Shown here: one piece after another, positions 1 to 64,000 of the stretch
How positions within the stretch are numbered: position 1 is the first letter of the stretch
How the letters are laid out: the number at the start of each line of letters is the position of its first letter
Position numbers and translations under genes: made by a program
Notes under the pieces: model-generated
Databases searched by the model: none
Seen by the model: the letters and a program-made list of their open reading frames with translations, nothing else
Told to the model about the DNA's origin: nothing
DNA from: Nitrospira sp.
Lineage (GTDB): Bacteria > Nitrospirota > Nitrospiria > Nitrospirales > Nitrospiraceae
Assembly: GCA_024998595.1 (NCBI GenBank)
Contig: JACOEK010000006.1
Location: 126,433-190,432 of the forward strand
Length of the DNA: 64,000 nucleotides
Direction: 5' to 3'

Positions 1-453
1 GGGAAGGCCCGGCGGGTGGACATGTCCCAGGGTCTCGCAAAGGCTCTGACGGAATGGATCGAGCTACAGGATCTGGAGGCGGCAGCCGCTGGACAGGCCA
101 CACCTCAAATCCTCTTTCCTGGCAACCTGGGAGGAACCAGGCGGGAGCCGAGTTATATGGCCGAGAATTGGTTACGGTACAAACTGTGGTTTCCGATGGT
201 GGAGAAAGCGGGACTACGACGACTCGATATGCATAGTGTCCGACATACCTATGCCAGCCGACTCATCGCGAATGGCGAGAACCTGAAATATGTCCAAGAG
301 CAACTTGGCCATGCGTCGATTACCATCACCTGTGACACCTATGGGCATCTGATTCCAGGCGGGAATCGGCAAGCGGTCGATAAGCTGGATTCGTTAAAAA
401 TCGGTTCTGGAACCGTGACCAAAACCGTGACCAGCACTTACGAAATCTCCTAA
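1..453 (+). CDS. Tyrosine recombinase/phage integrase, C-terminal part (5' end lies outside the window)
   Basis: Frame is open from base 1 (GKARRVDM...). Catalytic motifs HSVRHTYAS (HxxR) and LGHASITITCDTYGH (H/W...Y). Confidence 0.9.
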   Translation, partial: GKARRVDMSQGLAKALTEWIELQDLEAAAAGQATPQILFPGNLGGTRREPSYMAENWLRYKLWFPMVEKAGLRRLDMHSVRHTYASRLIANGENLKYVQEQLGHASITITCDTYGHLIPGGNRQAVDKLDSLKIGSGTVTKTVTSTYEIS

Positions 454-470
454 GTCTTTGATTTTTGAGC
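411..470. mobile_element. Putative attachment (att) site region of an integrative element
   Basis: Tandem 11-bp direct repeat AACCGTGACCA at 411-421 and 423-433 (arm-site-like), then TAAGTCTTTGATTT (core-site-like) at the overlap of the integrase stop and the stop of the 450-644 CDS. Confidence 0.45.
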
Positions 471-644
471 GAACACAGTGGCATCGCAAGCGATGTACTT
501 AATCTGCTTCATCGGCACGATGATGACTTCCTTGGCCGAATCTACTTCGAGCACTTCCATATCTTCGCTGATTGTGTGACGAATCGCATCCTTCACCAGC
601 AGTTCCTGATTGTCGGCAAACACGACTTTCACCCAATATTGCAC
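450..644 (-). CDS. Small hypothetical protein (64 aa)
   Basis: GTG start with AAGGAG upstream; lies directly downstream of proC on the same strand; globular-looking composition. Confidence 0.75.
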   Translation of the reverse strand: MQYWVKVVFADNQELLVKDAIRHTISEDMEVLEVDSAKEVIIVPMKQIKYIACDATVFAQKSKT

Positions 645-659
645 GAGACTCGCTCCTTG

Positions 660-1490
660 TTAGAGATGATCGCTCTCCGCCTTGCCTAATTCTTGTGATC
701 GCTGCGTGGCCGCTTCCACGGCCGAGATCAGCGTCGCCCGTAGCCGCCCCTGCTCCAGTTGAGCTAAACCCGTGATCGTGGTCCCTCCGGGCGAGGCCAC
801 CCGGTCCTTCAACACCGCCGGATGCTCCCCCTGCTGCAGTACCATACTGGCTGCGCCGGCCACGGTTTGCGCCGCCAACTGTTGCGCGGTGGCCCGCGGC
901 AACCCGGCCAAAACCCCGCCGTCCGCGAGCGCTTCGATCATGGCGAACACGTAGGCCGGACCGCTTCCACTCAAGCCGGTCACGGCATCCAGCAGGCGTT
1001 CCTCCACCACCACAACTGTTCCCACCGATTCGAACAACTGCCGGGCCGTCTCACGATCCTCGGACGACAATCCTGGCGCGAGACTCATCGCCGTCACGCC
1101 CTCCCCGATTGCGGACGGCGTATTCGGCATGGCACGGACGAGTCTGGCCGCACCCGCGACCCTACCTTGTAAGCGGGACAAGGGATAGCCTGCGGCGACT
1201 GAGACCAACAGCGGGTGCGTTATCAGCGAGGGTGTGAGGTCGGTGAGCACATCATCAAGCACCTGTGGCTCGACACAGAGCACGACGATGTCCGCTCCTT
1301 GAATCGCCGCCTGGTTGTCGGCCGTCACACTCACCGCAAAGGTGCGGCGCAATAGGTCGCGCCTGGAGGAAAGCGGGTCGCTGACGAGAAGGCGGTCTGG
1401 CGTGGTCAGGCCTTTTCGCAACAACCCTCCAAGCAACGCCTCCGCCATGTTACCGCCGCCGACAAAGCCGATCTGCCGTCCCGTCAACAT
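660..1490 (-). CDS. proC: Pyrroline-5-carboxylate reductase
   Basis: IGFVGGGNMAEA Rossmann motif, RAMPNTP, TGLSGSGPAY, VASPGGTT. Start placed at ATG 1490, just after the -10 box. Confidence 0.97.
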   Translation of the reverse strand: MLTGRQIGFVGGGNMAEALLGGLLRKGLTTPDRLLVSDPLSSRRDLLRRTFAVSVTADNQAAIQGADIVVLCVEPQVLDDVLTDLTPSLITHPLLVSVAAGYPLSRLQGRVAGAARLVRAMPNTPSAIGEGVTAMSLAPGLSSEDRETARQLFESVGTVVVVEERLLDAVTGLSGSGPAYVFAMIEALADGGVLAGLPRATAQQLAAQTVAGAASMVLQQGEHPAVLKDRVASPGGTTITGLAQLEQGRLRATLISAVEAATQRSQELGKAESDHL

Positions 1491-1496
1491 GGCGCG

Positions 1497-1526
1497 ATTA
1501 TACGGAGGCCTTTCGAGCCGGCGCAA
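1497..1526 (-). promoter_or_regulatory. Sigma70-type promoter of proC (probably leaderless transcript)
   Basis: TTGCGC-N18-TATAAT, with 6 nt to the ATG. Confidence 0.6.
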
Positions 1527-1527
1527 C

Positions 1528-1556
1528 TTGCAACCGCCGGGAGGGGTTGTTATAGA
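1528..1556 (+). promoter_or_regulatory. Sigma70-type promoter divergent from proC
   Basis: TTGCAA-N17-TATAGA upstream of the 1607 CDS. Confidence 0.5.
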
Positions 1557-1606
1557 GTGATTGACACGATTGCCCTCATCGTCTTTTTGAGCAGAACGGA
1601 GCCGAC

Positions 1607-2683
1607 ATGAGATGCATCCTCTCGCTTGTCATTCTGGGAATCCTGCTGCTTCTCGGCGATCCAAGCTGGGCCCGCCGGGAGTCCTTGACCGCTGAGCAAA
1701 AGAGTCAGATGGAACGAATCGACCGTGTGCTCATTACGGTCCTCGCCCTGTCGGACAAAGGCACCATCGAGGCCGGCCCGCTCGCCGAGGTTGCGGTTAG
1801 TCGCATGAAGGAATTCGGGTACACCCCGGTGACGGATCCGACCCAACCGCACGATGTCGAGCTGAAGATCAAATGCGAGCAGAAAAAGACCTGGGAAGGC
1901 ACGACTACGATGGGGAGCGACGCCGATCTTCCCGATGCCCCCTCGCGCATTTGGAAGGGACCGGCCTGCCAGCTTGGGTATCTGCTCAACGGGAAAAAAA
2001 TGGCCTGGCGCAAGGAGGTCCGCACGGACTTCGATGATCCCCAGGCTGCGGCGGCGCTCGCCAAGGCCGGCGATCCTACTGCATTCGCCATGGCTAAGTT
2101 ACAATCCCGCCTCGAAGAGTACGATTTTCCCGCTCTCATCACGGCTGAATGGGGGCAGGAGGAACGGCTGTTTCGTCTCTACGACGATCCGAAGACGCCC
2201 GTGGCGCGCAAGGTAAAGCTCGTGGCCTTGTTCGGCGACCTCTTTTCCGTGAAAGCCATTCCACGCCTGCTGGACGGTCTCAATGGGCCCGATCGCAGCA
2301 TTGCCAAGGCCTCTGCGCTGGCCCTTGGCAATATCGGTCAGAAAGACACGATTCCGGTGCTCATCAAGACGATGAAATCCGGCGCGCCGGATCTACGCGC
2401 GCCCGCAGCCAAGGCCTTGGGAATCGTCGGCGCCCTGCATGGGGACTTCACCATCGTCGATCCCTTGCTGGAAACCCTCAACACCGAGGATGTCGCCGTC
2501 AAAACCGAGGTCGCCTGGGCGCTGGGGAAACTGCCGGACATGCGCGCTTACGAGCCGCTCTTCGCTCTGCAGAAATCGCTGTACCACGTCCATGAAAACG
2601 ATACCGACCCGAACCTGGTCAAATTGAAGGAAGCCGTCAATTGGAGCATCAAACAGATCGACACCTGGGAACACGTACAGTAG
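1607..2683 (+). CDS. Exported HEAT-repeat protein
   Basis: N-terminal signal peptide; C-terminal HEAT/PBS-lyase-like repeats (ASALALGNIG, AAKALGIVG, VAWALGKL). Confidence 0.85.
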   Translation: MRCILSLVILGILLLLGDPSWARRESLTAEQKSQMERIDRVLITVLALSDKGTIEAGPLAEVAVSRMKEFGYTPVTDPTQPHDVELKIKCEQKKTWEGTTTMGSDADLPDAPSRIWKGPACQLGYLLNGKKMAWRKEVRTDFDDPQAAAALAKAGDPTAFAMAKLQSRLEEYDFPALITAEWGQEERLFRLYDDPKTPVARKVKLVALFGDLFSVKAIPRLLDGLNGPDRSIAKASALALGNIGQKDTIPVLIKTMKSGAPDLRAPAAKALGIVGALHGDFTIVDPLLETLNTEDVAVKTEVAWALGKLPDMRAYEPLFALQKSLYHVHENDTDPNLVKLKEAVNWSIKQIDTWEHVQ

Positions 2684-3222
2684 GCGAACGCCTAACCACC
2701 GGCTGGTGCTGGCGATTGCTCATCGTCCCGATTCTGGGGCTGTCCCTGCTGATGGGTATCGTCGGACGGGCACAGGCCCAATTACTCGGGGAGGAGGCAG
2801 AGCTCGACCGGCTCCGGGCCAAGGCAGAAGATGCGATGGGGAATGACGATGCGGAAGGCGCGGCCATGAACATGGGTCGCGCGGCGTTGATGGCGGCCCA
2901 ACTCGGCAAACGGCAAATCGAACCGGCGTTGCGCCAGGCGTTCAAGGCTACGGAACACCTCTATCGATCGCAAGAACATGGCTATCGAGGGCTGGCCCTC
3001 TTCAGGCGGGCCGGTGGAGAACTTCCCGCTTCAGCCGGCGTATGCGGCAGCCTTCAGTTGGCACAGCTCGAACTCCAGCATACCCAGGAATCTCTCGCTC
3101 AATCGGTGACTCCAGACCGACCTGACGCCGCCTCTCCTCGACTGCCCGCCATCCGACAAACGACAGACGATTGGGCCATCGTGTTGTCGTCGATGCAGGG
3201 GGAGTTTCGCTGCCCCAACTAG
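2641..3222 (+). CDS. Hypothetical exported helical protein (true start probably downstream, about 2716-2752)
   Basis: Hydrophobic signal-like stretch ending AQA, followed by an Ala/Leu-rich helical region. Confidence 0.7.
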   Translation: MEHQTDRHLGTRTVGERLTTGWCWRLLIVPILGLSLLMGIVGRAQAQLLGEEAELDRLRAKAEDAMGNDDAEGAAMNMGRAALMAAQLGKRQIEPALRQAFKATEHLYRSQEHGYRGLALFRRAGGELPASAGVCGSLQLAQLELQHTQESLAQSVTPDRPDAASPRLPAIRQTTDDWAIVLSSMQGEFRCPN

Positions 3223-3273
3223 CAGGCCGTTGAAAAAAGCCGCCATCTTCGTTCTCGCATCGCTCAAAAGCCC
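3220..3273 (-). repeat. Partial copy of a palindromic dispersed repeat (MITE/REP-like, family 1)
   Basis: Reverse complement matches the right half of the 3360-3483 element (GCGAGAACG...TGGCGGCT...TTTC...CCTGC-TAG); its end overlaps the TAG stop at 3220-3222. Confidence 0.7.
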
Positions 3274-3359
3274 AGCCGCACGAACATCCAGCGGCAACAC
3301 CCATTATTCCACCGGCGGGCTAGGTTCACTCACACGGCATATCGATGGGCCGGATGCCT

Positions 3360-3483
3360 GCAGGATGCGCAAACGGGCCGTCCAGCAAGGCCGCAGGCAG
3401 TGAAGGCCCGAGGCGTACCCTGCGGTACGTTGAGGGCCAGAACGAAGCGAGAACGCCGCTGGCGGCTCGTTTCCGTATCCTGC
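3360..3483 (+). repeat. Complete palindromic dispersed repeat (MITE/REP-like, family 1), 124 bp
   Basis: Terminal inverted repeats GCAGGATGCGCAAACGGGCCG (3360-3380) and CGGCTCGTTTCCGTATCCTGC (3463-3483) match at 18/21, with two of the mismatches G-U compatible. Confidence 0.8.
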
Positions 3484-3488
3484 CTAGG

Positions 3489-3932
3489 CTAGTCGTCTTC
3501 CGGATTGATGATATGCAACCCGGCGGGACGACAGGCGGCCAACAGTTGTTTGTCTGCGCTGACCACCGTCAGCCGGAGCGGCTTCAATTCCAGGGCTAAG
3601 GCCAAATGCAGGAGCTGCGGCGAGCGCAGTGCCGGGTAGTCCAAAATCAATTCCTTCGCCGCCAGATAGGTCTCCATCGTGGGGGAAATAAATTGGAAGA
3701 GCCCCTGTGCGGCTTCCATCTCAAACTTGTATAGGACGGAATAACAATCGTCCCGCGTGATTTCTCCCTGCTGCGCACGAACGGACAAGGCAGAATAAAA
3801 GTCCGTCACGCTCCACATGGGGAGAATGGCCACCTTTCCGCGCTTCACCATGAGTTTGTTGACGATGCGCGTCCCTCGCTCCATGCTGTAGCGTTTAACC
3901 AGCGCCGTGGAATCGAAATAGTAATAGGGCAT
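3489..3932 (-). CDS. vapC: PIN-domain (VapC-like) protein with a variant active site
   Basis: YFDSTALVKRY, TDFYSAL, LRSPQLLHLA and VSAD motifs; 147 aa; directly downstream of a small ORF. Confidence 0.85.
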   Translation of the reverse strand: MPYYYFDSTALVKRYSMERGTRIVNKLMVKRGKVAILPMWSVTDFYSALSVRAQQGEITRDDCYSVLYKFEMEAAQGLFQFISPTMETYLAAKELILDYPALRSPQLLHLALALELKPLRLTVVSADKQLLAACRPAGLHIINPEDD

Positions 3933-3933
3933 C

Positions 3934-4182
3934 CTACACCCTCCCCTTCAAGAGACTGTCGGCCAACGGCGACTGGAGCTTGGAGAGGCGATCCTGCAAC
4001 TCATCCAGCGGCAATTCCTCATAATAGCCCTGCTTGCGAAAGATGCTCACGATGTCACTCTTCAACACCTGCTGCGTGTCGGCGGTCAGCCGTTCGCGCA
4101 GATGTTTTTTCATCGCCTGGCTGGACATCCGGCGTCCCCCGCCGGCCTGTTCGCCCGCCTTCCGGGTCCCTGTCTTTGCCAT
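3934..4182 (-). CDS. Putative antitoxin partner (82 aa)
   Basis: Stop lies 1 nt from the PIN start; strong SD; C-terminus LSKLQSPLADSLL resembles VapB tails. Confidence 0.65.
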   Translation of the reverse strand: MAKTGTRKAGEQAGGGRRMSSQAMKKHLRERLTADTQQVLKSDIVSIFRKQGYYEELPLDELQDRLSKLQSPLADSLLKGRV

Positions 4183-4217
4183 TGCCTCTCCTCTCTCCTA
4201 TGGTTAATTCGCAGCGG

Positions 4218-5354
4218 TTAACGACTGAGTGGCGGCTGAGCCGCCTCCTTCGGACAACCAGACGGCGCAGAGGACGAAACCGATAATTCCCTCTCTCCGT
4301 AGATATGCGCGGCCACCGCATGGGCCAGATCTGACGAAAACTCCTGCTGCATGACACGAACGGCTTTGGCCGCAGCTTCCCGCTCCGTCACATGTCCTTC
4401 TTTTCCGCCTTTCGACACCGCGCCGACGACACGGTGGGATGAGACTTCTTCGATCACGGCATCCGTACACCAGCGCACATAACGAAACTGCGGGTCTGGG
4501 ACTTCGATGGGCCACATCCGCACAGTCCCTTTGATCAGCAATTCCGCCGAAGCCGCGCCGGGGCCATAACCCACGACTGTGAAACCTTCCTGAGCGAGAC
4601 CTTCGATGAGCGCCCGTTCGAGCGGTTCCGCCTGCTCGCCTGTGACGTCCACAGCCATCGCCAAATTCGCGGCGAGAAACTGCTCCAATTCGGCGGTCAA
4701 TTCGGCTACACGATAGGCGGCCGGATTGCCCTGTCCGTTCGAACGAATCGTGCGCAGGTCGGTGTTGTACGCTTCGCGAAGAACCAGATTCTTGGTGGCC
4801 CGCTTGAGATTACGCACATGTGAGAGTTTGTCCTGAGCCTGATGCGCTTCCGTCACTTCCGTGTGAATCGTCCGATCGAGGTCAGCCAGACGTTCCAGCA
4901 TGGCTGATTCGGCTTGCCCCCGGTTCATGCCTGCCAGAGCATAGTACTGTCGCGCCTTTTGGTCAAACCAGGTATCGAGGACCTGAACGTTCTCCAGCAC
5001 CTTATCCGTCGTCACACGCGTGACGTTGTCCAGAATCAGCTTACGCTTCGTGTTCGTCTGCCCGCGGGATTCCACCACCAGGTACGACTCCCAATCCTTG
5101 GCCTGAGCCGTGATCTCCGCTTTAAAAATTCGCGACACAGCCGCATAGGCCTGTTCAGTGGCCTGAGGTCGAGAATCGGCCTGGCCTACGCCCACCAGAT
5201 AGTGCGTGGAAGGAAATTGGGTGCTGCCGCCGTCGATCCAGGCCGGTTTGGAAGACCCGCCGAACCAGCCGCAACCGGAACCCAGTAGCACCAACAGCAA
5301 CACCAGGCCGATTCGTACACCTCGATCGGAACCCTTGCGCATGACTGCTCTCAT
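4218..5354 (-). CDS. LPP20-family lipoprotein
   Basis: Lipobox LLGSGC; PAWI...YLVGVG...AYAAVSRIF pattern typical of LPP20. Confidence 0.75.
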   Translation of the reverse strand: MRAVMRKGSDRGVRIGLVLLLVLLGSGCGWFGGSSKPAWIDGGSTQFPSTHYLVGVGQADSRPQATEQAYAAVSRIFKAEITAQAKDWESYLVVESRGQTNTKRKLILDNVTRVTTDKVLENVQVLDTWFDQKARQYYALAGMNRGQAESAMLERLADLDRTIHTEVTEAHQAQDKLSHVRNLKRATKNLVLREAYNTDLRTIRSNGQGNPAAYRVAELTAELEQFLAANLAMAVDVTGEQAEPLERALIEGLAQEGFTVVGYGPGAASAELLIKGTVRMWPIEVPDPQFRYVRWCTDAVIEEVSSHRVVGAVSKGGKEGHVTEREAAAKAVRVMQQEFSSDLAHAVAAHIYGERELSVSSSAPSGCPKEAAQPPLSR

Positions 5355-6847
5355 AACATCACTCGTTCGATCAGAAAGAGTGTTTGTCCCGCACGCAGGA
5401 CGAGAGGGCGCGGAGACTCAACCTGCGGCGTTCCTCCGCTCCGAATCATCGCTTGAATCCGGCTGTTATATTCGCCTGGCGGCACCCAGAGGCGGGAAAT
5501 CTGAATCTCATCCGGCAATGTTCGCCAACTTCTGGTGTCCGCGGATTCCGACGCCACGGCCAAGCCATGCGCGAGGACGCCCACTAGCAGTCCAACCCAC
5601 GGCGCGTCGCCTTTATTCACCGCATGCTGCGATCCGCGTGTGGCGGCTTCGGCCGCGGCAAATTTCACGGCCGCCCGGGCCAGAGCCTTTGTCGTGATTC
5701 CAGGCATACGATCAGAGAGGGACCGTTCAGCCAGCGCGGTGCCATTGTAGACCAACTCAGATGTCGCCGAAATCGGCTCTCCCGCTCGAGGCACCAAGGT
5801 CACCGTCTCGTGCAGCACCTGCGTTTTCTGCGGGATCAGTTTCGGCAGGGCCACTCGCACGACTCGCCCATTCAACCCGTACAACACACTGTCAGCCACC
5901 CGACGCTCTTGGCGATTCGAGGCATGGATGACGCCCCGGTTCAGGAGCACCAACTGCAATGCGCTCAGACTGATGGGGATGTCGAGAAACGCGTCTTCCT
6001 TGCGCGGCGCGCGGCCATTATAGCCGATCACGACGACCTGGGCGAGATTCTGCTGCTCAGGTCGTGGCATCCAGTGCGTCTCGGGAAACAGACGCCGGTA
6101 TTCCTCGAACTCGGTTGTCATATGCAGGGCATCGGTCGTCCTCAGTAAATCCGCGCGGAGCATCGGCGGCATGGGTGTCCGCGCCCACGTCTTCGTCGCG
6201 TCGTAAATTTCATAGGCCTTCCGGTAGGCGATGAAGGCGTTGTTGAGATCGCCCGTCGACTCATACAATACACCGGTCAGATAGCGGGCAAATGCATCTT
6301 CGCGGTATCCGTCTTTTTCCTTGGCGGTATCAGACAACACGTTCAGCCGGTGATCGATCTGTCTGGCCTCGACCACGGCTTCCATCAGTTGTCCCATCGC
6401 CGCATAATTCAGCGCCTTGATGATGTTGATCATCACATGTTCATAGGGGTCGCCTTCATAGGGCAGCACGTTGTCATTGGTCAGAAAGGCGGCAGTCTCC
6501 GTCCTGACCGTCCTCGTATAGAGCCGTTCGACTTCCTGCGCCGCCAGTTCAAGCTGCGCATTGCTCAGCATGTAGTCGCCGGCGAGGTGGAGGGTCATTC
6601 CTCGGTCCATGCTGTAGAGGAGACGGTTGCGCGAGCCATATTCGGACTCAGCCTGTGCCATGATGGCGTCCGCCCGTCGCGCGTCGTGTGCCGCCAGGCT
6701 TTGATCGATGAGAAGATAGTGGTTGGATGACAGCCCGCAGCCGGACAGCAACCACACCAGGCTCCAGCATAGGATCGAGAGCGAGGGCCAAGAAATGAAA
6801 CGGCCTCCCTGAGGGGAGGCCGTGGTCGATGGGAGGTAGGGTCTCAA
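5351..6847 (-). CDS. COG3014-like TPR lipoprotein
   Basis: Lipobox LLSGC; YEGDPYEHVM, NNAFIAYRKA, ADTRSWRTLP motifs; adjacent to lpoB; 4-nt overlap with the next gene. Confidence 0.8.
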   Translation of the reverse strand: MRPYLPSTTASPQGGRFISWPSLSILCWSLVWLLSGCGLSSNHYLLIDQSLAAHDARRADAIMAQAESEYGSRNRLLYSMDRGMTLHLAGDYMLSNAQLELAAQEVERLYTRTVRTETAAFLTNDNVLPYEGDPYEHVMINIIKALNYAAMGQLMEAVVEARQIDHRLNVLSDTAKEKDGYREDAFARYLTGVLYESTGDLNNAFIAYRKAYEIYDATKTWARTPMPPMLRADLLRTTDALHMTTEFEEYRRLFPETHWMPRPEQQNLAQVVVIGYNGRAPRKEDAFLDIPISLSALQLVLLNRGVIHASNRQERRVADSVLYGLNGRVVRVALPKLIPQKTQVLHETVTLVPRAGEPISATSELVYNGTALAERSLSDRMPGITTKALARAAVKFAAAEAATRGSQHAVNKGDAPWVGLLVGVLAHGLAVASESADTRSWRTLPDEIQISRLWVPPGEYNSRIQAMIRSGGTPQVESPRPLVLRAGQTLFLIERVML

Positions 6848-6861
6848 CTGAATACGTCGGG

Positions 6862-7491
6862 CTAAAAAATCGTGCGTTTCTTTTCGATAACTTTCTTGAT
6901 CTTCTTCTGTCCGAACCAGGATTTCACATTGTTTTCCAGATCGACCATTTCCAGATCGATTTGATAAAAGACCGCTTTGGCCCCGTCCTGCTCGTCGAGA
7001 ATCGTGGCGATACTTCCACGCATCATATAGTCTGCGCCGATTTCCTTGCCGGGCGCCTTTTGCGTATCCTCGCGGGCGTGGACAGCCTGTTCGCGGCGTT
7101 CTTCCCGCACCTCATCACGCTCCCCCTTGGCGGCGACGAAGGTGACCTTCTGCGAGTTCGTCAACTCACGCTCCAAATCATTCACGAACGTCTGCACATT
7201 GATATGCTCATGGCTCTTGTTGAGTACGGTCCCGACGATGACGACGGGCTGACGATTCTTTCCCTTGGTAAAGTTGCCGAGCCAGGGATTCGCGAGAGCT
7301 TCCTTGACCATAGCCTCGGCGACCATCTGCGAATCGGTATCGTTCCACCGGCCGCTGAGGTCGGTCACCGTGCCCGTATCGACGCGCGTCACCTTAGTTT
7401 CGTGGCCGCACCCGCTGACCGCGGCGGCACAACCCACCAGCAGCACCATCACACCTGCCCGCAACACTGAACGCTCCCGCCACTCGATCAT
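6862..7491 (-). CDS. lpoB: Penicillin-binding protein activator LpoB family lipoprotein
   Basis: Lipobox AVSGC; DLSGRWNDTDSQMVAEAM, NKSHEHI, GADYMMRGSI, YQIDLEMVDLENN. Confidence 0.85.
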   Translation of the reverse strand: MIEWRERSVLRAGVMVLLVGCAAAVSGCGHETKVTRVDTGTVTDLSGRWNDTDSQMVAEAMVKEALANPWLGNFTKGKNRQPVVIVGTVLNKSHEHINVQTFVNDLERELTNSQKVTFVAAKGERDEVREERREQAVHAREDTQKAPGKEIGADYMMRGSIATILDEQDGAKAVFYQIDLEMVDLENNVKSWFGQKKIKKVIEKKRTIF

Positions 7492-7532
7492 GCTCGCTCT
7501 CCTCCCGGCAACAGGCCCAGCCGGCGCCTCGA

Positions 7533-8099
7533 CTATTTCGTCGCCCGTTTGTCTTCTTCTTTTTCCAGACGATCGAACAACCGGTCGGCATTTTTGCGCA
7601 CGAAGTCCCGGACCTGGCCATTGAGTTCCTTGGCCTGCTCCAGATTGTTCTTCATATCCTCAAGGCTGAGCTTGGTAAGAACGTAATAGGTTCCCGACTT
7701 CTCGTCCTTATATCGATCCATAGGCTTGACGCCATTCAATGTGACCGCGGAGAACGTCTTCACCGCCCGCTCGATATTCTGTTCTTCGCTATTGCGGGAG
7801 AAATCACCAGCCGTCGTGGACGCCGCATAGTCGCGCATCAGGTACGCTGTGTACGTTTCAAAGGTCTTGGCGATTTCAGCGCGACTGCGGTTCTCCGCGG
7901 TGTCCCAGGCCAACGGTTCGTTGCGCACGCCGACGACCGAGCCGACACCGTAGAAGGATTTATCGCTTTTCTCATTGAACGCACCGGACCCTTTTTTGAC
8001 CCAGTTCGGGGGACCACCGCAGGCCGTCAGCCCGATGAGGAGTACAAGCGCCAGCGCGCTTCCGGTGAACTTCGACAAAGCCCCCTCTGCTCTGCTCAT
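7533..8099 (-). CDS. LPP20-family lipoprotein
   Basis: AAGGAGGA SD before ATG 8099; lipobox LTAC; PPNWV...FYGVG...AENRSRAEIAK. Confidence 0.8.
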   Translation of the reverse strand: MSRAEGALSKFTGSALALVLLIGLTACGGPPNWVKKGSGAFNEKSDKSFYGVGSVVGVRNEPLAWDTAENRSRAEIAKTFETYTAYLMRDYAASTTAGDFSRNSEEQNIERAVKTFSAVTLNGVKPMDRYKDEKSGTYYVLTKLSLEDMKNNLEQAKELNGQVRDFVRKNADRLFDRLEKEEDKRATK

Positions 8100-8225
8100 A
8101 CGATTCCTCCTTGGTGTGGTACCTGTGAGATCCGACGACTCGGTTGTGCGCGGCAAGATGATGGAAGATCGACGTGTGTGGTTCACTGGGCGACGAGAGA
8201 CAATTGCGCGAAAAAACGAGTTTTT

Positions 8226-8254
8226 ATGCTAACATGCACCCCCAAGACTGTCAA
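8226..8254 (-). promoter_or_regulatory. Sigma70 promoter of the lipoprotein operon
   Basis: TTGACA-N17-TAGCAT. Confidence 0.65.
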
Positions 8255-8333
8255 CGCGGAACCCGTTCTGCGGTTGACGTCCGCACTCGCAAAGGAAACA
8301 TTTTTACGTAGCAGCGCGAAGGAGACGAAACAG

Positions 8334-8504
8334 ATGGCTGACGTTCAGATTGAAGACGGCATCATTCGGGTCGTTCAACTCGATATTCAGGATCCGAAGG
8401 CCGCCGCTGTGCTGGCGGAATATCCGCAGGTGCGTTGGCCCGAGATTACGCGCCGGGCCTTGAAGATCGGACTAGGGTACCTGAAAGGCGGGGGCAAAGA
8501 GTAG
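8334..8504 (+). CDS. Small hypothetical protein (56 aa)
   Basis: AAGGAG SD upstream of ATG 8334; MADVQIEDGIIRVVQLDIQD...RRALKIGLGYL. Confidence 0.65.
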   Translation: MADVQIEDGIIRVVQLDIQDPKAAAVLAEYPQVRWPEITRRALKIGLGYLKGGGKE

Positions 8505-8599
8505 CCGCCGAGTGAACCACGGCGGGCCGCAGCACGATCCATGGCTGCGCTGAACATGTAGTCAGCTTTGACGATGGTACAGGCTGGTCGGGGATTCTG

Positions 8600-9979
8600 C
8601 TAGGGAGTGGGTTTCTCGCCCGGGGCACGATCGCCCTGAACAGCCCGGGTGGCGCGTTCGCTTTGCCCGCCCAATTCCAGATACCGGCGAAACGCGTCGA
8701 TCGACTTCTGTGGCTCATTCAAGTGGTCGGCGTACAAGGTACCCAGCGAAAAATAGACATCGGTATAGGCGGGATTGACCGCCAGTGTCTGCAGCAGCGC
8801 CCGTTCAGCCTCCTGGTGCTGGCCCTTCTTTTCGAGGGCCAGCGCCAATGAGTAATGAGAGTCGGGGTTCTGCGGGGCATGTTGCACTGCCGCCTGCGCC
8901 GCTGCCAATGATTCTTCGAGGTTGGGCAGCACCTCCAGGCGAAGATAACTCTTCAACACATAGGCGTCGCCGAAAGACGGATCGTAGGTAATCGCGCGAT
9001 TCAGCCGTTCCAGGGCTTCTTCTGCCGACTTTTGTTGCTGCAGCAGGGCGAAGGCCTGTTCATATTGAACGCGGGCTTCTTTCATCCGGTCCGCCTCGGT
9101 GCTCGGTTCTTTCCCGAGCGAAAACATTTCCTTCCGCCCTTCGATGAGGATGACATCCCCGTCTCCCTCGAGTTGGATGAACTGCGGGTGTTGAGCGCCC
9201 TTGGTCTCACGCTCGACGTCCTGCTTCACCTGAGCGGCGAGTTCACTGGCCATGACCCACCCGTTCTTATTCAGATCCGCCGCGCCCTTCAGTCCGGCCA
9301 CTAGCGCCGTCACGAAGGGACTCTGCCCCGGAATGCGGCCGACCGCCTCCTCCTTCTCAGCCGCCGTGAGCACCTGAACGGAGCGTTTCTCCGTGTCGTC
9401 TTCCGGCGACAAACGCCCTTCCAATGAGAGCGGTTGCGGCGCCGTGACATCCCAACCCCGCAGGTTGGCATCAAACAACATGAGGATGTGCTTGGAAGCC
9501 GATCGCCGGCTGAACTCCTTGAGCTGATCCAGGGTAATCGCTTTGGCAGGATTGTTGAGCTGCGCGTCCCAGGGAACCACATAACCCAGATCTTTGGACT
9601 GAGAATCCTGCGTCACGCCGGCATGGCCGGCAAAAAAGAAGACGACCCGATCCTGCCGCCCCACCTTGCGCGGGAGATAGTCGTTGAGAATTTGGAGCAG
9701 ACGCCTGGAGCTCGCGTCTTTGTCCTGCAGCTCGATCACCTCATCGAACCCGAGCCCTCGCAACGCCGTAGCCATCGCATGCGAACTGTCGAGCGCTCCC
9801 GGCACCTTAGGCGCGACGAGATAATTCTCGACCCCGACCACCACAGCCCACGACTTGTAGTAGAGCCCCTCCGGCTTCCCGACCTGGGCCAGCGAAGGAT
9901 CAGTGGAAATTCCGGCGACGCACAAGGCCGCCAGGCAGGTGATCATCCGGGGAAAACTGAGAGATCTCTGCGAACGCAT
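8600..9979 (-). CDS. Exported caspase-like (peptidase C14) domain plus TPR protein; catalytic Cys replaced by Asn
   Basis: SWAVVVGVENY, FFFAGH(119), LFDAN(172); C-terminal TPR repeats; N-terminal signal peptide. Confidence 0.85.
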   Translation of the reverse strand: MRSQRSLSFPRMITCLAALCVAGISTDPSLAQVGKPEGLYYKSWAVVVGVENYLVAPKVPGALDSSHAMATALRGLGFDEVIELQDKDASSRRLLQILNDYLPRKVGRQDRVVFFFAGHAGVTQDSQSKDLGYVVPWDAQLNNPAKAITLDQLKEFSRRSASKHILMLFDANLRGWDVTAPQPLSLEGRLSPEDDTEKRSVQVLTAAEKEEAVGRIPGQSPFVTALVAGLKGAADLNKNGWVMASELAAQVKQDVERETKGAQHPQFIQLEGDGDVILIEGRKEMFSLGKEPSTEADRMKEARVQYEQAFALLQQQKSAEEALERLNRAITYDPSFGDAYVLKSYLRLEVLPNLEESLAAAQAAVQHAPQNPDSHYSLALALEKKGQHQEAERALLQTLAVNPAYTDVYFSLGTLYADHLNEPQKSIDAFRRYLELGGQSERATRAVQGDRAPGEKPTP

Positions 9980-10012
9980 CAGGAGGATGATCCAGTGAAA
10001 GGCAACGGGCTC

Positions 10013-10042
10013 AGCCTACCCTCGCTCCGTCCCGACTGTCAA
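10013..10042 (-). promoter_or_regulatory. Sigma70 promoter of the caspase-like gene
   Basis: TTGACA-N18-TAGGCT. Confidence 0.55.
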
Positions 10043-10207
10043 GAAAGGCCATCGCCGTCAGACCTTGTCCCATGCGGCCATCCCTCGCTTTCCGGCCTGG
10101 TCTCTCTGCGGCGCGAGGGTTGCAGTTCCTTCGCCCCATCCGCATAATGCCGTAGACGATTGAACCGCGCAGCGGACAGGCCCGCGCTTTGTGGAGGTAT
10201 GGCAGTC

Positions 10208-12097
10208 ATGAGCGAGAAGATCGATACGCTATTGAAAGAAGGACGTGTCATCCAGCCGTCTGCCCGGACCAAAGCGGCGGCGCATATTCAGGATTATGAC
10301 CAGGCCTACAAGGCCTCCATTGCCGATCCGGAAGCCTTCTGGGGCGGTGTGGCCAAGGAACTGGATTGGTTCTCGCCATGGAGCCGGGTCCTCGACTGGA
10401 ACTACCCCTGGGCGAAATGGTTCGTCGGCGCGACCTGTAATATTGCGTACAATTGTCTCGATCGCCATGCGAACGGCTGGCGCCGCAACAAAGTTGCCGT
10501 CATCTGGGTAGGCGAGAACGGCGAAGAACGCATCTTCACCTATGGAGAGCTGCTGCGCCAGGTCAACCGGTGCGCCAACGCTCTCAAGGCGCTCGGCTTG
10601 AACAAGGGCGACCGCGTCACGATTTATCTCCCGAAAATTCCCGAGCAGGTTGTGGCCATGTTGGCCTGCGCACGCATCGGCGTGATTCACAGTGTGGTGT
10701 ATTCGGGGTTCAGCGCGCCGGCCCTGGCGAGCCGTATTCAAGATGCCGAAGCACGCCTCGTCATCACCGCCGACGTCGGCTACGACCGAGGGAAAACGAT
10801 TCCACTTAAACCCGTGGTGGATGCTGCCGTGCAATCCTGTCCCTCTGTGGAAAAAGTCGTGATGGTGCGCCGGGATGCCCTTGGTGTCGCACTCACCGCG
10901 CCGAAGGAAATCGAGTGGGCCGACTGGCTGAAGGAACAAAGCGCCGTGTGTGCGGCGGAACCGCTCGACGCCGAAACACCGCTCTACATCCTCTACACGT
11001 CAGGGACCACCGGCAAACCCAAAGGGGTCGTGCACGTGCATGGCGGGTATATGGTCGGTACCTACATCACCACGAAATATGTGTTCGACCTGAAAGAAGA
11101 GGATGTATATTTCTGTGTAGCCGACCCCGGCTGGGTGACGGGACATAGTTACATCGTCTACGGACCGCTGCTGAACGGCGCAACCATTCTCATGGCCGAG
11201 GGCAAGCCCGATTACCCCAACCCCGGCCGTTGGTGGGATCTCATCGCCCGGTACGGCGTCTCCATTTTCTACACGACACCCACGGCCGTCCGATTGCTGA
11301 TGAAATACGGCGAAGACTGGCCGAAGAAATACGATCTCTCCACGTTGCGCATTCTCGGCAGCGTCGGCGAGCCCATCAATCCCGAAGCTTGGGAATGGTT
11401 CTATCGCGTGACCGGAAGCGACAAACCCATCATGGACACCTGGTGGCAAACCGAAACCGGTTCCATCCTGGTCACACCCCTCCCTTCCGTCCCGCTCAAG
11501 CCCGGTTCGGCGACGAGGCCGTTTCTGGGAATCGAAGCAGACGTGGTGGATAAGGAAGGGAACAGCCTGCCGAGTAATGCCGGTGGTTTTGCCGTGATCA
11601 AAAAACCCTGGCCCTCGATGATGCGCACCATTTACAAGGACCCGGATCGGTACAAGGTCTATTGGAATACCATCCCCAATTGCTATACGGCGGGCGACGT
11701 CTGCCGCAAGGACCATGACGGCTACATGTGGTTCATGGGCCGCGCCGACGACGTCATCAAGGTCGCAGGCAACCGCATCGGAACAGCGGAAGTCGAAAGC
11801 GCACTGGTGAGTCACGATGCGGTGGCCGAAGCCGCGGTGATCGGCAAGCCGCACCGTACCGCCGGAGAAGCGATCAAAGCCTTTGTCATTCTCAAGCAAG
11901 GCTATCAGGACTCGAAGGAGCTGGTGCAGTCGCTCAAGGATCATGTGCTGAAGGAACTGGGGAAAATCGCGGTGCCGCAGGAGATCGATATCGTGCCGTC
12001 GTTGCCGAAAACGCGCTCCGGCAAGATCATGCGGCGGGTCCTCAAGGCGAAGGAGTTGGGGCAGGACGTGGGCGATATTTCCACGATTGAAGACTAA
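10208..12097 (+). CDS. acs: Acetyl-CoA synthetase
   Basis: YTSGTTGKPKG, DTWWQTETG, LPKTRSGKIMRR; GGAGG SD 10 nt before ATG 10208. Confidence 0.97.
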   Translation: MSEKIDTLLKEGRVIQPSARTKAAAHIQDYDQAYKASIADPEAFWGGVAKELDWFSPWSRVLDWNYPWAKWFVGATCNIAYNCLDRHANGWRRNKVAVIWVGENGEERIFTYGELLRQVNRCANALKALGLNKGDRVTIYLPKIPEQVVAMLACARIGVIHSVVYSGFSAPALASRIQDAEARLVITADVGYDRGKTIPLKPVVDAAVQSCPSVEKVVMVRRDALGVALTAPKEIEWADWLKEQSAVCAAEPLDAETPLYILYTSGTTGKPKGVVHVHGGYMVGTYITTKYVFDLKEEDVYFCVADPGWVTGHSYIVYGPLLNGATILMAEGKPDYPNPGRWWDLIARYGVSIFYTTPTAVRLLMKYGEDWPKKYDLSTLRILGSVGEPINPEAWEWFYRVTGSDKPIMDTWWQTETGSILVTPLPSVPLKPGSATRPFLGIEADVVDKEGNSLPSNAGGFAVIKKPWPSMMRTIYKDPDRYKVYWNTIPNCYTAGDVCRKDHDGYMWFMGRADDVIKVAGNRIGTAEVESALVSHDAVAEAAVIGKPHRTAGEAIKAFVILKQGYQDSKELVQSLKDHVLKELGKIAVPQEIDIVPSLPKTRSGKIMRRVLKAKELGQDVGDISTIED

Positions 12098-12150
12098 GTT
12101 GATTCACTATAGTTACGCATCATCTTTAACGGTATGCATGGAGGCCGGTC

Positions 12151-12672
12151 ATGCTAGGGGAACGTACAGCACAAGGAATTCTGTGGTCGATGGTTACGGG
12201 ACTCATCTTACTCGGGGGAGTTGATCCCATCATCGCCGCGGACGACACTCAGAAACCGGCAAAGCAGGCTCCCGCTTCGACGGCGAAGAAGGCCCCCGAG
12301 AAAAAACCTGCGGCGAAAAGCGGAGACAAGAAGGATACAGCCGCCGCAAAGGCCAAAGGGCAACCCCCTAAGTATACGTCGGCTGAAACTGTGGCGAAGG
12401 CCCAAGCCTGTTTCGGCGAGGCCCCTAAGATTCAATCGGTCACACCGGATGAAGGCAAGGCCGGCGAGAAAGTGACGATCTTCGGCAAGGGATTCGGGCC
12501 GGCCGCCTGTCTGCGATCGCTCTCCTTTGGTCCGGGGTATCCCGCTGCCTTCACCTTCGTCAGCGATGCGCAAATCACCGCCACCGTGCCGTCCGGCAGA
12601 CGAAAGGGCATGGCCATGATGACCATCACGACAGCTTCTGGCGAAGACTCCAAGGGGTTTCTGCTGAAGTAG
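12151..12672 (+). CDS. Exported IPT/TIG-domain protein with a Lys/Ala/Pro-rich linker
   Basis: Signal peptide; PKIQSVTPDEGKAGEKVTIFGKGF...SDAQITATVP. Confidence 0.8.
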   Translation: MLGERTAQGILWSMVTGLILLGGVDPIIAADDTQKPAKQAPASTAKKAPEKKPAAKSGDKKDTAAAKAKGQPPKYTSAETVAKAQACFGEAPKIQSVTPDEGKAGEKVTIFGKGFGPAACLRSLSFGPGYPAAFTFVSDAQITATVPSGRRKGMAMMTITTASGEDSKGFLLK

Positions 12673-12677
12673 GAAGA

Positions 12678-12757
12678 GGGCGAGACCTACACTCTGGGTA
12701 CGTTGAAGGCCTAAGCGATGCGAGAAGGCGCTGGAGGACTATTTCAGAATCCTACTA
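12678..12757 (+). repeat. Degenerate right-half copy of dispersed repeat family 1
   Basis: GGTACGTTGA...GCGATGCGAGAA...CTGGAGG...TTTC...CCTAC-TA aligns with 3412-3486; lies between convergent genes and abuts the ribE stop. Confidence 0.6.
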
Positions 12758-13411
12758 AATCAATCCCCGGCGCTGCAGATAATCTTTGTCGATGACCGGC
12801 GTGGGTTTTGGCGGAAGGAGGCCTCGTTCCTGCAGGAGTCTTTCGACGTACTTGCCGATCAGGTCAGATTCGAGATTGACCTTGTCGCCCACCTGTTTGA
12901 GCCCAAGTGTGGTGACTTTCGCCGTATGGGGGATGATCGCCACCAGGAACGAGCGCTCGGTCACCTCGTTGATGGTCAGGCTAATGCCATCCACCGTGAT
13001 CGAGCCCTTGTGAACGCAAAGGCGCAGAATGTCTTTGGGCGCTTCAATTTCCAGGACCAGCGCATTGCCATCTTGATGCCGGCTGCGAATGGCGCCGATG
13101 CCGTCGACATGACCGGAAACCATGTGTCCGCCGATCCGCTCGTTCAGTTTCATCGCCCGTTCTAAGTTCACGGGCGAGCCGGTGGTGAGAGTGCCGAGGG
13201 TCGTGACGTTGAGCGTTTCCGGTGATACGTCGACGGAGAAGTCGTGATCGGTGCGGGCAACCGCCGTCAGACAGGCGCCGTTCACACTCACGCTGGCGCC
13301 GAGCGTCAGGTCGGTCATGATGGTCGAGGCCATGATGGTAAGCCGGGTGCCCGCCAACCCCTTATTCAGGATGGAGACCGCGCCCATCTCTTCCACAATG
13401 CCGCTGAACAT
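12755..13411 (-). CDS. ribE: Riboflavin synthase (alpha chain)
   Basis: N-terminal MFSGIVEE; SVSVNGACLT, VNLERAM, GGHMVSGHVDG, GSITVDGISLT. Confidence 0.97.
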   Translation of the reverse strand: MFSGIVEEMGAVSILNKGLAGTRLTIMASTIMTDLTLGASVSVNGACLTAVARTDHDFSVDVSPETLNVTTLGTLTTGSPVNLERAMKLNERIGGHMVSGHVDGIGAIRSRHQDGNALVLEIEAPKDILRLCVHKGSITVDGISLTINEVTERSFLVAIIPHTAKVTTLGLKQVGDKVNLESDLIGKYVERLLQERGLLPPKPTPVIDKDYLQRRGLI

Positions 13412-13414
13412 AGC

Positions 13415-13522
13415 TCACGCCCCCTTGTGCGTCTTCAAGAGATAGAGACAAAAACCGAGCAACCCAATCCCGCCCACGATGGCAATCCCGCGCTGAAGCG
13501 TTTCGATAAAATCCGTGTCCAT
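13415..13522 (-). CDS. Small single-pass membrane protein (35 aa; not in ORF track)
   Basis: Hand translation MDTDFIETLQRGIAIVGGIGLLGFCLYLLKTHKGA*; AAGGAAG/AAGGG upstream; stop 3 nt before the ribE ATG. Confidence 0.6.
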   Translation of the reverse strand: MDTDFIETLQRGIAIVGGIGLLGFCLYLLKTHKGA

Positions 13523-13588
13523 CCCTTGCTGCTTCCTTGTGAAAAAATTGTAGAGTCGCTCGCCCGAATAATGCGGCGGCATTATACA

Positions 13589-14770
13589 CTACCGCGAAAT
13601 CGTTCTCATCGTCGCCCAGAACGCAACGGCCGCAAGAATCTGCAGCCCGGCGATCACCGCAAATGCCCCTTGATAGCTGGCGTGGGCAATCAAAAACCCG
13701 GCCAAGAGCGGACCGCTGGCATGGCCGATGTCCATGACCGTTCCCTGCATCCCCATCCCCGCCCCCAGCCGTTTGAACTCGGAACTGTCGGCCACCAGCG
13801 CGGCGGAGGATGACGAGACCACCGCCTCTCCGAATCCGAAACCGGAGGACAGTAGCAGCAGTACTGCAAATGACCCGACATGGGGCATGCTGATGAACGT
13901 CGCCGCGCAAATGACCAGGCCGGTCACGATCAACGGCTGCCGTCCGACCCGGTCCGAGACCCGTCCCATCACAGGTTTGGACAAGAACGACGTCACCGCC
14001 TGCACGCTGAAAAGCAGACCGACTTCACCGGCATTCAGGCCGACGGAGAGGCCATAGAGCGGCAGGAACGCCATCAGCGCGCCGTTCGCGATCATCTTGG
14101 CCGCATCGGTGGAACTCGTGATCAACACTTTCCGATTCCTGGCTACCGCGAGAAACCCTTTCCCCATTTCGGTGATCACCGGAGCCAGGCCCTTCTCACG
14201 TACACGCGGGGGCGGCTCGTCCAGGTGGAGGCTGAAAAAAATCAGGATTGCGATGCACCCGAACACTCCGGCGGTCACAAACGCAGTGGAAAACCCGGCC
14301 GCATGGGCCAGCCATCCCCCGAGAAACGGGCCCAGGAGGGAGCCGGACTGGGTGCAGGCGGTGTACGTTCCCATCGCCGCCCCGCGGCGTTCTTTGTAGA
14401 GATCAGCCACGGTGGCCAGGGCGCTGGGGGCGAAGATGGCCGTCGCCACGCCATGGACGAATCGCAACGCCGTCAGCGCATTGAGGTCTGATATGAACGG
14501 ATAGATGAACGGCGGCAAGCCGAATGCCACGACACCGATACGGAGCAGCATCTTTCGCCCATAGATGTCGGACAGAGCGCCCGAGGGCAGTTTCAGCAAC
14601 ACCCCGGTAATCGTTGATACCGACACGATCAATCCGATCCGCTCCGGCCCGGCGCCAAGAGATTCCGCGAAGAGGGACAAGACCGGCATGCGGACGAGGT
14701 TATAACTGATGAAGCAAAACACGCCGAGCGTGCAGAGGTAGAAAAAACTGCGGGAAGTGGTCATCACCAT
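13589..14770 (-). CDS. MFS transporter
   Basis: About 12 hydrophobic segments; motif A GALSDIYGRK and repeat GRVSDRVGRQ. Confidence 0.93.
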   Translation of the reverse strand: MVMTTSRSFFYLCTLGVFCFISYNLVRMPVLSLFAESLGAGPERIGLIVSVSTITGVLLKLPSGALSDIYGRKMLLRIGVVAFGLPPFIYPFISDLNALTALRFVHGVATAIFAPSALATVADLYKERRGAAMGTYTACTQSGSLLGPFLGGWLAHAAGFSTAFVTAGVFGCIAILIFFSLHLDEPPPRVREKGLAPVITEMGKGFLAVARNRKVLITSSTDAAKMIANGALMAFLPLYGLSVGLNAGEVGLLFSVQAVTSFLSKPVMGRVSDRVGRQPLIVTGLVICAATFISMPHVGSFAVLLLLSSGFGFGEAVVSSSSAALVADSSEFKRLGAGMGMQGTVMDIGHASGPLLAGFLIAHASYQGAFAVIAGLQILAAVAFWATMRTISR

Positions 14771-14771
14771 C

Positions 14772-15581
14772 TCATGGGAGGGCAGGGCCCGGTCTCTGCG
14801 CAGGATTGTGCATGGACGTCAGGGCGGCTTTCAAGAAGGCAACCTGCTCATCAGGAAGACCGGGCGGGTCCGTCGCCTCGAACAGCACTTGATCCGGATG
14901 GTCGCGCATGGCTCCGGCCAAACGACGGGCGGCATCAAACGCCTTCACGACTTGCCGATTGACCACCGTACCGATCAACGGACGGAGCAGCGACAACAGA
15001 CCGGAGTACAATTTATTATCGAGCCGCAAATACGCCACCATCGTATTGTCGATCGATTCGATCCCCTGGCCGTCTTTCATGGGCTGCAATTTGAACAGCA
15101 CCAGGGCCTTGCCGCTGACTCGCGGCAGGAACCGCCCATCGTGAGTTCCTTCGATAAAATAGATACGCGTGCTGCGATCTTGATACAGCGGCTGCACAAT
15201 GCCTTCCGTGCCTTCACCATCCGTCGCCCAAAATGCCTCCGGACCGCGCATCTCCGCTTTGTATAACCCGAGGTCGAGGCGATTGGCCAGAGCGGCGGTC
15301 ATGACCGGATGCTCCAACAGGTACAGGTACACATCTTCCGGCAGCAGGGTACGGATCGGGCCGATCTTATTCGCCGTCGTGTAATGCGCAATGATCGGTT
15401 CAAGCCGGCATGTCCAGGCCGCATCCACATGATCGAGGGGAAACACCATGCCGACATGGCGCAAAGGCAGGGAGCATCGGTTGGGTTCAGCCAGCCCGGA
15501 AGAATCGGAGAGCGCCAGCGCGGCGGTGAGTACAGCGGTCACCGAGCCGGTTCGTCGAACGATCTTTCCAACCCCGATCAT
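14772..15581 (-). CDS. Hypothetical exported protein (possible START/SRPBCC-like fold)
   Basis: Signal-like N-terminus; ATGA overlap with the upstream hydrolase. Fold call is tentative. Confidence 0.7.
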   Translation of the reverse strand: MIGVGKIVRRTGSVTAVLTAALALSDSSGLAEPNRCSLPLRHVGMVFPLDHVDAAWTCRLEPIIAHYTTANKIGPIRTLLPEDVYLYLLEHPVMTAALANRLDLGLYKAEMRGPEAFWATDGEGTEGIVQPLYQDRSTRIYFIEGTHDGRFLPRVSGKALVLFKLQPMKDGQGIESIDNTMVAYLRLDNKLYSGLLSLLRPLIGTVVNRQVVKAFDAARRLAGAMRDHPDQVLFEATDPPGLPDEQVAFLKAALTSMHNPAQRPGPALP

Positions 15582-16909
15582 GAAGCCCGTGGGGGCACGG
15601 TCAGCGTCACCTGGGCTGGGAAGAGCTGTGCAGGGTCGTGCCGGAGACGGGCCTGCCTCAGCAGTGTTTCGACATGTGGTGTGAGAAGGCCTTCGAATGA
15701 AGGCTGCCCGTCGATGGTGATGACGACCGGTTTGGACAGATCGACGAGATCATCATTCAGATACAGCGTGTATTGCCGCACACGGTCGGTCCGCACGTCG
15801 ATCCGATTCGGACCCGTCACCTGTGCGGTCAATCGGGCATAGGTCCGCTTCCGGATGCTGTCATCACGCTTGTCGATCAAGTCTTCGGAAAAAGACGCAA
15901 TCTGATCCGTCGCATCGATCCGCACCCATCCGAACGGCAGGAGATGGCTCGCGTCGCGCACGACCGTCAGGGTCTTCGGAACCGGCATCCGGCGCTGATT
16001 GTCGAACCACTTCACCAGATCAGGAAGCTCTTCACGCGGAAAGAAATGACCGCCCGCCATGGCGTGGGTCCGATCATGCTCGCGATAGATGAATGGGTAG
16101 TCGAGATTCTTCAGCTCACCGGCAAGCTTTCGACTCAACTCCACGGGCATGACTTGATCTTGCGACCCATGAATGATGTAGACCGGCGTGGTGCGAAGGT
16201 TTTCTAAAAATGGAAATAGGACATCGTCGATTCCGCTGGCCATCGGCGCAAGTCCCGCGAACAAGGGAGCGTGGTGCATGCCGATCAGCCAGGCGCCGAT
16301 GCCGCCGTTGGACATGCCACTGAGGAAGATCCGATTGGGATCGATTCGATACCGCTGCTGCACGAGCTGTACTGTCGCCAGCACCAGATCTTCGGCTCGT
16401 CTGGTAAACCAGCCGCCAGCGGGGTAGGTCGGACAGGCCAGGATGTAGTGTTCCCCCAACCGCGACTTCCACCGATCCAAGTAGGCCTCGCCGGTAAACC
16501 CCGCGCCGTGAAGACAGACCACGAGCGCATAGTCTTGGGTCGGCTCATAACTCTGTGGAATGGACAGGCTCAACCGGTAGGGCCGGTCGCGAACCACGAC
16601 CTGCTCATCCGGTAAGATGCCGACCGGCTGAAGGCCATGGGGTTGGCCCTTGCGCAGGATGTCCTGCACGACCTGAATAGTCGCCTCCGGCCGTCGCACG
16701 ATAGAAGTTAGAATTGAATTGGCCTGCTCGCTCTCCTGGGTCGTAAGGTATTGCCAGATCTGCGAAGCGAGATCAGTCGAAGGTGACTCTTCTGCCGCAT
16801 GGGTGACAGGAGCCCACAGCGCGATCAACCACATGCAGGCGAGAGACAGGAGGAATAGCGCGCGGCGCCGTTGAGGAAACCTGAAAGCAGGCGGGGAAGA
16901 AGATCGCAC
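15578..16909 (-). CDS. Exported alpha/beta hydrolase (esterase/depolymerase-like)
   Basis: VCLHGAG, nucleophile elbow LSGMSNGG, HGSQD, GGH; AGGAG SD. Confidence 0.88.
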   Translation of the reverse strand: MRSSSPPAFRFPQRRRALFLLSLACMWLIALWAPVTHAAEESPSTDLASQIWQYLTTQESEQANSILTSIVRRPEATIQVVQDILRKGQPHGLQPVGILPDEQVVVRDRPYRLSLSIPQSYEPTQDYALVVCLHGAGFTGEAYLDRWKSRLGEHYILACPTYPAGGWFTRRAEDLVLATVQLVQQRYRIDPNRIFLSGMSNGGIGAWLIGMHHAPLFAGLAPMASGIDDVLFPFLENLRTTPVYIIHGSQDQVMPVELSRKLAGELKNLDYPFIYREHDRTHAMAGGHFFPREELPDLVKWFDNQRRMPVPKTLTVVRDASHLLPFGWVRIDATDQIASFSEDLIDKRDDSIRKRTYARLTAQVTGPNRIDVRTDRVRQYTLYLNDDLVDLSKPVVITIDGQPSFEGLLTPHVETLLRQARLRHDPAQLFPAQVTLTVPPRAS

Positions 16910-16916
16910 GATGCTC

Positions 16917-18044
16917 CTATCGAGTCGGGAAATCAGCCTGAATCAGCATATCACGCCCGACCGGCTCGATGCGCAGATTCTTGAGCGGCATAGCGTCGCG
17001 CAAGCGGCGCGGCGACAGGCCGCCCACTAAACCTTTCGCATCCTGTCCGCCGAGCAGCAACGGAGCGACGAAACACATCAGACGCTGAGAAAGCCCGGCT
17101 CGCAGCACTGTCGCATTGAGATCGCTTCCGCCTTCGACAAGGAGACTCGTGACACCGAGTTGCCCAAGCCTGGTCCAGAGAGCAGGCAGATTGACGTGTC
17201 CGCCGGCATTGGGCAGCACCAATACGTCGACGCCACGGCCTTCCAGGAGCGCGATCTTTCTCGATGGGGCTTCGCGCGTCGTGGCAATCACGGTATGCGC
17301 CTCCTCTTGCCGTTGCAGCACGGCTGCTTTGAGAGGAATACGTAACCGACTATCAACCACGACCCGGAGCGGCTGTCGCGGTGCAAGCCGGACGGGATCA
17401 CCACCCGTTCTGGCAGTTAACTGTGGATCATCGCGCAAGACCGTCCCAATGCCGACCAGAATCGCATCGACATCGCCACGCAACTGATGCGCCCGTGCCC
17501 GGGCCACCTTGTCGGTGATCCATTGAGATTCGCCGCCGGCGGTCGCGATCTGACCATCCAACGTCATGCCGGCTTTCACGATGGTGAACGGCCGGCCGGT
17601 CTGCACCCAATGGATATAGGTCTCATTGAGTTGTACCGCTTCTGCTTCGCAGCACCCGACTTCGACCTGCAGCCCTGCCCGCTTCAGATGCGCAATACCT
17701 CTCCCCCGCACCTGCGGATTCGGATCCACCATGGCAACGACCACGCGGCGGACGCCGGAGTTGATGACCAGCGGAACACAAGGAGGCGTGCGTTTTTTGA
17801 GATGACTGCAGGGCTCGAGGGTGACGTACAGGGTGCTGCCTTTGGCCCGTGAAGCGGCCTGACTTAAGGCGATGACTTCGGCATGCGGACCACCGGCTTT
17901 GCGGTGAGAGCCCTGGCCGACGAGCTTACCGCGGCTCACGACCACCGCGCCGACCATGGGATTGGGACTGGTATGACCCCGGCCCTTCGCGGCGAGGCGA
18001 AGGGCCAGAGCCATCAGTTTAAGATCGCGAGGAGATGATTTCAC
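16917..18044 (-). CDS. ribD: Bifunctional diaminohydroxyphosphoribosylaminopyrimidine deaminase/reductase
   Basis: SPNPMVG, PHAE, TLEPCSH...PPC, TLDGQIA, LVEGG; GTGA overlap with ppdK. Confidence 0.97.
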   Translation of the reverse strand: MKSSPRDLKLMALALRLAAKGRGHTSPNPMVGAVVVSRGKLVGQGSHRKAGGPHAEVIALSQAASRAKGSTLYVTLEPCSHLKKRTPPCVPLVINSGVRRVVVAMVDPNPQVRGRGIAHLKRAGLQVEVGCCEAEAVQLNETYIHWVQTGRPFTIVKAGMTLDGQIATAGGESQWITDKVARARAHQLRGDVDAILVGIGTVLRDDPQLTARTGGDPVRLAPRQPLRVVVDSRLRIPLKAAVLQRQEEAHTVIATTREAPSRKIALLEGRGVDVLVLPNAGGHVNLPALWTRLGQLGVTSLLVEGGSDLNATVLRAGLSQRLMCFVAPLLLGGQDAKGLVGGLSPRRLRDAMPLKNLRIEPVGRDMLIQADFPTR

Positions 18045-20890
18045 CTGGTCGTACGCTTGGAGCGGCGCACCATGCGTTTAGCAGCAGGTCGTTTTTTGGC
18101 CTGAGCAGGTTTCGCAGACTTCTTGGCGGACTTGGCGGCACTCGGCTTCACTGCCTTCGGCTTGCTCTTTGACGGCTTGGGCTTCTCCTTCTCGGCCTCT
18201 GCCAACGCCGCCTGTGCCGCAGCCAACCGCGCAATCCCGACCCGATAGGGCGAGCAGCTCACATAGTCCAGCCCCAGTTGGTGGCAGAACTCCACGGAAC
18301 TCGGATCGCCCCCATGTTCACCGCAGATCCCCAGCTTGATGGTCGGACGCGTTTTGCGCCCACCGGTAATCGCCGTGCGCATCAGTGAACCGACTCCTTC
18401 GCGGTCCAACACCGCAAACGGATCACTTTCCAAAATATTCGCGGTCTTGTAGAAGTCGATAAATTTCGCTGCGTCGTCGCGGGAGAAGCCGAAGGTGGTC
18501 TGGGTCAAATCGTTCGTGCCGAAGGAGAAGAACTCGGCTTCTTCCGCGATAGCATCGGCCGTCACGGCGGCGCGCGGCAATTCGATCATGGTGCCGACGA
18601 GGTACGACAATTTGACGCCGTAGCGTTTCATCGTGTCCGCCGCCACTTCCCGGACGAGATCTTTCTGGGCTTTCATCTCCGAAACCATGCCGACCAGCGG
18701 AATCATGATCTCCGGCACGATCTTGGTGCCTTCCTTTGCCAACTCACAGGCCGCTTCGATGATCGCACGCGCCTGCATCTTAGTAATTTCCGGCATCGTA
18801 ATGCCGAGGCGGCAGCCGCGCAAACCCAGCATGGGGTTGAACTCATGTAGTTCTTCCACCCTGGTCAATAGCCGTTTTTTCTCGTCCAGCACCGTCTGTG
18901 ATCCGCTGGTAAGTTCGAGCTGAGCGATTTCGACCATGAGGTCTTCACGCTTCGGCAGGAACTCGTGCAGGGGCGGATCGAGCAAACGGATCGTGACAGG
19001 GAATCCCTTCATTTCACGATACAGCCCGATGAAATCCTGCTTCTGCAGCGGCAGCAGCTGATCCAGATACATTTCCCGCTCTTCGCGTTTCCGGGCGAGA
19101 ATCATTTTCTGCATGATGTGAATGCGATCCTCGGCGAAGAACATATGTTCCGTGCGGCAAAGACCGATGCCTTCAGCGCCGAAACTCCGCGCGATACGGG
19201 CCTGATCCGGCACATCGGCATTCGCCCGGACTTTCAGCTTGCGCACTCCATCGGCCCACTTCAGCACCGACTCGAACATCTGATACTTCTCCGATGCCGA
19301 GGCTTCCATTTTCCCCTGCAACACCTGGATGACTTCCGACTCCACTACGGGAATATCTCCGCCGTAGACATTGCCGGTAGAACCATTGACGGACAGGTAG
19401 TCCCCTTCCCGGAAGGTTTGGGTGCCGATACGCACGCTCTGATTGTCCAGGACTTCAATGGCATCGCAGCCGGCCACACAGACTTTGCCCATCTGCCGCG
19501 CGACGACGGCCGCATGGGAGGTCATACCGCCGCGGGCCGTTAGAAATCCTAAGGCGGCATTCATGCCATGAATATCGTCCGGGCTGGTTTCCTGGCGGAC
19601 CAAGACCACGCGATTGCCGGCGGCTTTCATCTCCACCGCACGATCCGCCGTTAACGCAAGTTTTCCCGCGGCAGCGCCGGGGCCCGCCGGCAATCCCTTG
19701 CCGAGCGGCGTGCAGCGCGATTCTTCTTTCGCGTCGAAGATCGGATAAAGATACTGGGCCAATTGATCCGGGCCGATCCGCTGCAAGGCTTCTTTTTTTG
19801 TAATCAGCCCTTCTTTCACCATGTCCACTGCGATGCGCACCGCAGCCACACCGGTGCGTTTACCGACGCGGGTCTGCAACATGTACAACTTGCCCTCCTG
19901 GATGGTGAACTCCAGGTCGAGCATATCGCGGTAGTGCCGCTCCAGTTTCTTATAGGTCGTTTCCAGATCTTTGTATGCCTGCGGCATGAACTTTTCGAGC
20001 TGATTGACGGGCAGCGGTGTCCGGATGCCGGCGACGACGTCCTCTCCCTGCGCGTTCGTCAAACATTCGCCGAAGAATTGCCGCTGCCCCGTGGCTGGAT
20101 CGCGCGTAAAGGCCACACCGGTCCCGCTGGTCTCCCCCATGTTGCCGAATACCATGGCGACCACGTTCACGGCAGTGCCCCAGGTTTCGGGAATGTTATA
20201 CAGGCGTCGGTACGTGACCGCCCGGGCACCGTACCAGGATGAGAACACGGCATTGGTGGCCATACGCAATTGTTCGAGCGGGTCATCAGGAAAATCGCGT
20301 TTGGTTTCCTCTTTGACGAGCTCCTTGAAACTGACGACGAGTTCCTTGAGCGCCTTGGCATCGAGATGCGTATCCTGCGTGACCCCAAGATCGCGTTTTT
20401 TATGTTTGAGAATATCCTCGAAATGCTCGCGATTGATGCCCATGACGATGCTGCCGAACATGCCGATGAAGCGGCGATAACTGTCCTGCGCAAACCGCTC
20501 GTTGTTGGTCTTGAGCGCCAAGCCGTGCACGGTCTTGGTGGTCAATCCCACGTTCAGCACCGTATCCATCATGCCGGGCATGGAGGCGCGGGCGCCTGAC
20601 CGGACGGACACCAGCAAGGGGTTGTCGGGATCGCCGAACCCGGCCTTCATCGACCGCTCGACCTTCTTGAGCGCCTGCAGCGCTTCGTCCATCATGCCGG
20701 GAGGATAGGCCTTACCACGCTTGTAATATTCGACGCAGGCCTCGGTAGAGATCGTAAACCCGGGAGGCACGGACACTTTGAGATTGGTCATCTCGGCCAG
20801 TCCAGCGCCTTTGCCGCCGAGCAGTTCTTTCATGTTGCCGGTGCCTTCGGCTTTTCCATCTCCAAAATAATAGACGTATTTCTTGGCCAC
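18041..20890 (-). CDS. ppdK: Pyruvate, phosphate dikinase with a basic C-terminal tail
   Basis: LLGGKGAGLAEMT, SVRSGARASMPGMMDT, GGMTSHAAVVAR, GIGLCRTEHM, FSFGTNDLTQ, GICGEHGG. Confidence 0.98.
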   Translation of the reverse strand: MAKKYVYYFGDGKAEGTGNMKELLGGKGAGLAEMTNLKVSVPPGFTISTEACVEYYKRGKAYPPGMMDEALQALKKVERSMKAGFGDPDNPLLVSVRSGARASMPGMMDTVLNVGLTTKTVHGLALKTNNERFAQDSYRRFIGMFGSIVMGINREHFEDILKHKKRDLGVTQDTHLDAKALKELVVSFKELVKEETKRDFPDDPLEQLRMATNAVFSSWYGARAVTYRRLYNIPETWGTAVNVVAMVFGNMGETSGTGVAFTRDPATGQRQFFGECLTNAQGEDVVAGIRTPLPVNQLEKFMPQAYKDLETTYKKLERHYRDMLDLEFTIQEGKLYMLQTRVGKRTGVAAVRIAVDMVKEGLITKKEALQRIGPDQLAQYLYPIFDAKEESRCTPLGKGLPAGPGAAAGKLALTADRAVEMKAAGNRVVLVRQETSPDDIHGMNAALGFLTARGGMTSHAAVVARQMGKVCVAGCDAIEVLDNQSVRIGTQTFREGDYLSVNGSTGNVYGGDIPVVESEVIQVLQGKMEASASEKYQMFESVLKWADGVRKLKVRANADVPDQARIARSFGAEGIGLCRTEHMFFAEDRIHIMQKMILARKREEREMYLDQLLPLQKQDFIGLYREMKGFPVTIRLLDPPLHEFLPKREDLMVEIAQLELTSGSQTVLDEKKRLLTRVEELHEFNPMLGLRGCRLGITMPEITKMQARAIIEAACELAKEGTKIVPEIMIPLVGMVSEMKAQKDLVREVAADTMKRYGVKLSYLVGTMIELPRAAVTADAIAEEAEFFSFGTNDLTQTTFGFSRDDAAKFIDFYKTANILESDPFAVLDREGVGSLMRTAITGGRKTRPTIKLGICGEHGGDPSSVEFCHQLGLDYVSCSPYRVGIARLAAAQAALAEAEKEKPKPSKSKPKAVKPSAAKSAKKSAKPAQAKKRPAAKRMVRRSKRTTR

Positions 20891-20915
20891 GCGACGCTCT
20901 CCTTCTGCTATGAGG

Positions 20916-21434
20916 TCAATGAGTCGGAACCGAATGGCGGGCGGCGGCTTCCAGTCGCATACGATAGCGGGTGACGACGTGCCTGGTCACGCGAATGCCA
21001 CACACGATGATCCCCACCACGAACGCGCCGACCGCAAAAAGCCGGTAGTCCACGAACGGTCCATAGTCGAAATAGAACGTTCCGTCTGCGCCCTGCTTGA
21101 GTTGTGCGTCTTTTTGAAACGTATGGGTTTTTCCGGTTGGATCGGCGAGGTTGAGCCACTCCGAACAGAACTGCACGGGGTTCTCCGAACCCGGAACATG
21201 TTGGTAGGCCAGTCGCAAGCAAATGTCTTGTCTGGAATCATAGATATCCGGTGTCCGCACCAGCCGTTCAAAGTTGAGGCCGGTCACCCAGATGCCGAAG
21301 AGAAAGACCGCGTTGCACACCACCATCATCACGACGCTGATGCCGGACGCAAATCGCCGGACCTTGGTCGCCCTTACTTGGGCCGCGGCACTCGCCTCGG
21401 GTGATTCAGGGAGGCTCTCTGAAGTTGAGTCCAA
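20916..21434 (-). CDS. Hypothetical membrane protein (2 TM)
   Basis: Two hydrophobic segments around a loop with two Cys; sits in the operon between glyS and ppdK. Confidence 0.75.
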   Translation of the reverse strand: MDSTSESLPESPEASAAAQVRATKVRRFASGISVVMMVVCNAVFLFGIWVTGLNFERLVRTPDIYDSRQDICLRLAYQHVPGSENPVQFCSEWLNLADPTGKTHTFQKDAQLKQGADGTFYFDYGPFVDYRLFAVGAFVVGIIVCGIRVTRHVVTRYRMRLEAAARHSVPTH

Positions 21435-21448
21435 ACGCTCACCATCCG

Positions 21449-23659
21449 CTACGTCCCTTGTACCATAATCTGGGAGAAATCAGCGAACGACATGAACAAA
21501 TCGTCGACCGTTTTCAAGAGCGACAGCCGGTTTCCGCGCACCGCCGGATCGTCGGCATTGACCATCACCGCATTGAAAAAGTCGTCGATCGGACCCTTCA
21601 TCCTGACCAGCACGTCGAGGGCCTGCCCGTACTCTCCGCTGCGCATCGCCGCGGCATAGGCCGCATGACTGGTCTGCACAGTCTCATATAAGGCGGACTC
21701 GGCAGCCTCCCGGAATAACCCGGACTCGACCGGCTTGCGATCCCACTGCTCTTTTTCGGTCAACCGGTGCGCGCGTTTGAATCCGACGATCAGCGGATCG
21801 AACTCCGCTCGCACGGTAATCCGTTGCAGCGACTGCATCTTGTCGAACAGGTCCGTGAGATCGATGGACTGGCGGTCGGCCGATTTCAAGACGGCCTCCA
21901 TGACATCGTCCCGCAATTGGTGCGCGCTCTTCCCGTAAAAGCGGACCCGCTCAAACAGAAACGCGATGACGTCCGGCGCCCCGCCTTTGCCCGACTGAGG
22001 CGAAGCCGTCACATTCTGACCAGCCAACACGTCTTGCGCTGTCCGCACGGCTTGCGCAAGGTTCAGCCGTAACCGGCTCTCGATCAAGATGCGCACGATC
22101 GCCGTGGCGTGGCGTCTGAGGGCGAAGGGATCTTCGGAACCGCTCGGGATCAGGCCGACCAGGAAAAATCCGGCAATGCTGTCCAACCGATCGGCGAGGG
22201 ACAGCACCTTTCCGGCCAGCGACTCCGGCAACTCCCCTTCCATCGCGCGAGGCAGATACTGTTCTCGAACCGCCGCGCTGACCGCCGCCGACTCGCCGTC
22301 GTGCTTGGCATATTCCCCGCCCATGATGCCCTGCAGCGTCGGGAACTCACCCACGATCCCGGTCAACAGATCGGCCTTGCTTAGTTCCGCCGCGCGCCGG
22401 CAGTCGTGAATCAATTGATCGTCGCCGAGTTGTCCGGCCACATGCGCCGCCATCGCCACCACGCGCTGGGTCTTCTGATGCAGACTGCCGAGCTTCTGGT
22501 GGAACGTCACCGCGAGCTGTTTCGCCACGCGATCCGCCAACGAGGTCTTGCGATCTTCGTCGAAGAAAAACTTCGCATCGGCGAGCCGCGCGGACAGAAC
22601 CCGTTCATTGCCTTCGCGGATCAACTGCATGTTCGACAACTTCATATTCGTCACGGCGAGGAAGTTCGGCAACAACGCGCCCTTGGCGTCGACCAGGGAA
22701 AAGTATCCCTGATGTTCCTTCATGGAGGTCATCAGAATTTCTTTCGGGAGCGCGAGATAATGCGGCTTGAAGGAGCCAAGAATCGTCAGCGGAGACTCCA
22801 CCATATAGACGGCCTGCTCCAGCAACTCGTCGTCCTGATGCAGGTGCCCGCGGGCCGACTTGGCGAGCGAGGCCAGCTGTTCGAGAATTATCGCCCGCCG
22901 GCGATCCTGATCCACGATCACACTGTGCCGTTCGGTCTCTTTCAAGTAATGCACGATAGATTTGACGGCAAAGCCTTTCGGACTGGTCACCTTGGCGCCC
23001 AGCACCCGATGCCCCTGGCTCAAATTGCCGGCCTTGATCTTGGCGAACTCAATCGGCAAAACTTTCCCGCCACAGAGGGACACCAGCCAGCGCACCGGTC
23101 TGGCAAACCGCACGCCGGTCTGATTCCACTGCATAGCCTTGGGGAACGACAATTTGGCTAGCAATTGCGGCAACGCCTGAGTCAGCACCGCGGCGACAGC
23201 CTGCCCCTTTTCCTGCTTCACCGCGAAGAGATACTCGCCCTTCGGAGTCTGACGCACTTGCAGATCTTCAATCGCAATACCCTGACCCGCGGCAAATCCG
23301 ATGGCCGCTCTCGTAGGCTGACCTGACTGGTCAAAGGCCACGGCCTTCGAGGGCCCCATGGCTTCTTTGACGGCGGACGCCTGCTGTTTGGCTAACCCTT
23401 CGACGAGCAACACAAGCCGCCGCGGCGTGCCCATCGTACGGACGGCGCCATAGGTGAGGCGCGAGTCTTTCAGCAAGGTCTCTGTCCCCTGCTGCAAGGC
23501 GCGCAAGGCCGGCGCCACGAATTGATAGGGCAACTCTTCCGTGCCAATTTCGAGGAGCAATTCCGTGGTAGCTGGAACTTTGGCAGCCTTCGTACGCGAG
23601 GGAACTGCTGAGGTCTTCGAGCGTGAAACGGTCTTGGTCTTGGTCTTTTTGGATGGCAT
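21449..23659 (-). CDS. glyS: Glycine--tRNA ligase beta subunit
   Basis: LLLEIGTEELP, TPRRL, FARPVRW, GNERVLSARLADAKFFF, KADLLT...EFPTLQG, NRLSLL. Confidence 0.97.
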   Translation of the reverse strand: MPSKKTKTKTVSRSKTSAVPSRTKAAKVPATTELLLEIGTEELPYQFVAPALRALQQGTETLLKDSRLTYGAVRTMGTPRRLVLLVEGLAKQQASAVKEAMGPSKAVAFDQSGQPTRAAIGFAAGQGIAIEDLQVRQTPKGEYLFAVKQEKGQAVAAVLTQALPQLLAKLSFPKAMQWNQTGVRFARPVRWLVSLCGGKVLPIEFAKIKAGNLSQGHRVLGAKVTSPKGFAVKSIVHYLKETERHSVIVDQDRRRAIILEQLASLAKSARGHLHQDDELLEQAVYMVESPLTILGSFKPHYLALPKEILMTSMKEHQGYFSLVDAKGALLPNFLAVTNMKLSNMQLIREGNERVLSARLADAKFFFDEDRKTSLADRVAKQLAVTFHQKLGSLHQKTQRVVAMAAHVAGQLGDDQLIHDCRRAAELSKADLLTGIVGEFPTLQGIMGGEYAKHDGESAAVSAAVREQYLPRAMEGELPESLAGKVLSLADRLDSIAGFFLVGLIPSGSEDPFALRRHATAIVRILIESRLRLNLAQAVRTAQDVLAGQNVTASPQSGKGGAPDVIAFLFERVRFYGKSAHQLRDDVMEAVLKSADRQSIDLTDLFDKMQSLQRITVRAEFDPLIVGFKRAHRLTEKEQWDRKPVESGLFREAAESALYETVQTSHAAYAAAMRSGEYGQALDVLVRMKGPIDDFFNAVMVNADDPAVRGNRLSLLKTVDDLFMSFADFSQIMVQGT

Positions 23660-23679
23660 CGTGGCGTAGAGTCCGCGGG

Positions 23680-24600
23680 CTACTTGGTGGTGACCGGTGA
23701 GTGGCTGGTGGCTCCCTTGCCTGCCCGAGCCGGTTGCTTGATCAAAGGATGTCCCATGGCCTCCCGATCGGCCAGATACGATTCCGCGCAGCGCCGCGCC
23801 AACGCCCGTACCCTCGCAATATAGGACGTTCGCTCGGTGACGCTGATCGCCCCGCGCGCATCCAGCAAGTTAAACATGTGCGAGGTCTTGATGCAGTAGT
23901 CGTAGGCCGGCAAGGTGAGTTTCTTGTCCAGCAACCGCTGGCTCTCTCCCTCGAAGGCCTGGAAGGTGGCCATCAGCATGGGCACCTCACCCTCTTCGAA
24001 GTTGTAGCGTGAAAATTCGACTTCGCTACGATGATGCACGTCGCCGTAGGTGACGCCGTCGGTCCACTGAAGGTCGTAGACGTTATCAACCTGCTGCAGA
24101 TACATCGCGATACGCTCGGTGCCATAGGTGATTTCGCCGGTAATCGGATTGAGCGGAATGCCGCCGATCTCCTGGAAATAGGTGAACTGGGTAATCTCCA
24201 TGCCATCGAGCCGGACTTCCCACCCCAGCCCCCAGGCGCCGAGTGTGGGCGACTCCCAATCATCCTGTACGAACCGGATGTCGTGCTTCTTCGGGTCGAT
24301 GCCTAGCTGTTTGAGGCTCTCCAGATAGAGGCCCTGAATATTGTCTGGCGCCGGCTTCAACACCACCTGATACTGGTAGTAATGCTGCATGCGGTTAGGA
24401 TTTTCCCCGTAGCGGCCGTCGGTTGGACGGCGGCAAGCCTGCGGGTAGGCGGCACGCCAAGGTTCCGGTCCGAGAGATCGGAGGAACGTCGCAGGATGGA
24501 ATGTTCCCGCGCCCATTTCGAGATCGTAGGGTTGATGAACGACGCAACCGCGGTCGGCCCAGAAACGATGCAGGGTCAAAATGAGGTCTTGGAAATTCAC
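23680..24600 (-). CDS. glyQ: Glycine--tRNA ligase alpha subunit
   Basis: [57 protein letters not shown]. Start placed at GTG 24600. Confidence 0.98.
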
Positions 24601-24655
24601 CGGATGTCCAGATCTAGCCGCAGGCTGCTCGTGGTGACGGACGAAAATCACGCTG

Positions 24656-24685
24656 AAGCTAGCAAGAACGGTTACAGGGTGTCAA
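24656..24685 (-). promoter_or_regulatory. Sigma70 promoter of the glyQ operon
   Basis: TTGACA-N18-TAGCTT. Confidence 0.65.
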
Positions 24686-24820
24686 GAAACGGAGCGTCCG
24701 ATTTCAATGGGTTGCGGTGTGGAATCGGTCACGAGGGCACGCGGATTTCTTCTTGGCCGTCTCGTGGTCGAATCGCTTGAATCGCGGCACGCGCTGGTTT
24801 ATTCTGCAAAATCTTGAGCA

Positions 24821-24843
24821 ACTCACTAGACATCTAGACGAGT
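24821..24843. promoter_or_regulatory. Imperfect palindrome, candidate Rrf2 operator
   Basis: ACTC-a-CTAGA-ca-TCTAG-ac-GAGT immediately before the Rrf2 ATG. Confidence 0.35.
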
Positions 24844-24844
24844 C

Positions 24845-25285
24845 ATGAAGTTCTCTAAAAAGAGTGAATACGGACTCCGCGCCCTGCTCGAGCTCTGCGA
24901 GACCTACGGAGGTCGCGTGCTCCAGCGCCATGAGATTGCCGAGCGGCAGAATATCCCTGTGGAATTTCTCGAACAGATTCTGCTCGCACTCAAACGCGCG
25001 GGACTGCTGGCGAGCCGTCGCGGCATTCGTGGCGGCTATTCGCTGATCAAGTCTCCGGAGGAGATTACGTTGGGCCAGGTCATCCGTATTCTGGACGGAC
25101 CGCTGGCCCCGATCAGCTGCGTCAGCAAAACTGCCTATCAAAAATGCTCCGACTGTCCCTATGCCGCCAAACCCTCCTGCCCATTACAGCAGGCCATGGG
25201 GGAAGTGCGCGATGCCATTGCCAACATCCTCGACCATTACACCTTGAGTCGATTCGCCCATAACAACCTGGTGGAAGGATCTTAA
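24845..25285 (+). CDS. Rrf2-family transcriptional regulator
   Basis: SEYGLRALL, FLEQILLALKRAGLLASRRGIRGGYSL; Cys92/101/104/112. Confidence 0.93.
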   Translation: MKFSKKSEYGLRALLELCETYGGRVLQRHEIAERQNIPVEFLEQILLALKRAGLLASRRGIRGGYSLIKSPEEITLGQVIRILDGPLAPISCVSKTAYQKCSDCPYAAKPSCPLQQAMGEVRDAIANILDHYTLSRFAHNNLVEGS

Positions 25286-26346
25286 TGCGTACCATCGGCC
25301 ATGCGGTTACGAGCCTGTTCGTCGCAGTCATGATGTACGGGGCCTTGCTCACAGTCCCCGCCACGGTACAAGCCGCGGATACGCGCGATCTGATTCTCGC
25401 GGCCTATAGCGTGCCCAAGGAAGCCTACGAGCGACACATCATTCCCGCCTTCCAAAAACATTGGAAGCAAAAGACCGGGCAGGATGTCCGCGTGCGTAGC
25501 TCATACGGCGCCTCCGGTGCGCAGGCGCGTGCCATCATCGGCGGATTCGATGCGGATGTGGCCGTCTTGTCGCTGGAAGGCGATGTCGATCAAGTGGTGA
25601 AGGCCGGCCTGATCACGCATGACTGGCGAAAGGCCCCGCATGGGGGCATGATCTCGGCTTCCGTGGTAGCCCTCGGCGTCCGGAAGGGCAACCCCAAAGG
25701 AGTGAAGGGCTGGGAGGATGCTGCGCGTCCCGGCATCGAAGTCTTATACCCCAACCCTAAAACCTCCGGCGGCGCCATGTGGGATGTGATCGCGATTTAT
25801 GGCGCCGGGTTGAAACTGGCCGAACAACGAGCGGGAAAACCGGTTACTCCGGAGGCCGCCGCCACGCAGGCCGTCGATCTGCTCACACGCATCCAACGCA
25901 ACGTGAAGGTCATGGATAAAAGCGGCCGGGAATCGGTGACGACGTTCGAACGCGGTGTCGGTGATGTCATCGTGACCTATGAAAATGAATTACTGCCGCG
26001 CGTGAAGAGCGGACGCCCCTACGAAATCCTCGTGCCGGCCGAAACCGTCTGGATCGAAAACCCGGCAGCGGTGGTCGACACCTACGCAGATCGGCACAAG
26101 GCCAAGGATCTGGCCGAAGCGTTCGTGGCATTTCTCCACGGACCGGAGGCGCAAGCCGCCTTCATCGAATTGGGGTTCCGTCCGTTGGACCGGACTGCAG
26201 CGGCTCCTGCTTCGGCTGCCGCCCTGCCTCAACCGGCCCGGCTGTTCACCATCGCAGACCTCGGTGGATGGGAGTCCATAAGCAATACGCTCTTCGGCGC
26301 GCAAGGCGTGTGGACGAAAATCGTCGAGGACGTGTCGAAAAGATAG
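25285..26346 (+). CDS. sbp: Sulfate ABC transporter substrate-binding protein
   Basis: SYGASGAQARAI, DADVAVLS, VRKGNPKGVKGWED, PNPKTSGGA, GDVIVTYENE. Confidence 0.93.
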   Translation: MRTIGHAVTSLFVAVMMYGALLTVPATVQAADTRDLILAAYSVPKEAYERHIIPAFQKHWKQKTGQDVRVRSSYGASGAQARAIIGGFDADVAVLSLEGDVDQVVKAGLITHDWRKAPHGGMISASVVALGVRKGNPKGVKGWEDAARPGIEVLYPNPKTSGGAMWDVIAIYGAGLKLAEQRAGKPVTPEAAATQAVDLLTRIQRNVKVMDKSGRESVTTFERGVGDVIVTYENELLPRVKSGRPYEILVPAETVWIENPAAVVDTYADRHKAKDLAEAFVAFLHGPEAQAAFIELGFRPLDRTAAAPASAAALPQPARLFTIADLGGWESISNTLFGAQGVWTKIVEDVSKR

Positions 26347-26361
26347 GACGAGGAACGATCG

Positions 26362-27243
26362 TTGACCTCTCATCTGTTAATCCGTGTGGCGCTACGGTCC
26401 GCGGCTGTGGGCTATGTGCTCGTCTTGATTTTTCTGCCGCTGGCGGCCCTCGCGCAACAATCAGTCGCGGCTGGATGGGACCGGTTTATCCAGGACCTGA
26501 CCGCTCCGCAAGCATCGGCGGCGCTCTGGTTGACCATTGAAACCGCGGCGATTGCCACCGCCATCAACGCCGTCTTCGGTACCTTGTCGGCACTCGTACT
26601 GGTCCGTTACGAATTCCCTGGTCGCTGGCTCCTGAACGCATTGGTCGACCTGCCCTTCGCCATCCCCACCCTCGTCGCGGGATTGATGATTGCCGCAATC
26701 TATGGCCCGACAAGCATCCTGGGCACCTGGCTCCAGCAGGGGGGCTTGACGGTGTTGTATAACCAGCCCGGCATCATTCTGGCGATGCTGTTTGTCACCA
26801 TGCCGTTTACGATTCGCTCCCTGCAGCCGGTGTTGATGGGCCTCGAACGCGATCAGGAGGAAGCGGCGTTCACCCTCGGAGCCAGCCCCTGGACCACTTT
26901 TTGGAAGGTGACGGTTCCGTCGGTCCTGCCAGGTCTTTTGACTGGCGTGTTTCTGACCTTCGTACGAGCACTCGGCGAATTCGGCTCCATCGTCATCGTG
27001 GCAGGCAATATCCCGATGAAAACGCAGGTGGCATCCGTGTACGTCTACGGAGAAATCGAGAGCTATAACCCCCAGGCGGCCACATCCGTCTCAGTGTTGA
27101 TTCTGCTTATTTCGTTTGTGGTGCTGTTGCTGTTGGAACGGCTGACCCGGCGTCCGGGTGAACGGTTGCCCAAATTATTTCACTGGTCGAACCGGGCAGA
27201 TCGGCCCGGTCATGAGGCTGCGATGCCGACCGCCGCGCAGTGA
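26362..27243 (+). CDS. cysT: Sulfate ABC transporter permease CysT
   Basis: LVRYEFPGR, VDLPFAIPT, EEAAFTLGA, FVRALGEFG, IAGNIP-like VAGNIPMKT. Confidence 0.92.
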   Translation: MTSHLLIRVALRSAAVGYVLVLIFLPLAALAQQSVAAGWDRFIQDLTAPQASAALWLTIETAAIATAINAVFGTLSALVLVRYEFPGRWLLNALVDLPFAIPTLVAGLMIAAIYGPTSILGTWLQQGGLTVLYNQPGIILAMLFVTMPFTIRSLQPVLMGLERDQEEAAFTLGASPWTTFWKVTVPSVLPGLLTGVFLTFVRALGEFGSIVIVAGNIPMKTQVASVYVYGEIESYNPQAATSVSVLILLISFVVLLLLERLTRRPGERLPKLFHWSNRADRPGHEAAMPTAAQ

Positions 27244-27291
27244 AGGGTGAACAGGGTCTGAGATCGTGGTGACTGTTACGGGAGTGCGGGC

Positions 27292-28101
27292 ATGCGTTGG
27301 CTGTTGATCGGGATCGTCTGGGTCTACTTCTTGGTGCTGCTGGTCGGCCCGATCCTCTACATGGCAAGTCAGAGTTTCAGCGAGGGACTGACGGCATTCT
27401 GGACCGAGATCTCACGTCCGGAAGCGCTGCACGGATTTGCCCTGACCGCTGAGATCACGCTGATCGTACTCGTGCTCAATCTTATCTTCGGCACACTGAC
27501 GGCGCTGGTGCTGGCGCGCCAACAGTTCTGGGGCCGCAGCCTGGTCAGCGGCGTGATCGATTTGCCCTTTGCCGTCTCGCCGGTCATCGCAGGGTTCATG
27601 CTGATTTTACTGTTCGGACCGGACACCATGCTGGGCGCATTGTTCGGTCAGGCTCATATCAAGGTGCTGTTCGCGTTGCCCGCCATGATTCTCGCGACCC
27701 TGTTCGTCACATTTCCGTTTATGGTGCGGGAACTCACGCCCCTCCTGCAGACACTGGGCACTGAAGAGGAAGAGGCGGCACGCACGTTAGGCGCCGGCGA
27801 ATGGCAGGTGTTTCTCAAGGTGACACTGCCGGCCTTGCGTTGGGGACTGGTGTATGGCGCCACCCTCACGGTCGCACGCGCGATCGGCGAATTCGGGGCC
27901 GTGCTGGTGGTCTCGGGCAATATCCTGTTGCTGACGCAGACCGCCACCTTGCATATTTATCAGAGCTATGTCGATTTCAATTATGTGGCGGCCAATGCCG
28001 TGGCCTTGACCCTGCTCGCGGTCTCCTTCGCAATTCTGACGGTACTCGAGATCGCAAAGGCCCGGGCTGAAACGACCGTAGCGGAAGCAGGAGCGCAGTA
28101 A
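27292..28101 (+). CDS. cysW: Sulfate ABC transporter permease CysW
   Basis: IDLPFAVSPVIAG, EEAARTLGA, ARAIGEFGAVLVVSGNI. Confidence 0.92.
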   Translation: MRWLLIGIVWVYFLVLLVGPILYMASQSFSEGLTAFWTEISRPEALHGFALTAEITLIVLVLNLIFGTLTALVLARQQFWGRSLVSGVIDLPFAVSPVIAGFMLILLFGPDTMLGALFGQAHIKVLFALPAMILATLFVTFPFMVRELTPLLQTLGTEEEEAARTLGAGEWQVFLKVTLPALRWGLVYGATLTVARAIGEFGAVLVVSGNILLLTQTATLHIYQSYVDFNYVAANAVALTLLAVSFAILTVLEIAKARAETTVAEAGAQ

Positions 28102-28105
28102 GCCG

Positions 28106-29203
28106 GTGAAAATAGAAGTACGCGGACTCACCAAAACATTCGGCTCCTCCAACGCGGTGGGTGGCGTCTCTTTCGTGGTGAACGAGGGCGAACTACTCGG
28201 ACTGTTAGGACCCAGCGGCAGCGGCAAAACTACGGTGCTCCGGTTGATCGCCGGCCTGGAGGTGCCGACCTCTGGCGATATCTTCATCGACGGCAAACGG
28301 GTCAACGATCTCACGGTGCAGGAACGCAACATCGGCTTCGTGTTCCAACACTATGCCCTCTTCAAACACCTGACGGTTTTCGACAACATCGCCTTCGGCC
28401 TCAAGATCAAGAAGTGGAACCGGCGGGATATCGAACAACGTGTCGCGGAACTGCTTGCCTTGATGAGCCTGGACGGACTCGGCGGCCGTTATCCGCATCA
28501 ACTGTCCGGTGGACAGCGGCAGCGTGTCGCGATCGCCCGCGCGCTGGCGCCGCGCCCGTCGGTCTTGTTGATGGATGAACCGTTCGGTGCGGTCGATGCG
28601 AAGGTACGACAAGAGTTGCGCGAGTGGCTCATTCGCCTGCATACGGATTTGAACGTGACCAGCCTCTTCGTGACCCACGATCAGGAAGAAGCCATGGAAG
28701 TATCCGGGCGAATTATTGTGTTCTCGAAAGGCAAACTGGAGCAGGCCGGCTCTCCTGCAGATGTCTACGAGGAGCCCGCCACCGAGTTCGTGGCCCGATT
28801 TATCGGCTCGATGAATATCGTCGAAGGGATCGTGCGACGCGGGCAGGTGCAGGTTGGATCGCTTGAATTCCCCGCGACTGGCTTTGCCGATGGTCAGAAG
28901 CTCCAGGTGGGATTTCGTCCCTACTACGTAAAAATCGCGGAAGATCCTGCCCGATACCGTCAGCAGGCGAAACTCCGGCACATCTACTTCCTCGGCGTGG
29001 CGTACCGGCTGGAAATTGAAACCCCGGATGGACTAATTCTCCGATCCCGCATGAACAAGGAAGAATTCCGGCGCTGTCATTTTATCGTGGGGCAGGCCGT
29101 CTCGTTCGCCGTCACCCATTTCCGCATCCTGCCCCGGGAGGGCACGAGCCCGTCGCTCGGGACAGAATCAGGCAGCCCCATTGCTGGGCCCCTGACTCCA
29201 TAG
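28106..29203 (+). CDS. cysA: Sulfate ABC transporter ATP-binding protein
   Basis: GPSGSGKT, FVFQHYALF, LSGGQRQ, LLMDEPFGAVD, VTHDQEEA. Confidence 0.93.
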   Translation: MKIEVRGLTKTFGSSNAVGGVSFVVNEGELLGLLGPSGSGKTTVLRLIAGLEVPTSGDIFIDGKRVNDLTVQERNIGFVFQHYALFKHLTVFDNIAFGLKIKKWNRRDIEQRVAELLALMSLDGLGGRYPHQLSGGQRQRVAIARALAPRPSVLLMDEPFGAVDAKVRQELREWLIRLHTDLNVTSLFVTHDQEEAMEVSGRIIVFSKGKLEQAGSPADVYEEPATEFVARFIGSMNIVEGIVRRGQVQVGSLEFPATGFADGQKLQVGFRPYYVKIAEDPARYRQQAKLRHIYFLGVAYRLEIETPDGLILRSRMNKEEFRRCHFIVGQAVSFAVTHFRILPREGTSPSLGTESGSPIAGPLTP

Positions 29204-29240
29204 CGAACGGACATCCCGTTCTCCGCAGCACCTAATCCTG

Positions 29241-29483
29241 TCAACAGGCCTCTGCAGACACCGGTAATGGAGACGTCCGCTGTTGTGGCAACCTGAGGAA
29301 ATAGCTGTCCCCGTTCACACGGGCCAAACAGAGCTGACCCCGCCGATGCAAACGAGCAACCTCGCAGTACAGTTGATTCCAGGTTAAGCCCGAGCAATCC
29401 GCCACGAGCTGGTCCATGCCACTGGATGGATTGCGCCGGAGCGATTCCAACATCTCAACCGCCATGCTTTTCTGATTCGCCAC
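29241..29483 (-). CDS. Small winged-helix-like hypothetical protein (80 aa)
   Basis: GGAGG SD 5 nt before GTG 29483; core DQLVADCSGLTWNQLYCEVARLHRRGQLCL resembles a wHTH. Confidence 0.6.
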   Translation of the reverse strand: MANQKSMAVEMLESLRRNPSSGMDQLVADCSGLTWNQLYCEVARLHRRGQLCLARVNGDSYFLRLPQQRTSPLPVSAEAC

Positions 29484-29682
29484 GATGGCCTCCAATTCCT
29501 CAGACGCCTTCTGCCACCCGTACCTCATCTGAGACCGAACCGCCCCGCGAGCGCGGAAATCTAACCCCCTGCTGACTCCCTCGCGTGACGCCACCCATCC
29601 TCGCAACTCAGACGTGGCTTTTGAAGAAGGGCTACGTATCCTGCATGGACTCGTACCCGACACCAGCACGAGCGGATTACGG

Positions 29683-29799
29683 TCACTGCTTGGCTGCCCG
29701 GCAGGCATGACGCCGTTCCGAGTCGCTCTCGCGGGCCATATTAGCAGCAAGAAACCACACCAATGCGCTCATGGTGAGAATCCCAATGATCATGACCAT
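29683..29799 (-). CDS. Small single-pass membrane protein (38 aa; not in ORF track)
   Basis: Perfect AGGAGGT SD 5 nt before the ATG; hand translation MVMIIGILTMSALVWFLAANMARESDSERRHACRAAKQ*. Confidence 0.65.
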   Translation of the reverse strand: MVMIIGILTMSALVWFLAANMARESDSERRHACRAAKQ

Positions 29800-29917
29800 C
29801 TGACACCTCCTACCACGCAGGTCTGCGCCCGGCGCACCCCCGCGAAGCTATGCTCTCCTGGTCCGGCTCATCCGAACGTCACACGCTCCAGATCGTCGCG
29901 AACAGGCCAAGAGAGCG

Positions 29918-30283
29918 CTAGAGCTTTTTCTCCACGGCCACTTTCTTGTGAACCATCTTTTCTCCGGTCATGATCACCGAACCGGATTCTGCATCGACAT
30001 CGATTTTCATGATGCCTTGCTCGGCCGTCACGACCTCGACCTCCCAGATTGCTTTGTCCTGCTTTTGTTCCAGTTCCGCTTCAATCACTTTTCCAGGAAA
30101 ATTCTCCAACGCCGTGGCCATGGCTTGCTCGATCGTCACCTTCGCGTTCATTGACATGGCGATGACTTCTTGCGCGTCGTCTCCCCTGTGCCGATCCTTT
30201 TCTCCGCTCCACACCATCCCCCCGACAATGAGTCCAATCCCGATCACGACGGTAGCGACCAACCCCATTTTGTTGTCCATCAT
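29918..30283 (-). CDS. PepSY-domain protein
   Basis: N-terminal TM/signal; AKVTIEQAMATAL...GKVIEAELE...WEVEV...KIDVDAESGSV; AAGGAGG SD. Confidence 0.85.
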   Translation of the reverse strand: MMDNKMGLVATVVIGIGLIVGGMVWSGEKDRHRGDDAQEVIAMSMNAKVTIEQAMATALENFPGKVIEAELEQKQDKAIWEVEVVTAEQGIMKIDVDAESGSVIMTGEKMVHKKVAVEKKL

Positions 30284-30357
30284 GGCATCCTCCTTCTTCA
30301 TCCACGATCATGAATGCGACATACGAGGGGCACCAGCAGGCGTCCGCCCCGGAGCCC

Positions 30358-30386
30358 AGGGGAGCGAAGGACATCCCAGCTCCCCT
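30358..30386. terminator. GC-rich hairpin after the 30406 stop
   Basis: AGGGGAGC...GCTCCCCT 8-bp stem; no clear U-tract. Confidence 0.35.
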
Positions 30387-30405
30387 GTTCAACGTACACA
30401 ATGGC

Positions 30406-30735
30406 TTACTTCGCCGGCATCCGAATGCCTTCCTTGACGGGCGGATCAATCTTGATATTTGGCCCGTCCACCGTCGGCAATCGACCGGCCCCCTGATGCT
30501 CCAATAGTCTGGCATTATTAGGGTCCATCGGTGTCGGACTCATACTCGTATCTCCGGACTTCGCAGCCTCGAGAAGTGATTGACTGTGGGTGAAGTTCTG
30601 ACGGCCCGCATCATTCGCAAATTCTCCGCCTGACGGATAACCTGGATGCTTTGGCAACAACGCCGGATTGGCCAAGGCCAGTGCGGTCATTCCCACGCAT
30701 ACAAGTCCTGTCATCCCCATCGTATAAAGTTTCAT
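30406..30735 (-). CDS. Small exported hypothetical protein (109 aa)
   Basis: Signal peptide ending ALA; mature part NPALLPKHPGYP...GAGRLP. Confidence 0.7.
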   Translation of the reverse strand: MKLYTMGMTGLVCVGMTALALANPALLPKHPGYPSGGEFANDAGRQNFTHSQSLLEAAKSGDTSMSPTPMDPNNARLLEHQGAGRLPTVDGPNIKIDPPVKEGIRMPAK

Positions 30736-31027
30736 GATGATCACGCCTTTCGTTACGCACCCAACCACCGATCCGGCCGCAGGCGATCCCGGTCCATGAC
30801 CGGGAAGTCGTTGCGGACAGTCCTCCAACACCTCGAGGCCTCATCGCGTCACAGGCAGAGGGCCCACGGGTGCCGTCATTCCCACTTATATTCGGGCGTC
30901 GAAGCGACGGAGACTGGGGAATCGATCACACTAGGAAGGCACAGGGAAGCGTAAGGGATAGGACAGTCCGCGTTGCCACACCGTCACGACAGGAAAAACC
31001 ATACATCGACCGACAATCTCACTTACC

Positions 31028-31112
31028 ACCCTACAGAGATTAACCATTTTTAGTCAAGTATAATCTTGATAAATTAGCAATGGCCGGATATTATTAACCA
31101 TATTAAGTTAAT
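31028..31112. promoter_or_regulatory. Back-to-back sigma70 promoters with palindromic operator candidates
   Basis: Plus strand TTGATA(31066)-N17-TATTAT(31089); minus strand TTGACT(31057)-N18-TAGGGT(31033); palindromes TCAAG-N6-CTTGA (31054-31069) and ATTAAC-N8-GTTAAT (31093-31112). Confidence 0.6.
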
Positions 31113-31131
31113 CACGCATACAGAGGCTCTC

Positions 31132-31995
31132 GTGAACATCGCCCTTGTGCTCAAACATCGCCTCAAAGAGCTTGGACTGGATCAGCGGGCACTCGCTCGG
31201 GCTGCCCATGTGACCGAATCGTACATCTCTCAGCTCTTGACCCAAAAAAAACTCCCGCCCGCGTCGAATCGGACCGACATGTATGACAAGATCGGCCGCG
31301 TACTGAAACTACCCTCCGGACAACTTGCCACACTTGCGGACCAGCAACGCCGCGAACGACTCAAGAAACGTTGGGGCGACCTCCCCTCCCCGTTATTGCA
31401 CGAAGTGCGCGAGTTGATTCTCCGCAAATGCCATCCCAGCAAGGCGCCGCAAATTCGTGCCATTTTTGAGAAGCAACCCTTCGGCGAGCTTGAACGGTTC
31501 GTCACACAGAAACTTCTCGGGGTCGCGAAGGGGGTCGCGAGACAGGAATTGGACAATCACGTGTGGCTAAGACGGGTGGCCAAACTCAACAAGAAGAGCT
31601 ACCCGCAGATGCGAGTCACCGTCTTGAAATTCCTGGACACAACCGTCTTTGACCTCTCCAATGAAAACTGTATCGCCTTCCTCGATCCGTTAATCGAATC
31701 GTGGGATATCGATCTCGTGACGTTCTGCATTGAAATTGTCCTGAATCGCAGGGTGGCCCCCGGGCATCAGAAACGATTTGAATTTGTGGAGAAGGGCCCG
31801 GACGCCTTTCTGGAGCGAGAACCGGGATTCGAAGAGTTTCTTCAGAATACGGCCCTGAGCGGAAATGCTACCGAGGAGGAACTCACCTTTCTACGCAAAC
31901 TCGTATTCGGAACCAAACGGCCCACCGCGCTCTACTACTATCGAGAACTCCAAAACCTTAGAGATCCGTTACATTTCCGAGCAGCCGACAAATGA
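31132..31995 (+). CDS. XRE-type helix-turn-helix protein with a long C-terminal region
   Basis: LKHRLKELGLDQRALARAAHVTESYISQL HTH; AGAGG SD before GTG. Confidence 0.8.
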   Translation: MNIALVLKHRLKELGLDQRALARAAHVTESYISQLLTQKKLPPASNRTDMYDKIGRVLKLPSGQLATLADQQRRERLKKRWGDLPSPLLHEVRELILRKCHPSKAPQIRAIFEKQPFGELERFVTQKLLGVAKGVARQELDNHVWLRRVAKLNKKSYPQMRVTVLKFLDTTVFDLSNENCIAFLDPLIESWDIDLVTFCIEIVLNRRVAPGHQKRFEFVEKGPDAFLEREPGFEEFLQNTALSGNATEEELTFLRKLVFGTKRPTALYYYRELQNLRDPLHFRAADK

Positions 31996-32276
31996 ACCCT
32001 GGCCGAAGCTGACACTACTCCGTGGCTTATGCCTCACTTTCAAATACGTCGTGCAAAGATCGGCTCGCTGCTCATTTTAAGAACCAGCCCATTGCCGTGC
32101 AGACAATCCCGCTGCTCGTCAAGACCTATTGCTAGCACGTGCTTCCAGTGCCCTGTGGTCGACAACGTTGACAGCTACGTATTTAAGCGTCACCGGCAAA
32201 ACATCTCTCTGAACTCAATACCGACCACTAGTGCCTGGCACTATCACGAATAGGCTCATGGTCCAGATGGGGATAG

Positions 32277-33740
32277 CTACTTCACTCGGTGGAGATGGAG
32301 CAGCACTGGCCCAGGAAGCGGCACGGCAAACAATCGTTCTCCACCTCCCTCTAGTTGTTCCGACGGCAAGACTGTTTGTGCCTCTAGGTCGATCCATTCT
32401 CCCACGAATTCACCCGCTGCCCCGGTAAGATTGACGGTCAGGGGCCTGCTGACGTCCGTCGTTGATTGCGACGACGCAGCGGCAGGTACATACACCAGAT
32501 ATGCCTGCCCGGGATCTGCCAGACAATACCCGGTCGACGCCAATTCCTCGTGCGGTACCGTCCGCCGGAGGTCCAGACGATTGGCCCACCGGCGCGCCTG
32601 TCCCATCGCAACCCGCGCGCGCTCATGCTGCGGCTCATTCAAGACCGGTTCACCGATTGTGAGCTCGTGCAGCGCTTCGAACGGGTCCATGTAGATGGGA
32701 TTATATCCCCGGAAGAAGCTTTCCCAGACGTATTCCCGATCGCCGCCGATCCCGTGGATGTGGTCGGTGTCGAGGATCATGACTTTCCTTCCATCAGCGG
32801 CTGGAGGATGACGGGCATATTTCGTGTAGCCACCAGGAGAAATCCATTCGGCCGGACTGTCGAACAGGGTCGCATTGTCGCCGCCGCCGAACTCACCGAG
32901 TTGAAAAAACGTCATGCCCACAGGATGGGCCGGGAACTGCCGCTCCGCTTCGTAGCGTTTGATGACGCGAATGAGGTGATATTGCCAGGTGACCGACTCG
33001 GGGGTCGCTTCATTCACCACTTCGTACAAGACATTGTCCAAATCGTGCAGCGTGTCGAGCACGTGCCGTACATAGGCTTCCTGAATCTGTAGCACGTGAG
33101 AGCCGGGCGACTGGTGCACTTCCAGCCCGAGCCCGTCGCCGTTGGCATCGCCGTCGATGCCGTTCACATTATTCCCGCCGTTCAGCGGGTGCGCCTTCCA
33201 CGCGCCCGGCGTGACCACACTGAAGCCTTGAAAAAACATGATGGAGACGTACATGCCGCGTTGTCCCGCTTGCATAACTCTGGTGCGAAGCCGCTCGAAA
33301 TAGGCAGGGTTGAAACGGGACAGATCCAACCGTGGCCGCCCATCCAAAGCGAGCTCTGGTCCAATCCGCAGATACGGCAGCGGCGCGATATCCTTCTCGT
33401 TGGCCGGAGGATTCATGAGCCACCCGCCGTCAGAATGGATCGATTCAGTGACCCACAAGCGAATGAAATTGTGATGCAGAGCAGTCAGACGATCGAGATA
33501 GGCCAAATAGTCGAACACCTGTGTGACATCCTGAAAGTTTTCCCAGGAATGGGAACCGGTCAGGTAGACGATCCGGTTGTCAGCATCGGCAAAATACCGT
33601 GGGTTGTCACGGGACTGTCGCAGGGGGCCGCGGGTTTGAAGCGGTGCTGAATCATCTCCGGCGAGAACTTCCGCTTGGCCGGCTATGCACAGCAACAGCA
33701 CGCCCACGACACATCGCAACAGGTTCGAATGATGCACCAT
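32277..33740 (-). CDS. Exported glycoside-hydrolase-like TIM-barrel protein with a C-terminal beta domain
   Basis: Signal peptide; YLTGSHSW, HHNFIRLW, LYEVVNE (clan GH-A acid/base-like), C-terminal GYCLADPGQAYLVYVP. Confidence 0.7.
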   Translation of the reverse strand: MVHHSNLLRCVVGVLLLCIAGQAEVLAGDDSAPLQTRGPLRQSRDNPRYFADADNRIVYLTGSHSWENFQDVTQVFDYLAYLDRLTALHHNFIRLWVTESIHSDGGWLMNPPANEKDIAPLPYLRIGPELALDGRPRLDLSRFNPAYFERLRTRVMQAGQRGMYVSIMFFQGFSVVTPGAWKAHPLNGGNNVNGIDGDANGDGLGLEVHQSPGSHVLQIQEAYVRHVLDTLHDLDNVLYEVVNEATPESVTWQYHLIRVIKRYEAERQFPAHPVGMTFFQLGEFGGGDNATLFDSPAEWISPGGYTKYARHPPAADGRKVMILDTDHIHGIGGDREYVWESFFRGYNPIYMDPFEALHELTIGEPVLNEPQHERARVAMGQARRWANRLDLRRTVPHEELASTGYCLADPGQAYLVYVPAAASSQSTTDVSRPLTVNLTGAAGEFVGEWIDLEAQTVLPSEQLEGGGERLFAVPLPGPVLLHLHRVK

Positions 33741-33820
33741 CTTCCCTCGTCTGATACGTCAGATGTTGAACAGAGTTTCGTACGATGACTGATATCGCCT
33801 GAGAGCGCTGGACGAACGGC

Positions 33821-34723
33821 TTAGTAGTAGGTGATCCGGCGCTCGCGAACGTGAGATTGCTTGAGGCGGACCTCACCCTTCTGCACTTCCCACCACTCAA
33901 AGGTTTCGGTGATCCAGTTCCCTACCGTGTCGTAGATATACCGGTATGCCTTCCGGTCGGTGAGCCGTCCGCCGGCATCATAACTGCGTTCCTCGATTTG
34001 ACTACCCCGCTCATCGTAACGGAACTCCGAATGACCTTGTTTGCGCCCTCGGAGATCCGACACCACTTTTTCCTGCACGTGCCCACGATCGTCGTAGGTG
34101 ATCGCCACGTCATGCCCCACATCAAACCGATGGGTGGTCACCACCTGATGTCCGGCGGCGTCATATCGATAATTGCGTTCGAGACGCTCGTGTGCCAGGC
34201 GTCCCGCGGCATCATAGGAATAGAGGTTTCGGTTGACGACCTGCACCGCGTTGTAATGAAGGCCTCGCCGGAGCCGACGAGACTCGTCGTATGCATAGAG
34301 GGACACGTTTTCAAACGTCCCATCGCCCCATGCCGCCAGCTCGGCGGAACGATTGCCTTGCGCATCGTAGACCGAGCGGGTCTCCTTCACGAGTTCGCCT
34401 CGTGCATCGCGTACGACTTCGGCCAGACGTTTTCCTTCCTGATCGTAGACATAGGTAAACCGCAGGGGCCACAAGCCTTGAGATGCGTCCTTCCCGTCTT
34501 GTATCCGTTCGAGAATACGACCCTGCGGATCATACCGGTCGGTTTGCGCCAAAAGACTGTCTATTGTTTCAACGGAATGGACGGCTCCCACCAATCCGTC
34601 TTCTTCTCTAGCCGAGAGTTGGGCAGAAAGGACAGGCAACGGTAGGCCTACCGTCACGAGAGAGAACAGGCAGAGGAACACAATGAGCGGATAAAGCAGC
34701 GCCCGATTCCGTCGTGGCCGCAC
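33821..34723 (-). CDS. Exported YD/RHS-repeat-like protein (start uncertain; ORF extends to 34825)
   Basis: Repeated Y-x-Y-D-x-x-G units (YVYDQEG, SVYDAQG, YSYDAAG, YRYDAAG, FRYDERG, YIYDTVG); signal-like N-terminus. Confidence 0.75.
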   Translation of the reverse strand: MRPRRNRALLYPLIVFLCLFSLVTVGLPLPVLSAQLSAREEDGLVGAVHSVETIDSLLAQTDRYDPQGRILERIQDGKDASQGLWPLRFTYVYDQEGKRLAEVVRDARGELVKETRSVYDAQGNRSAELAAWGDGTFENVSLYAYDESRRLRRGLHYNAVQVVNRNLYSYDAAGRLAHERLERNYRYDAAGHQVVTTHRFDVGHDVAITYDDRGHVQEKVVSDLRGRKQGHSEFRYDERGSQIEERSYDAGGRLTDRKAYRYIYDTVGNWITETFEWWEVQKGEVRLKQSHVRERRITYY

Positions 34724-34781
34724 CTTAAAAGAGCCGGGGACGACGCACAGCAGAAATCGGGCGGACCAGGCTTCCCGCTTC

Positions 34782-35561
34782 TTAATCGACAGACGCCAGG
34801 GAGCCGAGAATATGGTATCCCCCATCGACGTAGATCACCTCTCCGGTGATGCCGCGACCTAATGGACTCACGAGGAACAGCGCCGTATCGCCGACTTCGC
34901 CCTGTTCGGTCGCCCGCCGAAGCGGCGCGAATGCGCGATGGTGATCGACCATCTTGCTGATCCCGGACACGCCGCGAGCCGCCAGCGTTTTAATCGGCCC
35001 GGCGGAAACGGCATTCACCCGGATGTTCTTAGGGCCCAGGTCGTGTGCCAGATACCGCACCGTTGCTTCGAGCGCGGCTTTGGCGACGCCCATGACGTTA
35101 TAATGCGGGACGACTCGCTCGCTGCCGAGATAGGTCAGCGTGACGACTGACCCGCCTTCCGTCATCAATGGTATCGCCGCCCGGGTGACGGCGACGAGGG
35201 AATAGGCACTCACATCGAGGGCCGTGGCGAATCCCTGGCGGGTGGTGTTCACAAATTCTCCGGTCAGTTCCTCGCGTGGAGCAAACGCCAGGGAATGCAC
35301 CAGAAAATCCAACCGTCCCAGTTTCTCCGCGGCCTGTTTCATCATCGCGTCGATCTGATTGTCATCTCCGACATCACAGACGCAGGCCGAGGCGCCGGGC
35401 AGGGTCTGGACCAATTCTTCGACGTTCTCGCGCAACCGTTCGTTCTGATAACTGAACAGCATCTGCGCGCCTTCCCGCGCCGCAGCTTGCGCGATGGCCC
35501 AGGCGATACTGTGCTTATTGGCCACACCGATGATCAGACCCTTTTTACCTTCTAGCAACAT
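34782..35561 (-). CDS. fabI: Enoyl-ACP reductase
   Basis: GVANKHSIAWAIA, LVHSLAFAP, YNVMGVAKAALE, VNAVSAGPIKTLA, YVDGG. Confidence 0.97.
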   Translation of the reverse strand: MLLEGKKGLIIGVANKHSIAWAIAQAAAREGAQMLFSYQNERLRENVEELVQTLPGASACVCDVGDDNQIDAMMKQAAEKLGRLDFLVHSLAFAPREELTGEFVNTTRQGFATALDVSAYSLVAVTRAAIPLMTEGGSVVTLTYLGSERVVPHYNVMGVAKAALEATVRYLAHDLGPKNIRVNAVSAGPIKTLAARGVSGISKMVDHHRAFAPLRRATEQGEVGDTALFLVSPLGRGITGEVIYVDGGYHILGSLASVD

Positions 35562-35725
35562 ACCGGCTCCTGCTCCTTCAATGAGATGACACCCGATTGG
35601 GCGCTGAACATACCATGATTTGCGGATGGAGTGAATGACCTTCCCGCCGTCCGCCATCGCCGCATCGCGCTCTTCTCTACACGTTCCGGCGCTCTCTCAG
35701 TCTTTACCTTTGCCCCACGCATGGT

Positions 35726-35810
35726 GGTGTCCGGATGGCCATAGATTGCGCGCATCGAACGAGCATCTTCTGAGGTGCGCGTTCTGCGAGCATATGACCA
35801 TCCGGACACC
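35726..35810. repeat. Palindromic element (REP/MITE-like, family 2), 85 bp
   Basis: Arms GGTGTCCGGATGGCCATA and TATGACCATCCGGACACC match at 17/18; lies 2 nt from the TAG stop at 35813. Confidence 0.7.
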
Positions 35811-35812
35811 GC

Positions 35813-36685
35813 CTACAACTTCTTTCGCACCTCTTTCCAATCCTTCGCGCCCTTGGCTTTGCGAGGCAGTTCGCCCTTGGGCAATTCCGGCACCACCACC
35901 ACTTCCATGCGGTGTTGCAGCAGTATGTCCGCAAACGCCCTCGTACGTCCGATGCCGGATTTCATCGTCGTCCACCCATCATGCTTCAAGTTGTCGAGTG
36001 TCGCGCTCAGCCCTCCTGGCACCGGCGCCGCCACGAACCCGGCCGGAAACTTGTGCGCCTCCAGCCAGCGACGCACCTGTCCGCTGGAGGCCTGTCCCAT
36101 CGGTCCCTGGTCGTCGCTCAACACGTACACCACGTTGTAATAGTACTGAGTCACCCGCGACAATTCCTCGGCGGCCTCAGGAACGGGCATCGGCGCTGGG
36201 TCATCCATTGATCCGGTTCCAGGAGAGGCTGCCGGTGGCGGCGAAGCGAGAGCCGATTGGACAAGCGCGGCCAGTTCGACCACCACGATCGGCCGCCGGC
36301 GTTCCCAGACACACAGCGTCGCGTCGACCTTCTCCGCCCCAATGGGAGCCTCCGCATCGATCGACACGCTGATCACGTTCGTACCCCGGAACTTCGGCAA
36401 ATAGTCGAACGAGGCCTTCCCGACCTCATTGGTTTTGCCGATGGCGACGTCCTTCCCGTCGATCTGCAGGTGCAGCACAATACCGCTTAACGGTGGAGCC
36501 AAGGCGGCAGTCTTCACGGCTACCTGAGCCTCTATTCGAACCGAATGATTCGGCAAAGTCAGTGCATCTCGCACCGTCAGCGTACCGGGTAACTTTGCGG
36601 CGGCTTCGCCCGTCGCCACAGTTGCCAGAACCGCGAACAGCACCAAGCCGATGGTGGGTAACCCCTGACGAAAGAATGCTGCCAT
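35813..36685 (-). CDS. Exported Ig-like plus degenerate HAD-like (LNS2/App1-type) protein
   Basis: Signal peptide; GKTNEVGKASF Ig-like region; PIVVVELAAL at the HAD motif I position; PVPEAAEEL...VVYV...WLEAHKFPAG. Confidence 0.65.
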   Translation of the reverse strand: MAAFFRQGLPTIGLVLFAVLATVATGEAAAKLPGTLTVRDALTLPNHSVRIEAQVAVKTAALAPPLSGIVLHLQIDGKDVAIGKTNEVGKASFDYLPKFRGTNVISVSIDAEAPIGAEKVDATLCVWERRRPIVVVELAALVQSALASPPPAASPGTGSMDDPAPMPVPEAAEELSRVTQYYYNVVYVLSDDQGPMGQASSGQVRRWLEAHKFPAGFVAAPVPGGLSATLDNLKHDGWTTMKSGIGRTRAFADILLQHRMEVVVVPELPKGELPRKAKGAKDWKEVRKKL

Positions 36686-36724
36686 GGTACCTGTGGCCTT
36701 CTCTGCTGAACAACACATGCGTGA

Positions 36725-36988
36725 TTACGGGAAGAGTCCGCGGTCGCGGCTGACAATCAGATAGGTATCGCCCATGCAGAACAGCACGAGGCCGAGCAAG
36801 GGTATGAGGGCAAACGAGAACCAGTTCATCCACAGGGTGATCAACAGCAGCCCCGCCGCGAGGAGCGGCCCGCCTCGCTTTTCCCCAATATAGAGATGAC
36901 CGAGCCCGGGCACGAGGGACAAGGCAGCGGCACGGAGGGCATGGGATGGTTTTTCAAGGGGATCCATTGGAGCCAAAGAGAAGTCCAC
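36725..36988 (-). CDS. Small membrane protein (87 aa)
   Basis: AAALSLVPGLGHLYIG motif followed by two TM segments. Confidence 0.75.
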   Translation of the reverse strand: MDFSLAPMDPLEKPSHALRAAALSLVPGLGHLYIGEKRGGPLLAAGLLLITLWMNWFSFALIPLLGLVLFCMGDTYLIVSRDRGLFP

Positions 36989-37018
36989 GACACAAGCGCC
37001 CCGTCACCTGAATAGCGG

Positions 37019-37486
37019 CTACGCTTTCAGCGCCGCCAACACCTCTTCCACGTGACCAGGCACCTTCACCTTCCGGAAGGCGGCCTTGATCCGGCCCGTT
37101 GCATCGATCACAAACGTACTGCGCTCAATCCCCATGTATTTGCGGCCGTACATGCTTTTTTCTTTGTAGACCTCATAGGCCGTGCTCACCGCCACGTCTT
37201 CGTCGCTCAACAGTGCAAACGGCAACCCGTACTTGGCGATAAACTTCTGGTGAGAAGCCTTGCCGTCCTTGCTGACTCCGATCACCACCGCCCCGGCCTT
37301 CTTGATCGATGCCAGGGAATCGCGGAAATCGCAGGCCTCTTTCGTACAACCGGAGGTATCATCTTTGGGATAAAAATAGAGCACCACCTGCTTGCCCTTC
37401 AAGCTCTTGAGCGTCAGGACATTGCCGTCTTGATCCGGCAGGGAAAACTCCGGCGCCTTTGCCCCGACGTCTAATCCAGTTGCCAT
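37019..37486 (-). CDS. bcp: Thioredoxin-dependent thiol peroxidase (peroxiredoxin Q)
   Basis: VVLYFYPKDDTSGCTKEACDFRD; GIERSTFVID. Confidence 0.95.
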   Translation of the reverse strand: MATGLDVGAKAPEFSLPDQDGNVLTLKSLKGKQVVLYFYPKDDTSGCTKEACDFRDSLASIKKAGAVVIGVSKDGKASHQKFIAKYGLPFALLSDEDVAVSTAYEVYKEKSMYGRKYMGIERSTFVIDATGRIKAAFRKVKVPGHVEEVLAALKA

Positions 37487-37524
37487 GTTGCGTGCATCTC
37501 CTTCCCAGCCATCTTTCAGCGCCG

Positions 37525-37965
37525 TTACCGTGGACCGCTGCCGATCGTGGGCCGGCTCGTTCCGTATGGATGCTCTCTCCCGGGGCCCTTTGGTGTTTCC
37601 GGATTTCCAAAGGGACGCAAGGCCGGAGAGTCCCAGATGACCTTATCGCCGGGAGCCAAGTTCGCCGCTTCGATGAATTCCTGACGGGCCTGATCCGTTT
37701 GCCCCAAGGCATTCAACGCTAACCCGTAGTTGTAATGAGCCTGCCCGGAATCCGGTGCGGCCTTGATAGCCTGCCCAAAAAAGTCTTTGGCTTCCGCCAT
37801 TTGGCCGGCCAGAAATGCCTGCCGTCCCTGGTTGTTCAACGCGTTCGCATCGGCCTTGGCTCCGTAAGCGAGTTCGAGAGGCACAAGCGGTTTCGGCTTC
37901 TCATGGGTACAAGCCGTACACGACAGCACGGCCACAGCAAAGGCTATCAAGAGACTCACTCTCAT
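37525..37965 (-). CDS. TPR-repeat lipoprotein
   Basis: Lipobox-like LSCTAC; AHYNYGLALNALG TPR motifs. Confidence 0.8.
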   Translation of the reverse strand: MRVSLLIAFAVAVLSCTACTHEKPKPLVPLELAYGAKADANALNNQGRQAFLAGQMAEAKDFFGQAIKAAPDSGQAHYNYGLALNALGQTDQARQEFIEAANLAPGDKVIWDSPALRPFGNPETPKGPGREHPYGTSRPTIGSGPR

Positions 37966-37998
37966 CGCGCTACCTCGTGATATCGTTCGCCAGCGTGA

Positions 37999-38274
37999 TC
38001 AAGGCTTGGCGCGTTTTTTTTGTTCTTCCTCGGACGTCTTTCGGTACATGACATCCCATTCCGGACTGCCTTCCACAATCTGCCTCGTATATGAGGCCAG
38101 TTTCGCCCGGACTTTCTTATCAATGTCCGCTTCCAGGGCAAGTTCCGATGCCACTACGCGTTTGATTTCGCGCAAGACCTTTCCGTCATCCTCGGTCAGC
38201 CTGCATTGAGCGCTTTTCTTCAAGGCGCCAAGTATCAGGTGGGCAAGGTGGCTGGCTTTGTCGTCACTGATCAC
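37999..38274 (-). CDS. DUF507-family protein
   Basis: ISDDKASHLAHLI...EADIDKKVRAKL...EGSPEWDVMYRK. Confidence 0.75.
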   Translation of the reverse strand: MISDDKASHLAHLILGALKKSAQCRLTEDDGKVLREIKRVVASELALEADIDKKVRAKLASYTRQIVEGSPEWDVMYRKTSEEEQKKRAKP

Positions 38275-38307
38275 GGTTAGCGCTCCCGTCCGGAACGGTC
38301 AGGCGGC

Positions 38308-38589
38308 TCACAATATGATACCGCGCTCACGCACCAGCTTCTGTTTGATCATCGTGAACATCTTCTGATAGTCGACCTGCCCTTGCTCGATTTGCCGTTC
38401 GTAGGGCTGCATCATCCGGCGCACCTCGACGTTGAGCCGGTCTTCCACCATGAGCTCCTCGGTCATCGCCTGTTCCAACGACTCGCGGAGCGCCTTTCGA
38501 TCTCCGGTGACCTCGAGATAGCTCAACTCGTGCAATCGAGCGATCACCGAATCCGCCATATGATGAACCCGCTCCTTCGCCAGTCTCAT
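38308..38589 (-). CDS. DUF507-family protein
   Basis: MRLAKERVHHMA...EDRLNVEVR...DYQKMFTMIKQKLVRERG. Confidence 0.8.
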   Translation of the reverse strand: MRLAKERVHHMADSVIARLHELSYLEVTGDRKALRESLEQAMTEELMVEDRLNVEVRRMMQPYERQIEQGQVDYQKMFTMIKQKLVRERGIIL

Positions 38590-38626
38590 GGCAATCGCTC
38601 CCCGCTCGAATTAGTCCTGGAAGACC

Positions 38627-39037
38627 TTATGCAACCGGCTGCGCCGGCTCGATACGTTCCACCCGGATCGTGCTCGCGTTCATAGCCTGCCGCAACTTCT
38701 CCGCATCACCTACGACCCGCCCCACGACGTTCACACGGTCGGCAGGCACAGGATCAGCGCCCATGCTCATCGGCGTGCGTCCGAAGAAAATCGCCAGGAC
38801 CTGGCCGGCTCCCCAAAATGCCACGTCACCGATTTTGACTTGCGTCGTCGCTGTTTCGCGATGATCTTTCACGCCGGGAATTTTAAAATAGAACTCTTCG
38901 CCCCACACATTCAACGGCCCTTCCGCCGGCAAGGCCCGATAGAGCTCTTCGGCCGTTCTCGTTCCCTTCAACTCGGCCTCCAGTTGGACGCCGCCGACTG
39001 TGATTCGAATTCGTTTCATCGTGCCGTTCGTGGTCAT
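38627..39037 (-). CDS. Cyclophilin-like fold protein
   Basis: LPAEGPLNVWGEEFYF, GDVAFWGAGQVLAIFFGRTP, VNVVGRV. Confidence 0.8.
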   Translation of the reverse strand: MTTNGTMKRIRITVGGVQLEAELKGTRTAEELYRALPAEGPLNVWGEEFYFKIPGVKDHRETATTQVKIGDVAFWGAGQVLAIFFGRTPMSMGADPVPADRVNVVGRVVGDAEKLRQAMNASTIRVERIEPAQPVA

Positions 39038-39169
39038 GTCCCCTCATCCGCGCCGTAATACGCTACGCAACACCATAATGACGAAACTCCGCACCAGTCG
39101 CGGACTCTAACTTGTTTATCCCTTGAAATCAAGGTTACAATCCCGCCCGGAAGCTTCGCGACTGCTCTT

Positions 39170-39943
39170 ATGCTGACATCCACGTTCGTCCATTTGAAAG
39201 GTATAGGACCCTCAACTGAGCGGCGTCTATGGGAGGACGGCATTGCCGATTGGGCAACGTTCCGACGGGAGGCTCAACTGATCGGCATCGCGCCCGCGCG
39301 TAAAGCCGCCTACGACGAAGAGCTGGCCCTTGCGCAGGACCATCTCGACCTCCATAACCCCCGCTATTTTGCAGACTGCCTGCACACTCGGGATCATTGG
39401 CGTCTGTTTCAGACCTTCGGTGCCCGGGCACTGTACCTCGACATCGAAACCACAGGGCTCTCGGCCCGCGAGGGACAGGTGACCATCGTCGGACTGCATC
39501 GCCAGGGGCACATGCGCACCTTGATCCAAGGTCACTCTCTCACACAGGAAGCCATTCAAGACGAACTTGACCAGGCCGACCTGCTCATCACATTTTTCGG
39601 AACGGTGTTCGATATGCCCTATCTGCAAACCTGCTTTCCAGGCTTGCGGGTGCCGATTCCGCATTTCGATCTCTGTTTTGCCGCTAGACGCGTCGGCCTG
39701 CAAGGCGGGTTGAAGTCCATCGAACGGGAATTGGACATCGCACGGGAATCGGATCTGCTCCAACTCGACGGATTGGAAGCCGTTCGATTGTGGCAGCGCT
39801 ATCGCGCCGGCAACGCCGCGGCCCTGGATCAACTCATCCGGTACAATGCGGCCGACACCCAGAACCTTGAGCCCCTCGCGGCCTGCCTGTACGAGCGGCT
39901 CACGTTGCGATACGGGCCGCGGTCGCTCGGTCTGGTTGAATAA
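39170..39943 (+). CDS. RNase H-like (DEDD) exonuclease-domain protein with N-terminal HhH
   Basis: HLKGIGP HhH; YLDIETTG, TFFGTVFDMPYL, HFDL, YNAADT. Confidence 0.85.
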   Translation: MLTSTFVHLKGIGPSTERRLWEDGIADWATFRREAQLIGIAPARKAAYDEELALAQDHLDLHNPRYFADCLHTRDHWRLFQTFGARALYLDIETTGLSAREGQVTIVGLHRQGHMRTLIQGHSLTQEAIQDELDQADLLITFFGTVFDMPYLQTCFPGLRVPIPHFDLCFAARRVGLQGGLKSIERELDIARESDLLQLDGLEAVRLWQRYRAGNAAALDQLIRYNAADTQNLEPLAACLYERLTLRYGPRSLGLVE

Positions 39944-39944
39944 C

Positions 39945-40751
39945 GTGGAGACTCCTCGCGGCAGGTGGGAATGGACAGGATACGGGCAGACTGACCGTGG
40001 ACTTGTCCGCTCAAGCAACCAGGATGCCTTCCTCGTCGACAACCGGCGCCGACTGTGGGCTGTCGCCGACGGCATGGGTGGACATCCCGGTGGAGACGTG
40101 GCCAGCCGGATTGTCATGGACACCCTCGCCGACTTTTCACCGAGCCTCATTCGCAGCGCCGTGCCCCCCGGCGAGGACCAAGGCGAACAGCAATCCTTTC
40201 TCCTCACGACCATGGCGGAGCAGGCCCATGCCGCCGTCCGCGCCTATGCCGATCATCACCCGCCCTTCTACGGCATGGGAACCACACTGGTGATGGCGCA
40301 TCTGCTCCCTGAGCCCACCCCCCGCCTCCTCGTTCTCAATGTCGGCGACAGCAGGGCATATCTCGTCAGAGCGGGACGCATCATCCAATTGACTCGGGAC
40401 CATACCCTCATTGACGATTATGTGCGCGACGGCCGTCTCACTCCTGAACAGGCCGCTCGCCATCCGGACCGGCACGTCCTGACCCGCGCGATAGGGCTTG
40501 GCCTCGTCCTGGACAGCGATCTTTTTACGTTCGAGGTCCTCACCGGCGACCTGCTGGTGCTCTGTTCAGACGGCCTCACTAAGATGCTAACCGACGAGCG
40601 CATATTGGAGATCGCTCACTCGCACAAAGACCATCCACCACTCGCGACCGGTGCCCTGATCCAAGCTGCGCTCGATGCCGGCGGCATCGACAACATTACG
40701 GTCGTGGCCTGCGCCATGACTGGTATGCCCGATCAGGGAAATATCCATTGA
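39945..40751 (+). CDS. PP2C-family Ser/Thr protein phosphatase
   Basis: TDRGLVRSSNQDAF, VADGMGGH, GMGTT, NVGDSRAY, LCSDGL, GGIDNITV. Confidence 0.93.
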   Translation: METPRGRWEWTGYGQTDRGLVRSSNQDAFLVDNRRRLWAVADGMGGHPGGDVASRIVMDTLADFSPSLIRSAVPPGEDQGEQQSFLLTTMAEQAHAAVRAYADHHPPFYGMGTTLVMAHLLPEPTPRLLVLNVGDSRAYLVRAGRIIQLTRDHTLIDDYVRDGRLTPEQAARHPDRHVLTRAIGLGLVLDSDLFTFEVLTGDLLVLCSDGLTKMLTDERILEIAHSHKDHPPLATGALIQAALDAGGIDNITVVACAMTGMPDQGNIH

Positions 40752-40777
40752 CACTGCCTCAAGGCACCAGGTAGCCT
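40748..40777 (+). promoter_or_regulatory. Sigma70 promoter upstream of the 40826 CDS
   Basis: TTGACA-N18-TAGCCT, overlapping the PP2C stop codon. Confidence 0.55.
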
Positions 40778-40825
40778 CAAGTCAGTGGCACTCGCAGAGG
40801 AGGCCTCCGGCCTCTGTTCACGTCT

Positions 40826-41737
40826 ATGAACGCACAACCGACTCACTATCGTCCATTTCATCTGATGGTTCGAACGTGGCTTCTACTGGGGCCGCTCGTG
40901 GGCATATTGTGCGTTCCTGCGTCGCGAGCCGAGGAACCTCGTGATCCCGAGGCAACCCTGCGCACGCTGGTTCAGGCGAATGCCGAACGGGATCTGGCCA
41001 CCATGTCGAAATACATGTCACACGATGTGGATGCCATCGGGTATACGATCGATGGACGCAAATACATCGGATGGCCGGATCTGGCGGCCGATATGCGCAG
41101 CGAGTTTGACTCGGTGGTCAAACTGGAAATTCCGATCACCAGTCTTCATATGTGGACCAAAGGCGATATCGCGTGGTTCGCCATGGAGTCGAACTATATT
41201 CGATACAGCAACCCGGAAGACCTTACCCAGCGGATGGTGCTCCCCCTCCGAGAAACAGGGGTCCTGGAGCGCCGGAACGGCCGATGGATCCTCGTGGGCT
41301 GGCACGAATCCACACGTCCGCATGATGGGGAAGCGACACAGACGGCCACAGACAGCGCGGCGCTGCTTCATCGCGCTTCGGATACGCAGCCGGCTGTCCC
41401 GAATGGCGTCGACCTGAGCGGCCAATGGGAAGTGACGGAAATCGAAGACAATAAGAAATACGTCGCCACCCTGGATGCTCAGGGCACCGGTCCTTACACG
41501 TGGCAGGGCGGACAGTTTTCCACCACCAGCTTCAACGATCGACGCTGGCAGGGCACGTGGAAACAAACGGGAAACGATCGCGAGGGCGCTTTTGAAGTCA
41601 TTCTCTCGGAGGATGGCACCGAAGCAAAAGGCATCTGGTGGTATGTGCGTGTCGGCACCAGAGACAATATCCCGCCCCGGCAACATGGCGGCAGCTATCT
41701 GTGGAAACGACTCACCCCGCCTCCGACGGCTCCTTGA
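40826..41737 (+). CDS. Exported SnoaL/NTF2-like domain protein with a C-terminal beta domain
   Basis: LVQANAERDL...YIGW...GDIAWF...RETGVLERRNGRWILVGWHES; second domain starts DLSGQW. Confidence 0.75.
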   Translation: MNAQPTHYRPFHLMVRTWLLLGPLVGILCVPASRAEEPRDPEATLRTLVQANAERDLATMSKYMSHDVDAIGYTIDGRKYIGWPDLAADMRSEFDSVVKLEIPITSLHMWTKGDIAWFAMESNYIRYSNPEDLTQRMVLPLRETGVLERRNGRWILVGWHESTRPHDGEATQTATDSAALLHRASDTQPAVPNGVDLSGQWEVTEIEDNKKYVATLDAQGTGPYTWQGGQFSTTSFNDRRWQGTWKQTGNDREGAFEVILSEDGTEAKGIWWYVRVGTRDNIPPRQHGGSYLWKRLTPPPTAP

Positions 41738-41812
41738 CGGACGGGCGGTACTTCCCTACAGCGCTTCACACACACTCACGGACGGCCGGTCTGTTACAAC
41801 GAGGAGGGGCCT

Positions 41813-42814
41813 ATGAATCGTGCGCTTCTATTGCTAGTCATGTTATTGGGCGTCACGAGTACGGTGTATGCCGGCGGCGGACACGATCACCACGCCATTC
41901 CAACGATGCCGAGTCTCGGCGAAACAAAGCTGACCATCGAGGACCAGACTGTTACGCTCACGTTCGGCCCAGTGGATCTCCCGACCGGCCACGACGGCGA
42001 CTTAGCCTCCAGTATGCCGAAGAAGGTGTTTCAGTTGCCGGAAGACACCTACATGATCGGCTACAAGTCCGAAGTATTCACGAAGGATGGCAAGCCGCTC
42101 CCGAAGAATTACCTGCATCACATCCTTATGTTGAACAATGACAAACCAAGCGTCTCGTGCGATGGAGAGCCCTTGTTTTTTGCCGGGGCCGGACTGGAAA
42201 TGACAGAAGCCCGTTTCCCGGAGGGGTACGGAGTGAAGTTGGGCAAAGGCCAGAACCTCATGTCCGTTGTGGCGTTTTACCACAAGGCCCCGCCGACGAA
42301 AGACGTGATGGCCCGCTTTACGATGTACGTGGCTCCAAAGGGCGCGAAGGTCCAGGAGATGGATGTCTACCAGGTGGGCGTGAACATCGTGTGCTACAGC
42401 AAATTTGCCCAGCGGGGCGCGGACCAGACTGACGAAGGCATCGAGATCAAGCCGGGAGTCTCAGTCCTATCCGCGCCTCTGAAATTCAACATGGATGGCT
42501 GCGTCAAATTCGCCTACCCTCACGGGCATGACGAGCTCCTCATGGTGGCACTTGAGAATAAGACCTCAAAGGAGACGCTCCTCCGCACCGTCCCCGAGGT
42601 CGATGCCGACGGCGCATTCCGGGATTTCCGGCCCCATCAGGTCTACCGTGATGGCAAAGGATTTTCGGTGACGAAACAGGACGACTACGAAATGGTGATG
42701 GTTCACCATCACCTTCTCCAAAACCCCAATACTCACCATGGTATGGGTAACTATCTGCTCTACATGACGCCTGGCGCTTGCCAGCAAACGTCCACTACTG
42801 CCTCGGCGCACTAG
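41813..42814 (+). CDS. Secreted putative copper type II monooxygenase-like (PHM/DBH fold) protein
   Basis: Signal peptide; H102-H103, FPEGYG...H157, PHGH (H237, H239), M311; His-rich mature N-terminus; GAGGAGG SD. Confidence 0.6.
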   Translation: MNRALLLLVMLLGVTSTVYAGGGHDHHAIPTMPSLGETKLTIEDQTVTLTFGPVDLPTGHDGDLASSMPKKVFQLPEDTYMIGYKSEVFTKDGKPLPKNYLHHILMLNNDKPSVSCDGEPLFFAGAGLEMTEARFPEGYGVKLGKGQNLMSVVAFYHKAPPTKDVMARFTMYVAPKGAKVQEMDVYQVGVNIVCYSKFAQRGADQTDEGIEIKPGVSVLSAPLKFNMDGCVKFAYPHGHDELLMVALENKTSKETLLRTVPEVDADGAFRDFRPHQVYRDGKGFSVTKQDDYEMVMVHHHLLQNPNTHHGMGNYLLYMTPGACQQTSTTASAH

Positions 42815-42830
42815 ACGGAACCTCCGGGCT

Positions 42831-42858
42831 CCCACCACAGTGCAAGTGCTGTGGTGGG
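42831..42858 (+). terminator. Hairpin after the 42814 stop
   Basis: Perfect 10-bp stem CCCACCACAG/CTGTGGTGGG; no U-tract. Confidence 0.45.
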
Positions 42859-43184
42859 CTACCGCCGTCCAGGCGTCAGCACAAACACGCTGGCCCGTCT
42901 CCGGACTCCGGTTCCCAATCCGAACACTTCTCACGACTCAGTGACAACGAATCTGGTCACTTTTTTCCGCTTCGAATCGTATCTCCCCTACGGAAGTGGA
43001 ACCGCCCCCTCAGGCGGCGGACTGGGATTGTCAAGAAGGTGTATGATATTGAACCAGTCATGCAGTTCAAGCGGTTAGGGAAGGACAGATTTGTTCGCCT
43101 AAGAGGGAGAGCATGTTCATCACTGTACGGTGGTGCATTCCCCGGGGCACACACAGCTACCGGGCGTATTGAGCGCGCCCCTGC

Positions 43185-46100
43185 ATGAAGGCCATGAGAT
43201 CCTCGATGTCCTTGCTCGAACCCTCGCTACATATCCTCCTCATCAATGAGAATCCCGACGAAATCAAGCTGGTGACGACCAGCTTGAGAAGCTTCTTCGT
43301 CGGCTGCCGCATCGAAGCCGGTTACTCGTCTGAAGATGCTCTTGCATTCAGCCGCCAGGGCGACTGGCATATCATCCTCGTTGATCAAGATCTCAATCCG
43401 GAACGGGGCCTCGAGCTGCTCGCACGCCTTCGCCGCAATGCCCCCTACGCCGCGATTCTGCTTCAGACCAACGAGAGTGACTCGCAAACTGCCGTTCAAG
43501 CGCTGCAACACGGAGCCGACTTTTTGCTGTTCAAACGATCTCCCGGCTTTATCACTGAACTGCTCTTTTCGGTACAGGAGGCTCTCGAAAAGCGCGACCT
43601 GCAAATGAAGCTGGACCACACGTTTCAGCGACACTTGCGCGTCATTGAAACATTAAGCGACCTATTGTACGAACTCGATGCGGAAGGTCGCTTTGTCTAT
43701 GTGAGTCCAACCGTCACCGTGATGCTTGGATATACCGCAGAGGAGCTGGCCGGACGACACTACTCCCTCTTGCTTCCTCCTCAACAGGAGCCAGCCGCCC
43801 GTTTCCGGTTGAACGAGCGCCGGGCAGGCAGCCGTTCGATACGCCAAGTGGAATACACTCTGTACCGCAAGCCCCTCCCGGATAGTCCGCCGGTACCCAT
43901 CATCGTAGAAGTGACGGCGAAGGGACTGTTCGATTCCACCAATCGTTACCTCGGAACCGTCGGATTGCTACGTGATCTTTCTCAGCAGAAGGCCCAACAG
44001 ATCCGCTTGGCTGAACTGGAGTCACGCCTCCAGGAGACCGACCGCCAACTGACCCTCTCGCGTGAAGCAGCCCGGGTCTCTCGCCAATTACAGCAGCCCC
44101 TGACGTCGTTGCTTCAGGACTCACAACGATTGCTGACGTCCATCCAACACAGCCGGATCGAGCAACATGTTGAAACGATGATCGCCCAGGCTTCGCAAGC
44201 GAGCCAACTCGGGCATCAACTGGCAGAAGCAATTCGCGCTCACCCCATAGAATTTGTGCCTCTCGACCTGAACGATGTACTTCAGACGGTTGTCCAAACT
44301 GCACAAGGTGAGGCAGGCGAATCCGGATTGCTGCTTGCCACTCATTTTGCAGGCAACCTTCCAATCATCCTCGGTTCGCGTTCAGCTCTGGAAAATCTTG
44401 CGCACATCCTGCTCACCTATGCCCGTCACTACACCGTCCAAAACATGCCTCATCGGCTCATCCTGCAAACAGCACCACTGACCATGGAAACCCGTGGGGC
44501 TATCCCGCAAGAAGTCACGCCACCCTCGCGGCATGTTCAGACGTATGCGAGCTTTACGATTCGGGGAAGGGTTGGCGATCTCCGCCTAGCTCCGGACAGT
44601 ACACAAGGTTGCGACCATCCGGCGGAGAGTTTGGTTCAAGCACATCAGATTGTTCAGGTGCATCGAGGCGCCCTCGAAGTCGAACATACACCGGACCGTA
44701 GTTTGGCCATCACAGTTCGCATTCCTGCTTCAGATGACCTCTCGCTCACACCTCAGCATCGTGAGTCACCGCCGCCACCAACCTCGCCTACCCAGTTCGA
44801 TGTACACTATCCCTCCCGGTACGTCCCCGGGCAACGTCATGAACGCCGCCGCTCAGAACGCAAGCCATTCTCCTTACCTGTACAGTTGTCGATCGGCGGT
44901 ACGACCCTTCGGGGCCTGTTGCGCAATATGAGTACCGAAGGGGCGCTCCTGACCATCCGGGGGATGGAGACGTCCATCCACCTTCAACCGGCCTATGTCG
45001 TCATCAAGACACCGGTGAGTTTCCTGGAACTGCAGGGCGTGGTGCATGAACGACCATCTGCGGGTTTGCCTCTACCAGCCATCAAAGAGTTCGTTATTGC
45101 TTTTGCCCTCGCTGTCGATCATGAACGCAATGTGCTCCGATCGCTGCTTGAGGGATTACAGGATGGTTCGCCACAGATCACCTTCGAAGGTTTGATTCTC
45201 CCTCCCTCCCTGGGGACAGTGGGCCCCACCACCGATCTCATGTCATCTCTGCCTATACCGGAGGACCGGCGGGAAGCCGTTCGACTCAGCATGTCCTGTC
45301 CCGTTCAGGTGGATGAATCCCAGGGCTCCCCGACGCGTTGGTTCGGCCTGATCGTAAACTTGAGCCTGGACGGGGCATGCCTCGAACTGCCTTCAGATGT
45401 CGTCTTGGCCGGACTTCCGCAAGTCATCCAGCTGAGCCTTGTGGAATCGATCGAAATACTCCCTCACAGTTCCCAATCGCAAGGCTCTGACCAACGATTG
45501 ACGGGGCATATCGTCTGGAGACGTGCTGCGGAAAGGACTCCCGCACCCTCGCTCGCCGCAACAGGAGAACAGATCGGTATACGCTTTGACTCATTGTCCC
45601 CCGCCCAAGAACAGAGACTTCGTGGCCTCATGGAACCTGCGTTCCACGCGGGTCAGGATCCCGCCGAACAGCAGTCTGACGCTCCCGTTCTTACCGTGCC
45701 GCACACCCTTCAAAATCGTGACGGGTATACGATTGCGTTGCGGCATGACTTCCCCGCACTAGGCGGCGGAGAGCATGATCCCCTGGTGCTCCTCTGCCCG
45801 GGATACGGCACGACGCAGCACGCCTACGTGGCCCTGGCGTATACGCTGGCCTGCCGCGGGTTTCATGTGCTGCGCTATGATCACAGCCGCCACATAGGGC
45901 TCAGTGACGGCGACCCTTCGCAGACCACCTTCACCTCTCTCGAAGACGACTTGGATGCAGTATTGACCTTCGCCCAAGACAATTGGCCGGAAAGGCCCCT
46001 CACTCTCCTGGCGCCGGACCTCCTCGGTCGAATCGCACTGCGAAGACGAGATTGGCACAGACGACTTCGTCGCCTCCTTCTGCTCAATCCGATACTCGAC

Positions 46101-47387
46101 CTCGGCCAGTGCCTCATCACCCTCCATCACCGAGATCTGCTGCGCGAACATCTCAGCGGCACCCGTCTCGGACTGGGCAATCTTTTCGGCATTCCACTCG
46201 ACATTGACCATTTCCTGGCCGATGCCGTTGCAGCACAATATACGGATGTCACGGCCCTAGAGGATGAACTCACACACTGCGGAACAATGGTGGTAATCCT
46301 CACCGCCGGACAAGAAAGCCCTGACTGTTCGATTCCCGCCCCTCCGTTGACGCTCTTAAATGAACTGATCGCTCGGCTGGGATCCAAAGGCAGGAAAGTC
46401 ATGCTACCGTCGTCTACATTGACCGCCGGCCAGGTTGCACCGCCGACCCTACGCGCCAGTTGGCAACAACTTGCGCACCTCTGCCAAGCAGGCCAGGCTA
46501 TTCACGAGCCTGGTGCCGTCATGCTTCCGGCGCTTGCACGCGCAATGTCCACCCGTGCTCGATTCGAGCGCGATCAACTCCGCCACAAACAGGCCATTGG
46601 TACCACGAGTTACCGACGGCTGTGGGCGGCGCAAACCGATCTCACTCGCGCACTCGATGAGTTGCCGGCGCATTGGCACTCTATCGATCAGCTCTATCAA
46701 CTGTTGCAGCCGCTTGACGGCAATCTTGCGCTCCTGGACATCGGATGCGGGATGCATTCCTTTGCCCGGCTGCTCCTGCTGAATCTTTCGTACCGCCTGC
46801 GCGCCCAAACATGGCACCATACCAAACCCCTCCGGTACGTCGGCATGGACTTCTCCGCTACCGCACTGCAGGCTGCACGAGCCTCGACAAAAGAGGCACT
46901 GCAACACCTCGACAAACTGTTTTCCGGACGCATCTCACCGCCCACTCCCGTCACCCAACAATGGGTGCTCGGCGCGTCTGTAGAAACGCTGCCCTTTGCG
47001 GACCGATCATTTGACCGTGTGGTGGCGAACCTCTCTCTCAGTTTTGCGCGTTCACCGATACACACGCTGCGAGAATTCTTCCGTGTTCTTCGCCCGGGCG
47101 GAAAACTTATCTTGAGCACCTTCACCCCTACCGCAGACATAGCCCGCCTCTACCGACCGGCCTTACATGAACTCGGCATCGACACTTTTTCAGGAGCGCC
47201 ACGTTTGGCCTTACACCGCATGGCGCAATGCTCTGTGGCATTACGTACAGGTCAATTACATACGTTTGAAGAGGATACTCTGAGCACCCAGCTTTCCCGC
47301 TTCACACCTGTTCCCCCACGACTCGTTCGCACGCTCTCCGGACAGATCATGCTCGCCGCCGCTGAAAAACCGGATTCCTCTAGCTGA
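43185..47387 (+). CDS. 1400-aa multidomain signalling enzyme: REC-PAS-degenerate HisKA/HATPase-PilZ-PilZ-LuxD-like alpha/beta hydrolase-SAM methyltransferase
   Basis: REC (D67, T95, K117); PAS (ELDAEGRFVYVSP...LGYTAEELAG); VSRQLQQPL at the H-box; two RxxxR plus NxSxxG pairs; GFHVLRYDHSRHIGLSDG; LLDIGCG...FADRSFD...VLRPGG. Confidence 0.85.
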   Translation: MKAMRSSMSLLEPSLHILLINENPDEIKLVTTSLRSFFVGCRIEAGYSSEDALAFSRQGDWHIILVDQDLNPERGLELLARLRRNAPYAAILLQTNESDSQTAVQALQHGADFLLFKRSPGFITELLFSVQEALEKRDLQMKLDHTFQRHLRVIETLSDLLYELDAEGRFVYVSPTVTVMLGYTAEELAGRHYSLLLPPQQEPAARFRLNERRAGSRSIRQVEYTLYRKPLPDSPPVPIIVEVTAKGLFDSTNRYLGTVGLLRDLSQQKAQQIRLAELESRLQETDRQLTLSREAARVSRQLQQPLTSLLQDSQRLLTSIQHSRIEQHVETMIAQASQASQLGHQLAEAIRAHPIEFVPLDLNDVLQTVVQTAQGEAGESGLLLATHFAGNLPIILGSRSALENLAHILLTYARHYTVQNMPHRLILQTAPLTMETRGAIPQEVTPPSRHVQTYASFTIRGRVGDLRLAPDSTQGCDHPAESLVQAHQIVQVHRGALEVEHTPDRSLAITVRIPASDDLSLTPQHRESPPPPTSPTQFDVHYPSRYVPGQRHERRRSERKPFSLPVQLSIGGTTLRGLLRNMSTEGALLTIRGMETSIHLQPAYVVIKTPVSFLELQGVVHERPSAGLPLPAIKEFVIAFALAVDHERNVLRSLLEGLQDGSPQITFEGLILPPSLGTVGPTTDLMSSLPIPEDRREAVRLSMSCPVQVDESQGSPTRWFGLIVNLSLDGACLELPSDVVLAGLPQVIQLSLVESIEILPHSSQSQGSDQRLTGHIVWRRAAERTPAPSLAATGEQIGIRFDSLSPAQEQRLRGLMEPAFHAGQDPAEQQSDAPVLTVPHTLQNRDGYTIALRHDFPALGGGEHDPLVLLCPGYGTTQHAYVALAYTLACRGFHVLRYDHSRHIGLSDGDPSQTTFTSLEDDLDAVLTFAQDNWPERPLTLLAPDLLGRIALRRRDWHRRLRRLLLLNPILDLGQCLITLHHRDLLREHLSGTRLGLGNLFGIPLDIDHFLADAVAAQYTDVTALEDELTHCGTMVVILTAGQESPDCSIPAPPLTLLNELIARLGSKGRKVMLPSSTLTAGQVAPPTLRASWQQLAHLCQAGQAIHEPGAVMLPALARAMSTRARFERDQLRHKQAIGTTSYRRLWAAQTDLTRALDELPAHWHSIDQLYQLLQPLDGNLALLDIGCGMHSFARLLLLNLSYRLRAQTWHHTKPLRYVGMDFSATALQAARASTKEALQHLDKLFSGRISPPTPVTQQWVLGASVETLPFADRSFDRVVANLSLSFARSPIHTLREFFRVLRPGGKLILSTFTPTADIARLYRPALHELGIDTFSGAPRLALHRMAQCSVALRTGQLHTFEEDTLSTQLSRFTPVPPRLVRTLSGQIMLAAAEKPDSSS

Positions 47388-47411
47388 AACAAAAGGGCGC
47401 ATATATACTTC

Positions 47412-47439
47412 ACTCACTAGCATAAATCGTGCAGTGAGT
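47412..47439. promoter_or_regulatory. Inverted repeat between the fusion gene and the kinase gene
   Basis: ACTCACT-a-GCA-taaatcg-TGC-AGTGAGT; function unknown (operator or RNA hairpin). Confidence 0.35.
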
Positions 47440-47493
47440 CAGGCGACACCACGGCAAACCTGGTGTCTGGATTGATATTCCCCCCACGGGACT

Positions 47494-48777
47494 ATGACGC
47501 TCCACCCGAACAACCGGCACATGCCCGTCCTTTCAGCATCCATGGATATCATCCGACTGATCGCGGACTTTGCTCACACTCTGGGATCTGCGAGGGATCT
47601 GTCAGTGCTCGGAGATCCAATTGTGGCGACCCTTTCGCAGTGCACCAGACTGCCCGAAGCGGCATTATGGATACGTGAGTCGGAGGAGGGTCAGTATCGT
47701 CTCCTGGTGTCTCACGGCCACAGCAATCCCTCTCCATTACCATCGACTTTTCCCGTTGGTCACCCGTTCGTCACAGCTCTTTCCCGGAAGCCATACGTGA
47801 TTCAGGCCGACCAAGAACGCTCCTCACCGACGTACTTGGCCATGACGACGGTCCGAGCAACCCTCTGTCTCGCACTACGGAACAAGGGACGACTCCTCGG
47901 GCTCTGCATCCTGGGTCCGCTCGGCATGGAAAAGCATCTCGACGAAGAGACCATGGCCATCGTTGAGACGATCGCGCACATCGCAGCCAACAGTCTCGAT
48001 CATTACTTGGCGCAAGACGACCTCCGCCGTTCGACCACGTTGATGCGACGGACAGATCGACTTCGTTCTTTGGAAATCATGGCCGGCGGGTTTGCCCATG
48101 AAATTCGCAACCCCCTCACATCCATCAAGACGTTTGTCCAGCTGGCCCCGCAACGGCAGCAGGATCCGGTCTTCATCAAAGAGTTCAGCAAACTGGCCAT
48201 AGAAGACATTCACCGCATCGAACGCCTGCTCCATGAGATTCTCGACTATGCCAGCTACATGACCCCTCGACCCACCGAGGTAGACGTGAACGAACTCGTC
48301 GCCTCCTGCATCGGCTTCGTTTCGTCGAGCGCGGCGCACCGCGGCATTCAATTACAGACTGATTTGTCACCTCAGCTCCCGCCGCTTTCGCTTGATCGTC
48401 AACAAATCAAACAAGTCCTGTTGAATCTGCTGTTGAATGCTCTGGATGCGATGCCGAACGGCAATGGAGTCATTCGGATCCATACGCGCCTCCTGACGCA
48501 GGCGGGCCGGCCGTCCTGTGTGCAATTGCAAGTCGAGGACGAAGGATGCGGTATCGCACCCGACCACCTCGAACATATTTTCGATCCCTTTTTCAGCACC
48601 AAACATTCCAATAGCGCCAGCGACGGAGCCGGACTCGGGCTGACGACCGCGCATCAGATTGTCAGGGAACATAGCGGCACCCTCACGGTTGAAAGCCGCG
48701 TGGGAGCGGGCTCCACTTTTTCCGTGAATCTTCCAGTTCCGGATACAGGCCTCACAGTGCCAGCAGCACGGGAGTAA
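47494..48777 (+). CDS. Soluble GAF-domain sensor histidine kinase
   Basis: N-terminal GAF-like region with no TM; AGGFAHEIRNPLTSIK, QVLLNLLLNA, DEGCGI, FDPFFSTK, GAGLGL. Confidence 0.93.
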   Translation: MTLHPNNRHMPVLSASMDIIRLIADFAHTLGSARDLSVLGDPIVATLSQCTRLPEAALWIRESEEGQYRLLVSHGHSNPSPLPSTFPVGHPFVTALSRKPYVIQADQERSSPTYLAMTTVRATLCLALRNKGRLLGLCILGPLGMEKHLDEETMAIVETIAHIAANSLDHYLAQDDLRRSTTLMRRTDRLRSLEIMAGGFAHEIRNPLTSIKTFVQLAPQRQQDPVFIKEFSKLAIEDIHRIERLLHEILDYASYMTPRPTEVDVNELVASCIGFVSSSAAHRGIQLQTDLSPQLPPLSLDRQQIKQVLLNLLLNALDAMPNGNGVIRIHTRLLTQAGRPSCVQLQVEDEGCGIAPDHLEHIFDPFFSTKHSNSASDGAGLGLTTAHQIVREHSGTLTVESRVGAGSTFSVNLPVPDTGLTVPAARE

Positions 48778-48778
48778 C

Positions 48779-50191
48779 ATGAAAAAACGAGTACTACTTG
48801 TCGATGATGAGCCGCGTGTCCGGGCCTCGCTGAGAACGGTGCTGGAACCGACGTATGAAATTCTCGAGGCGGCGGATGCTGCCGAGGGCCTCCGGAGTTT
48901 CAAGCACGATGCTCCCGATCTGGTCCTCCTGGATGTGATCCTGCCGGGAGCCGACGGTCTGTCCGCGCTACAGACAATGCGAACCGAAAATCGAGCCGTT
49001 CCGGTGATTATGCTGACCGGCACCAAAGCAGTGAAAACAGCCGTCGATGCCATGAAGCTTGGGGCCGCCGACTATTTGTCCAAACCATTCGACGTCGAGG
49101 AACTTCAGATTGTCATCGAGCGAACGCTGGGCAAGCAGGAGCTGGAGCAGGAAGTCCGTCAATTGCGCGCCCAGGTTGTGCAGCGATATGCCTTCCACAA
49201 CCTCATCGGCAAAAGCCCCTCCATGCAGGAAATCTATGCCAAAATCGAGCAAGTGGCCGATAGCCGCACAACCGTGCTGGTCACCGGTGAGAGTGGAACC
49301 GGAAAAGAACTGGTCGCGAAAGCGATTCACTACAACAGCGCCAGGCGCGAACGCCCATTCATCGCACTGAATTGCGCGGCCCTGCCTGAAACGCTCATCG
49401 AAAGCGAGTTGTTCGGCCATGAAAAAGGTTCGTTTACTGACGCCACGGCACGACGCGTGGGACAGTTCGAGCTGGCGCACACGGGCACGCTGTTTCTGGA
49501 TGAAATCGGCGACCTCAGTCCGGCAACACAGGCGAAGCTGTTGCGTGTATTGCAGGAACGGGAATTCACGAGAGTCGGTGGGGTCCAGTCCATCAAGGTC
49601 GATGTCAGGATCGTGGCCGCGACCAACAAAAACCTCGATGAGATGGTCAGAAAAAACCAGTTCCGCGAAGACTTGTACTACCGCATCAACGTGATTGCGC
49701 TCTACCTCCCGCCGTTGCGCGAACGAGGCGAGGATATTGCCCTGCTGGCTAAGCACTTTCTTTCGAAACGCATTGAGGAAGAAAAACGCCCCCCCCAGGA
49801 ATTCACCAAAGACGCACTCGAGTTGATTTCACATTATCCTTGGCCGGGCAACGTGCGCGAGATGGAGAACATCATCGAACAGGCGTTCATCTGGTCGAAA
49901 GGTTCCACGGTGATCACACCGGAGCATTTGCCGAACATTTTGCGGACCGATACCCGCTCATCATCCCTCCGGGATGACACCCTCGCCGGACGATTGTCAT
50001 TGGAAAAGGCCGTCATGGAGTTCGAACGCGAAATCATTCTGGATGCGCTCAAGCGAACGACATACGTACAAACTCATGCGGCCACCATGCTGGGAATCAG
50101 CCGTCGCATGCTGAAGTATCGCATGGACACCTTGGGAATCAGCAGGCCCGACAGCGGTGGGCAGGCCGAATCTCCATTGCCTCAGGAATGA
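48779..50191 (+). CDS. Sigma54-dependent response regulator (NtrC/AtoC family)
   Basis: REC domain; GESGTGKE, ESELFGHEKGSFTDA, LFLDEIG, FREDLYYR, WPGNVRE; C-terminal Fis HTH. Confidence 0.96.
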   Translation: MKKRVLLVDDEPRVRASLRTVLEPTYEILEAADAAEGLRSFKHDAPDLVLLDVILPGADGLSALQTMRTENRAVPVIMLTGTKAVKTAVDAMKLGAADYLSKPFDVEELQIVIERTLGKQELEQEVRQLRAQVVQRYAFHNLIGKSPSMQEIYAKIEQVADSRTTVLVTGESGTGKELVAKAIHYNSARRERPFIALNCAALPETLIESELFGHEKGSFTDATARRVGQFELAHTGTLFLDEIGDLSPATQAKLLRVLQEREFTRVGGVQSIKVDVRIVAATNKNLDEMVRKNQFREDLYYRINVIALYLPPLRERGEDIALLAKHFLSKRIEEEKRPPQEFTKDALELISHYPWPGNVREMENIIEQAFIWSKGSTVITPEHLPNILRTDTRSSSLRDDTLAGRLSLEKAVMEFEREIILDALKRTTYVQTHAATMLGISRRMLKYRMDTLGISRPDSGGQAESPLPQE

Positions 50192-50319
50192 CACAGGTTG
50201 GCACAGCAGGAGCTGCATCTGTCTCATATTGTTCACGGCCCAGCAGGCCACGCATCAAATATCTTGTGGCCTGAAGCAAAGAGACCTGCTATATATTGGC
50301 CGTTTCATGCACACATGAG

Positions 50320-50335
50320 CGGTACAGGTTTTGCT
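50320..50335 (+). promoter_or_regulatory. Candidate sigma54 (-24/-12) promoter
   Basis: CGGTACAGGTTTTGCT: GG-N10-GC with TTGCT at -12, 45 nt before ATG 50380. Confidence 0.5.
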
Positions 50336-50379
50336 TTTACTATTTCCTGAAGTTCGCAATGCACCCGGGAGCGCTCTGG

Positions 50380-51522
50380 ATGGGAACTCAGGCACCACCT
50401 GAACAGATCAGCCTAAAACCCTCGGTCCTGGTCGTCGATGATGAAACAGGCCCGCGGGACGCGCTGAAAGTTATTCTTCGCCCCTTCTTCACCATCCACT
50501 CAGCCGACAACGCCAAATCCGCGCTTCGGGTTCTGAAAGACCAGCACATCGATCTCATCACGCTGGATCAAAAATTACCCGACCGCCAGGGTATCGACCT
50601 GCTACAGGACATCAAGCAGGATTACGCAGACATCGAAGTCATCATCATTACCGGCTATGGCAGCCTGAAGTCGGCTATGGAAGGGATCCGGCACGGCGCG
50701 GCCGGCTATCTCCTCAAGCCGTTCAACGTGACCGAACTCATCACGCTGATCAACCAGACCTTGGAGAAAAAGCAGCGGCTGGACTACTTGCGATCGTTTC
50801 TGAAAACTTCGACCGCCTTGTGGGGCAACGAACAGGAAGTGGCGCAAGCGTGGAAGGATCTGCAATCGCACTACTTCGCGATCGGCAATGCCTCAACTGA
50901 ATCACATGGAAGTGCGGCGGACGTCACGGCGCTCATTCCATTGTTATCCGATTTGCTCGAAGCCAAGGACCGGCAGCTCCTCAACCATTGCAGCCGTGTG
51001 AGTTTCTATGCCTCGCTTCTCGCCAACCAGCTGACTCTCCCGCTACCCGATCAGAAGGCCCTGGCGCTGGGAGCCTTTCTCCACGATATCGGCAAGATCA
51101 GCCTCTCCAATTATAAGTACTCCGCGGATGATGATGAGAACCTGAAAACCAACACCCATTCGAGGGAGTGCTTCGAAGCGGGAGCCCGGATGCTGTTACC
51201 GCTCGGATTCCAGGCCGAGGTCGGACAAATCGTGGCTTATCATCAAGAACGCTTTGATGGTGTCGGCAACCCACATGGGCTGGAGGGCGAGGGCATCCCG
51301 ATTCTGGCACGTATCGTCGCCATTGCACAGGCATTCGACAACCTGACGGTAGATATGCCTGGGCACCAACCGACCTCCATCGATGAGGCTATTCGACAAA
51401 TCTTACTGCAGGCCGATACATACTTCGATCCCAAGCTGACGGAGCTCTTCGCTCAAGTGGTGCGGGAATGCAAGTCTTCTCTGCCGGCGCTCGCGATTGC
51501 CAAAACCTCGCCGACGAACTGA
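50380..51522 (+). CDS. Response regulator with a degenerate HD-GYP-like domain
   Basis: REC (VVDDE, LDQKL, LLKPF); NHCSRV, LHDIGK, YHQERFDGVGNP, IAQAFD; GGGAG SD before 50380. Confidence 0.88.
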   Translation: MGTQAPPEQISLKPSVLVVDDETGPRDALKVILRPFFTIHSADNAKSALRVLKDQHIDLITLDQKLPDRQGIDLLQDIKQDYADIEVIIITGYGSLKSAMEGIRHGAAGYLLKPFNVTELITLINQTLEKKQRLDYLRSFLKTSTALWGNEQEVAQAWKDLQSHYFAIGNASTESHGSAADVTALIPLLSDLLEAKDRQLLNHCSRVSFYASLLANQLTLPLPDQKALALGAFLHDIGKISLSNYKYSADDDENLKTNTHSRECFEAGARMLLPLGFQAEVGQIVAYHQERFDGVGNPHGLEGEGIPILARIVAIAQAFDNLTVDMPGHQPTSIDEAIRQILLQADTYFDPKLTELFAQVVRECKSSLPALAIAKTSPTN

Positions 51523-51530
51523 TCCTTCCG

Positions 51531-53216
51531 TTACCGCCGATCCTTCGCGCTCGCAATCATGTCAGCCGCCGCCGCCCGCGCATTTTTGGTCACCGTCACG
51601 CCCGCCAACATCCGCGCTACTTCGGCTTCCTGTTCGTCCGGGCTCAGTAACCGGACCTGCGTTACGGTTCGATTGTGTCGAACCTGCTTTTCCACGAGGT
51701 AATGCGCATGTGCTTGAGAGGCCACCTGGGGAAGATGTGTGACGCACAACACCTGATGGTGTCGACTGAGACTCCTGAGCCGCGCGCCCATCACCTCTGC
51801 GACCGCCCCTCCGACACCGGCATCCACTTCATCAAAAATCAGGACCGGCACTCGATCGCTCTCAGCCAGAATCGTTTTCAACGCGAGCATGACCCGAGAC
51901 AATTCTCCTCCCGAGGCCACCTTGGCCAGCGGCTTGAGCGGTTCCCCCGGATTCGCTGAAAACACGAACTCTACCGTATCCTGACCTGTCTGACTAAAGG
52001 GTGCATCACCCGACAGGCGCGAGACCTCCACCCCAAAACGGGTCCGCTCCATACGGAGTGCGCCCAATTCCTTCATCACCTGAACCGTTAATTTCTTGGC
52101 CGCTTCAAGCCGCTTGCGAGACAGACGCTCTGCAACATCGCGTAGGCTGAACGCCCCTTTCTCGACCGCGCGCGTCAACTCCTGCAGGTGGGTGCCGGCA
52201 TCATCCAGTTGGGCCAGTTGAACTCGCAGGGACTCCTGTAAAGTCAGCACGGCATCGAGCGAGCCCCCATATTTTTTTATCAGTCGATGTAACCGGTCCA
52301 GGCGCTGCTCAATCTCCAGCAATCGGCCAGGATTGGCCTCTACTTGATCGCGGTACCGGCGAACTTGCTCAGCCAGGTCCCTCAATGGAACGACCGCGTC
52401 ATCCACGGTCTTGGTCCATTCAATCGTCGTGGCATCGACCGACTCCATTCTGGATGTCAACTTGCGGGCACCAGCCAGCAGACTTAACACTCCTTGGTCG
52501 CCTGCGTAGAGCATCTCATGGAGTTGGTCAGACAACTCACCGAGTTGCTGGCTGTGCATCAACCGTGGACGCTCCTGGTCAAGCCGGACATCTTCGCCTG
52601 CCTCGATTCCCGCATCTGTAATCTCCTGGAACTGAAACCGCAGCAGATCCTCCCGTTCGCGACGCTGCGCGATCTGTGCAGTCATGGATTCCAGTTCGGC
52701 CACCCGGTCCTGCCAATGTTTATGCGCGATGTGATAGTCCTGCCGGAGTGCGTGAAGCCTACCGAATGCGTCCAGCGCGTCCATTTGGGCAGAAGGCGAC
52801 AACAGCGATTGCTGTTCGTGTTGTCCGTGCACGTCGACCAACGCGCCGCCCAGTTCTTCCAGAAGGTGGACCGGGCAGAGGTTACCGTTCAGATAGGTCC
52901 GGTTGCGACCCGTGCGTGAGATGACTCGCCGAATGAGAATATCCGTCTCGCCGGCGCGCGCAAAGCCCTTGCTCTGTAGCAACTCAAGAAGGGGATGGTC
53001 CGGAGTCAGCACACAGGCGGCTTCAAGCTCGGCTTCTTCGGCCTGAGCCCGAATCTGATCGGTAGAAGCACGACCTCCGACCAGAAGGGTGACCGCATCG
53101 ATGAGGAGGGATTTTCCGGCGCCGGTTTCACCGGTAAGCACAATGAAACCGGCGCCAAAGGTGACGGCCAGCTGCTCGATCACACCAAAATTCGAGATGC
53201 GCAGCTCGGTCAGCAT
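51531..53216 (-). CDS. recN: DNA repair protein RecN
   Basis: LTGETGAGKS, VDVHGQH, ASGGELSR, LIFDEVDAGVGG, VTHLPQVA. Confidence 0.97.
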   Translation of the reverse strand: MLTELRISNFGVIEQLAVTFGAGFIVLTGETGAGKSLLIDAVTLLVGGRASTDQIRAQAEEAELEAACVLTPDHPLLELLQSKGFARAGETDILIRRVISRTGRNRTYLNGNLCPVHLLEELGGALVDVHGQHEQQSLLSPSAQMDALDAFGRLHALRQDYHIAHKHWQDRVAELESMTAQIAQRREREDLLRFQFQEITDAGIEAGEDVRLDQERPRLMHSQQLGELSDQLHEMLYAGDQGVLSLLAGARKLTSRMESVDATTIEWTKTVDDAVVPLRDLAEQVRRYRDQVEANPGRLLEIEQRLDRLHRLIKKYGGSLDAVLTLQESLRVQLAQLDDAGTHLQELTRAVEKGAFSLRDVAERLSRKRLEAAKKLTVQVMKELGALRMERTRFGVEVSRLSGDAPFSQTGQDTVEFVFSANPGEPLKPLAKVASGGELSRVMLALKTILAESDRVPVLIFDEVDAGVGGAVAEVMGARLRSLSRHHQVLCVTHLPQVASQAHAHYLVEKQVRHNRTVTQVRLLSPDEQEAEVARMLAGVTVTKNARAAAADMIASAKDRR

Positions 53217-53234
53217 GCCGCTGAGAGTCTGGCG

Positions 53235-53582
53235 CTAGGCAGCGCCGGAATGTTGAGCAAGAAGCGTATCGATGATCTCTTTAAATTGGCGTTTAGGACG
53301 CGCACCGACCAGCCGTTCTACGGCCTGACCGTTTTTGAAAAACAGAATGGTCGGAATACTCATCACTTGATAACGGCCCGCGATTTCGGGGTTTTCATCG
53401 GTATTGAGTTTACGGACTTTTATTTTGCCCGCATATTCCGTTGCAAGTTCATCGACGATCGGAGCGACCATCTGACAAGGGCCGCACCACACCGCCCAAA
53501 AATCTACCATGACCAATTCGGATGCCTTCATGACATCCTCATCCCACGTTGCATCAGTCGCTTTCAAAGCATCGCCTGCCAC
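53235..53582 (-). CDS. trxA: Thioredoxin
   Basis: VDFWAVWCGPC; AAGGAGG SD before GTG 53582. Confidence 0.97.
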   Translation of the reverse strand: MAGDALKATDATWDEDVMKASELVMVDFWAVWCGPCQMVAPIVDELATEYAGKIKVRKLNTDENPEIAGRYQVMSIPTILFFKNGQAVERLVGARPKRQFKEIIDTLLAQHSGAA

Positions 53583-53653
53583 AATACCCTCCTTCTCTAC
53601 CCACGCACTGCTATCTGATCCACGTCCTGAAGCGGCTTCAGGCACTGTTCGTC

Positions 53654-53683
53654 ATCCTATAACATGGTTTTGCGGAGAGTCAA
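53654..53683 (-). promoter_or_regulatory. Sigma70 promoter of trxA-recN
   Basis: TTGACT-N18-TAGGAT. Confidence 0.5.
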
Positions 53684-53684
53684 A

Positions 53685-54251
53685 TCACGGCCTCACCCAT
53701 TGCCACTGAGGAGGCGCGGCAGACCACCACTCACCCGGTCTTGCTTGCCGCCATGCCGCCTGCTCCTGCCAAAGCTGGTTGACCAGCGGCTCATCCAAGC
53801 GAGCCGCCATAGCCGCGGTGATATCAGCCTGCCGCTGCACGGCCTGCTGGATCAACTCCTTCGCAATCCGCGCCAGGACATCCGGCGGATCGAGTAAATC
53901 CTCCACTCGTCCCGTGGATAAATTCAGATAGAGATGCTCGACGCGAACCCATTGATCGGTACTCGCCAAGTGCTGCAGATAGCCGTCGAGAGCATGGTAC
54001 GCATAGGTCAGATACACATAGCTACGAGCGGAGGGCGCATCCCGTACTTCTGCCTGACAGGCCTCCAGCGCCTGGCGGTAATCACCAGCCCGCAAGAACA
54101 CGGCTGCTCGTTCCAGGTGCACTCTGTGTTCTGCCGCGGAAAGACCGGGCGGATATATCTCCTGGCCGGCGATCGTCAATAACAGCAGGCCGGTTGCGAG
54201 GAGGATACGCAGGCTGCGTCGGGCTACGATTGCCTTGTTCCTTGCGGTCAT
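53685..54251 (-). CDS. Hypothetical exported TPR-like protein
   Basis: Signal-like segment followed by AAVFLRAGDYRQAL helical repeat; start placed at ATG 54251. Confidence 0.65.
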   Translation of the reverse strand: MTARNKAIVARRSLRILLATGLLLLTIAGQEIYPPGLSAAEHRVHLERAAVFLRAGDYRQALEACQAEVRDAPSARSYVYLTYAYHALDGYLQHLASTDQWVRVEHLYLNLSTGRVEDLLDPPDVLARIAKELIQQAVQRQADITAAMAARLDEPLVNQLWQEQAAWRQARPGEWWSAAPPQWQWVRP

Positions 54252-54300
54252 GCTTGGGAACCTCGTCACAGGGCCCGGTAAGAATACACCTGAGCTGTAC

Positions 54301-56796
54301 CTAATAACGACTGAACGGCATTGATTGCACAGGAAGCGCATTTTGTACGCGACCGTAGGGACCACCCGGCGCGGCCCATGGCAAACCACGATCACCCACC
54401 AGCAATGGACCCAGGATCGTCCTCGCCACAATCGTGCCGAAGTTTTCCGTCCAGCCGATCCCGGTCATGCTGAACATGAAGGAATAACTCTGCCGATCCG
54501 GGAACTGCAGGTAGTACAACCCGAGCGACCAGCACTTACAGGGGTTTTGATACAGCGCCACCACATCGAATTCCGGACTGCGGCCGCCTTTGACATCGTA
54601 GTACCCCTTCGCGCCGATGGTCCATCCCCAGGGCGTCCGGAATCCGCCGCCGGCTGTGGCAAACTGAATTTCCTTGGTGGGCGCATACACTTCATTGAAG
54701 GAAATCGGATTCCAGATATCGCCCCGCCTGACTCGGTTGCCGTCATTGCTGAATCGTTGCCCAACTTCAACATACCAATAATTCGATTGCTGCACCCGAA
54801 GGTCCGTATTCCATTGGCTGAACGTGCCGCGATACGGATCCAAAAAGGCATCCACCTGCAGATACGAATTCGTCGTCGGCAACATTTGTCCGCTCGTCAC
54901 GTTCTTTCCGAGCGCCTCGTTGATCCCGGGAGGACGAAAAAACTCCGGCGCCGTATTGCCGATCACCGCGCGCATCCATACATCGGACATTTTCCGACCC
55001 TGCACGTCCACCGTGGCCGGCTGCAAGGGCTGCGTCAAGGATCCCAAAAACGGCAACACGCCGGGGGTAAATTCCCGCGCGCGGGTCTGCACCGCCCCCA
55101 CGTGATAACTTTGCGCGACGGTCAGATCCAACCAGTTGAAGCTTTGCCCGTTGAGCTGTTGCTCCAATAGCTTCGTACGCAGCGCATAGGTCAGCAAATT
55201 TTTCTTGGGGATATCGTCGATCTGATCGATCTGCGCGATCTTGCTCTGATCGCTGCCGGGTACGTATTCATACATCACACTCGGTTCGATCGTATGGAGG
55301 AAACTGCCGCCCTCCCCGCCGGTGTATCGGCGGCTCAATTTTGAGGTCGCATCCAGTGCGGCCCAAAACGTTTCGCGATGCAGTGGACTGGCCTCTTGAA
55401 TCCCGCGCGTGTAATAGAGTTCCTTGAATTTGAAATGCGGCGTCAAGCCGATCACATGCCCGACATCCATCACATCGGTGGTCAGTCCCGGCATGAAATC
55501 CATGCGATTCACCGCAAAACCCTGCTCGCGATAAAAGTTCACGAAGTTCGTGTCGAGGTTCATGAGAAACGGCATCCCGAACGGCGACGTGTTCGGCAGG
55601 ACGTACCCCACCTCGGGAAGGCGTTGGAACGTGTCGGGGCCGCCGGAATTCAACGGCTGGAGATATTGCCCCAGGAAATAGGCGCTTCCATACGGCAGCC
55701 GCTGCGTGGCCAACAACGCCGATTCACCGCTGGGTGAGGCCCGCTGGGCGCCTGAGTTGCTCAATTGCTGGAGATACTGCCGGTCCGAGACGAACGACGC
55801 CTGGCCGCGCACCAGAAGCGTATCCGTCACCTGTTGAACATGCTGGCCGCTGATCAACCCGCGCAGACGCCGCTCATCCGAGCTGACTTGATCCACCCCC
55901 GAGACATTCGGCAGCTTGGTCTGCTGCAGAAAACTCGCAAACCACTGTCCGCTCGACCGCCGATCGAGATAATAGCGATAGGCGAAATCGCTGCCGTACC
56001 CAAGGTTGTTGTAGTACGAAGGCGCGATGGTCAGATCCTGGCTGGGATTGATCGCCCAGAAGTAGCCCTGCTGGTAGTGCAGCCCGAACCGGTTATCGTA
56101 ACCAGGGGTGGGAATAAGAAACCCGCTATGCCGGTTGCTCAGTGGATACGTCAGGGTCGGTACAGGAATGATCGGCGTATCGCTGGCGCAGAGCCACGCC
56201 CGCTTCATGCCGATACTTTCCCCCGCGTTCACATCGAGATCCTCGAAGGTAAACCGCCAGGCCGGCACTTCCCCCTCTTTCGCATCGCAATTGGTAAAGG
56301 TGCCTTCCTTGATCCGGTAGTGATCTTCCGACAGTCTTCGGATACTCCTGCCGGTAAAAAACGAATTACTCGGCCGGATAAACATCGATCCGTTGGCGAC
56401 GACGCCGCCTTCGGTGTTCACATTCAATTCCAGTCGTTCCGATTTCAGATCGGAGCTCGCATCCCAGAAATGCACGTGTCCCGTCGCCGTCAGGGTGCCG
56501 GGTAACGAATTGATCGTCACATGGTCGGCGGTCAGCCGCAAATTTCCCTGTGTCACCACCACGGAACCGTCGGCCTCATAGACCTCCCGTTCCTGAAGAT
56601 GATCGATGCGCTCAGCGGTGACCGTCAGAGGCTGGTTCGTCGGTGAAGCCGCGGTGACCGTCGATTGCCCCCGCGCCAAGGGCGTGAAGAGTGGAAACAG
56701 AAGGAGAAAAACAGAAAGGCACAGGACGGACGGAAAGCGGCTGATCAGACGCCGACAGGTTGAAACCGGATAACGGTCTGGCCCCATCTCAACCAC
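54301..56796 (-). CDS. lptD: LPS-assembly protein LptD
   Basis: N-terminal OstA-like region (LTADHV, GTFTNCD), HSGFLIP, YFWAINPSQDLT, barrel ending YQNPCKCWSL...Y. Confidence 0.9.
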   Translation of the reverse strand: MVEMGPDRYPVSTCRRLISRFPSVLCLSVFLLLFPLFTPLARGQSTVTAASPTNQPLTVTAERIDHLQEREVYEADGSVVVTQGNLRLTADHVTINSLPGTLTATGHVHFWDASSDLKSERLELNVNTEGGVVANGSMFIRPSNSFFTGRSIRRLSEDHYRIKEGTFTNCDAKEGEVPAWRFTFEDLDVNAGESIGMKRAWLCASDTPIIPVPTLTYPLSNRHSGFLIPTPGYDNRFGLHYQQGYFWAINPSQDLTIAPSYYNNLGYGSDFAYRYYLDRRSSGQWFASFLQQTKLPNVSGVDQVSSDERRLRGLISGQHVQQVTDTLLVRGQASFVSDRQYLQQLSNSGAQRASPSGESALLATQRLPYGSAYFLGQYLQPLNSGGPDTFQRLPEVGYVLPNTSPFGMPFLMNLDTNFVNFYREQGFAVNRMDFMPGLTTDVMDVGHVIGLTPHFKFKELYYTRGIQEASPLHRETFWAALDATSKLSRRYTGGEGGSFLHTIEPSVMYEYVPGSDQSKIAQIDQIDDIPKKNLLTYALRTKLLEQQLNGQSFNWLDLTVAQSYHVGAVQTRAREFTPGVLPFLGSLTQPLQPATVDVQGRKMSDVWMRAVIGNTAPEFFRPPGINEALGKNVTSGQMLPTTNSYLQVDAFLDPYRGTFSQWNTDLRVQQSNYWYVEVGQRFSNDGNRVRRGDIWNPISFNEVYAPTKEIQFATAGGGFRTPWGWTIGAKGYYDVKGGRSPEFDVVALYQNPCKCWSLGLYYLQFPDRQSYSFMFSMTGIGWTENFGTIVARTILGPLLVGDRGLPWAAPGGPYGRVQNALPVQSMPFSRY

Positions 56797-58102
56797 GAAC
56801 AGGTGAGAGGGAATCCCCTCGCAGAAGGGCCTTGATCTCGCCGACCAGCATCAACGAGCCCGTCACACAAATGAGATCGGAGGCAGCGGCTGACTGCTTC
56901 GCCACGGCCAATGCATCCGACGGGGTCGGCGCGACCTGCGCGGAAGGCGCGGCGTCTCCAAGCAGCAGCCGGAGTTCCGACCCGGTGGCTGCACGTGGAA
57001 GATCCGCCTGCGTCAGTATCAGCCTATCGGCCAGCGGCAGGAGCGGTGCAAGAAATTCGCGCGGATGCTTATCGCGCATCATCCCCACAATCAGGCTGAC
57101 GCGCGCAGCTGGCCTGCAACGCTTCCACTCGGCCAGATACTCAGCGAGTACCGTCGCCGCGGCGGGGTTATGCGCCCCATCCACCATCACCGTCGGCTCT
57201 TCGCCGACAATTTCCAAGCGACCTTCCCACGCGACCTGTTGCAGGCCGTCGCGTATCGCCGACTCGGGCACCGTCATACCCCTCTCTCGAGCCAATTCGA
57301 TCAGCGCCAGTGAGCAGGCCAGGTTATCGATTTGAAATCGCCCCTGCAGCGGACAGCCGAGATGGTCCACTTGCAGCGCGAGGCCTGCGTACCGGCAGTC
57401 GGCCGGGGAGGACCCTTCACAACGGAAGTCACGCTCCAGACGAAAGACCGGAGCGCCCACCGCCGACGCGCGATCTTCGATCACTCGACGAGCAGGTTCG
57501 CCGATGCGGCCCAGCACCACCGGCACTCCCGCCTTGATGATTCCCGCCTTTTCCATCGCAATGGCTTCAATCGTCGACCCCAGATAGGCCTCATGATCGA
57601 GTCCGATCGTCGTGATGGCGGCGGCAAGCGGCTCCACGACATTCGTGGCGTCGAACCGGCCCCCCAAGCCAACTTCGAGCACGACGACATCCACCTGACA
57701 TTCTGCAAAATAGTGGAAGGCAAGCGCCGTGGTGAATTCAAAAAATGTCGGGGCCAGATCGGGTGCGGAGGCCGCGCGCAACATCTCGACCCCATGGATC
57801 ACGCGCGACTCGGGAATCATCTCGCCATTGACGCGAATCCGCTCGCGGAAATCGATCAGGTGCGGAGAGGTATAGAGACCCACTCGATGGCCGGAAGCTT
57901 GCAGGATCGACGCAGTCATGGCTGCCGTGGAGCCCTTCCCGTTCGTGCCGCCGATGTGCAGGACCGGGTATCGACGATGCGGGTCGCCTACCCGTCCGAG
58001 CAGGGCGCGAATCGTTTCGAGACCCAACTTGATCCCGTGTTGTTGCAGACCGTAGAGGAATTGGACGGTCGCGGAATACGTCATCGTGGGCATGAGCGAC
58101 AT
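56789..58102 (-). CDS. folC: Folylpolyglutamate synthase/dihydrofolate synthase
   Basis: HIGGTNGKGS, YTSPHL...ERIR, LEVGLGGRFDATN, VDGAHNP, VTGSL. Confidence 0.97.
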   Translation of the reverse strand: MSLMPTMTYSATVQFLYGLQQHGIKLGLETIRALLGRVGDPHRRYPVLHIGGTNGKGSTAAMTASILQASGHRVGLYTSPHLIDFRERIRVNGEMIPESRVIHGVEMLRAASAPDLAPTFFEFTTALAFHYFAECQVDVVVLEVGLGGRFDATNVVEPLAAAITTIGLDHEAYLGSTIEAIAMEKAGIIKAGVPVVLGRIGEPARRVIEDRASAVGAPVFRLERDFRCEGSSPADCRYAGLALQVDHLGCPLQGRFQIDNLACSLALIELARERGMTVPESAIRDGLQQVAWEGRLEIVGEEPTVMVDGAHNPAAATVLAEYLAEWKRCRPAARVSLIVGMMRDKHPREFLAPLLPLADRLILTQADLPRAATGSELRLLLGDAAPSAQVAPTPSDALAVAKQSAAASDLICVTGSLMLVGEIKALLRGDSLSPVRG

Positions 58103-58111
58103 ATGAACCGG

Positions 58112-58948
58112 CTAGAAGTGCCCGACCAACGTGCTCACTGCTTCCTTCAACTGCTTTCGCTCGACGATCATGTCAATCATCCCATGATCGAGCAAAAACT
58201 CGGCGCGTTGAAACTGATCCGGCAATTGTTGTTTGATCGTCTGCTCGATGACCCGGGGGCCGGCAAATCCGATCAGCGCCTTCGGCTCGGCAATTATGAC
58301 GTCTCCCAGCATGGCAATACTGGCCGTTACCCCGCCGAACGTCGGATCGGCCAGTATCGAGATAAAGGGCAACTTGGCCTCGCCTAATTTCGCGACCGCC
58401 GCGGACGTCTTCGCCATTTGCATGAGGGACAAGATGCCCTCCTGCATACGAGCGCCGCCGGAAGCTGTCACGAGAATCAACGGCATCCGCGATTCCAAGG
58501 CGCGATCGACCGCGCGACAGATTTTTTCCCCCACCACGGATCCCATACTGCCGCCCATAAACCCGAAATCGAAGACACAGAGGGCCACCTTGCGCCCATT
58601 GATCACGCCCTGGCCGATGACCATCGCGTCTTTCCGTCCCGTCTTCTCCTGCTGCGCCTTGATCCGGTCTTTGTAGGAGCGTGTGTCCTGAAACTGCAGC
58701 GGGTCCTGCGGCTCCAGCTCGGGATCCCACTCTTTGAACGTGCCGAGATCGACGAGCAGATTGATACGTTCAATGACCGAGATGGGAAAGTGATAATCGC
58801 ATTTCGGGCAGACCTTGTTGTTGCGGTCGACTTCCTTGCGATAGACGATCTCCCGGCAATGGTTACACTTCAGCCACATCCCCTCCGCCGTTTTTGAGCG
58901 TTTGGGGGGCTCCGCTTCCTCGGTTTTTCCTTTTTTAAACCAAGCCAT
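58112..58948 (-). CDS. accD: Acetyl-CoA carboxylase carboxyltransferase beta subunit
   Basis: Zn finger CNHC...[45 protein letters not shown]. Confidence 0.98.
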
Positions 58949-58958
58949 CTGTGCTCAC

Positions 58959-59747
58959 CTATAGTACAAGGGTTTGGCCCTCTTCAAGCGCGGTCAAATG
59001 ACGAATGCCGAGTCGTCCGAGCTCCTGCCGGATCTGTTCTCGAAACCGCGGCTTCAAATGGTAGGCAAAGACCGGCAACTCCGGTCTCGCGATCTTGGCG
59101 AACTCCTCAGCCAGCAACGCCGGAGTGAGATGTTTCGCCACTCGTGCCAAGTCGGCCATCTCGTCGGGAAACGAACTTTCGATAAATGCCGCCTGCAATC
59201 CGTCCACGTCCCCGGCCGCCTTCCATAGCGCGTCCGTATGATAGGTGTCGCCGCTAAAGAGAACCGTCCGGGACCCTTCGCGAAGGAGAAAGCCCACCGT
59301 CGGCACCACATGGTTCACCGGGATCGGCGTGACCCCCAGCCCGCACAAGAGCGTCTCCTGTCCGGGGGTCAGTTCGCGGGACACGAATACAGGCCTGGCA
59401 GGATCTGGCAGCTGGAAAAAATCTGGATAGACCGTGCCGTTAAAAATGTGCCTGCGCAACCCGTCCAGGACTTCTGGAATAGCCGCGATGACGACCGGCA
59501 CCTCAATCTCGCCGACCAGGTTATCGGCCAGTGTCGGCAACTCACGAATATGATCAAAGTGCAGGTGGGTCAGCAGAACCACCCGGATCCGCCGTTGCTC
59601 GTCCAGATACAGCCTGGATCCGACCGTTCCAGCATCCACCATCAGCTCATCGTTGAGCAGAAAACCGCAGGTCCCGCACTGGACCGGACCCTTCTCGCCT
59701 GAAACCAGCTGCCCCGAGCCATGACAACCCAACACACGGACATTCAT
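58959..59747 (-). CDS. Metallo-beta-lactamase-fold 3',5'-cyclic nucleotide phosphodiesterase (class II-like)
   Basis: VLGCHG, MVDAG, THLHFDHI, NHVVPT, FSGDT, IESSFP, HLTP, YHLKP. Confidence 0.8.
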   Translation of the reverse strand: MNVRVLGCHGSGQLVSGEKGPVQCGTCGFLLNDELMVDAGTVGSRLYLDEQRRIRVVLLTHLHFDHIRELPTLADNLVGEIEVPVVIAAIPEVLDGLRRHIFNGTVYPDFFQLPDPARPVFVSRELTPGQETLLCGLGVTPIPVNHVVPTVGFLLREGSRTVLFSGDTYHTDALWKAAGDVDGLQAAFIESSFPDEMADLARVAKHLTPALLAEEFAKIARPELPVFAYHLKPRFREQIRQELGRLGIRHLTALEEGQTLVL

Positions 59748-59950
59748 GGCCGTGGCTTTCCGGACTTCCACCGGCGTTTCGGCCTACCGTCACGATATTG
59801 TGAACGAGTCCTCCGCACTGGGCGGCAGAATAGCATACCTCTGAGAAAGGCGCACACAGATTTGCACAGGTCGTTCTTCAACCACGGCCTGCCAGGAAGA
59901 GAAGGCGAAGACCTATTCGATTGCGGTAGAACGGCTCACGAATCCTGTGG

Positions 59951-60658
59951 CTAGGACCAGCCGCCGCCCAGTCCGATTCGCACCATCATCAGCACACCCA
60001 AACCGATACTGACGAGGCAGGCGAGCCCCTGCACCATCCAATAGGCTCGCGGTCCGACTGTCAGGGAATACATCACGGGCAAACTGAGCACCACCCCGAC
60101 TCCCACCATTCCCAGAATGGATCCGATACCGAACACGACAATATAGCCGATTCCCTGACCGATGCCCGTCACCGTGGACAGCACAACCAACATCAGCGCC
60201 GCCGACCCGGCCAGTCCATGTGCCATTCCAATCCCGAGGGGCCGCAACGATCCCTGATACCAATGCCCATGCCGGTGATCAGCCTGCACATGGTGGCTGT
60301 GCAAGTGCACGTGCGGCTGGCCATCATGCTCATGGGTGTGGAGATGCCACTGCTCACGATACATCCGGCGGGCCAATAAGAGACCAAGCGCCACGAGCAT
60401 CCCTCCGACGGCAAACTCGAACATGTTCGCCACGGATTCGGAAATCGTGAGGTTCAAGGTCAGCAAGAGAGTCCCGACGCACAAGAGCATCAAGGTGTGA
60501 CCAAGACCCCAGAAAAACCCGATCGCCGTGGACGCTTGGACGGTGGGGCGCTCGGCCAGCACGGTGGACAGAGCGGCGAGATGATCCGCGTCCAGGGCGT
60601 GACGAAGCCCGAGCACGAATCCAAGGCTTAAAATGGTCAGGGTATGGGGATCAAACAT
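59951..60658 (-). CDS. NiCoT/UreH-like nickel/cobalt transporter
   Basis: GLRHALDADHLAA, WGLGHT, His-rich loop HLHTHEHDGQPHVHLHSH, GMAHGLAGSAA. Confidence 0.85.
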   Translation of the reverse strand: MFDPHTLTILSLGFVLGLRHALDADHLAALSTVLAERPTVQASTAIGFFWGLGHTLMLLCVGTLLLTLNLTISESVANMFEFAVGGMLVALGLLLARRMYREQWHLHTHEHDGQPHVHLHSHHVQADHRHGHWYQGSLRPLGIGMAHGLAGSAALMLVVLSTVTGIGQGIGYIVVFGIGSILGMVGVGVVLSLPVMYSLTVGPRAYWMVQGLACLVSIGLGVLMMVRIGLGGGWS

Positions 60659-60717
60659 TCACTGCTCCAGGGGAGGTGCGTCGGCCGATCCGGCACGGGA
60701 GCAGCACACACTGACGG

Positions 60718-61782
60718 TCATCCCCCTCGCGCATGCATCTCAAGGTGGGGATCTTCACGGAGGCGATTGATCTCAATGAGGCGCTGTTCGCGCAGTCCTA
60801 ACACTTCCAGCGCCTTGCGCTCTTCAGCACCCCGATCTGCCCGGCCCTCCCAGGCGGCAACGATCAGCGCTTTCAATTCATCGCGGGTACGGCCCTGCCG
60901 GAGCGGCGCACGGAGATCCAGACCGTCTTTCGCATAGAGGCAGAGGTACCACATCCCGTCGGCCGTCAACCGGCTGCGATCGCAGGAACGACAAAATGGG
61001 GTGGTGGTCGAGGGAATGATGCCGAAGGAGGTCCCATCCGGCAACACAAACCGCTCCGCGGGGGCGACGCTGTTCTCCCGTACCGGTTGTACGTCTCCGT
61101 AGTGACGGCCGATCAGTTCGAGCATCTCTGCCCTCGACAGCACTTGTTTCATAGACCAATCCGTGGCGCCGCCGACATCCATGTATTCGATGAACCGCAC
61201 CTCGCCGCCGACCGTTTTGCCGTACTCGATGAGATCGATGAGTTCGTCGTCGTTGTAGCCTTTGATGACGACCGTATCGAACTTCAGCGATGGAAACCCG
61301 GCTTGCACCACCGCCTTGATGCCGTCGAACACCTGGTGATGAAGATCCCGTTTAGTGAGGGTACGAAAGCGGTCCGCACGGAGAGTGTCCAGGCTGATGG
61401 TCACACGATTCAATCCGGCGAAGGAGAGATCGGCGGCCTGATCGGCCATGAGTACGCCGTTGCTGGTCAGGGCAATCTCGGTAATCCGACGATTTTCCGA
61501 CAGCTGCCTGACAAATCGCGGCAGGTCCCGACGCAACAGCGGCTCCCCGCCCGTAAGACGAACCTTGTCCACGCCCAACTCGGTAAAGACTGCCGTGAGC
61601 TCGGCCATCTCCTCGAAGGTCAGAATGGTATCGCGCGGCAACCAGGCGTAATCATCTTCGGGCATACAATACTTGCACCGGAGATTACAGCGGTCGGTCA
61701 CGGAGAGGCGCAGGCTGCGGAGAGGACGCCCCAACCGGTCGTATATCGTGGGAGCGGGTGTATCGAGTGTGCTGTGGTCCAT
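60718..61782 (-). CDS. moaA: GTP 3',8-cyclase
   Basis: LSVTDRCNLRCKYCMP, LTGGEPLLR, ISLDTL, RFIEYM, FCRSCDRSRLTADG...CLY, terminal GG. Confidence 0.97.
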   Translation of the reverse strand: MDHSTLDTPAPTIYDRLGRPLRSLRLSVTDRCNLRCKYCMPEDDYAWLPRDTILTFEEMAELTAVFTELGVDKVRLTGGEPLLRRDLPRFVRQLSENRRITEIALTSNGVLMADQAADLSFAGLNRVTISLDTLRADRFRTLTKRDLHHQVFDGIKAVVQAGFPSLKFDTVVIKGYNDDELIDLIEYGKTVGGEVRFIEYMDVGGATDWSMKQVLSRAEMLELIGRHYGDVQPVRENSVAPAERFVLPDGTSFGIIPSTTTPFCRSCDRSRLTADGMWYLCLYAKDGLDLRAPLRQGRTRDELKALIVAAWEGRADRGAEERKALEVLGLREQRLIEINRLREDPHLEMHARGG

Positions 61783-61827
61783 AATTACTCGAGGGCGATG
61801 CCCCTCCCCTACTGCCGCCCGGAGGGG

Positions 61828-62301
61828 CTAAGGATGCTCCTCAACCCACACCTCTCCTTCCGGGGTGTGCTCGAGTTTCCAAATCGGCGTGATTTGCTTC
61901 AATTCGTCAATGGCCCATTTACAAGCCTGAAAGGCCTCCGCGCGATGTTCAGCGCCGGCGATGATCAACACGATGTTGTCGCCGATACCGATCTCGCCGT
62001 AGCGGTGCAGGATCGACAGCTCAATGATGCCAAAATCTTTCAGCCCTCGTTCGCGAATCTCACGCAATTTTTTCTGCGCCATGCCCTCGTAATGCTCGAA
62101 GGTGATGCCGTCTACGTCCTTGCCCTTCGACCGGTCCCTGGCCGTCCCCAGGAAGATCGCAATGCCGCCGATACGTTTGGAACGCGCGCGTACCCGACGG
62201 AGTTCTTCGTCGATCGAAAAATCTTCTCGCTGCACCCTGACCAGCATCGCCTCATCGCCGGTGACTGGCTGGTCGGGTTTCGTGACCTGTTCAAGACTCA
62301 T
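61828..62301 (-). CDS. moaE: Molybdopterin synthase catalytic subunit
   Basis: GGIAIFLGTAR, FEHYEGMA, HRYGEI, HRAEAF, LKQITPIWKLE. Confidence 0.95.
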   Translation of the reverse strand: MSLEQVTKPDQPVTGDEAMLVRVQREDFSIDEELRRVRARSKRIGGIAIFLGTARDRSKGKDVDGITFEHYEGMAQKKLREIRERGLKDFGIIELSILHRYGEIGIGDNIVLIIAGAEHRAEAFQACKWAIDELKQITPIWKLEHTPEGEVWVEEHP

Positions 62302-62310
62302 GCGATGCTC

Positions 62311-62574
62311 CTATCGATGCCCGCTCCCGCCCGCGAAGGGCGGCAGCAAGGCGATCTCATCTCCATCCTTCACTTCAAGGTCCTCAAGGGCAATGTCTTG
62401 ATTGACCGACACGAGTACTTTCTTCTTGTGCAGCAATTCGCCGATCTTCGGATAGGCAGCTTCGATCACCGCCACCAGGTCCTTCACCCGCCGGCCATCG
62501 GGCAAGGCCAGGGAAAGGGCACCTTGATTTCCGGCCAACATTTTCGTCATGCCGAAGAGTCGAACCGTGACCAT
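62311..62574 (-). CDS. moaD: Molybdopterin synthase sulfur carrier subunit
   Basis: VTVRLFG...SVNQ...DGDEIALLPPFAGG followed by a 4-aa extension (SGHR). Confidence 0.9.
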   Translation of the reverse strand: MVTVRLFGMTKMLAGNQGALSLALPDGRRVKDLVAVIEAAYPKIGELLHKKKVLVSVNQDIALEDLEVKDGDEIALLPPFAGGSGHR

Positions 62575-62597
62575 CTCACGCTCCATCAGCCAGGCAA

Positions 62598-63098
62598 TTA
62601 CACGGGAACCGGACGTTGATATGTGCCCGATTTCCCGCCGGACTTGGTCAAGAGGCAGATGTCGCCGAAGCTCATGGCTCGATCCACCGCCTTGCACATA
62701 TCATAAATCGTCAACGCGGCCACCGAGGCGGCCGTCATGGCTTCCATCTCAACGCCCGTCGGCCCGGTGGTCTTGGCCGTGGCGGTAATCAGGATCGAGC
62801 ACCGTCCCTCACGGTCCGGCTGATCGATTTCTTGAAAACAAATGTCGACACTCGTCAGCAAAATGGGATGGCACATGGGAATCAGGTCCGGAGTCTTCTT
62901 CGCCCCCATCACCCCCGCCACCTGGGCGACAGACAACACATCGCCCTTGGCGATTTTTCCGTGCTGAATCTTTTCAAGGGTTTCCGGTTGAAGAAAAACG
63001 ATGGCTTGCGCCGTTGCCAGTCGCTCAGTCGAGGCCTTTGCCCCGACATCGACCATCCGCGCCCGCCCGGATTCGTTGAAATGCGTAAACTCGGCCAT
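62598..63098 (-). CDS. moaC: Cyclic pyranopterin monophosphate synthase
   Basis: THFNESGRARMVDV, KGDVL, LIPMCHP, TGVEMEA, IYDMCKAVD, KSGGKSG. Confidence 0.97.
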   Translation of the reverse strand: MAEFTHFNESGRARMVDVGAKASTERLATAQAIVFLQPETLEKIQHGKIAKGDVLSVAQVAGVMGAKKTPDLIPMCHPILLTSVDICFQEIDQPDREGRCSILITATAKTTGPTGVEMEAMTAASVAALTIYDMCKAVDRAMSFGDICLLTKSGGKSGTYQRPVPV

Positions 63099-63140
63099 TC
63101 TTTATGCCAAATCAGCTGGTTGTCGCATCAAAACCGCCGA

Positions 63141-63170
63141 ATTATAGGAGCCGGTGAAAATGGGAGTCAA
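63141..63170 (-). promoter_or_regulatory. Sigma70 promoter of the moaC operon
   Basis: TTGACT-N18-TATAAT, about 40 nt upstream of the moaC ATG. Confidence 0.7.
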
Positions 63171-63865
63171 GCGACATCCGGCCGATGCCCGCGCCCCGTC
63201 AATGAATTCGAGAGCGTTGAACGGCAGGTGAGTATACGGTCTGAGCCGAAGCACGGAGGAAGGAACAGTATTCAATCAGACAAGCAGTGGCGCGGGAGGG
63301 AAAACCACCGTGGACAGACACGAAACCGGGAGATTGCCAGCGAACCTATTTCCGGGACGCCCAGGACCGACCGACGAGAGCCGAGAGAAACATGGCGAAG
63401 GCGGTGAAATAGCAACGCATTCCGAGAGACTGGCGCATGCTTCACTCCTCTGGCCGTCATCGCTGACAGCCTTGCCCGAATGAATGTCACCTCGCGTTAC
63501 AACAACGGCAATTACGCAACAGTCGTGCCTATAATTTACAGAAGGAGAAATGACCGACTTACTAATGCCCTGCTCATCAGAGGCGGTGCGATTTCGCTGA
63601 ATCCTTCCGTACGATTGGACCGATGCGCTCGCTTTCCCCAGACCATCTGTCTGAATCGAAATGGCACCTCGCCCGTCATTCCTGTGACGACCCGTCAATC
63701 GCAGTCATGACACGGTTATGATTCCAGATAATCAGTGTGACAAGCCGTGAGTCCTTTGACGGGTCCAGGCTCACTCTTCATCGAGACAAGAATGATTTCG
63801 GCCATGCAAACGCGCGGCAGAATCGAGTAGAGTGAGCGTTCCTTGTTTGCCATTTGGGAGGACGC

Positions 63866-64000
63866 ATGCCGATATCGAGACGACCGGAATTGGAGAAAGA
63901 TAACCCCGTAGCCCCGCAAATCTATGTCGGGCCGAGGAGAAAGCGGGCAATGGCTCGCAAGGCCTCCTCCGAGCCAACGGCGGCCCCGGATGGAATGGCT
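63866..64000 (+). CDS. Possible 5' end of a CDS running off the window
   Basis: GGGAGG SD 4 nt before ATG 63866; open for 45 codons to the edge; alternative ATG at 63950. Confidence 0.35.
   Translation, partial: MPISRRPELEKDNPVAPQIYVGPRRKRAMARKASSEPTAAPDGMA

Follow-up and report, generated by a model that had tools for sequence, protein, structure and literature searches.

The window analysed in this study, a stretch of 64,000 nucleotides from the genome of a Nitrospira sp., encodes a 333-residue protein, P0001, for which sequence comparisons and structural models suggest, with roughly an even chance, a role as a periplasmic two-copper monooxygenase of the PHM fold that acts jointly with the protein encoded by the upstream gene. 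The textbook examples of non-coupled two-copper monooxygenases are peptidylglycine alpha-hydroxylating monooxygenase (PHM), dopamine beta-hydroxylase (DBH), and tyramine beta-monooxygenase (TBM), and to our knowledge they have been characterised in eukaryotes only. The literature searched describes no bacterial member of the PHM/DBH/TBM type and contains nothing on the P0001 family. Although neither Pfam nor NCBIfam recognises this family, its gene belongs to the strongly conserved core (63-93% identity) of all sampled Nitrospiraceae, which are the principal oxidisers of nitrite in soils, waters, and treatment plants. As an enzyme, P0001 would represent ascorbate-free PHM chemistry with a new obligate partner domain, and as a copper-handling protein, it would be an unrecognised component of nitrifier copper supply.

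A putatively exported protein with a predicted PHM-type fold

The reading frame is open over its whole length (333 codons for amino acids), and the following features were assigned to its 5' part:

41801-41809, plus strand: ribosome-binding site GAGGAGGGG, 4 nt 5' of the ATG, read directly from the sequence
41813-42814, plus strand: coding sequence of the 333-residue protein P0001 (predicted PHM fold), from the ORF and its translation
41813-41872, plus strand: putative Sec signal peptide, residues 1-20, MNRALLLLVMLLGVTSTVYA followed by G, with n, h, and c regions recognised by eye
41873-41893, plus strand: GGGHDHH, a His-rich tail at the mature N-terminus (residues 21-27), read directly and aligned across the clade

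The GGGHDHH stretch and the motifs FAGAG and FPEGYG of the original description are all present; the former directly follows a typical cleavage site (between VYA and G), and the two motifs occupy residues 123-127 and 135-140, respectively. Inspection of the N-terminal sequence revealed neither a lipobox Cys nor a twin-Arg motif, and P0001 would be a Sec-exported, periplasmic protein. In the AF2 model, the signal peptide contains a helix (residues 3-12) of low pLDDT and the His-rich tail is disordered (pLDDT <50); within the tail, H24 is found in 161, H26 in 132, and H27 in 136 of the 162 Nitrospira-clade sequences.

The AF2 model of P0001 (pLDDT 87.7, pTM 0.84) is all-beta and consists of two halves. 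When it was compared with known structures using Foldseek, ranks 1-28 were occupied by rat PHM (E 1.8e-10 to 6e-8, approximately 317 aligned columns, 305-residue target), followed by human DBH (E ~4e-7), so that the top 30 matches comprise PHM and DBH. Thus, the two-domain beta-sandwich of these enzymes, on which the original prediction depended, is predicted over the whole length of the protein. The overall TM-score of the model to PHM is only 0.40-0.50, probably owing to a differing domain orientation. The next folds in rank were PRD1 P3 and PNGase F (E only ~3e-4 to 1e-3). The PNGase F matches (7zgn, 5.6e-4; 1pgs, 1.2e-3) could indicate a metal-free amidase, or a carbohydrate or peptide binder, that shares the double beta-sandwich; however, their E values exceed those for PHM by six to seven orders of magnitude, and what is invariant in the family is a set of His and Met residues where PHM has its ligands, not an acidic catalytic set. 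This reading, which we regard as extremely improbable, was rejected on match strength.

Sequence models did not recognise the protein. P0001 has no Pfam or NCBIfam match, and the two PHM families PF01082 (Cu2_monooxygen) and PF03712 (Cu2_monoox_C) were absent, at E values up to 10, from P0001 and from the whole genome, and were also absent among 47 relatives. Searches of Pfam, NCBIfam, and PDB sequences returned zero matches with both the single protein and a 47-sequence profile, a homologue search with a diverse alignment retrieved Nitrospira sequences only and no Pfam-annotated relative, and an alignment of 26 distant sequences contained too few conserved stretches for a pattern search. At least 570 homologues were found, every one of them named "hypothetical".

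Candidate copper ligands and their conservation

The residues relevant to metal binding are encoded at the following positions:

41990-41992, plus strand: H60, alternative candidate third CuH ligand, located in the loop that follows GPxDLP (161/162 in the clade)
42116-42121, plus strand: H102-H103, equivalents of the PHM CuH ligands H107/H108 (162/162; hhalign)
42197-42199, plus strand: E129, in an AGxE motif (162/162; at least 90% in alignment A2, invariant in alignment A3)
42281-42283, plus strand: H157, candidate third CuH ligand (162/162), 2 residues past the position of PHM H172
42521-42529, plus strand: H237-G-H239, equivalents of the PHM CuM ligands H242/H244 (162/162; hhalign to HTH)
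42743-42754, plus strand: M311-G-N313-Y314, corresponding to PHM M314/N316/Y318 in MCNLY (alignment and conservation)

A script-based inventory located His at positions 24, 26, 27, 60, 102, 103, 157, 237, 239, 275, 298-300, 308, 309, and 333, Met at 311, and Cys at 116, 194, 230, and 323. Hence, all the residues on which the original prediction was built (H102-H103, H157, H237-x-H239, and M311) are where it had placed them. The spacings it gave are also correct: 135 residues separate H102 from H237, exactly as H107 from H242 in PHM, and 72 residues separate H239 from M311, versus 70 in PHM, the PHM numbering having been verified against the PDB chain sequence. The distance from H103 to H157 is 54 residues, versus 64 in PHM.

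Conservation of these residues was assessed at two depths. In the Nitrospira clade (162 cluster representatives, 63-93% identity), H102, H103, H157, H237, H239, and M311 are invariant in 162/162 sequences while only 87 of the 333 columns are; at the sequence level, the His/Met pattern therefore exceeds chance. In a 47-sequence alignment that reaches down to 16-20% identity, the conservation of HH, HxH, and M311 is 90% or higher. The conservation in homologues that the original prediction called for thus holds for all six residues in the clade and for HH, HxH, and Met across the wider family; of the six candidate ligands, only these five, together with E129, persist at 20% identity. Distant relatives have Asn or a different residue in place of H157, and most of the wider family carries a His-bearing loop at the location of H60. 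The equivalents of two further PHM residues are also retained in the clade, N313 in 161/162 and Y314 in 162/162 sequences.

A local hhalign alignment with PHM (240 columns) paired H102/H103 with H107/H108, H237/H239 with H242/H244, M311 with M314, N313 with N316, and Y314 with Y318. Its score was 20.7, compared with 14.6 +/- 2.3 for 80 shuffled sequences, one of which reached 20.7, so that likeness to PHM at the level of sequence is marginal (P ~0.01-0.04). These results rest on the local mode, the global mode having yielded a meaningless 15-column alignment. The claim of a full PHM ligand pattern was therefore sustained in part: five ligands fall exactly on those of PHM, but H157 lies 2 residues past H172 and is not kept in the wider family. 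The suspicion that H157 might be off register was correct, since PHM H172 aligns with F155 and H157 is located in a loop. Nevertheless, the PHM mutant H172A retains two coppers (review PMC12164859), and a two-copper site would therefore be possible with an imperfect third CuH ligand.

The same alignment, at low confidence, places the carboxylate anchor of PHM, R240, at the invariant Tyr235 of P0001. Peptidylglycine amidation, one of the activities originally considered, would thus be unlikely, and the substrate is probably not a C-terminal glycine. In PHM, DBH, and TBM, the two ligand sets face each other across an interdomain cleft, 4-14 Å apart, and we infer from the sequence correspondence that those of P0001 may face such a cleft as well. 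Copper binding and a two-site mechanism can be proposed on this basis. A CuH-like electron-transfer site would be formed by H102 and H103 with either H157 or H60 as the third His, and a CuM-like site for O2 activation by H237, H239, and M311. If the mechanism resembles that of PHM, DBH, and TBM, O2 would be bound at reduced CuM, a substrate lying in the interdomain cleft would be hydroxylated at one of its C-H bonds, and CuH would supply the second electron. Ascorbate, the reductant of the animal enzymes, could not serve here, and a cytochrome of the periplasm or a small reductant is assumed instead.

Some features of the family would also accommodate a PHM-fold redox protein with a chemistry other than hydroxylation (an oxidase, a peroxidase-like activity, or turnover of nitrogen oxides or superoxide in the periplasm of nitrite oxidisers), perhaps using a single copper site or a site at E129/D240. 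E129 and D240, the latter immediately after H239, are invariant family-wide and have no counterpart among the PHM ligands, the third CuH ligand varies across the family, and the gene is universal in Nitrospiraceae and patchy elsewhere in the order. However, no specific reaction of this kind has positive support, and the five residues that are strictly conserved coincide exactly with ligands of PHM. We consider this alternative decidedly improbable.

The upstream partner gene and genomic context

Upstream of the P0001 gene, two features were recognised:

40826-41737, plus strand: partner gene, encoding an exported 303-residue protein with an NTF2-like (SnoaL_3) domain and a Trp-rich beta domain (Pfam, AF2, Foldseek)
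41411-41713, plus strand: small Trp-rich domain within the partner (residues 196-296), with eight predicted beta strands

The first half of the partner matches Pfam SnoaL_3 (E 4e-13), and both AF2 and Foldseek point to an NTF2-like fold. The Trp-rich domain had no sequence match in Pfam or PDB and gave only chance-level matches in profile searches against both, and its fold stayed unmatched in a Foldseek search with the partner model, which was dominated by the NTF2 half. In all 55 metagenome loci (55/55), the P0001 orthologue is directly preceded by the coding sequence of this domain, which occupies the same place in N. moscoviensis, N. bockiana, and the sister families. In loci L003 and L004 the domain forms a stand-alone gene, and in P0122 a single polypeptide combines it with the PHM-like domain. 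The obligate upstream partner is a new observation of this study. The original prediction did not include the gene at 40826-41737, the actual conserved partner. P0001 and the NTF2-like protein with its Trp-rich domain of approximately 100 residues may function as a unit, in which the partner would bind and present the substrate, process the hydroxylated product, or be the substrate itself.

The P0001 gene was present in 50/50 sampled Nitrospiraceae genomes and in four sister-family genomes; among the sampled genomes it was patchy elsewhere in the order and absent from the rest of the phylum. Contigs at least 99% identical to the gene covered it in four runs, and its RNA occurs in bioreactor metatranscriptomes. 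Downstream of the stop codon, one structure was detected:

42831-42858, plus strand: perfect 11-bp hairpin without a U-tract, 17 nt past the stop codon

The hairpin (-31.9 kcal/mol, z -2.4) is likely to be the transcript end. One RNA contig stops at 42868, and positions 42875-42961 were not covered in any of the four runs; scans of the plus strand for sigma-70 and terminator consensus sequences gave nothing useful. The original prediction had described the gene as lying directly upstream of a signalling locus, which implied a tie between the two. The hairpin, the 370-nt gap that separates them, the absence of a bridging RNA contig, and the loss of the adjacency in sister families do not bear this out; the adjacency looks like synteny only, and a functional tie to the signalling cassette was rejected as unsupported.

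More information was obtained from relatives outside the Nitrospiraceae, the nearest of which directly adjoin genes for TonB-dependent receptors, a new observation made independently in four contexts (L004/L109, the contig of P0123, L143, and L189). A TonB C-terminal domain (TonB_C) is fused to one distant relative, the L189 locus also encodes a MauG-like di-haem peroxidase, and the L143 locus a DyP peroxidase. The combination of peroxidase and receptor at L189 and L143 recalls, by analogy, the copper-uptake operons that contain a receptor together with MbnP/MbnH-type proteins (PMC9426467). These receptors, the TonB_C fusion, and the peroxidases keep alive a role in the acquisition of copper or another metal. 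P0001 might then be a non-catalytic periplasmic copper-binding or relay protein that captures copper through its PHM-like His and His/Met sites, its His-rich tail, and its other conserved His, hands the metal on, and forms, together with its partner, a module for copper or metal acquisition or buffering, docked in the relatives to TonB receptors. In addition to the receptor and peroxidase contexts, this explanation is favoured by the His-rich tail, by six or more additional conserved His, and by the lack of a gene for a reductant partner nearby, no electron-donor gene having been found in the Nitrospira locus. The tail, the extra His, and the TonB adjacency and fusion are as compatible with metal handling as with catalysis. 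However, both PHM-type ligand sets, Met included, have been retained over a very large evolutionary distance, the equivalents of the PHM substrate contacts (N313 and Y314) are invariant, and a paralogue in other Nitrospiraceae lies amid genes for FGE-type, HalD-like 2OG-Fe, and Rieske oxygenases. Moreover, no receptor gene adjoins the P0001 gene in Nitrospiraceae. A survey of Nitrospira copper systems (PMC13374858) does not mention a protein of this type and speaks neither way. A purely copper-handling role, the main rival, appears rather unlikely to us, and the two-copper monooxygenase is the reading that we prefer.

Other loci were less informative. In a distant subfamily (80 loci, mostly from Acidobacteriota), no conserved neighbours and no functional clue were found; genes for SurA-like, biotin carboxylase, and MerR-like proteins recur in a few loci, together with an antisense-ORF artefact. 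The relatives P0183 and P0187 are encoded on short contigs with little or no gene context. A further scheme, which we judge quite unlikely, is that the PHM-like protein and the Trp-rich domain constitute a periplasmic oxidative module serving TonB-dependent import. P0001 would either release or transform imported cargo, such as a metal chelate, by hydroxylating it, or post-translationally modify its own partner to create a metal-binding or redox cofactor, and the Nitrospiraceae would have made the module core and receptor-independent.

Comparison with known systems

PNGase F (PDB 1PGS) shares with P0001 the superfold of two eight-stranded beta-sandwiches, but the match is far weaker (~1e-3) and the enzyme is a hydrolase that has no copper ligands. 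MbnP/MbnH and MopE/CorA-type modules resemble the P0001 family by analogy of gene context in the relatives L189, L004, and L143 only, where a TonB-dependent receptor occurs together with a periplasmic protein rich in His, Met, and Trp; in contrast to MbnP/MbnH-type modules, the Nitrospira locus contains neither a receptor nor a MauG gene. The sole Pfam family touched was SURNod19 (PF07712), by two distant relatives with E values of 0.0095 and 0.075, well below the cut-off, and neither P0001 nor any other protein of the genome matched it. The plant and fungal stress up-regulated Nod19 proteins (PF07712, MtN19-like) are secreted and of unassigned function, and they are only a lead to a possible kinship with P0001. 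The copper-economy microRNA miR398 targets the Nod19 mRNA (PMC3882225).

DBH and TBM (human DBH, PDB 4ZEL) are the second-best structural match and have the same HH, HxH, and Met ligands as are proposed for P0001. They, too, lack the carboxylate-binding Arg and hence act on substrates without a C-terminal carboxylate. P0001 does not possess the DOMON or dimerisation domains of DBH, and its sequence similarity to this enzyme is undetectable by HMMER.

The catalytic core of rat PAM, PHM (PDB 1PHM, 1OPM, 1SDW, and 6ALA), is the best structural match, although its identity to P0001 is only approximately 13-14%. P0001 has four Cys instead of ten, no exact equivalent of H172, and Tyr235 at the position of R240. 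Unlike PHM, it also has E129, D240, the His-rich tail, and a partner with NTF2 and beta domains, and it has no PAL domain; in the bacterial periplasm, it would in addition work without ascorbate. Nevertheless, both are predicted or known to be secreted two-domain beta-sandwich proteins in which the HH, HxH, and Met residues, the 135-residue spacing, and the equivalents of N316 and Y318 coincide.

Fold and predicted copper ligands of the PHM-like protein

41813-42814, + strand: uninterrupted open reading frame of 333 residues encoding the PHM-like protein
GAGGAGGGG, + strand: ribosome-binding site, ending 4 bases before the ATG of this gene

Judging from its sequence, the PHM-like protein begins with a typical Sec signal peptide ending in VYA/G, so that the motif GGGHDHH (residues 21-27) would open the mature chain. 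A scripted check of the translation located this motif, FAGAG (123-127) and FPEGYG (135-140), as well as His 102, 103, 157, 237 and 239 and Met 311. With the crystal-chain sequence of PHM (PAM residues 45-356, from the PDB) as the numbering reference, the spacings in the original prediction were reproduced: 135 residues separate HH from HxH in both proteins, and HxH from Met lies 72 residues away here and 70 in PHM. The third His follows HH by 54 residues, against 64 in PHM.

The protein appears to belong to no curated sequence family. Searches against Pfam and NCBIfam returned no match up to E = 10, the single sequence found only chance matches in the PDB and a 47-sequence profile found no match there, and PF01082, PF03712 and PF07712 had no match anywhere in the genome of the window, where the gene is present in one copy. 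Homologues are plentiful, and all the named ones are annotated as hypothetical; Ca. N. bockiana has one, as does N. moscoviensis (ALA57876.1 / WP_053379119.1). When 1.8 billion cluster representatives were searched exhaustively with HMMER, 172 proteins passed E <= 0.001, including full-length relatives with 20-30% identity. The sole Pfam family touched was plant Nod19 (PF07712), reached by two distant relatives (E about 0.01-0.08), a resemblance that would be a lead rather than a placement; Nod19 mRNA is targeted by miR398, a copper-economy microRNA (PMC3882225).

AlphaFold2, given a 47-sequence alignment (16-88% identity), produced a confident model with two beta-rich halves (mean pLDDT 87.7, pTM 0.84). 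The predicted double jelly-roll fold was borne out in this model, since Foldseek ranks PHM and then dopamine beta-hydroxylase (DBH) first. Whole-chain TM-scores to PHM were modest (0.40-0.50, highest for the "closed" H108A/citrate form 6ALA), which we attribute to a putatively altered angle between the two domains.

Foldseek matches of the model in the PDB
Ranks 1-28: rat PHM (305-residue target, about 317 aligned columns), E 1.8e-10 to 6e-8
Ranks 29-30: human DBH, E about 4e-7
Later ranks: generic double jelly rolls and PNGase F-type proteins, E 3e-4 to 1e-3

Ligands were compared by local profile-sequence hhalign over 240 columns. The score, 20.7 against 14.6 +/- 2.3 for shuffled PHM, was reached by 1 of 80 shuffles and is taken alone of marginal significance (reported P 0.038); ligand equivalence therefore rests on the agreement of this alignment with the fold match.

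Residues paired by hhalign (PHM-like protein, PHM)
H102 / H103, H107 / H108
FAGAG...FPEGYG, YAWAR...LPKGVG
H237-G-H239, H242-T-H244
M311, M314
N313, N316
Y314, Y318

At the third CuH position, a His is indeed present at residue 157 and off register, as had been noted, but PHM H172 pairs with F155, two residues earlier, and in the model H157 lies just beyond the end of strand 149-155. In the Nitrospira clade, 162 cluster representatives (63-93% identity) share 87 invariant columns out of 333. Among these are all six candidate ligands (H102, H103, H157, H237, H239 and M311), together with E129, Y235, D240, H299, Y314 and all but one of the four Cys; H24, H60 and N313 are each kept in 161 sequences. 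In the 47-sequence alignment, the columns conserved at >= 90% are reduced to H102, H103, H237, H239, M311, E129 and a few Pro and Gly positions, so that the family as a whole is defined by five of the six PHM ligands. Most of the distant relatives have Asn at position 157 and often, though not always, carry a His one residue earlier (mfHNPT); a GPxxLP motif followed by a His-bearing loop (H60 in the PHM-like protein) is found across most of the family. H157 and H60 are thus alternative candidates for the third CuH ligand. In PHM, the H172A variant still binds two coppers while its activity collapses (2025 review, PMC12164859). Altogether, we consider it very probable that the protein has the PHM fold and the predicted copper sites.

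The upstream partner

40826-41737, + strand: partner gene, encoding an exported 303-residue protein

The N-terminal half of the partner is SnoaL_3/NTF2-like (Pfam E 4e-13), and its AlphaFold2 model resembles NTF2-like dehydratases and CaMKII hub domains. It is followed by a Trp-rich domain (about 100 residues, eight predicted beta strands) that has no match in Pfam or the PDB. Invariant in this domain are W201, W245, W271, W272, NxREG and IPPR, and the domain is better conserved than the NTF2 half. All 55 metagenome loci having an orthologue of the PHM-like gene (>= 68% identity) and sufficient upstream sequence encode this small domain immediately before it in the same orientation, and the NTF2 half is also upstream in 45 of 50 loci. 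The pair is retained in N. moscoviensis and two sister-family genomes. The partner gene of Ca. N. bockiana encodes the small domain alone (150 aa, L003 6416-6868), without the NTF2 half. In L004, a locus from a more distant lineage, separate genes for the small domain and for a weak SnoaL_3 protein alternate with those of two PHM-like paralogues. The 500-aa homologue P0122 is a fusion in which the small domain (62% identical, E 7e-42) precedes the PHM-like domain. Conserved adjacency and natural fusion thus provide good evidence that the partner and the PHM-like protein act together.

The gene order of the block at 37019-41737 is the same in the window, N. moscoviensis and Ca. N. bockiana (L002/L003). 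Its minus strand carries AhpC/Redoxin, TPR, two DUF507 and cyclophilin-like genes, and its plus strand an RNase_H_2-like exonuclease, a PP2C phosphatase, the partner and the PHM-like gene; the plus-strand part also occurs in many Nitrospira-type metagenome loci.

Distribution and transcription

42831-42858, + strand: 11-bp perfect hairpin without U-tract, 17 nt 3' of the PHM-like stop codon
42778-43188, + strand: 136-aa TTG open reading frame between the PHM-like and signalling genes, without Pfam match

Among 301 genomes of the phylum searched with the PHM-like protein, it is encoded by all 50 of the window's family (nine genera), in some as two copies, by four genomes of sister families and by none of the rest. 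Contigs at >= 99% identity over the gene were found in four bioreactor or wastewater metatranscriptomes; as assembled contigs, these indicate presence rather than abundance, and DNA carry-over is possible. In three of the four runs contigs start at 41778-41786, a 9-nt span about 30 nt before the ATG that may mark a transcript 5' end within the 75-nt intergenic spacer. One contig reads from the end of the partner gene into the PHM-like gene, another stops at 42868, and 42875-42961 is covered by no contig in the four runs. The 136-aa frame is probably not a gene, because it overlaps both the 3' end of the PHM-like gene and the hairpin.

The link implied originally to the downstream signalling locus is unsupported and probably reflects synteny alone. 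The signalling gene (1400 residues) is a neighbour only within Nitrospiraceae, the hairpin and 370 nt intervene, and the real partner is upstream. The main interest of the locus lies in a candidate core, transcribed and unannotated metalloprotein of Nitrospiraceae, together with a new partner domain.

Neighbourhoods of relatives and putative function

In four independent settings, the closest relatives outside Nitrospiraceae (42-54% identity) have genes for TonB-dependent receptors as neighbours.

Receptor contexts of PHM-like relatives
L004/L109: receptor on both sides; L004 1743-9262 in order: TonB-dependent receptor, small domain (144 aa), PHM-like, weak SnoaL_3 lipoprotein (190 aa), PHM-like, receptor
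P0123 contig: receptor downstream, FadL/TodX-type porin upstream
L143 2951-12310: two TonB-dependent receptors and a DyP-type peroxidase around two PHM-like reading frames (49% and 42% identity, tblastn)
L189 473-5959 (P0122 metagenome contig): receptor upstream, fusion P0122, CCP_MauG di-haem peroxidase downstream

The L004 row is operon-like on a non-Nitrospira metagenome contig, and L109 is likewise. Among distant relatives, P0183 (L019 82-1362) fuses the PHM-like domain to a TonB C-terminal domain, and P0168 (677 aa) carries the unit as a tandem duplicate. The large distant subfamily (at least 310 species) showed no conserved neighbours in the 80 loci kept, mostly Acidobacteriota.

Receptor-linked copper-uptake operons with MbnP/MbnH-like genes have been described (PMC9426467), and the receptor and peroxidase neighbours recall them. 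Copper or metal acquisition by a non-catalytic copper-handling protein is therefore kept as the main rival, an explanation that we judge rather unlikely. The four receptor contexts, the MauG-like and DyP peroxidases and the TonB_C fusion speak for it, whereas in some Nitrospiraceae a paralogue sits among oxygenase-type genes. This second copy (61-67% identity; L162 2063-7737, L114, L136, L102, L103), absent from the window's genome, clusters with a repeat protein of about 1600 aa, two FGE-sulfatase-domain proteins, a 173-aa protein, a HalD-like 2OG-Fe(II) oxygenase and a Rieske/VanA-type oxygenase, in what looks like an oxidative small-molecule pathway.

That the protein is a monooxygenase is the likeliest reading, at about even odds. 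It would be exported, acquire copper in the periplasm and act together with its partner as a non-coupled two-copper monooxygenase of the PHM type; electrons would be relayed by CuH (H102, H103 and H157 or H60), and CuM (H237, H239, M311) would activate O2 and hydroxylate the substrate in the interdomain cleft. As candidate electron donors, neither a cytochrome nor a DOMON/b561 gene was found near the PHM-like gene. The PHM carboxylate anchor R240 is Tyr235 in the hhalign alignment, a loss that argues against C-terminal glycine as the substrate. The two small folds of ligand-binding type in the partner suggest a small molecule, but the enzyme might also act on the partner protein.

Compared with PHM, DBH and TBM, the protein shares the predicted fold and five ligands, but the sequence models of those enzymes exclude it from membership. 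It differs from them in the third CuH ligand and the substrate anchor, and adds the invariant E129 and D240, a His-rich tail and an obligate partner.

Follow-up and report, generated by a model that had tools for sequence, protein, structure and literature searches.

A LuxD-like/methyltransferase module, probably noncatalytic, at the C terminus of a Nitrospira signaling protein

The window, a 64,000-nucleotide stretch of Nitrospira DNA, encodes a protein of 1400 residues whose C-terminal part (residues 830-1400) is a two-domain module, comprising a LuxD-like alpha/beta-hydrolase fold and a methyltransferase fold. Such LuxD-like/methyltransferase fusions constitute a wide family that is as yet unnamed and undescribed, and the version in the window is a derived member that, judging from its sequence, is probably noncatalytic. 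Taking together the loss of the catalytic triad from the hydrolase fold, the loss of invariant residues from the methyltransferase, and the loss of the membrane sensor from the partner kinase, we propose that the module is a pseudoenzyme with a regulatory or ligand-binding role in a hub that responds to c-di-GMP and phosphorylation, rather than a methyl ester synthase. We assign this reading a probability of about one-half.

The region flagged in the earlier note, positions 45696-47129, corresponds to aa 838-1315 of the 1400-aa open reading frame. From the N terminus, the protein comprises a REC and a PAS domain, a degenerate kinase core, two PilZ domains, the LuxD-like fold, and the methyltransferase fold (Table 1), and the same architecture is found in 59 orthologs, which, wherever named, come from Nitrospira. 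The REC domain retains its phosphoacceptor Asp67, along with Thr95 and Lys117, and these are conserved among the orthologs. The phospho-His position of the kinase core is occupied by Arg300 (VSRQLQQPL), and neither HisKA nor HATPase_c was found there with Pfam, the sole NCBIfam match being a weak one to AtoS; the orthologs from genus g2 still read SHELHTPL. Pfam detects PilZ over two stretches of the window protein, both of which carry predicted c-di-GMP receptor motifs, and the signature motifs of both are conserved across genera. The helical linker that joins the two folds of the module contains an invariant Glu1128.

Table 1. Features of the module gene and its downstream neighbors, with their positions in the window
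Feature	Position	Strand	Basis
Whole gene, 1400 aa	43185..47387	+	ORF list, translation, Pfam
REC domain, aa 17-118	43233..43538	+	Pfam Response_reg, 44.8 bits
PAS domain, aa 152-264	43638..43976	+	Pfam PAS, 40.6 bits
Degenerate histidine kinase core, ~aa 290-520	44052..44744	+	Weak AtoS match
PilZ domain 1	44838..45179	+	Pfam PilZ; RRxxxR = RRRSER, NxSxxG = NMSTEG
PilZ domain 2, aa 694-816	45264..45632	+	Pfam best stretch; RxxxR = REAVR, NLSLDG
LuxD-like alpha/beta-hydrolase fold without catalytic triad, aa 835-1101	45687..46487	+	Pfam, NCBIfam, phmmer, AlphaFold2, Foldseek
Asp945 codon GAC, replacing LuxD Ser114 at the nucleophile elbow	46017..46019	+	Alignment, model
Glu1044 codon GAA, at the LuxD Asp211 position	46314..46316	+	Alignment
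Thr1080 codon ACC, at the LuxD His241 position	46422..46424	+	Alignment
Helical linker between the folds, aa 1102-1172	46488..46700	+	Model secondary structure, conservation
Class I methyltransferase fold, aa 1173-1395	46701..47369	+	Pfam, AlphaFold2 (pLDDT 88), Foldseek
Motif I, LDIGCGMHSF	46734..46763	+	Alignment, conservation
Strand-2 acid, Asp1222	46848-46850	+	Alignment, conservation
Partner kinase, soluble GAF-HisKA-HATPase, 427 aa, without 7TM	47494..48777	+	Pfam
Sigma-54-dependent response regulator	48779..50191	+	Pfam; 83% identical across genera, same position
REC-HD-GYP response regulator	50296..51522	+	Pfam; syntenic in all loci

LuxD is the myristoyl-ACP thioesterase/acyltransferase of the lux fatty acid reductase system. 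The Pfam model for its family (Acyl_transf_2, PF02273) matches aa 839-951 with 28.4 bits, against a gathering cutoff of 20.3, over profile positions 4-115 of 294 only, and the NCBIfam LuxD model yields 30.5 bits, far under its cutoff of 420 for an equivalog (same function). Against the PDB, LuxD (1THT) is ranked first both by phmmer (E = 1.3e-7) and by Foldseek (E = 1.6e-14; TM 0.81 on the target; 308 columns), and AlphaFold2 models the LuxD-like fold with a pLDDT of 70-90. The likeness to LuxD is well beyond chance. In the phmmer alignment, IGLIAASLSARVA stands opposite LTLLAPDLLGRIA, a pairing that aligns Ser114 of LuxD with Asp945, which in the AlphaFold2 model is the first residue of the helix following strand beta5, i.e., the nucleophile elbow. 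This position is Asp in 58 of 60 orthologs, Asn in the other 2, and Asp in all 28 representatives of what we call the Asp-type. The aligned column for His241, which has Thr in the window protein, contains no His in any of the 60 orthologs or the 28 representatives. The acid position, Asp211 in LuxD, is Asp in 25 orthologs, Glu in 17, Ala in 9, and Gly in 6, and varies across the Asp-type clade as a whole. What the earlier note had read from the letters is thus borne out: the domain resembles LuxD, has Asp in place of Ser, lacks the His, and is fused to a methyltransferase. The structural search did not place it in a different hydrolase family.

Alpha/beta hydrolases such as haloalkane dehalogenase and epoxide hydrolase also have Asp at the nucleophile elbow, where it is the nucleophile. 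Placed exactly at the elbow and 100% conserved in its clade, Asp945 could likewise be a true catalytic nucleophile and the domain an active hydrolase of another kind. We regard this as extremely improbable because the base His is absent throughout, the clade has no fixed acid, and the residue two past the nucleophile is Leu rather than a small one. Further, the clade comes from a Ser-type acyl hydrolase lineage via Gly or Asn forms, arising inside a grade that was already dead.

A search with a 571-position profile of the module, built from the window's clade (A1) and therefore matched by the window protein by construction, recovered 173 cluster representatives below an E value of 1e-30, most of those listed covering nearly all 571 positions. 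The 125 full-length modules comprise 78 Ser-type and 28 Asp-type versions, along with 15 that have Gly and 4 that have Asn at the nucleophile position. Ser-type members keep the Ser, the Asp, and the His, the last in 78/78 modules. One stray member (P0089) excepted, the Asp-type forms a single clade, which is nested in a grade of long proteins whose nucleophile site has Gly or Asn. An active-type LuxD-like gene, which the earlier note had proposed looking for elsewhere in the genome, is indeed present: a PilZ-PilZ-LuxD-like-methyltransferase paralog in which the predicted triad (Ser114, Asp211, and His241) is intact and which adjoins a 7TM-GAF kinase. It scores 85 bits with PF02273 (profile positions 20-253) and is 30% identical to the window protein over aa 722-1395 (E = 4e-83); the genome contains only two PF02273 matches, both fused to methyltransferases. 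Most sampled Nitrospiraceae genomes possess the Asp-type without any Ser-type copy, so the Asp-type does not depend on a paralog's product.

Methyltransf_11 and related Pfam models match aa 1173-1324, and the AlphaFold2 model of aa 1125-1400 is a confident class I fold, with which Foldseek recovers generic small-molecule class I methyltransferases. LDxGCGxHSF and YVGxDF hardly vary among the 60 orthologs of the window's clade, which reach down to 35% identity: Gly1187, Cys1188, and Gly1189 are found in 60/60 and Asp1222 in 58/60 (Glu in 2). In the window protein, His1191 (GCGMH) takes the place of the third Gly in GxGxG. This invariance of the SAM motif counts against the pseudoenzyme reading, and the window copy may therefore still carry out some methyl transfer or SAM sensing. 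Set against this are the residues invariant in the Ser-type and replaced in the Asp-type, namely, Glu876, Lys878, Asp1044, Tyr1150, Tyr1287, Lys1314, Glu1353, and Phe1360, which in the window protein (P0001) are, in order, Thr, Gln, Glu, Gln, Phe, Thr, Leu, and Thr; Tyr1287 is Phe in 93% of the Asp-type. Those belonging to the methyltransferase cluster around strands 4 and 5 and the lid. Moreover, syntenic orthologs of sister genera have lost motif I and/or the strand-2 Asp while retaining the gene and its cluster (L086, VIGLGHS; L087, LMDVEVGLG and MIGVGRS; L091, VVDAGIAQSDT and LMGLGRS), which argues that the orthologous role does not require methyl transfer.

The conserved SAM motif raises the alternative of a methyltransferase under the control of c-di-GMP and phosphorylation that acts on a new protein or small-molecule substrate, with the hydrolase-like fold serving only in regulation or dimerization. 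The clade-specific invariants Trp1260 and His1359 lie inside the methyltransferase fold, and the sensor domains upstream recall those of regulated output enzymes. We consider this possible but doubtful, in view of the orthologs that have dispensed with the SAM motifs and the wider conservation of Asp945 and the LuxD-type RYDHxxHxGxSDG motif than of the SAM site, which points to the hydrolase-like fold as the indispensable part.

Gene order also supports the pseudoenzyme reading. Where the DNA following the module gene could be read (21 loci), the gene is in every case closely followed, and mostly adjoined, by one for a GAF histidine kinase, and these kinases all belong to one family; left out of this count are L009, where an HD-GYP gene intervenes between the two, the P0089 locus, where no kinase was called, and L096, whose contig ends too soon. 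All 12 Ser- or Gly-type genes are followed by a 7TM-GAF histidine kinase, whereas all 9 Asp-type genes are followed by a soluble GAF kinase of 425-431 aa, i.e., the 7TM region is lost in 9/9 versus 0/12. The kinase in the window is 42-45% identical to the 7TM-bearing kinases adjoining Ser-type genes, and neither a membrane part nor another obvious lipid-sensing part was found in it by Pfam or from its sequence. Beyond it, the REC-HD-GYP protein has degenerate motifs, with YHQ for HHE and GNP for GYP. The pairing of a Ser-type enzyme with a multipass membrane kinase is conserved across phyla and looks like a lipid-signal synthase and its sensor.

These observations bear on the earlier note's principal suggestion, a methyl ester synthase beside a sensor kinase, in which acyl-ACP or a fatty acid, bound by the dead hydrolase fold, is passed on to an active methyltransferase, giving a diffusible fatty acid methyl ester signal. 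The idea fits the gene context of the Ser-type relatives, which show lipid-related fusions and neighbors, and the window's copy does have a LuxD-like fold, a confidently predicted methyltransferase fold with motif I and the strand-2 Asp invariant in its clade, and a kinase and regulators downstream. For this copy, however, we find it unlikely: the Ser-type methyltransferase invariants are replaced, sister-genus orthologs have kept the gene and cluster without the SAM motifs, the kinase lacks the 7TM region, and, with no thioesterase step, free acid would be needed from elsewhere. The alternative offered in the same place, a lipid sensor, comes closer than the synthase to what the evidence favors.

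That the module has a function is suggested by its conservation. Among the 60 orthologs, mean identity to the window protein over the hydrolase fold is 0.66, and it is 0.72 over both the methyltransferase fold and PilZ1; the two folds are thus at about the level of PilZ1 and above PilZ2 and the dead kinase core. In the Asp-type clade, Asp945, Arg949, Trp934, and Trp1260 vary little or not at all, Trp934, like Trp1260 and His1359, being a clade-specific invariant. The full-length module is present in 9/9 Asp-type loci and in 28 representatives. This pattern of residue conservation indicates that the module is under purifying selection, and it makes very unlikely a scenario in which the C-terminal module is a functionless, decaying relic that persists only through its attachment to the N-terminal sensor domains. 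Such a relic would be in keeping with the fast evolution of the whole protein (31-35% identity across genera versus 83% for the sigma-54 regulator), with the erosion of enzyme motifs in several lineages, and with an in-frame TAG in the copy of one genome (G083).

To account for the features of the pseudoenzyme module, we suggest the following scenario. The module descends from a family of enzymes in which a LuxD-like acyl hydrolase/transferase is fused to a methyltransferase and whose genes immediately precede one for a 7TM-GAF histidine kinase. Along the Asp-type lineage, the hydrolase has lost its Ser, His, and acid, the methyltransferase the residues invariant in active relatives, and the partner kinase its membrane sensor. 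The folds have been retained, probably with the acyl pocket and a SAM-type pocket, and would serve for binding a ligand and/or the neighboring soluble GAF kinase, a contact suggested by the conserved gene order. The protein would then be a cytoplasmic Nitrospira signaling hub, with the state of its C-terminal module set by c-di-GMP through the two intact PilZ domains and by phosphorylation of the REC domain, probably by the GAF kinase. The kinase might in turn relay its output to the two response regulators encoded downstream, the sigma-54-dependent one and REC-HD-GYP.

Several parallels are offered by known systems. With LuxD, the best match in both sequence and fold, the domain shares RYD..H.G.S.G and the nucleophile elbow xxNuLxxR, and the Ser-type relatives, the paralog included, keep all three catalytic residues. 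It differs in having Asp for Ser114, Thr for His241, and Glu or a variable residue for Asp211, in the restriction of the sequence match to the N-terminal 115 profile positions, with 30.5 against 420 bits, and in its fusion to a methyltransferase and signaling domains; neither luxC nor luxE was found near the window gene, whose neighbors are signaling genes.

The autoinducer synthases CqsA and LuxM are encoded in pairs with the membrane sensor kinases CqsS and LuxN, respectively. The Ser-type members resemble these in that the enzyme gene directly adjoins one for a multipass membrane histidine kinase, but the enzyme chemistry is different, many family members bear PilZ or START-like domains, and the window version has neither a predicted active enzyme nor a membrane sensor. 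In Ralstonia, PhcB is a synthase of methyl 3-hydroxy-fatty-acid signals encoded beside its sensor kinase and regulator (PhcS/PhcR) and is described with a methyltransferase domain alone, no hydrolase domain being mentioned (PMC8578825, PMC6989110). Here the likeness lies in a SAM-methyltransferase fold, compared at the level of the generic class I fold, encoded beside a histidine kinase and response regulators, and the Ser-type relatives with their 7TM kinases resemble such a pair. In contrast, the window kinase is soluble, and the module has lost residues conserved in active relatives. No PhcB-named family appears among the best 25 of the 70 NCBIfam hits of the window protein or among all hits of two Ser-type relatives.

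The last parallel concerns the pseudoenzyme reading itself. Noncatalytic regulators and receptors with the alpha/beta-hydrolase fold include DPP6 (Ser to Asp), DPP10 (Ser to Gly), ABHD5/CGI-58 (Ser to Asn), GID1, and the neuroligins. These belong to unrelated lineages, all eukaryotic, and the dead fold in the window instead shares its chain with a methyltransferase fold and with bacterial domains of second-messenger and phosphorelay signaling. As in DPP6, DPP10, and ABHD5, however, the fold has been kept while the nucleophile has given way to Asp, Gly, or Asn with a probable shift to binding, and the same three replacements are those found in the long forms of the fusion family.

The hub protein, a 1400-residue signalling protein, ends in a module (residues 830 to 1400) in which a LuxD-like alpha/beta-hydrolase fold is followed by a class I methyltransferase fold. 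Its Acyl_transf_2 match scores 28.4 bits against a cut-off of 20.3 and spans only profile positions 4 to 115. LuxD (1THT) is the top match for the hub among PDB sequences (phmmer; E = 1.3e-7), with LuxD IGLIAASLSARVA aligned with hub LTLLAPDLLGRIA, a pairing that places Asp945 (codon GAC, 46017-46019) at the position of LuxD Ser114. In the AlphaFold2 model of residues 830 to 1400, the hydrolase part is confident (pLDDT, 70 to 90), and Asp945 is the first residue of the helix behind strand beta5, i.e., the nucleophile elbow. LuxD also heads the Foldseek matches in the PDB (E = 1.6e-14; TM, 0.81 on the target). The LuxD triad, which we take to be Ser114, Asp211, and His241, a numbering that agrees with the residue-by-residue alignment of a paralogue to 1THT, has Glu1044 at its Asp211 position and Thr1080 at its His241 position in the hub. 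Given the PDB match, the modeled elbow, the Foldseek rank, and the residues at the triad positions, the LuxD-like domain with Ser replaced by Asp that was described in the earlier note is real, lies where it was placed, and is far beyond chance. Position 945 is Asp in 58 of 60 orthologues and Asn in the other 2, within the motif A-[PS]-D-L-x-[GA]-R, and none of them has His at position 1080. This near-constant Asp could be taken for the working nucleophile of an unusual hydrolase, but we rejected that reading, which is scarcely credible given the absent His, the variable acid, and descent via Gly or Asn forms.

The remainder of the hub is likewise a mixture of intact and decayed parts. Fifty-nine homologues, from Nitrospira in every named case, share its length and domain set, with 35 to 95% identity over residues 830 to 1400. 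Both PilZ domains retain RxxxR and [D/N]xSxxG, and the REC domain retains Asp67, Thr95, and Lys117. Between PAS and PilZ lies a stretch resembling a histidine kinase core, with Arg300 (VSRQLQQPL) at the phospho-His position, and neither Pfam nor NCBIfam detects an ATP-binding domain there. In orthologues from genus g2, this core still reads SHELHTPL or SHDIQTPL, and no lineage has preserved the Asn of the N box for ATP binding; as the sequences read, the core is decaying stepwise, differently from genus to genus. In all, the hub carries a pair of apparently competent sites for c-di-GMP alongside four degenerate enzyme-type domains.

Features of the hub locus and of related loci (plain coordinates refer to the window; G000 is the window's own genome; G- and L-prefixes denote genomes and loci)
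Feature	Location	Strand	Remark
Hub ORF, 1400 aa	43185-47387	+	contains the LuxD-like domain of the earlier note
REC	hub aa 17-118		Pfam
PAS	hub aa 152-264		Pfam
PilZ	two stretches in hub		Pfam
Hydrolase_4 and Acyl_transf_2 (LuxD family)	hub aa 839-973		Pfam
Class I methyltransferase models	hub aa 1173-1324		Pfam
Kinase-like core of hub	44052-44744
Nine-gene neighbourhood, RNase H-like gene to recN	39170-53216; also L084-L087, L090, L091, L092, L097		order kept
Secreted protein, 333 aa	41813-42814		always directly upstream of hub gene
REC-HD-GYP regulator	50296-51522		syntenic in all related loci
Ser-type paralogue, 933 aa	G000 contig 6, L001:337-3135 (module, L001:1429-3135)
Paralogue and 7TM-GAF kinase pair	G000 contig 6, L003:8208-14051		outside the window
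PilZ-aldehyde dehydrogenase	L095:9730-11847		between hub gene and 7TM kinase
PilZ-TENA/THI-4/haem-oxygenase-like protein	L096:5239-6573		between hub gene and kinase
TENA/haem-oxygenase-like protein	L093:11026-12090		between hub gene and 7TM kinase
Module gene of another genus	G083:C23:244906-246558		one in-frame TAG

The earlier note had suggested looking for an active LuxD-like gene elsewhere in the genome, and such a candidate is present: a PF02273 search of the window's own genome recovers one further match, a 933-residue protein on another contig with the order PilZ, PilZ, LuxD-like fold (85 bits), and methyltransferase. It aligns with the hub from the second PilZ domain to the C terminus (30% identity; E = 4e-83), and its ATSLAGR, AEQDAW, and GALHRL align with LuxD Ser114, Asp211, and His241, leaving the triad intact. 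Directly after it comes the gene for a 1002-residue kinase that combines a HisKA_7TM region with GAF, HisKA, and HATPase domains; a scan of the larger ORFs nearby showed no response regulator. This pair, which occurs in all four sampled genomes of the window's genus and is absent from sister genera, is a candidate for a lipid-signal synthase with its sensor. The idea that the hub module senses the product of the paralogue is weakened, as most sampled Nitrospiraceae genomes with an Asp-type module have no Ser-type copy (a count from a phylum sample, with the Asp read directly in only four genomes of other genera, L084 to L087, and in L090 from the window's genus).

When 1.84 billion cluster representatives were searched with a profile of the two-domain module, 173 proteins fell below E = 1e-30; among those listed, most match the 571-position profile over almost its whole length. 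We sorted 125 full-length modules by the residue in the nucleophile column. Ser is found in 78, mostly of up to 1,000 residues, all of which have the His (68 in the aligned column and the others within a few residues); Asp in 28, mostly above 1,300 residues, none with His in the aligned column; Gly in 15, mostly above 1,000 residues, 4 with the aligned His; and Asn in 4 (877 to 1,296 residues), 2 with the aligned His. Ser-type proteins are stand-alone (about 560 residues) or carry one or two PilZ domains, which in many are replaced by a START/SRPBCC-type domain (PF03364, PF10604). In many Omnitrophota members of 700 to 730 residues (e.g., P0145, P0148, P0248, and P0253), a START/SRPBCC (Polyketide_cyc) domain, in place of PilZ, precedes the module. 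Named genomes with Ser-type copies, all metagenome assembled, belong to Nitrospirales, Opitutae (Verrucomicrobiota), and Omnitrophota. In the maximum-likelihood tree, the Asp-type proteins, except for the stray P0089, form one clade nested within a grade of long REC-PAS-PilZ proteins with Ser, Gly, or Asn at the nucleophile position; hence, Asp is the derived state, and it probably arose in a lineage whose hydrolase was already dead. The module gene with an in-frame TAG (G083) may be a pseudogene.

No source gave a specific name for the family: cluster look-ups and a second homology search returned generic labels such as "methyltransferase domain-containing protein," and no model for it was among the NCBIfam matches listed (the best 25 of 70 for the hub, and those of two Ser-type relatives). 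A related-locus search with the Ser-type alignment, whose patterns were methyltransferase motifs, yielded 80 loci, mostly unrelated methyltransferases, with about ten true modules; apart from LuxD on a lux plasmid, a tblastn search of plasmids brought up nothing but generic methyltransferases. The literature searched offered no description of the architecture.

A kinase of one family lies just downstream of every module gene with readable downstream DNA; compared with the GAF kinase of the window, its identity is 23 to 47% in other lineages and 70% in the window's genus. The form of this kinase follows the nucleophile type: all 12 Ser- or Gly-type loci (L003, L004, L007, L008, L010, L011, L014, L088, L089, L092, L093, and L095) have a HisKA_7TM kinase of 700 to 1,000 residues, versus a soluble GAF kinase of 425 to 431 residues, too short for a 7TM region, in all 9 Asp-type loci (the window, L084 to L087, L090, L091, L094, and L097). 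Left out of this tally were L009, where an HD-GYP gene separates module gene and kinase; the P0089 locus, where no kinase gene was called; and L096, which lies too near a contig end. L092 has the window's flanking genes together with a Gly-nucleophile hub, an intact methyltransferase motif, and a 724-residue 7TM kinase. Some Ser- or Gly-type loci of related Nitrospirota have extra genes between hub gene and kinase, encoding TENA/haem-oxygenase-like proteins, one fused to PilZ, and a PilZ-aldehyde dehydrogenase. The TENA/haem-oxygenase-like superfamily includes the fatty-acid decarboxylase UndA, and aldehyde dehydrogenases have fatty acyl reductases among their relatives. The extra genes hint at a pathway, gated by c-di-GMP, for a compound derived from fatty acids; along with the intact LuxD triad and the fusions to START-like domains, they speak for lipid-type chemistry among the active members.

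In the window, the gene order is peroxiredoxin, RNase H-like protein, PP2C phosphatase, SnoaL-like protein, 333-residue secreted protein, hub, GAF kinase (47494-48777), sigma-54 regulator, REC-HD-GYP protein, and, on the opposite strand, recN; three Nitrospiraceae genera and several metagenome contigs share this order. The hub is the fastest-evolving member (31 to 35% identity across genera versus 83% for the sigma-54 regulator). The secreted protein, which has no Pfam match, is far better conserved than the hub, at 70 to 91% across genera. The REC-HD-GYP regulator has YHQERFDGVGNPHGL in place of the HHE...GYP of HD-GYP enzymes and is probably inactive as a c-di-GMP phosphodiesterase.

All syntenic hub orthologues keep the elbow Asp, Arg949, and RYD.x.H.G.SDG. 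SAM-binding residues are gone from several: the strand-2 Asp is Gly in L086, and the SAM motifs read LMDVEVGLG and MIGVGRS in L087 and VVDAGIAQSDT and LMGLGRS in L091. The orthologous role therefore cannot need methyl transfer everywhere. Columns at least 90% conserved in the Ser type were compared with the Asp type (Ser-type consensus residues, hub numbering). The hydrolase part of the Asp type lacks the nucleophile, the His, Asp1044, and, from the ETK motif, Glu876 and Lys878; its methyltransferase part has lost Tyr1150, Lys1314, Glu1353, and Phe1360, Tyr1287 is Phe in 93%, and Gly1191 (the third Gly of motif I) and Asp1222 persist in 33% and 63%, respectively. Going by the usual class I methyltransferase layout, we infer that the lost methyltransferase positions fall in substrate-binding places: the N-terminal helix, the stretches immediately behind strands 4 and 5, and the lid. 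The earlier note's proposal, a dead LuxD-like domain feeding a methyltransferase that makes a fatty-acyl methyl ester, matches the dead hydrolase, and with the ancestral substrate positions lost we consider it unlikely. A methyltransferase still active on a new substrate is somewhat less improbable, though doubtful: LDxGCGxHSF and YVGxDF are essentially invariant among orthologues in the window's own clade, where a SAM-type site may still matter, and two of the invariants peculiar to the Asp type (Trp934, Asn968-Pro969, Trp1260, and His1359), namely, Trp1260 and His1359, lie inside the methyltransferase fold, against which stands the loss of SAM residues in syntenic orthologues. The methyltransferase part had a pLDDT of 30 to 60 in the first AlphaFold2 run (12 sequences), improving once Ser-type sequences were added; Foldseek on its model gave generic matches and no pointer to a substrate. 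That so much loss marks a functionless relic is very improbable: over 60 orthologues, the hydrolase fold has a mean identity to the hub of 0.66 and the methyltransferase fold one of 0.72, as against 0.72 for the first PilZ, 0.42 for the second, and 0.56 for the dead kinase core; judged by these values, the module is under selection and not drifting freely.

Taking these findings together, and drawing on sequence, models, and gene order, we propose, with a probability of about one half, that the hub module is a pseudoenzyme that binds a ligand and/or the soluble kinase, is set by the PilZ and REC domains, and gives its output via the kinase. In the Ser-type family, by analogy, an acyl hydrolase or transferase and a methyltransferase would yield a hydrophobic product, sensed by the adjoining 7TM-GAF kinase, often under c-di-GMP control. 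In the Asp type, the hydrolase would have no turnover, the ancestral methyltransferase substrate site would be remodelled, and the partner kinase has lost its membrane sensor too; the module would then probably bind a ligand in the old pockets and/or bind the soluble kinase, with REC and the pair of PilZ domains setting its state and the kinase relaying the output to the REC-HD-GYP protein and the sigma-54 regulator. A more speculative and rather unlikely joint reading is of an undescribed lipid-signal system in Nitrospirota, Verrucomicrobiota, and Omnitrophota, with a c-di-GMP-gated LuxD-like/methyltransferase synthase and a 7TM-GAF receptor kinase, in which the Asp-type ex-synthase became an intracellular receptor: the dead LuxD-like pocket would bind an acyl-type ligand and hand its state to the kinase, which, with the pocket as receptor, could shed its 7TM sensor. 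If true, an enzyme would have turned into a receptor within a single conserved gene cluster, in an organism that is a key nitrifier.

Nitrospira oxidizes nitrite in soils, waters, and treatment plants, and, to our knowledge, little is known of how its biofilm life is regulated. The analysis defines a nine-gene neighbourhood with the 1400-residue hub at its centre and ties this protein to a wider, unnamed family beside 7TM-GAF kinases in three phyla, which may represent a new class of lipid-derived signals. Ser- or Gly-type modules with membrane kinases separate cleanly from Asp-type modules with soluble ones, and this offers a testable change from enzyme to regulatory pseudoenzyme, partner included.

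Among known systems, LuxD shares its fold with the hub module, which nevertheless departs from it in the features tied to LuxD function, namely, the Ser, the His, the equivalog score, and the lux context. PhcB/PhcS, compared by generic fold and gene context alone, is alike solely in having a methyltransferase fold adjoining a kinase. The closest functional analogues are instead non-catalytic alpha/beta-hydrolase-fold proteins: the nucleophile Ser is replaced by Asp in DPP6, by Gly in DPP10, and by Asn in ABHD5, and the same three replacements occur in the module family.

Follow-up and report, generated by a model that had tools for sequence, protein, structure and literature searches.

The analysed window, 64,000 nucleotides from the genome of a N. 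defluvii-like Nitrospira sp., carries between positions 43185 and 51522 four co-oriented genes that encode, in this order, a 1400-residue fusion protein, a GAF histidine kinase, an NtrC-type σ54 activator and a REC-HD-GYP protein; all the features described below lie on the plus strand. Open reading frames and domain searches confirmed the four co-oriented signalling genes that the first-pass annotation had proposed, together with the spacing of 1 nt between the kinase (stop at 48777) and the NtrC-type gene (start at 48779) and the presence of three REC domains (in the 1400-residue, NtrC-type and HD-GYP proteins). The GAF kinase is intact and the kinase module inside the fusion protein is eroded. 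Transmembrane segments were found in none of the four proteins, the sole signal being one hydrophobic window inside the first PilZ domain. The earlier statement that there is no membrane sensor is thus right at the locus, but not for the genome or for deeper relatives, which have a 7TM version of the kinase. Together the four genes are a genuine signalling cassette that is conserved in the Nitrospiraceae, and no description of it was found in the literature searched. A crotonase (ECH, RpfF-type enoyl-CoA hydratase) domain was absent from every cassette protein in the domain search. No exporter is encoded in the cassette in the Nitrospiraceae loci, deep-branching ones included, where all the enzymes are cytoplasmic; in the Nitrospiraceae loci compared, the neighbourhood has neither linked lipid-biosynthesis genes nor any for PEP-CTERM or exosortase proteins. 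The flanking genes (RecN, thioredoxin, LptD and FolC; RNase H-like, PP2C and SnoaL) are equally syntenic, and since the synteny reaches housekeeping genes such as RecN, LptD and FolC, conserved order within the Nitrospiraceae is by itself weak evidence.

The fusion gene (43185–47387) was found in 122 of 151 genomes and 34 of 39 genera of the Nitrospiraceae sample. Pfam and NCBIfam profiles give its product the architecture REC-PAS-pseudoHK-PilZ-PilZ-LuxD-like-methyltransferase, and it belongs to clade A of the LuxD-methyltransferase family, represented here by about 74 full-length orthologue clusters, all from Nitrospira/Nitrospiraceae. The REC domain (residues 17–118; 43233–43538) keeps the phospho-acceptor Asp67 (71/74 in clade A), Thr95 (66/74) and Lys117 (72/74), with a mean column conservation of 0.75, and precedes a PAS domain (residues 150–270; 43632–43994; PF00989, E 2.9e-10) with a conservation of 0.76. 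The following module (residues about 285–515; 44037–44729), recognised in AtoS and NifL alignments, is a pseudo-histidine kinase with DHp-like and CA-like parts. Arg300 occupies its His column (Arg in 60 and Gln in 7 of the 74 orthologues, His in none), the N-box Asn and the G1 and G2 (ATP-lid) glycines are missing and the CA-like part is poorly conserved (0.50); the internal kinase of clade B relatives still reads VAHELSSPL. Two PilZ domains (residues about 550–816) come next. The first (44832–45164) has R555-x3-R559 and N581-x-S583-x2-G586 (clade A columns: R 73–74/74, N 66/74, S 67/74, G 74/74), and the second (45264–45632; PF07238, E 9e-17) R696-x3-R700 and N725-x-S727-x2-G730 (R 74/74, N 70/74, S 60/74, G 74/74). 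In both domains the RxxxR and N-x-S-x-x-G residues are, by sequence, canonical c-di-GMP motifs. The protein ends in a class I SAM-methyltransferase (residues 1165–1335; 46677–47189; Methyltransf_11, PF08241, E 2.9e-13) that keeps motif I (D-I-G-C-G) and the acidic β2 residue D1222 (clade A columns: D1185 70/74, G1187 73/74, G1189 73/74, D1222 65/74). Its matches in the PDB and among profile families are only generic class I ones, phosphatidylethanolamine N-methyltransferase being among them.

Between the PilZ domains and the methyltransferase lies a LuxD-fold alpha/beta-hydrolase domain (Acyl_transf_2/Hydrolase_4; residues 835–about 1100; 45687–46484). Its AF2 model (pLDDT 89.7) has as best PDB fold the Vibrio harveyi myristoyl-ACP thioesterase/acyltransferase LuxD (1THT; E 5.5e-13, TMt 0.76), and its structural neighbours are LuxD, monoglyceride lipases and esterases. 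The sequence scores 28.4 bits against PF02273, above the 20.3-bit cut-off, and 30.5 bits against NCBIfam NF052253, below the 420-bit equivalog cut-off. Unlike LuxD, the domain is fused to a methyltransferase and signalling domains and lacks the nucleophile and the base: the triad positions hold Asp945 (codon 46017–46019) for Ser, Glu for the acid and Thr for His. In a tree of the family, 74 triad-less sequences form clade A and 120 others clade B. In the former, Ser is replaced by Asp in 71 of 74 orthologues, the His position is variable and the triad is gone in nearly all; the latter keeps Ser-Asp-His in 113 of the 120 sequences sampled. The N-terminal part of the domain has a conservation of 0.70 and the C-terminal part, with the acid and His loops, of 0.52. 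Across the whole protein, column conservation singles out the REC, PAS, DHp-like, PilZ1, N-terminal LuxD-fold and methyltransferase parts as conserved and the CA-like and triad-loop parts as relaxed. The "fusion enzyme" had been read as a synthase, which for the window copy, having lost the Ser-Asp-His triad, is not supported. The 1400-residue protein would rather be a regulatory descendant of a hybrid kinase/enzyme with eroded catalytic sites and, because its hydrolase active site has been lost, more likely reads c-di-GMP and phosphorylation as a regulator than makes a signal.

The second gene (47494–48777) encodes a soluble GAF-HisKA-HATPase_c histidine kinase whose HisKA and HATPase_c domains score above the cut-offs and whose boxes are intact (H, FAHEIRNPL; N, LLNALDAM; G1, DEGCGI; F, FDPFFSTK; G2, GAGLGL). 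A TATACT box just after the stop of the fusion gene (47404–47409), invariant in 6 of 6 loci in a spacer otherwise 45% identical, is a candidate −10 element for the kinase-NtrC unit. The third gene (48779–50191) encodes an NtrC/AtoC-type enhancer-binding response regulator of REC-Sigma54_activat-HTH_8 architecture (PF00072; PF00158, E 3e-75; PF02954), with the acceptor D52, Walker A (GESGTGKE), Walker B (LFLDEIG) and a Fis-type HTH. The loop reads GSFTDA; compared with GAFTGA it is changed at two positions and retains the F-T core. This regulator is 76–79% identical in distant genera.

The REC-HD-GYP (REC-HD_5) gene most likely starts, to judge from its orthologues, at ATG 50380 (50380–51522) and not at TTG 50296, and only with the former start does the putative σ54 −24/−12 promoter cGGtAC-N5-TTGCt (50320–50335, 44 nt before the ATG) precede the gene. 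Taken as a bare pattern this promoter, already pointed out by the first-pass annotation, does not exceed chance (23 two-mismatch matches, 30.6 expected, across the window), but its position is kept: of the 8 diverged loci compared, which share no more than about 54% identity in their intergenic DNA, 7 have a GG-N10-GC with at least 8 of 11 consensus matches 33–53 nt ahead of the HD-GYP start codon. The genome has one rpoN gene (contig 4) and encodes 32 σ54 activators, so the promoter is assigned to the adjacent one by adjacency and conservation only. Upstream of it, the conserved box CCTGCTATATATTGGCC (50285–50301), in which CTAYATAT is invariant across the family, is a candidate operator or bending site; no second copy of the box was found in the genome, and no upstream activator site was identified.

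The active site of the HD-GYP response regulator, judged by alignment to PmGH (4MCW), PA4781 (4R8Z), V-cGAP3 (5Z7C) and orthologues, is eroded. The protein keeps H189, H221 and D222 (HD) and H276 (the first His of HHE) of PmGH, and shows the changes E185 to Q, H250 to C, H277 to Q (HHE to HQE), D305 to Q and GYP to GNP. The E-to-Q and D-to-Q changes are family-wide, the GYP is missing throughout the window's genus, and the window's subclade also lacks two His ligands; the HD-GYP protein of one deep-branching locus keeps all the positions, with Glu for Asp305. With metal ligands and GYP lost, the c-di-GMP feedback loop earlier proposed to pass through this protein appears doubtful.

Loci in which the fusion protein has diverged to 31–48% identity still have the same gene order. 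At the same syntenic site, two deep-branching Nitrospiraceae loci have overlapping genes for the enzyme, a 7TM-GAF kinase and the NtrC-type regulator (enzyme/kinase by 4 nt, kinase/NtrC by about 30 nt), followed by REC-HD-GYP, and the LuxD triad Ser-Asp-His is intact in both. The ancestral operon thus consisted of a REC-PAS-(HK)-PilZ-PilZ-LuxD(Ser-Asp-His)-methyltransferase gene, a 7TM-GAF kinase gene, an NtrC-type gene and, behind a σ54 promoter, a REC-HD-GYP gene. On contig 6 of the genome that contains the window, a PilZ-PilZ-LuxD(Ser-Asp-His)-methyltransferase gene, whose product retains Ser, Asp and His in a 233-residue alignment to LuxD, is followed by a gene for a 7TM-GAF kinase (at least 11 hydrophobic segments), and no regulator adjoins. 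This kinase and that of the window are paralogues (45% identical, E 3e-111) with a near-identical H-box helix, their GAF domains being far less alike than their catalytic cores. Two LuxD-methyltransferase copies are also present in 17 of 17 other genomes sampled from the genus. The duplication in the window's lineage took in enzyme and kinase together. The contig-6 copy keeps the catalytic triad and the membrane domain; the window copy keeps the regulators and is the derived one, in which the LuxD triad, the His of the internal kinase and the 7TM domain of the partner kinase have been lost.

Many Nitrospiraceae genera have the triad-less copy only, with one match each, and there the regulatory arm works without an active paralogue. 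One complete relative that lacks the fusion gene keeps the soluble GAF kinase, the NtrC-type regulator and the HD-GYP protein, and another, lacking the fusion gene and the kinase, keeps the last two; neither has a LuxD-methyltransferase anywhere in its genome, so the kinase and the regulator do not strictly need the enzyme family. Outside the phylum, a LuxD-methyltransferase gene (intact triad, LDAGCGNG) is directly followed by a HisKA_7TM kinase gene in loci of Elusimicrobiota, Omnitrophota and Opitutaceae/Verrucomicrobiota, and the two are apparently fused in frame in one Opitutales MAG. Co-conservation of the genes is backed by gene overlap, paired duplication and recurrence in other phyla, but it is not strict, as two complete genomes lost parts. 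The synthase-sensor-regulator logic ascribed to the locus would fit the deep-branching operon, with its intact enzyme, better than the window, where the enzyme lost its triad.

These observations are best accommodated, with somewhat better than an even chance in our estimate, if what the window carries is the regulatory arm of an enzyme-sensor signalling system that has been duplicated, is vertically inherited in the Nitrospiraceae and is absent from the literature searched. The soluble GAF kinase would phosphorylate the NtrC-type activator, as the contig-6 7TM kinase probably does too, given the nearly identical H-box helices, and the activator would switch on the REC-HD-GYP gene from its conserved σ54 promoter. 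Phosphate from one or both kinases may also reach the REC domains of the HD-GYP and the 1400-residue proteins. The 1400-residue protein would integrate phosphorylation (REC), PAS input and c-di-GMP (two PilZ), and would act through the methyltransferase, still SAM-competent by motif, and/or as a scaffold whose dead hydrolase domain binds a ligand. As cue for the 7TM/GAF kinases, the best candidate would be what the active LuxD-methyltransferase makes, probably an acyl group that is freed from its carrier and methylated; it would act between cells or report the cell's own lipid state.

A more specific proposal starts from the plant gibberellin receptor GID1, a dead-enzyme alpha/beta-hydrolase receptor. 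By analogy only, here too selection has maintained the hydrolase fold although the catalytic His is gone, beside an active paralogue family; the cassette protein is, however, bacterial and multidomain, and no homology beyond the superfamily is claimed. The LuxD-methyltransferase and HisKA_7TM pairs of Nitrospirota, Omnitrophota, Elusimicrobiota and Verrucomicrobiota would constitute an undescribed lipid-derived signalling system of the acyl methyl ester type, with the synthase gated in Nitrospira by c-di-GMP via PilZ. Following the duplication, the 1400-residue protein would have turned into a cytoplasmic GID1-like receptor and integrator with a dead hydrolase that binds its paralogue's product and couples it to phosphorylation, c-di-GMP and methyltransferase output, and the soluble GAF kinase, NtrC-type activator and σ54 promoter would set the level of the degenerate HD-GYP protein. 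This proposal is speculative and rather unlikely as a whole.

Alternatively, the system may serve lipid or membrane homeostasis and not cell-cell signalling, a possibility of some weight that we nevertheless consider unlikely. The active LuxD-methyltransferase would remodel the acyl-ACP/lipid pool under c-di-GMP, the 7TM kinase would read the membrane state, and the window cassette would adjust c-di-GMP- or σ54-dependent envelope or biofilm genes. The lipase and esterase neighbours of the hydrolase domain, the phosphatidylethanolamine N-methyltransferase match, the polytopic partner kinase and the cytoplasmic enzymes with no exporter in the cassette are consistent with such a role, as is the published statement that σ54 regulons commonly concern the cell exterior (PMC3162934). 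However, no lipid-biosynthesis genes are linked in the Nitrospiraceae loci, and the soluble GAF kinase and the purifying selection on the dead-enzyme copy are left unexplained.

A quorum-sensing system of the phc or rpf kind, in which the 1400-residue protein makes a membrane-permeant fatty-acyl methyl ester, the GAF kinase senses it and an active HD-GYP protein feeds back via c-di-GMP and PilZ, is improbable. In Ralstonia solanacearum phcBSR(Q), the methyltransferase PhcB makes methyl 3-hydroxy-fatty-acid esters, PhcS is the kinase and PhcR/PhcQ are the regulators. The cassette shares with it the order of SAM-methyltransferase enzyme, histidine kinase and response regulator and the proposed product class, a fatty-acyl methyl ester; this likeness is one of gene logic, and by sequence the cassette methyltransferase matches generic class I families only. 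The cassette differs in that a LuxD-type acyl hydrolase and, in Nitrospirota, two PilZ domains as well are joined to the methyltransferase in one protein, the kinase is HisKA_7TM-GAF (soluble GAF in the window), the regulator is a σ54 activator and the window enzyme is catalytically eroded. With the Xanthomonas rpfF/rpfC/rpfG (DSF) system the cassette shares a lipid-type synthase, a sensor kinase and a REC-HD-GYP protein of RpfG architecture linked to c-di-GMP, but it has no crotonase (RpfF) domain, its HD-GYP gene is under a σ54 promoter presumably controlled by the NtrC-type protein, and the HD-GYP protein is not the sole output and is eroded in the window's genus. The gene order synthase-kinase-regulator, the intact SAM motifs, the canonical PilZ motifs and the relatives with intact enzyme in the same operon do favour a synthase, as does the strong conservation of Asp945 (71/74); Asp serves as nucleophile elsewhere among the alpha/beta hydrolases, for example in haloalkane dehalogenases and epoxide hydrolases. 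Against it, the general-base His is missing and its position variable, the acid/His loop region is poorly conserved, the genus lacks GYP and the subclade two His ligands, and a complete relative that encodes the soluble kinase encodes no enzyme of this kind.

That the genes are neighbours through regional collinearity alone, with the fusion protein unrelated to the two-component system, is highly improbable: housekeeping flanks are equally syntenic, the fusion gene can be lost alone and the kinase and HD-GYP genes are each preceded by their own conserved promoter-like box, but the gene overlaps of 4 and about 30 nt in two deep-branching loci, the joint duplication of enzyme and kinase, and the same pair in three other phyla with an apparent fusion contradict it.

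Nitrospira are the main nitrite oxidisers of soils, waters and wastewater plants, some of them complete ammonia oxidisers, and they grow in dense aggregates; how the formation of these is regulated is poorly understood. The conserved cassette that holds the fusion gene brings together two-component phosphorylation, σ54 transcription, c-di-GMP reading and a lipid-type enzyme family, and is hence a good candidate for a point at which aggregation or the state of the envelope is controlled. The window copy would be a natural case of an enzyme turned regulatory pseudoenzyme after duplication. The recurrence of the enzyme and 7TM kinase pair across four phyla points to sensor kinases whose ligand could perhaps be found from the neighbouring enzyme's product: a diffusible cue would be a new bacterial signal class, and a cue that is not would mean a lipid homeostasis loop of a new kind, under the control of c-di-GMP. 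PrsK and PrsR (XrtA/PEP-CTERM kinase and σ54 regulator; TIGR02916, TIGR02915) are among the nearest named relatives of the GAF-HK core of the kinase and of the NtrC-type regulator. The scores are below the curated cut-offs (kinases 118.2 and 143 bits against 300, regulator 439.7 against 502.6); the contig-6 kinase also matches the membrane part of PrsK.

The region 43185–51522 contains four open reading frames, all in the same orientation. The first encodes a 1400-aa protein in which Pfam and NCBIfam searches place a REC domain (residues 17–118), a PAS domain (residues 150–270), a histidine kinase-like stretch that aligns with AtoS 265–510 and NifL, two PilZ domains, a LuxD-type α/β hydrolase (PF02273, PF12146) and a class I SAM methyltransferase. 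It is followed by a GAF-HisKA-HATPase kinase (427 aa) with every catalytic box present, by an NtrC-type REC-AAA+(σ54)-HTH_8 activator (470 aa) whose gene starts 1 nt past the kinase stop, and by a REC-HD-GYP protein. A hydrophobic-window test revealed no plausible transmembrane segment in any of the four proteins, and 11 hydrophobic windows in the paralogous kinase encoded on contig 6 of the same genome. The first-pass annotation, which had described four co-oriented genes without a transmembrane sensor and a kinase and NtrC-type regulator 1 nt apart, is thus borne out. ATG 50380 is almost certainly the true start of the HD-GYP gene, since it matches the starts of the orthologues, and this places the −24/−12 motif 44 nt upstream and not within the reading frame. 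A 136-aa frame at 42778–43188 was rejected as spurious, being uncalled in every orthologous locus and situated in intergenic DNA that is poorly conserved.

The contig-6 kinase belongs to a paralogous pair (G000:C6:761207–767050, also L006:8208–14051). Its first gene encodes a second family member, a PilZ-PilZ-LuxD-methyltransferase protein of 933 aa with Ser-Asp-His intact, and is followed after 33 nt by that of the HisKA_7TM-GAF kinase (1002 aa). The latter is 45% identical to the window kinase (E 3e-111), and the H-box helices of the two are nearly the same. Enzyme and kinase have thus been duplicated together in the window's lineage. The contig-6 pair lacks a neighbouring response regulator and is flanked by Pup-ligase/proteasome genes. 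We regard the finding as a circuit of two-component and c-di-GMP signalling that follows a synthase-sensor logic and is built upon an uncharacterised enzyme-kinase pair. The active paralogue would probably free an acyl group from its carrier and then methylate it, and this product would be a likely cue for the 7TM/GAF kinases. The kinase or kinases would phosphorylate the NtrC-type activator, which would then switch on the HD-GYP promoter. The 1400-aa protein would integrate REC phosphorylation, PAS input and c-di-GMP, with a methyltransferase activity and/or a scaffold role with a ligand-binding dead hydrolase as its putative output. A less probable alternative is an intracellular lipid-homeostasis loop. 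The logic of the cassette resembles both phcBSR and rpfFCG, although the crotonase domain of the latter is absent. A PrsK/PrsR identity of kinase and regulator was discarded with scores under the cut-offs, and full-text literature searches returned no description of the cassette, nor of a ligand for HisKA_7TM.

It is from other phyla that the best evidence for a joint action of enzyme and kinase comes. When genome collections were scanned with the clade B alignment only (relatives of the window protein mostly with Ser-Asp-His; the mixed-clade alignment was too divergent), LuxD-methyltransferase genes of full length turned up in MAGs of Elusimicrobiota, Omnitrophota and Opitutaceae/Verrucomicrobiota, all with Ser-Asp-His and LDAGCGNG present. 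Among the loci with enough downstream DNA, a HisKA_7TM kinase homologue starts within ~100 nt of the enzyme end in every one but L079, where it is placed upstream of the enzyme. In an uncultured Opitutales MAG (L083:5950–9795, CAYQKH010000028.1) enzyme and kinase apparently share one 1281-codon open frame, which may be a Rosetta-stone fusion of the two or the result of a sequencing frameshift. Within the Nitrospiraceae, the synteny of the cassette is weak evidence alone because collinearity runs on into RecN, LptD and FolC, as would be expected of a mere neighbourhood of four genes. The pairing in other phyla is independent of that collinearity and argues for a functional association.

The ~74 full-length orthologue clusters of the 1400-aa protein all belong to Nitrospira or Nitrospiraceae. 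Over the 74 sequences the REC domain retains the acceptor Asp67, Thr95 and Lys117, both PilZ domains retain RxxxR and N-x-S-x-x-G, and the methyltransferase retains motif I and the β2 acidic residue. The His position of the internal kinase H-box is occupied by Arg or Gln, and that of the LuxD nucleophile Ser by Asp945 in 71 of the 74. The LuxD His position, located by alignment with the paralogue and LuxD (1THT), is Thr in the window and variable in the other orthologues. The triad of an active LuxD-type enzyme is therefore absent, and it is improbable that the window gene itself is a literal synthase. The hydrolase fold is nevertheless that of LuxD, which is the nearest PDB neighbour of a confident AF2 model of residues 826–1400 (pLDDT 89.7). 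Domain-wise conservation points to purifying selection on the REC, PAS, DHp-like and PilZ1 domains, on the methyltransferase and on the first two-thirds of the LuxD fold, counted from the N terminus. Constraint is relaxed in the CA-like part and in the stretch where the acid and the His would be expected. To judge from these columns, the 1400-aa protein is probably a pseudoenzyme that has been conserved. A PDB profile search with its methyltransferase domain gave generic class I matches only (50–70 residues), from which no substrate class can be inferred.

In a tree of the LuxD-methyltransferase module, clade A, to which the window copy belongs (74 sequences, triad lost), stands apart from clade B (120 sequences, Ser-Asp-His in 113). 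Two deep-branching Nitrospiraceae contigs carry at the same syntenic site an enzyme running from REC and PAS to PilZ, LuxD (Ser-Asp-His) and methyltransferase, a 7TM-GAF kinase (976/977 aa) whose gene overlaps the enzyme gene by 4 nt, an NtrC gene that overlaps the kinase gene, and REC-HD-GYP. This operon is presumed to be the ancestral form. A true H-box, VAHELSSPL, in some long clade B proteins argues that the internal kinase module was once functional. The same H-box is intact in a long family member of Nitrospirae bacterium NS_7 (L072:3376–7698, VBOJ01000002.1; 1441-codon frame), in which the LuxD triad has been independently lost (Gly/Gly/Tyr) and NtrC follows directly, with no separate kinase gene.

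The fusion gene is present in 122 of 151 family genomes. Co-conservation of the four genes fails in two near-complete relatives, in which the syntenic site has undergone natural deletion. In G114 (L046, G114:C1:2738000–2756000) the fusion gene is gone, while NtrC, HD-GYP and the soluble kinase remain; in G059 (L047, G059:C1:1013500–1031500) fusion and kinase genes are both missing and only NtrC and HD-GYP are left. No LuxD-methyltransferase was found anywhere in either genome, and the upstream PP2C-SnoaL-333-aa genes remain. NtrC in these genomes is 76–79% identical, against 30–35% for the fusion protein, and so far better conserved. Deletions and conservation together define NtrC, the σ54 promoter and REC-HD-GYP as the invariant core, with kinase and enzyme as apparently dispensable input modules. 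The 333-aa protein (window 41813–42814), with zero Pfam or NCBIfam matches, is 65–73% identical across distant genera and retained even where fusion and kinase genes are deleted.

Alignment of the HD-GYP proteins with PmGH (4MCW), PA4781 and V-cGAP3 showed that the equivalents of E185 and D305 are both Gln in most family members and both Glu in the deep-branching L008. GYP reads GNP across the window's genus, and in the window's subclade HHE is additionally replaced by HQE and the mid His by Cys. Given this incomplete ligand set, unlike that of HD-GYP phosphodiesterases, phosphodiesterase activity of the window protein is doubtful, and so is the proposed feedback of c-di-GMP onto PilZ through it.

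The −24/−12 motif before the HD-GYP gene (50320–50335) is as a bare pattern no commoner than chance (23 matches vs 30.6 expected), but its site is conserved. In the NtrC-to-HD-GYP spacer, aligned for the window and five loci with fusion proteins 31–48% identical, GG and GC stay in register despite a mean column identity of 54%; the CTAYATAT box upstream of the promoter (window 50285–50301) is likewise invariant. A scripted scan of eight loci, two of them deep-branching, located GG-N10-GC with at least 8 of 11 consensus matches 33–53 nt upstream of the HD-GYP start codon in seven, the remaining one reading GG...AC. The 4.2-Mb genome has a single rpoN and 32 σ54 enhancer-binding proteins, an unusually large regulatory repertoire; because of these 32 activators, it is only from adjacency that we infer that the neighbouring one serves this promoter. 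No convincing second copy of the conserved CCTGCTATATATTGGCC and TATCTTGTGGCCTGAA boxes was seen genome-wide, a near-match on contig 1 lying inside a coding region.

An Rfam scan of 38000–56000 (E up to 1) gave zero matches, and thus no c-di-GMP riboswitch. Upstream of the fusion gene, a ~370-nt leader (window 42815–43184) contains CCCCTACCAAAG, GACTGGG and TGTATGnTATT blocks that are invariant in 6 diverged loci; RNAalifold, like Rfam, found no conserved RNA structure in it. Scans for σ70 and terminator consensus sequences were uninformative, with matches at or below shuffle expectation. In the window no σ54 sites precede the fusion and kinase genes. A GG-N10-GC σ54-like site is placed 30–41 nt before the fusion gene in three other loci, L003 (~9955–9970), L005 (~9955–9970) and the deep-branching L007 (~9945–9960), in whose lineages the enzyme gene may be σ54-dependent.
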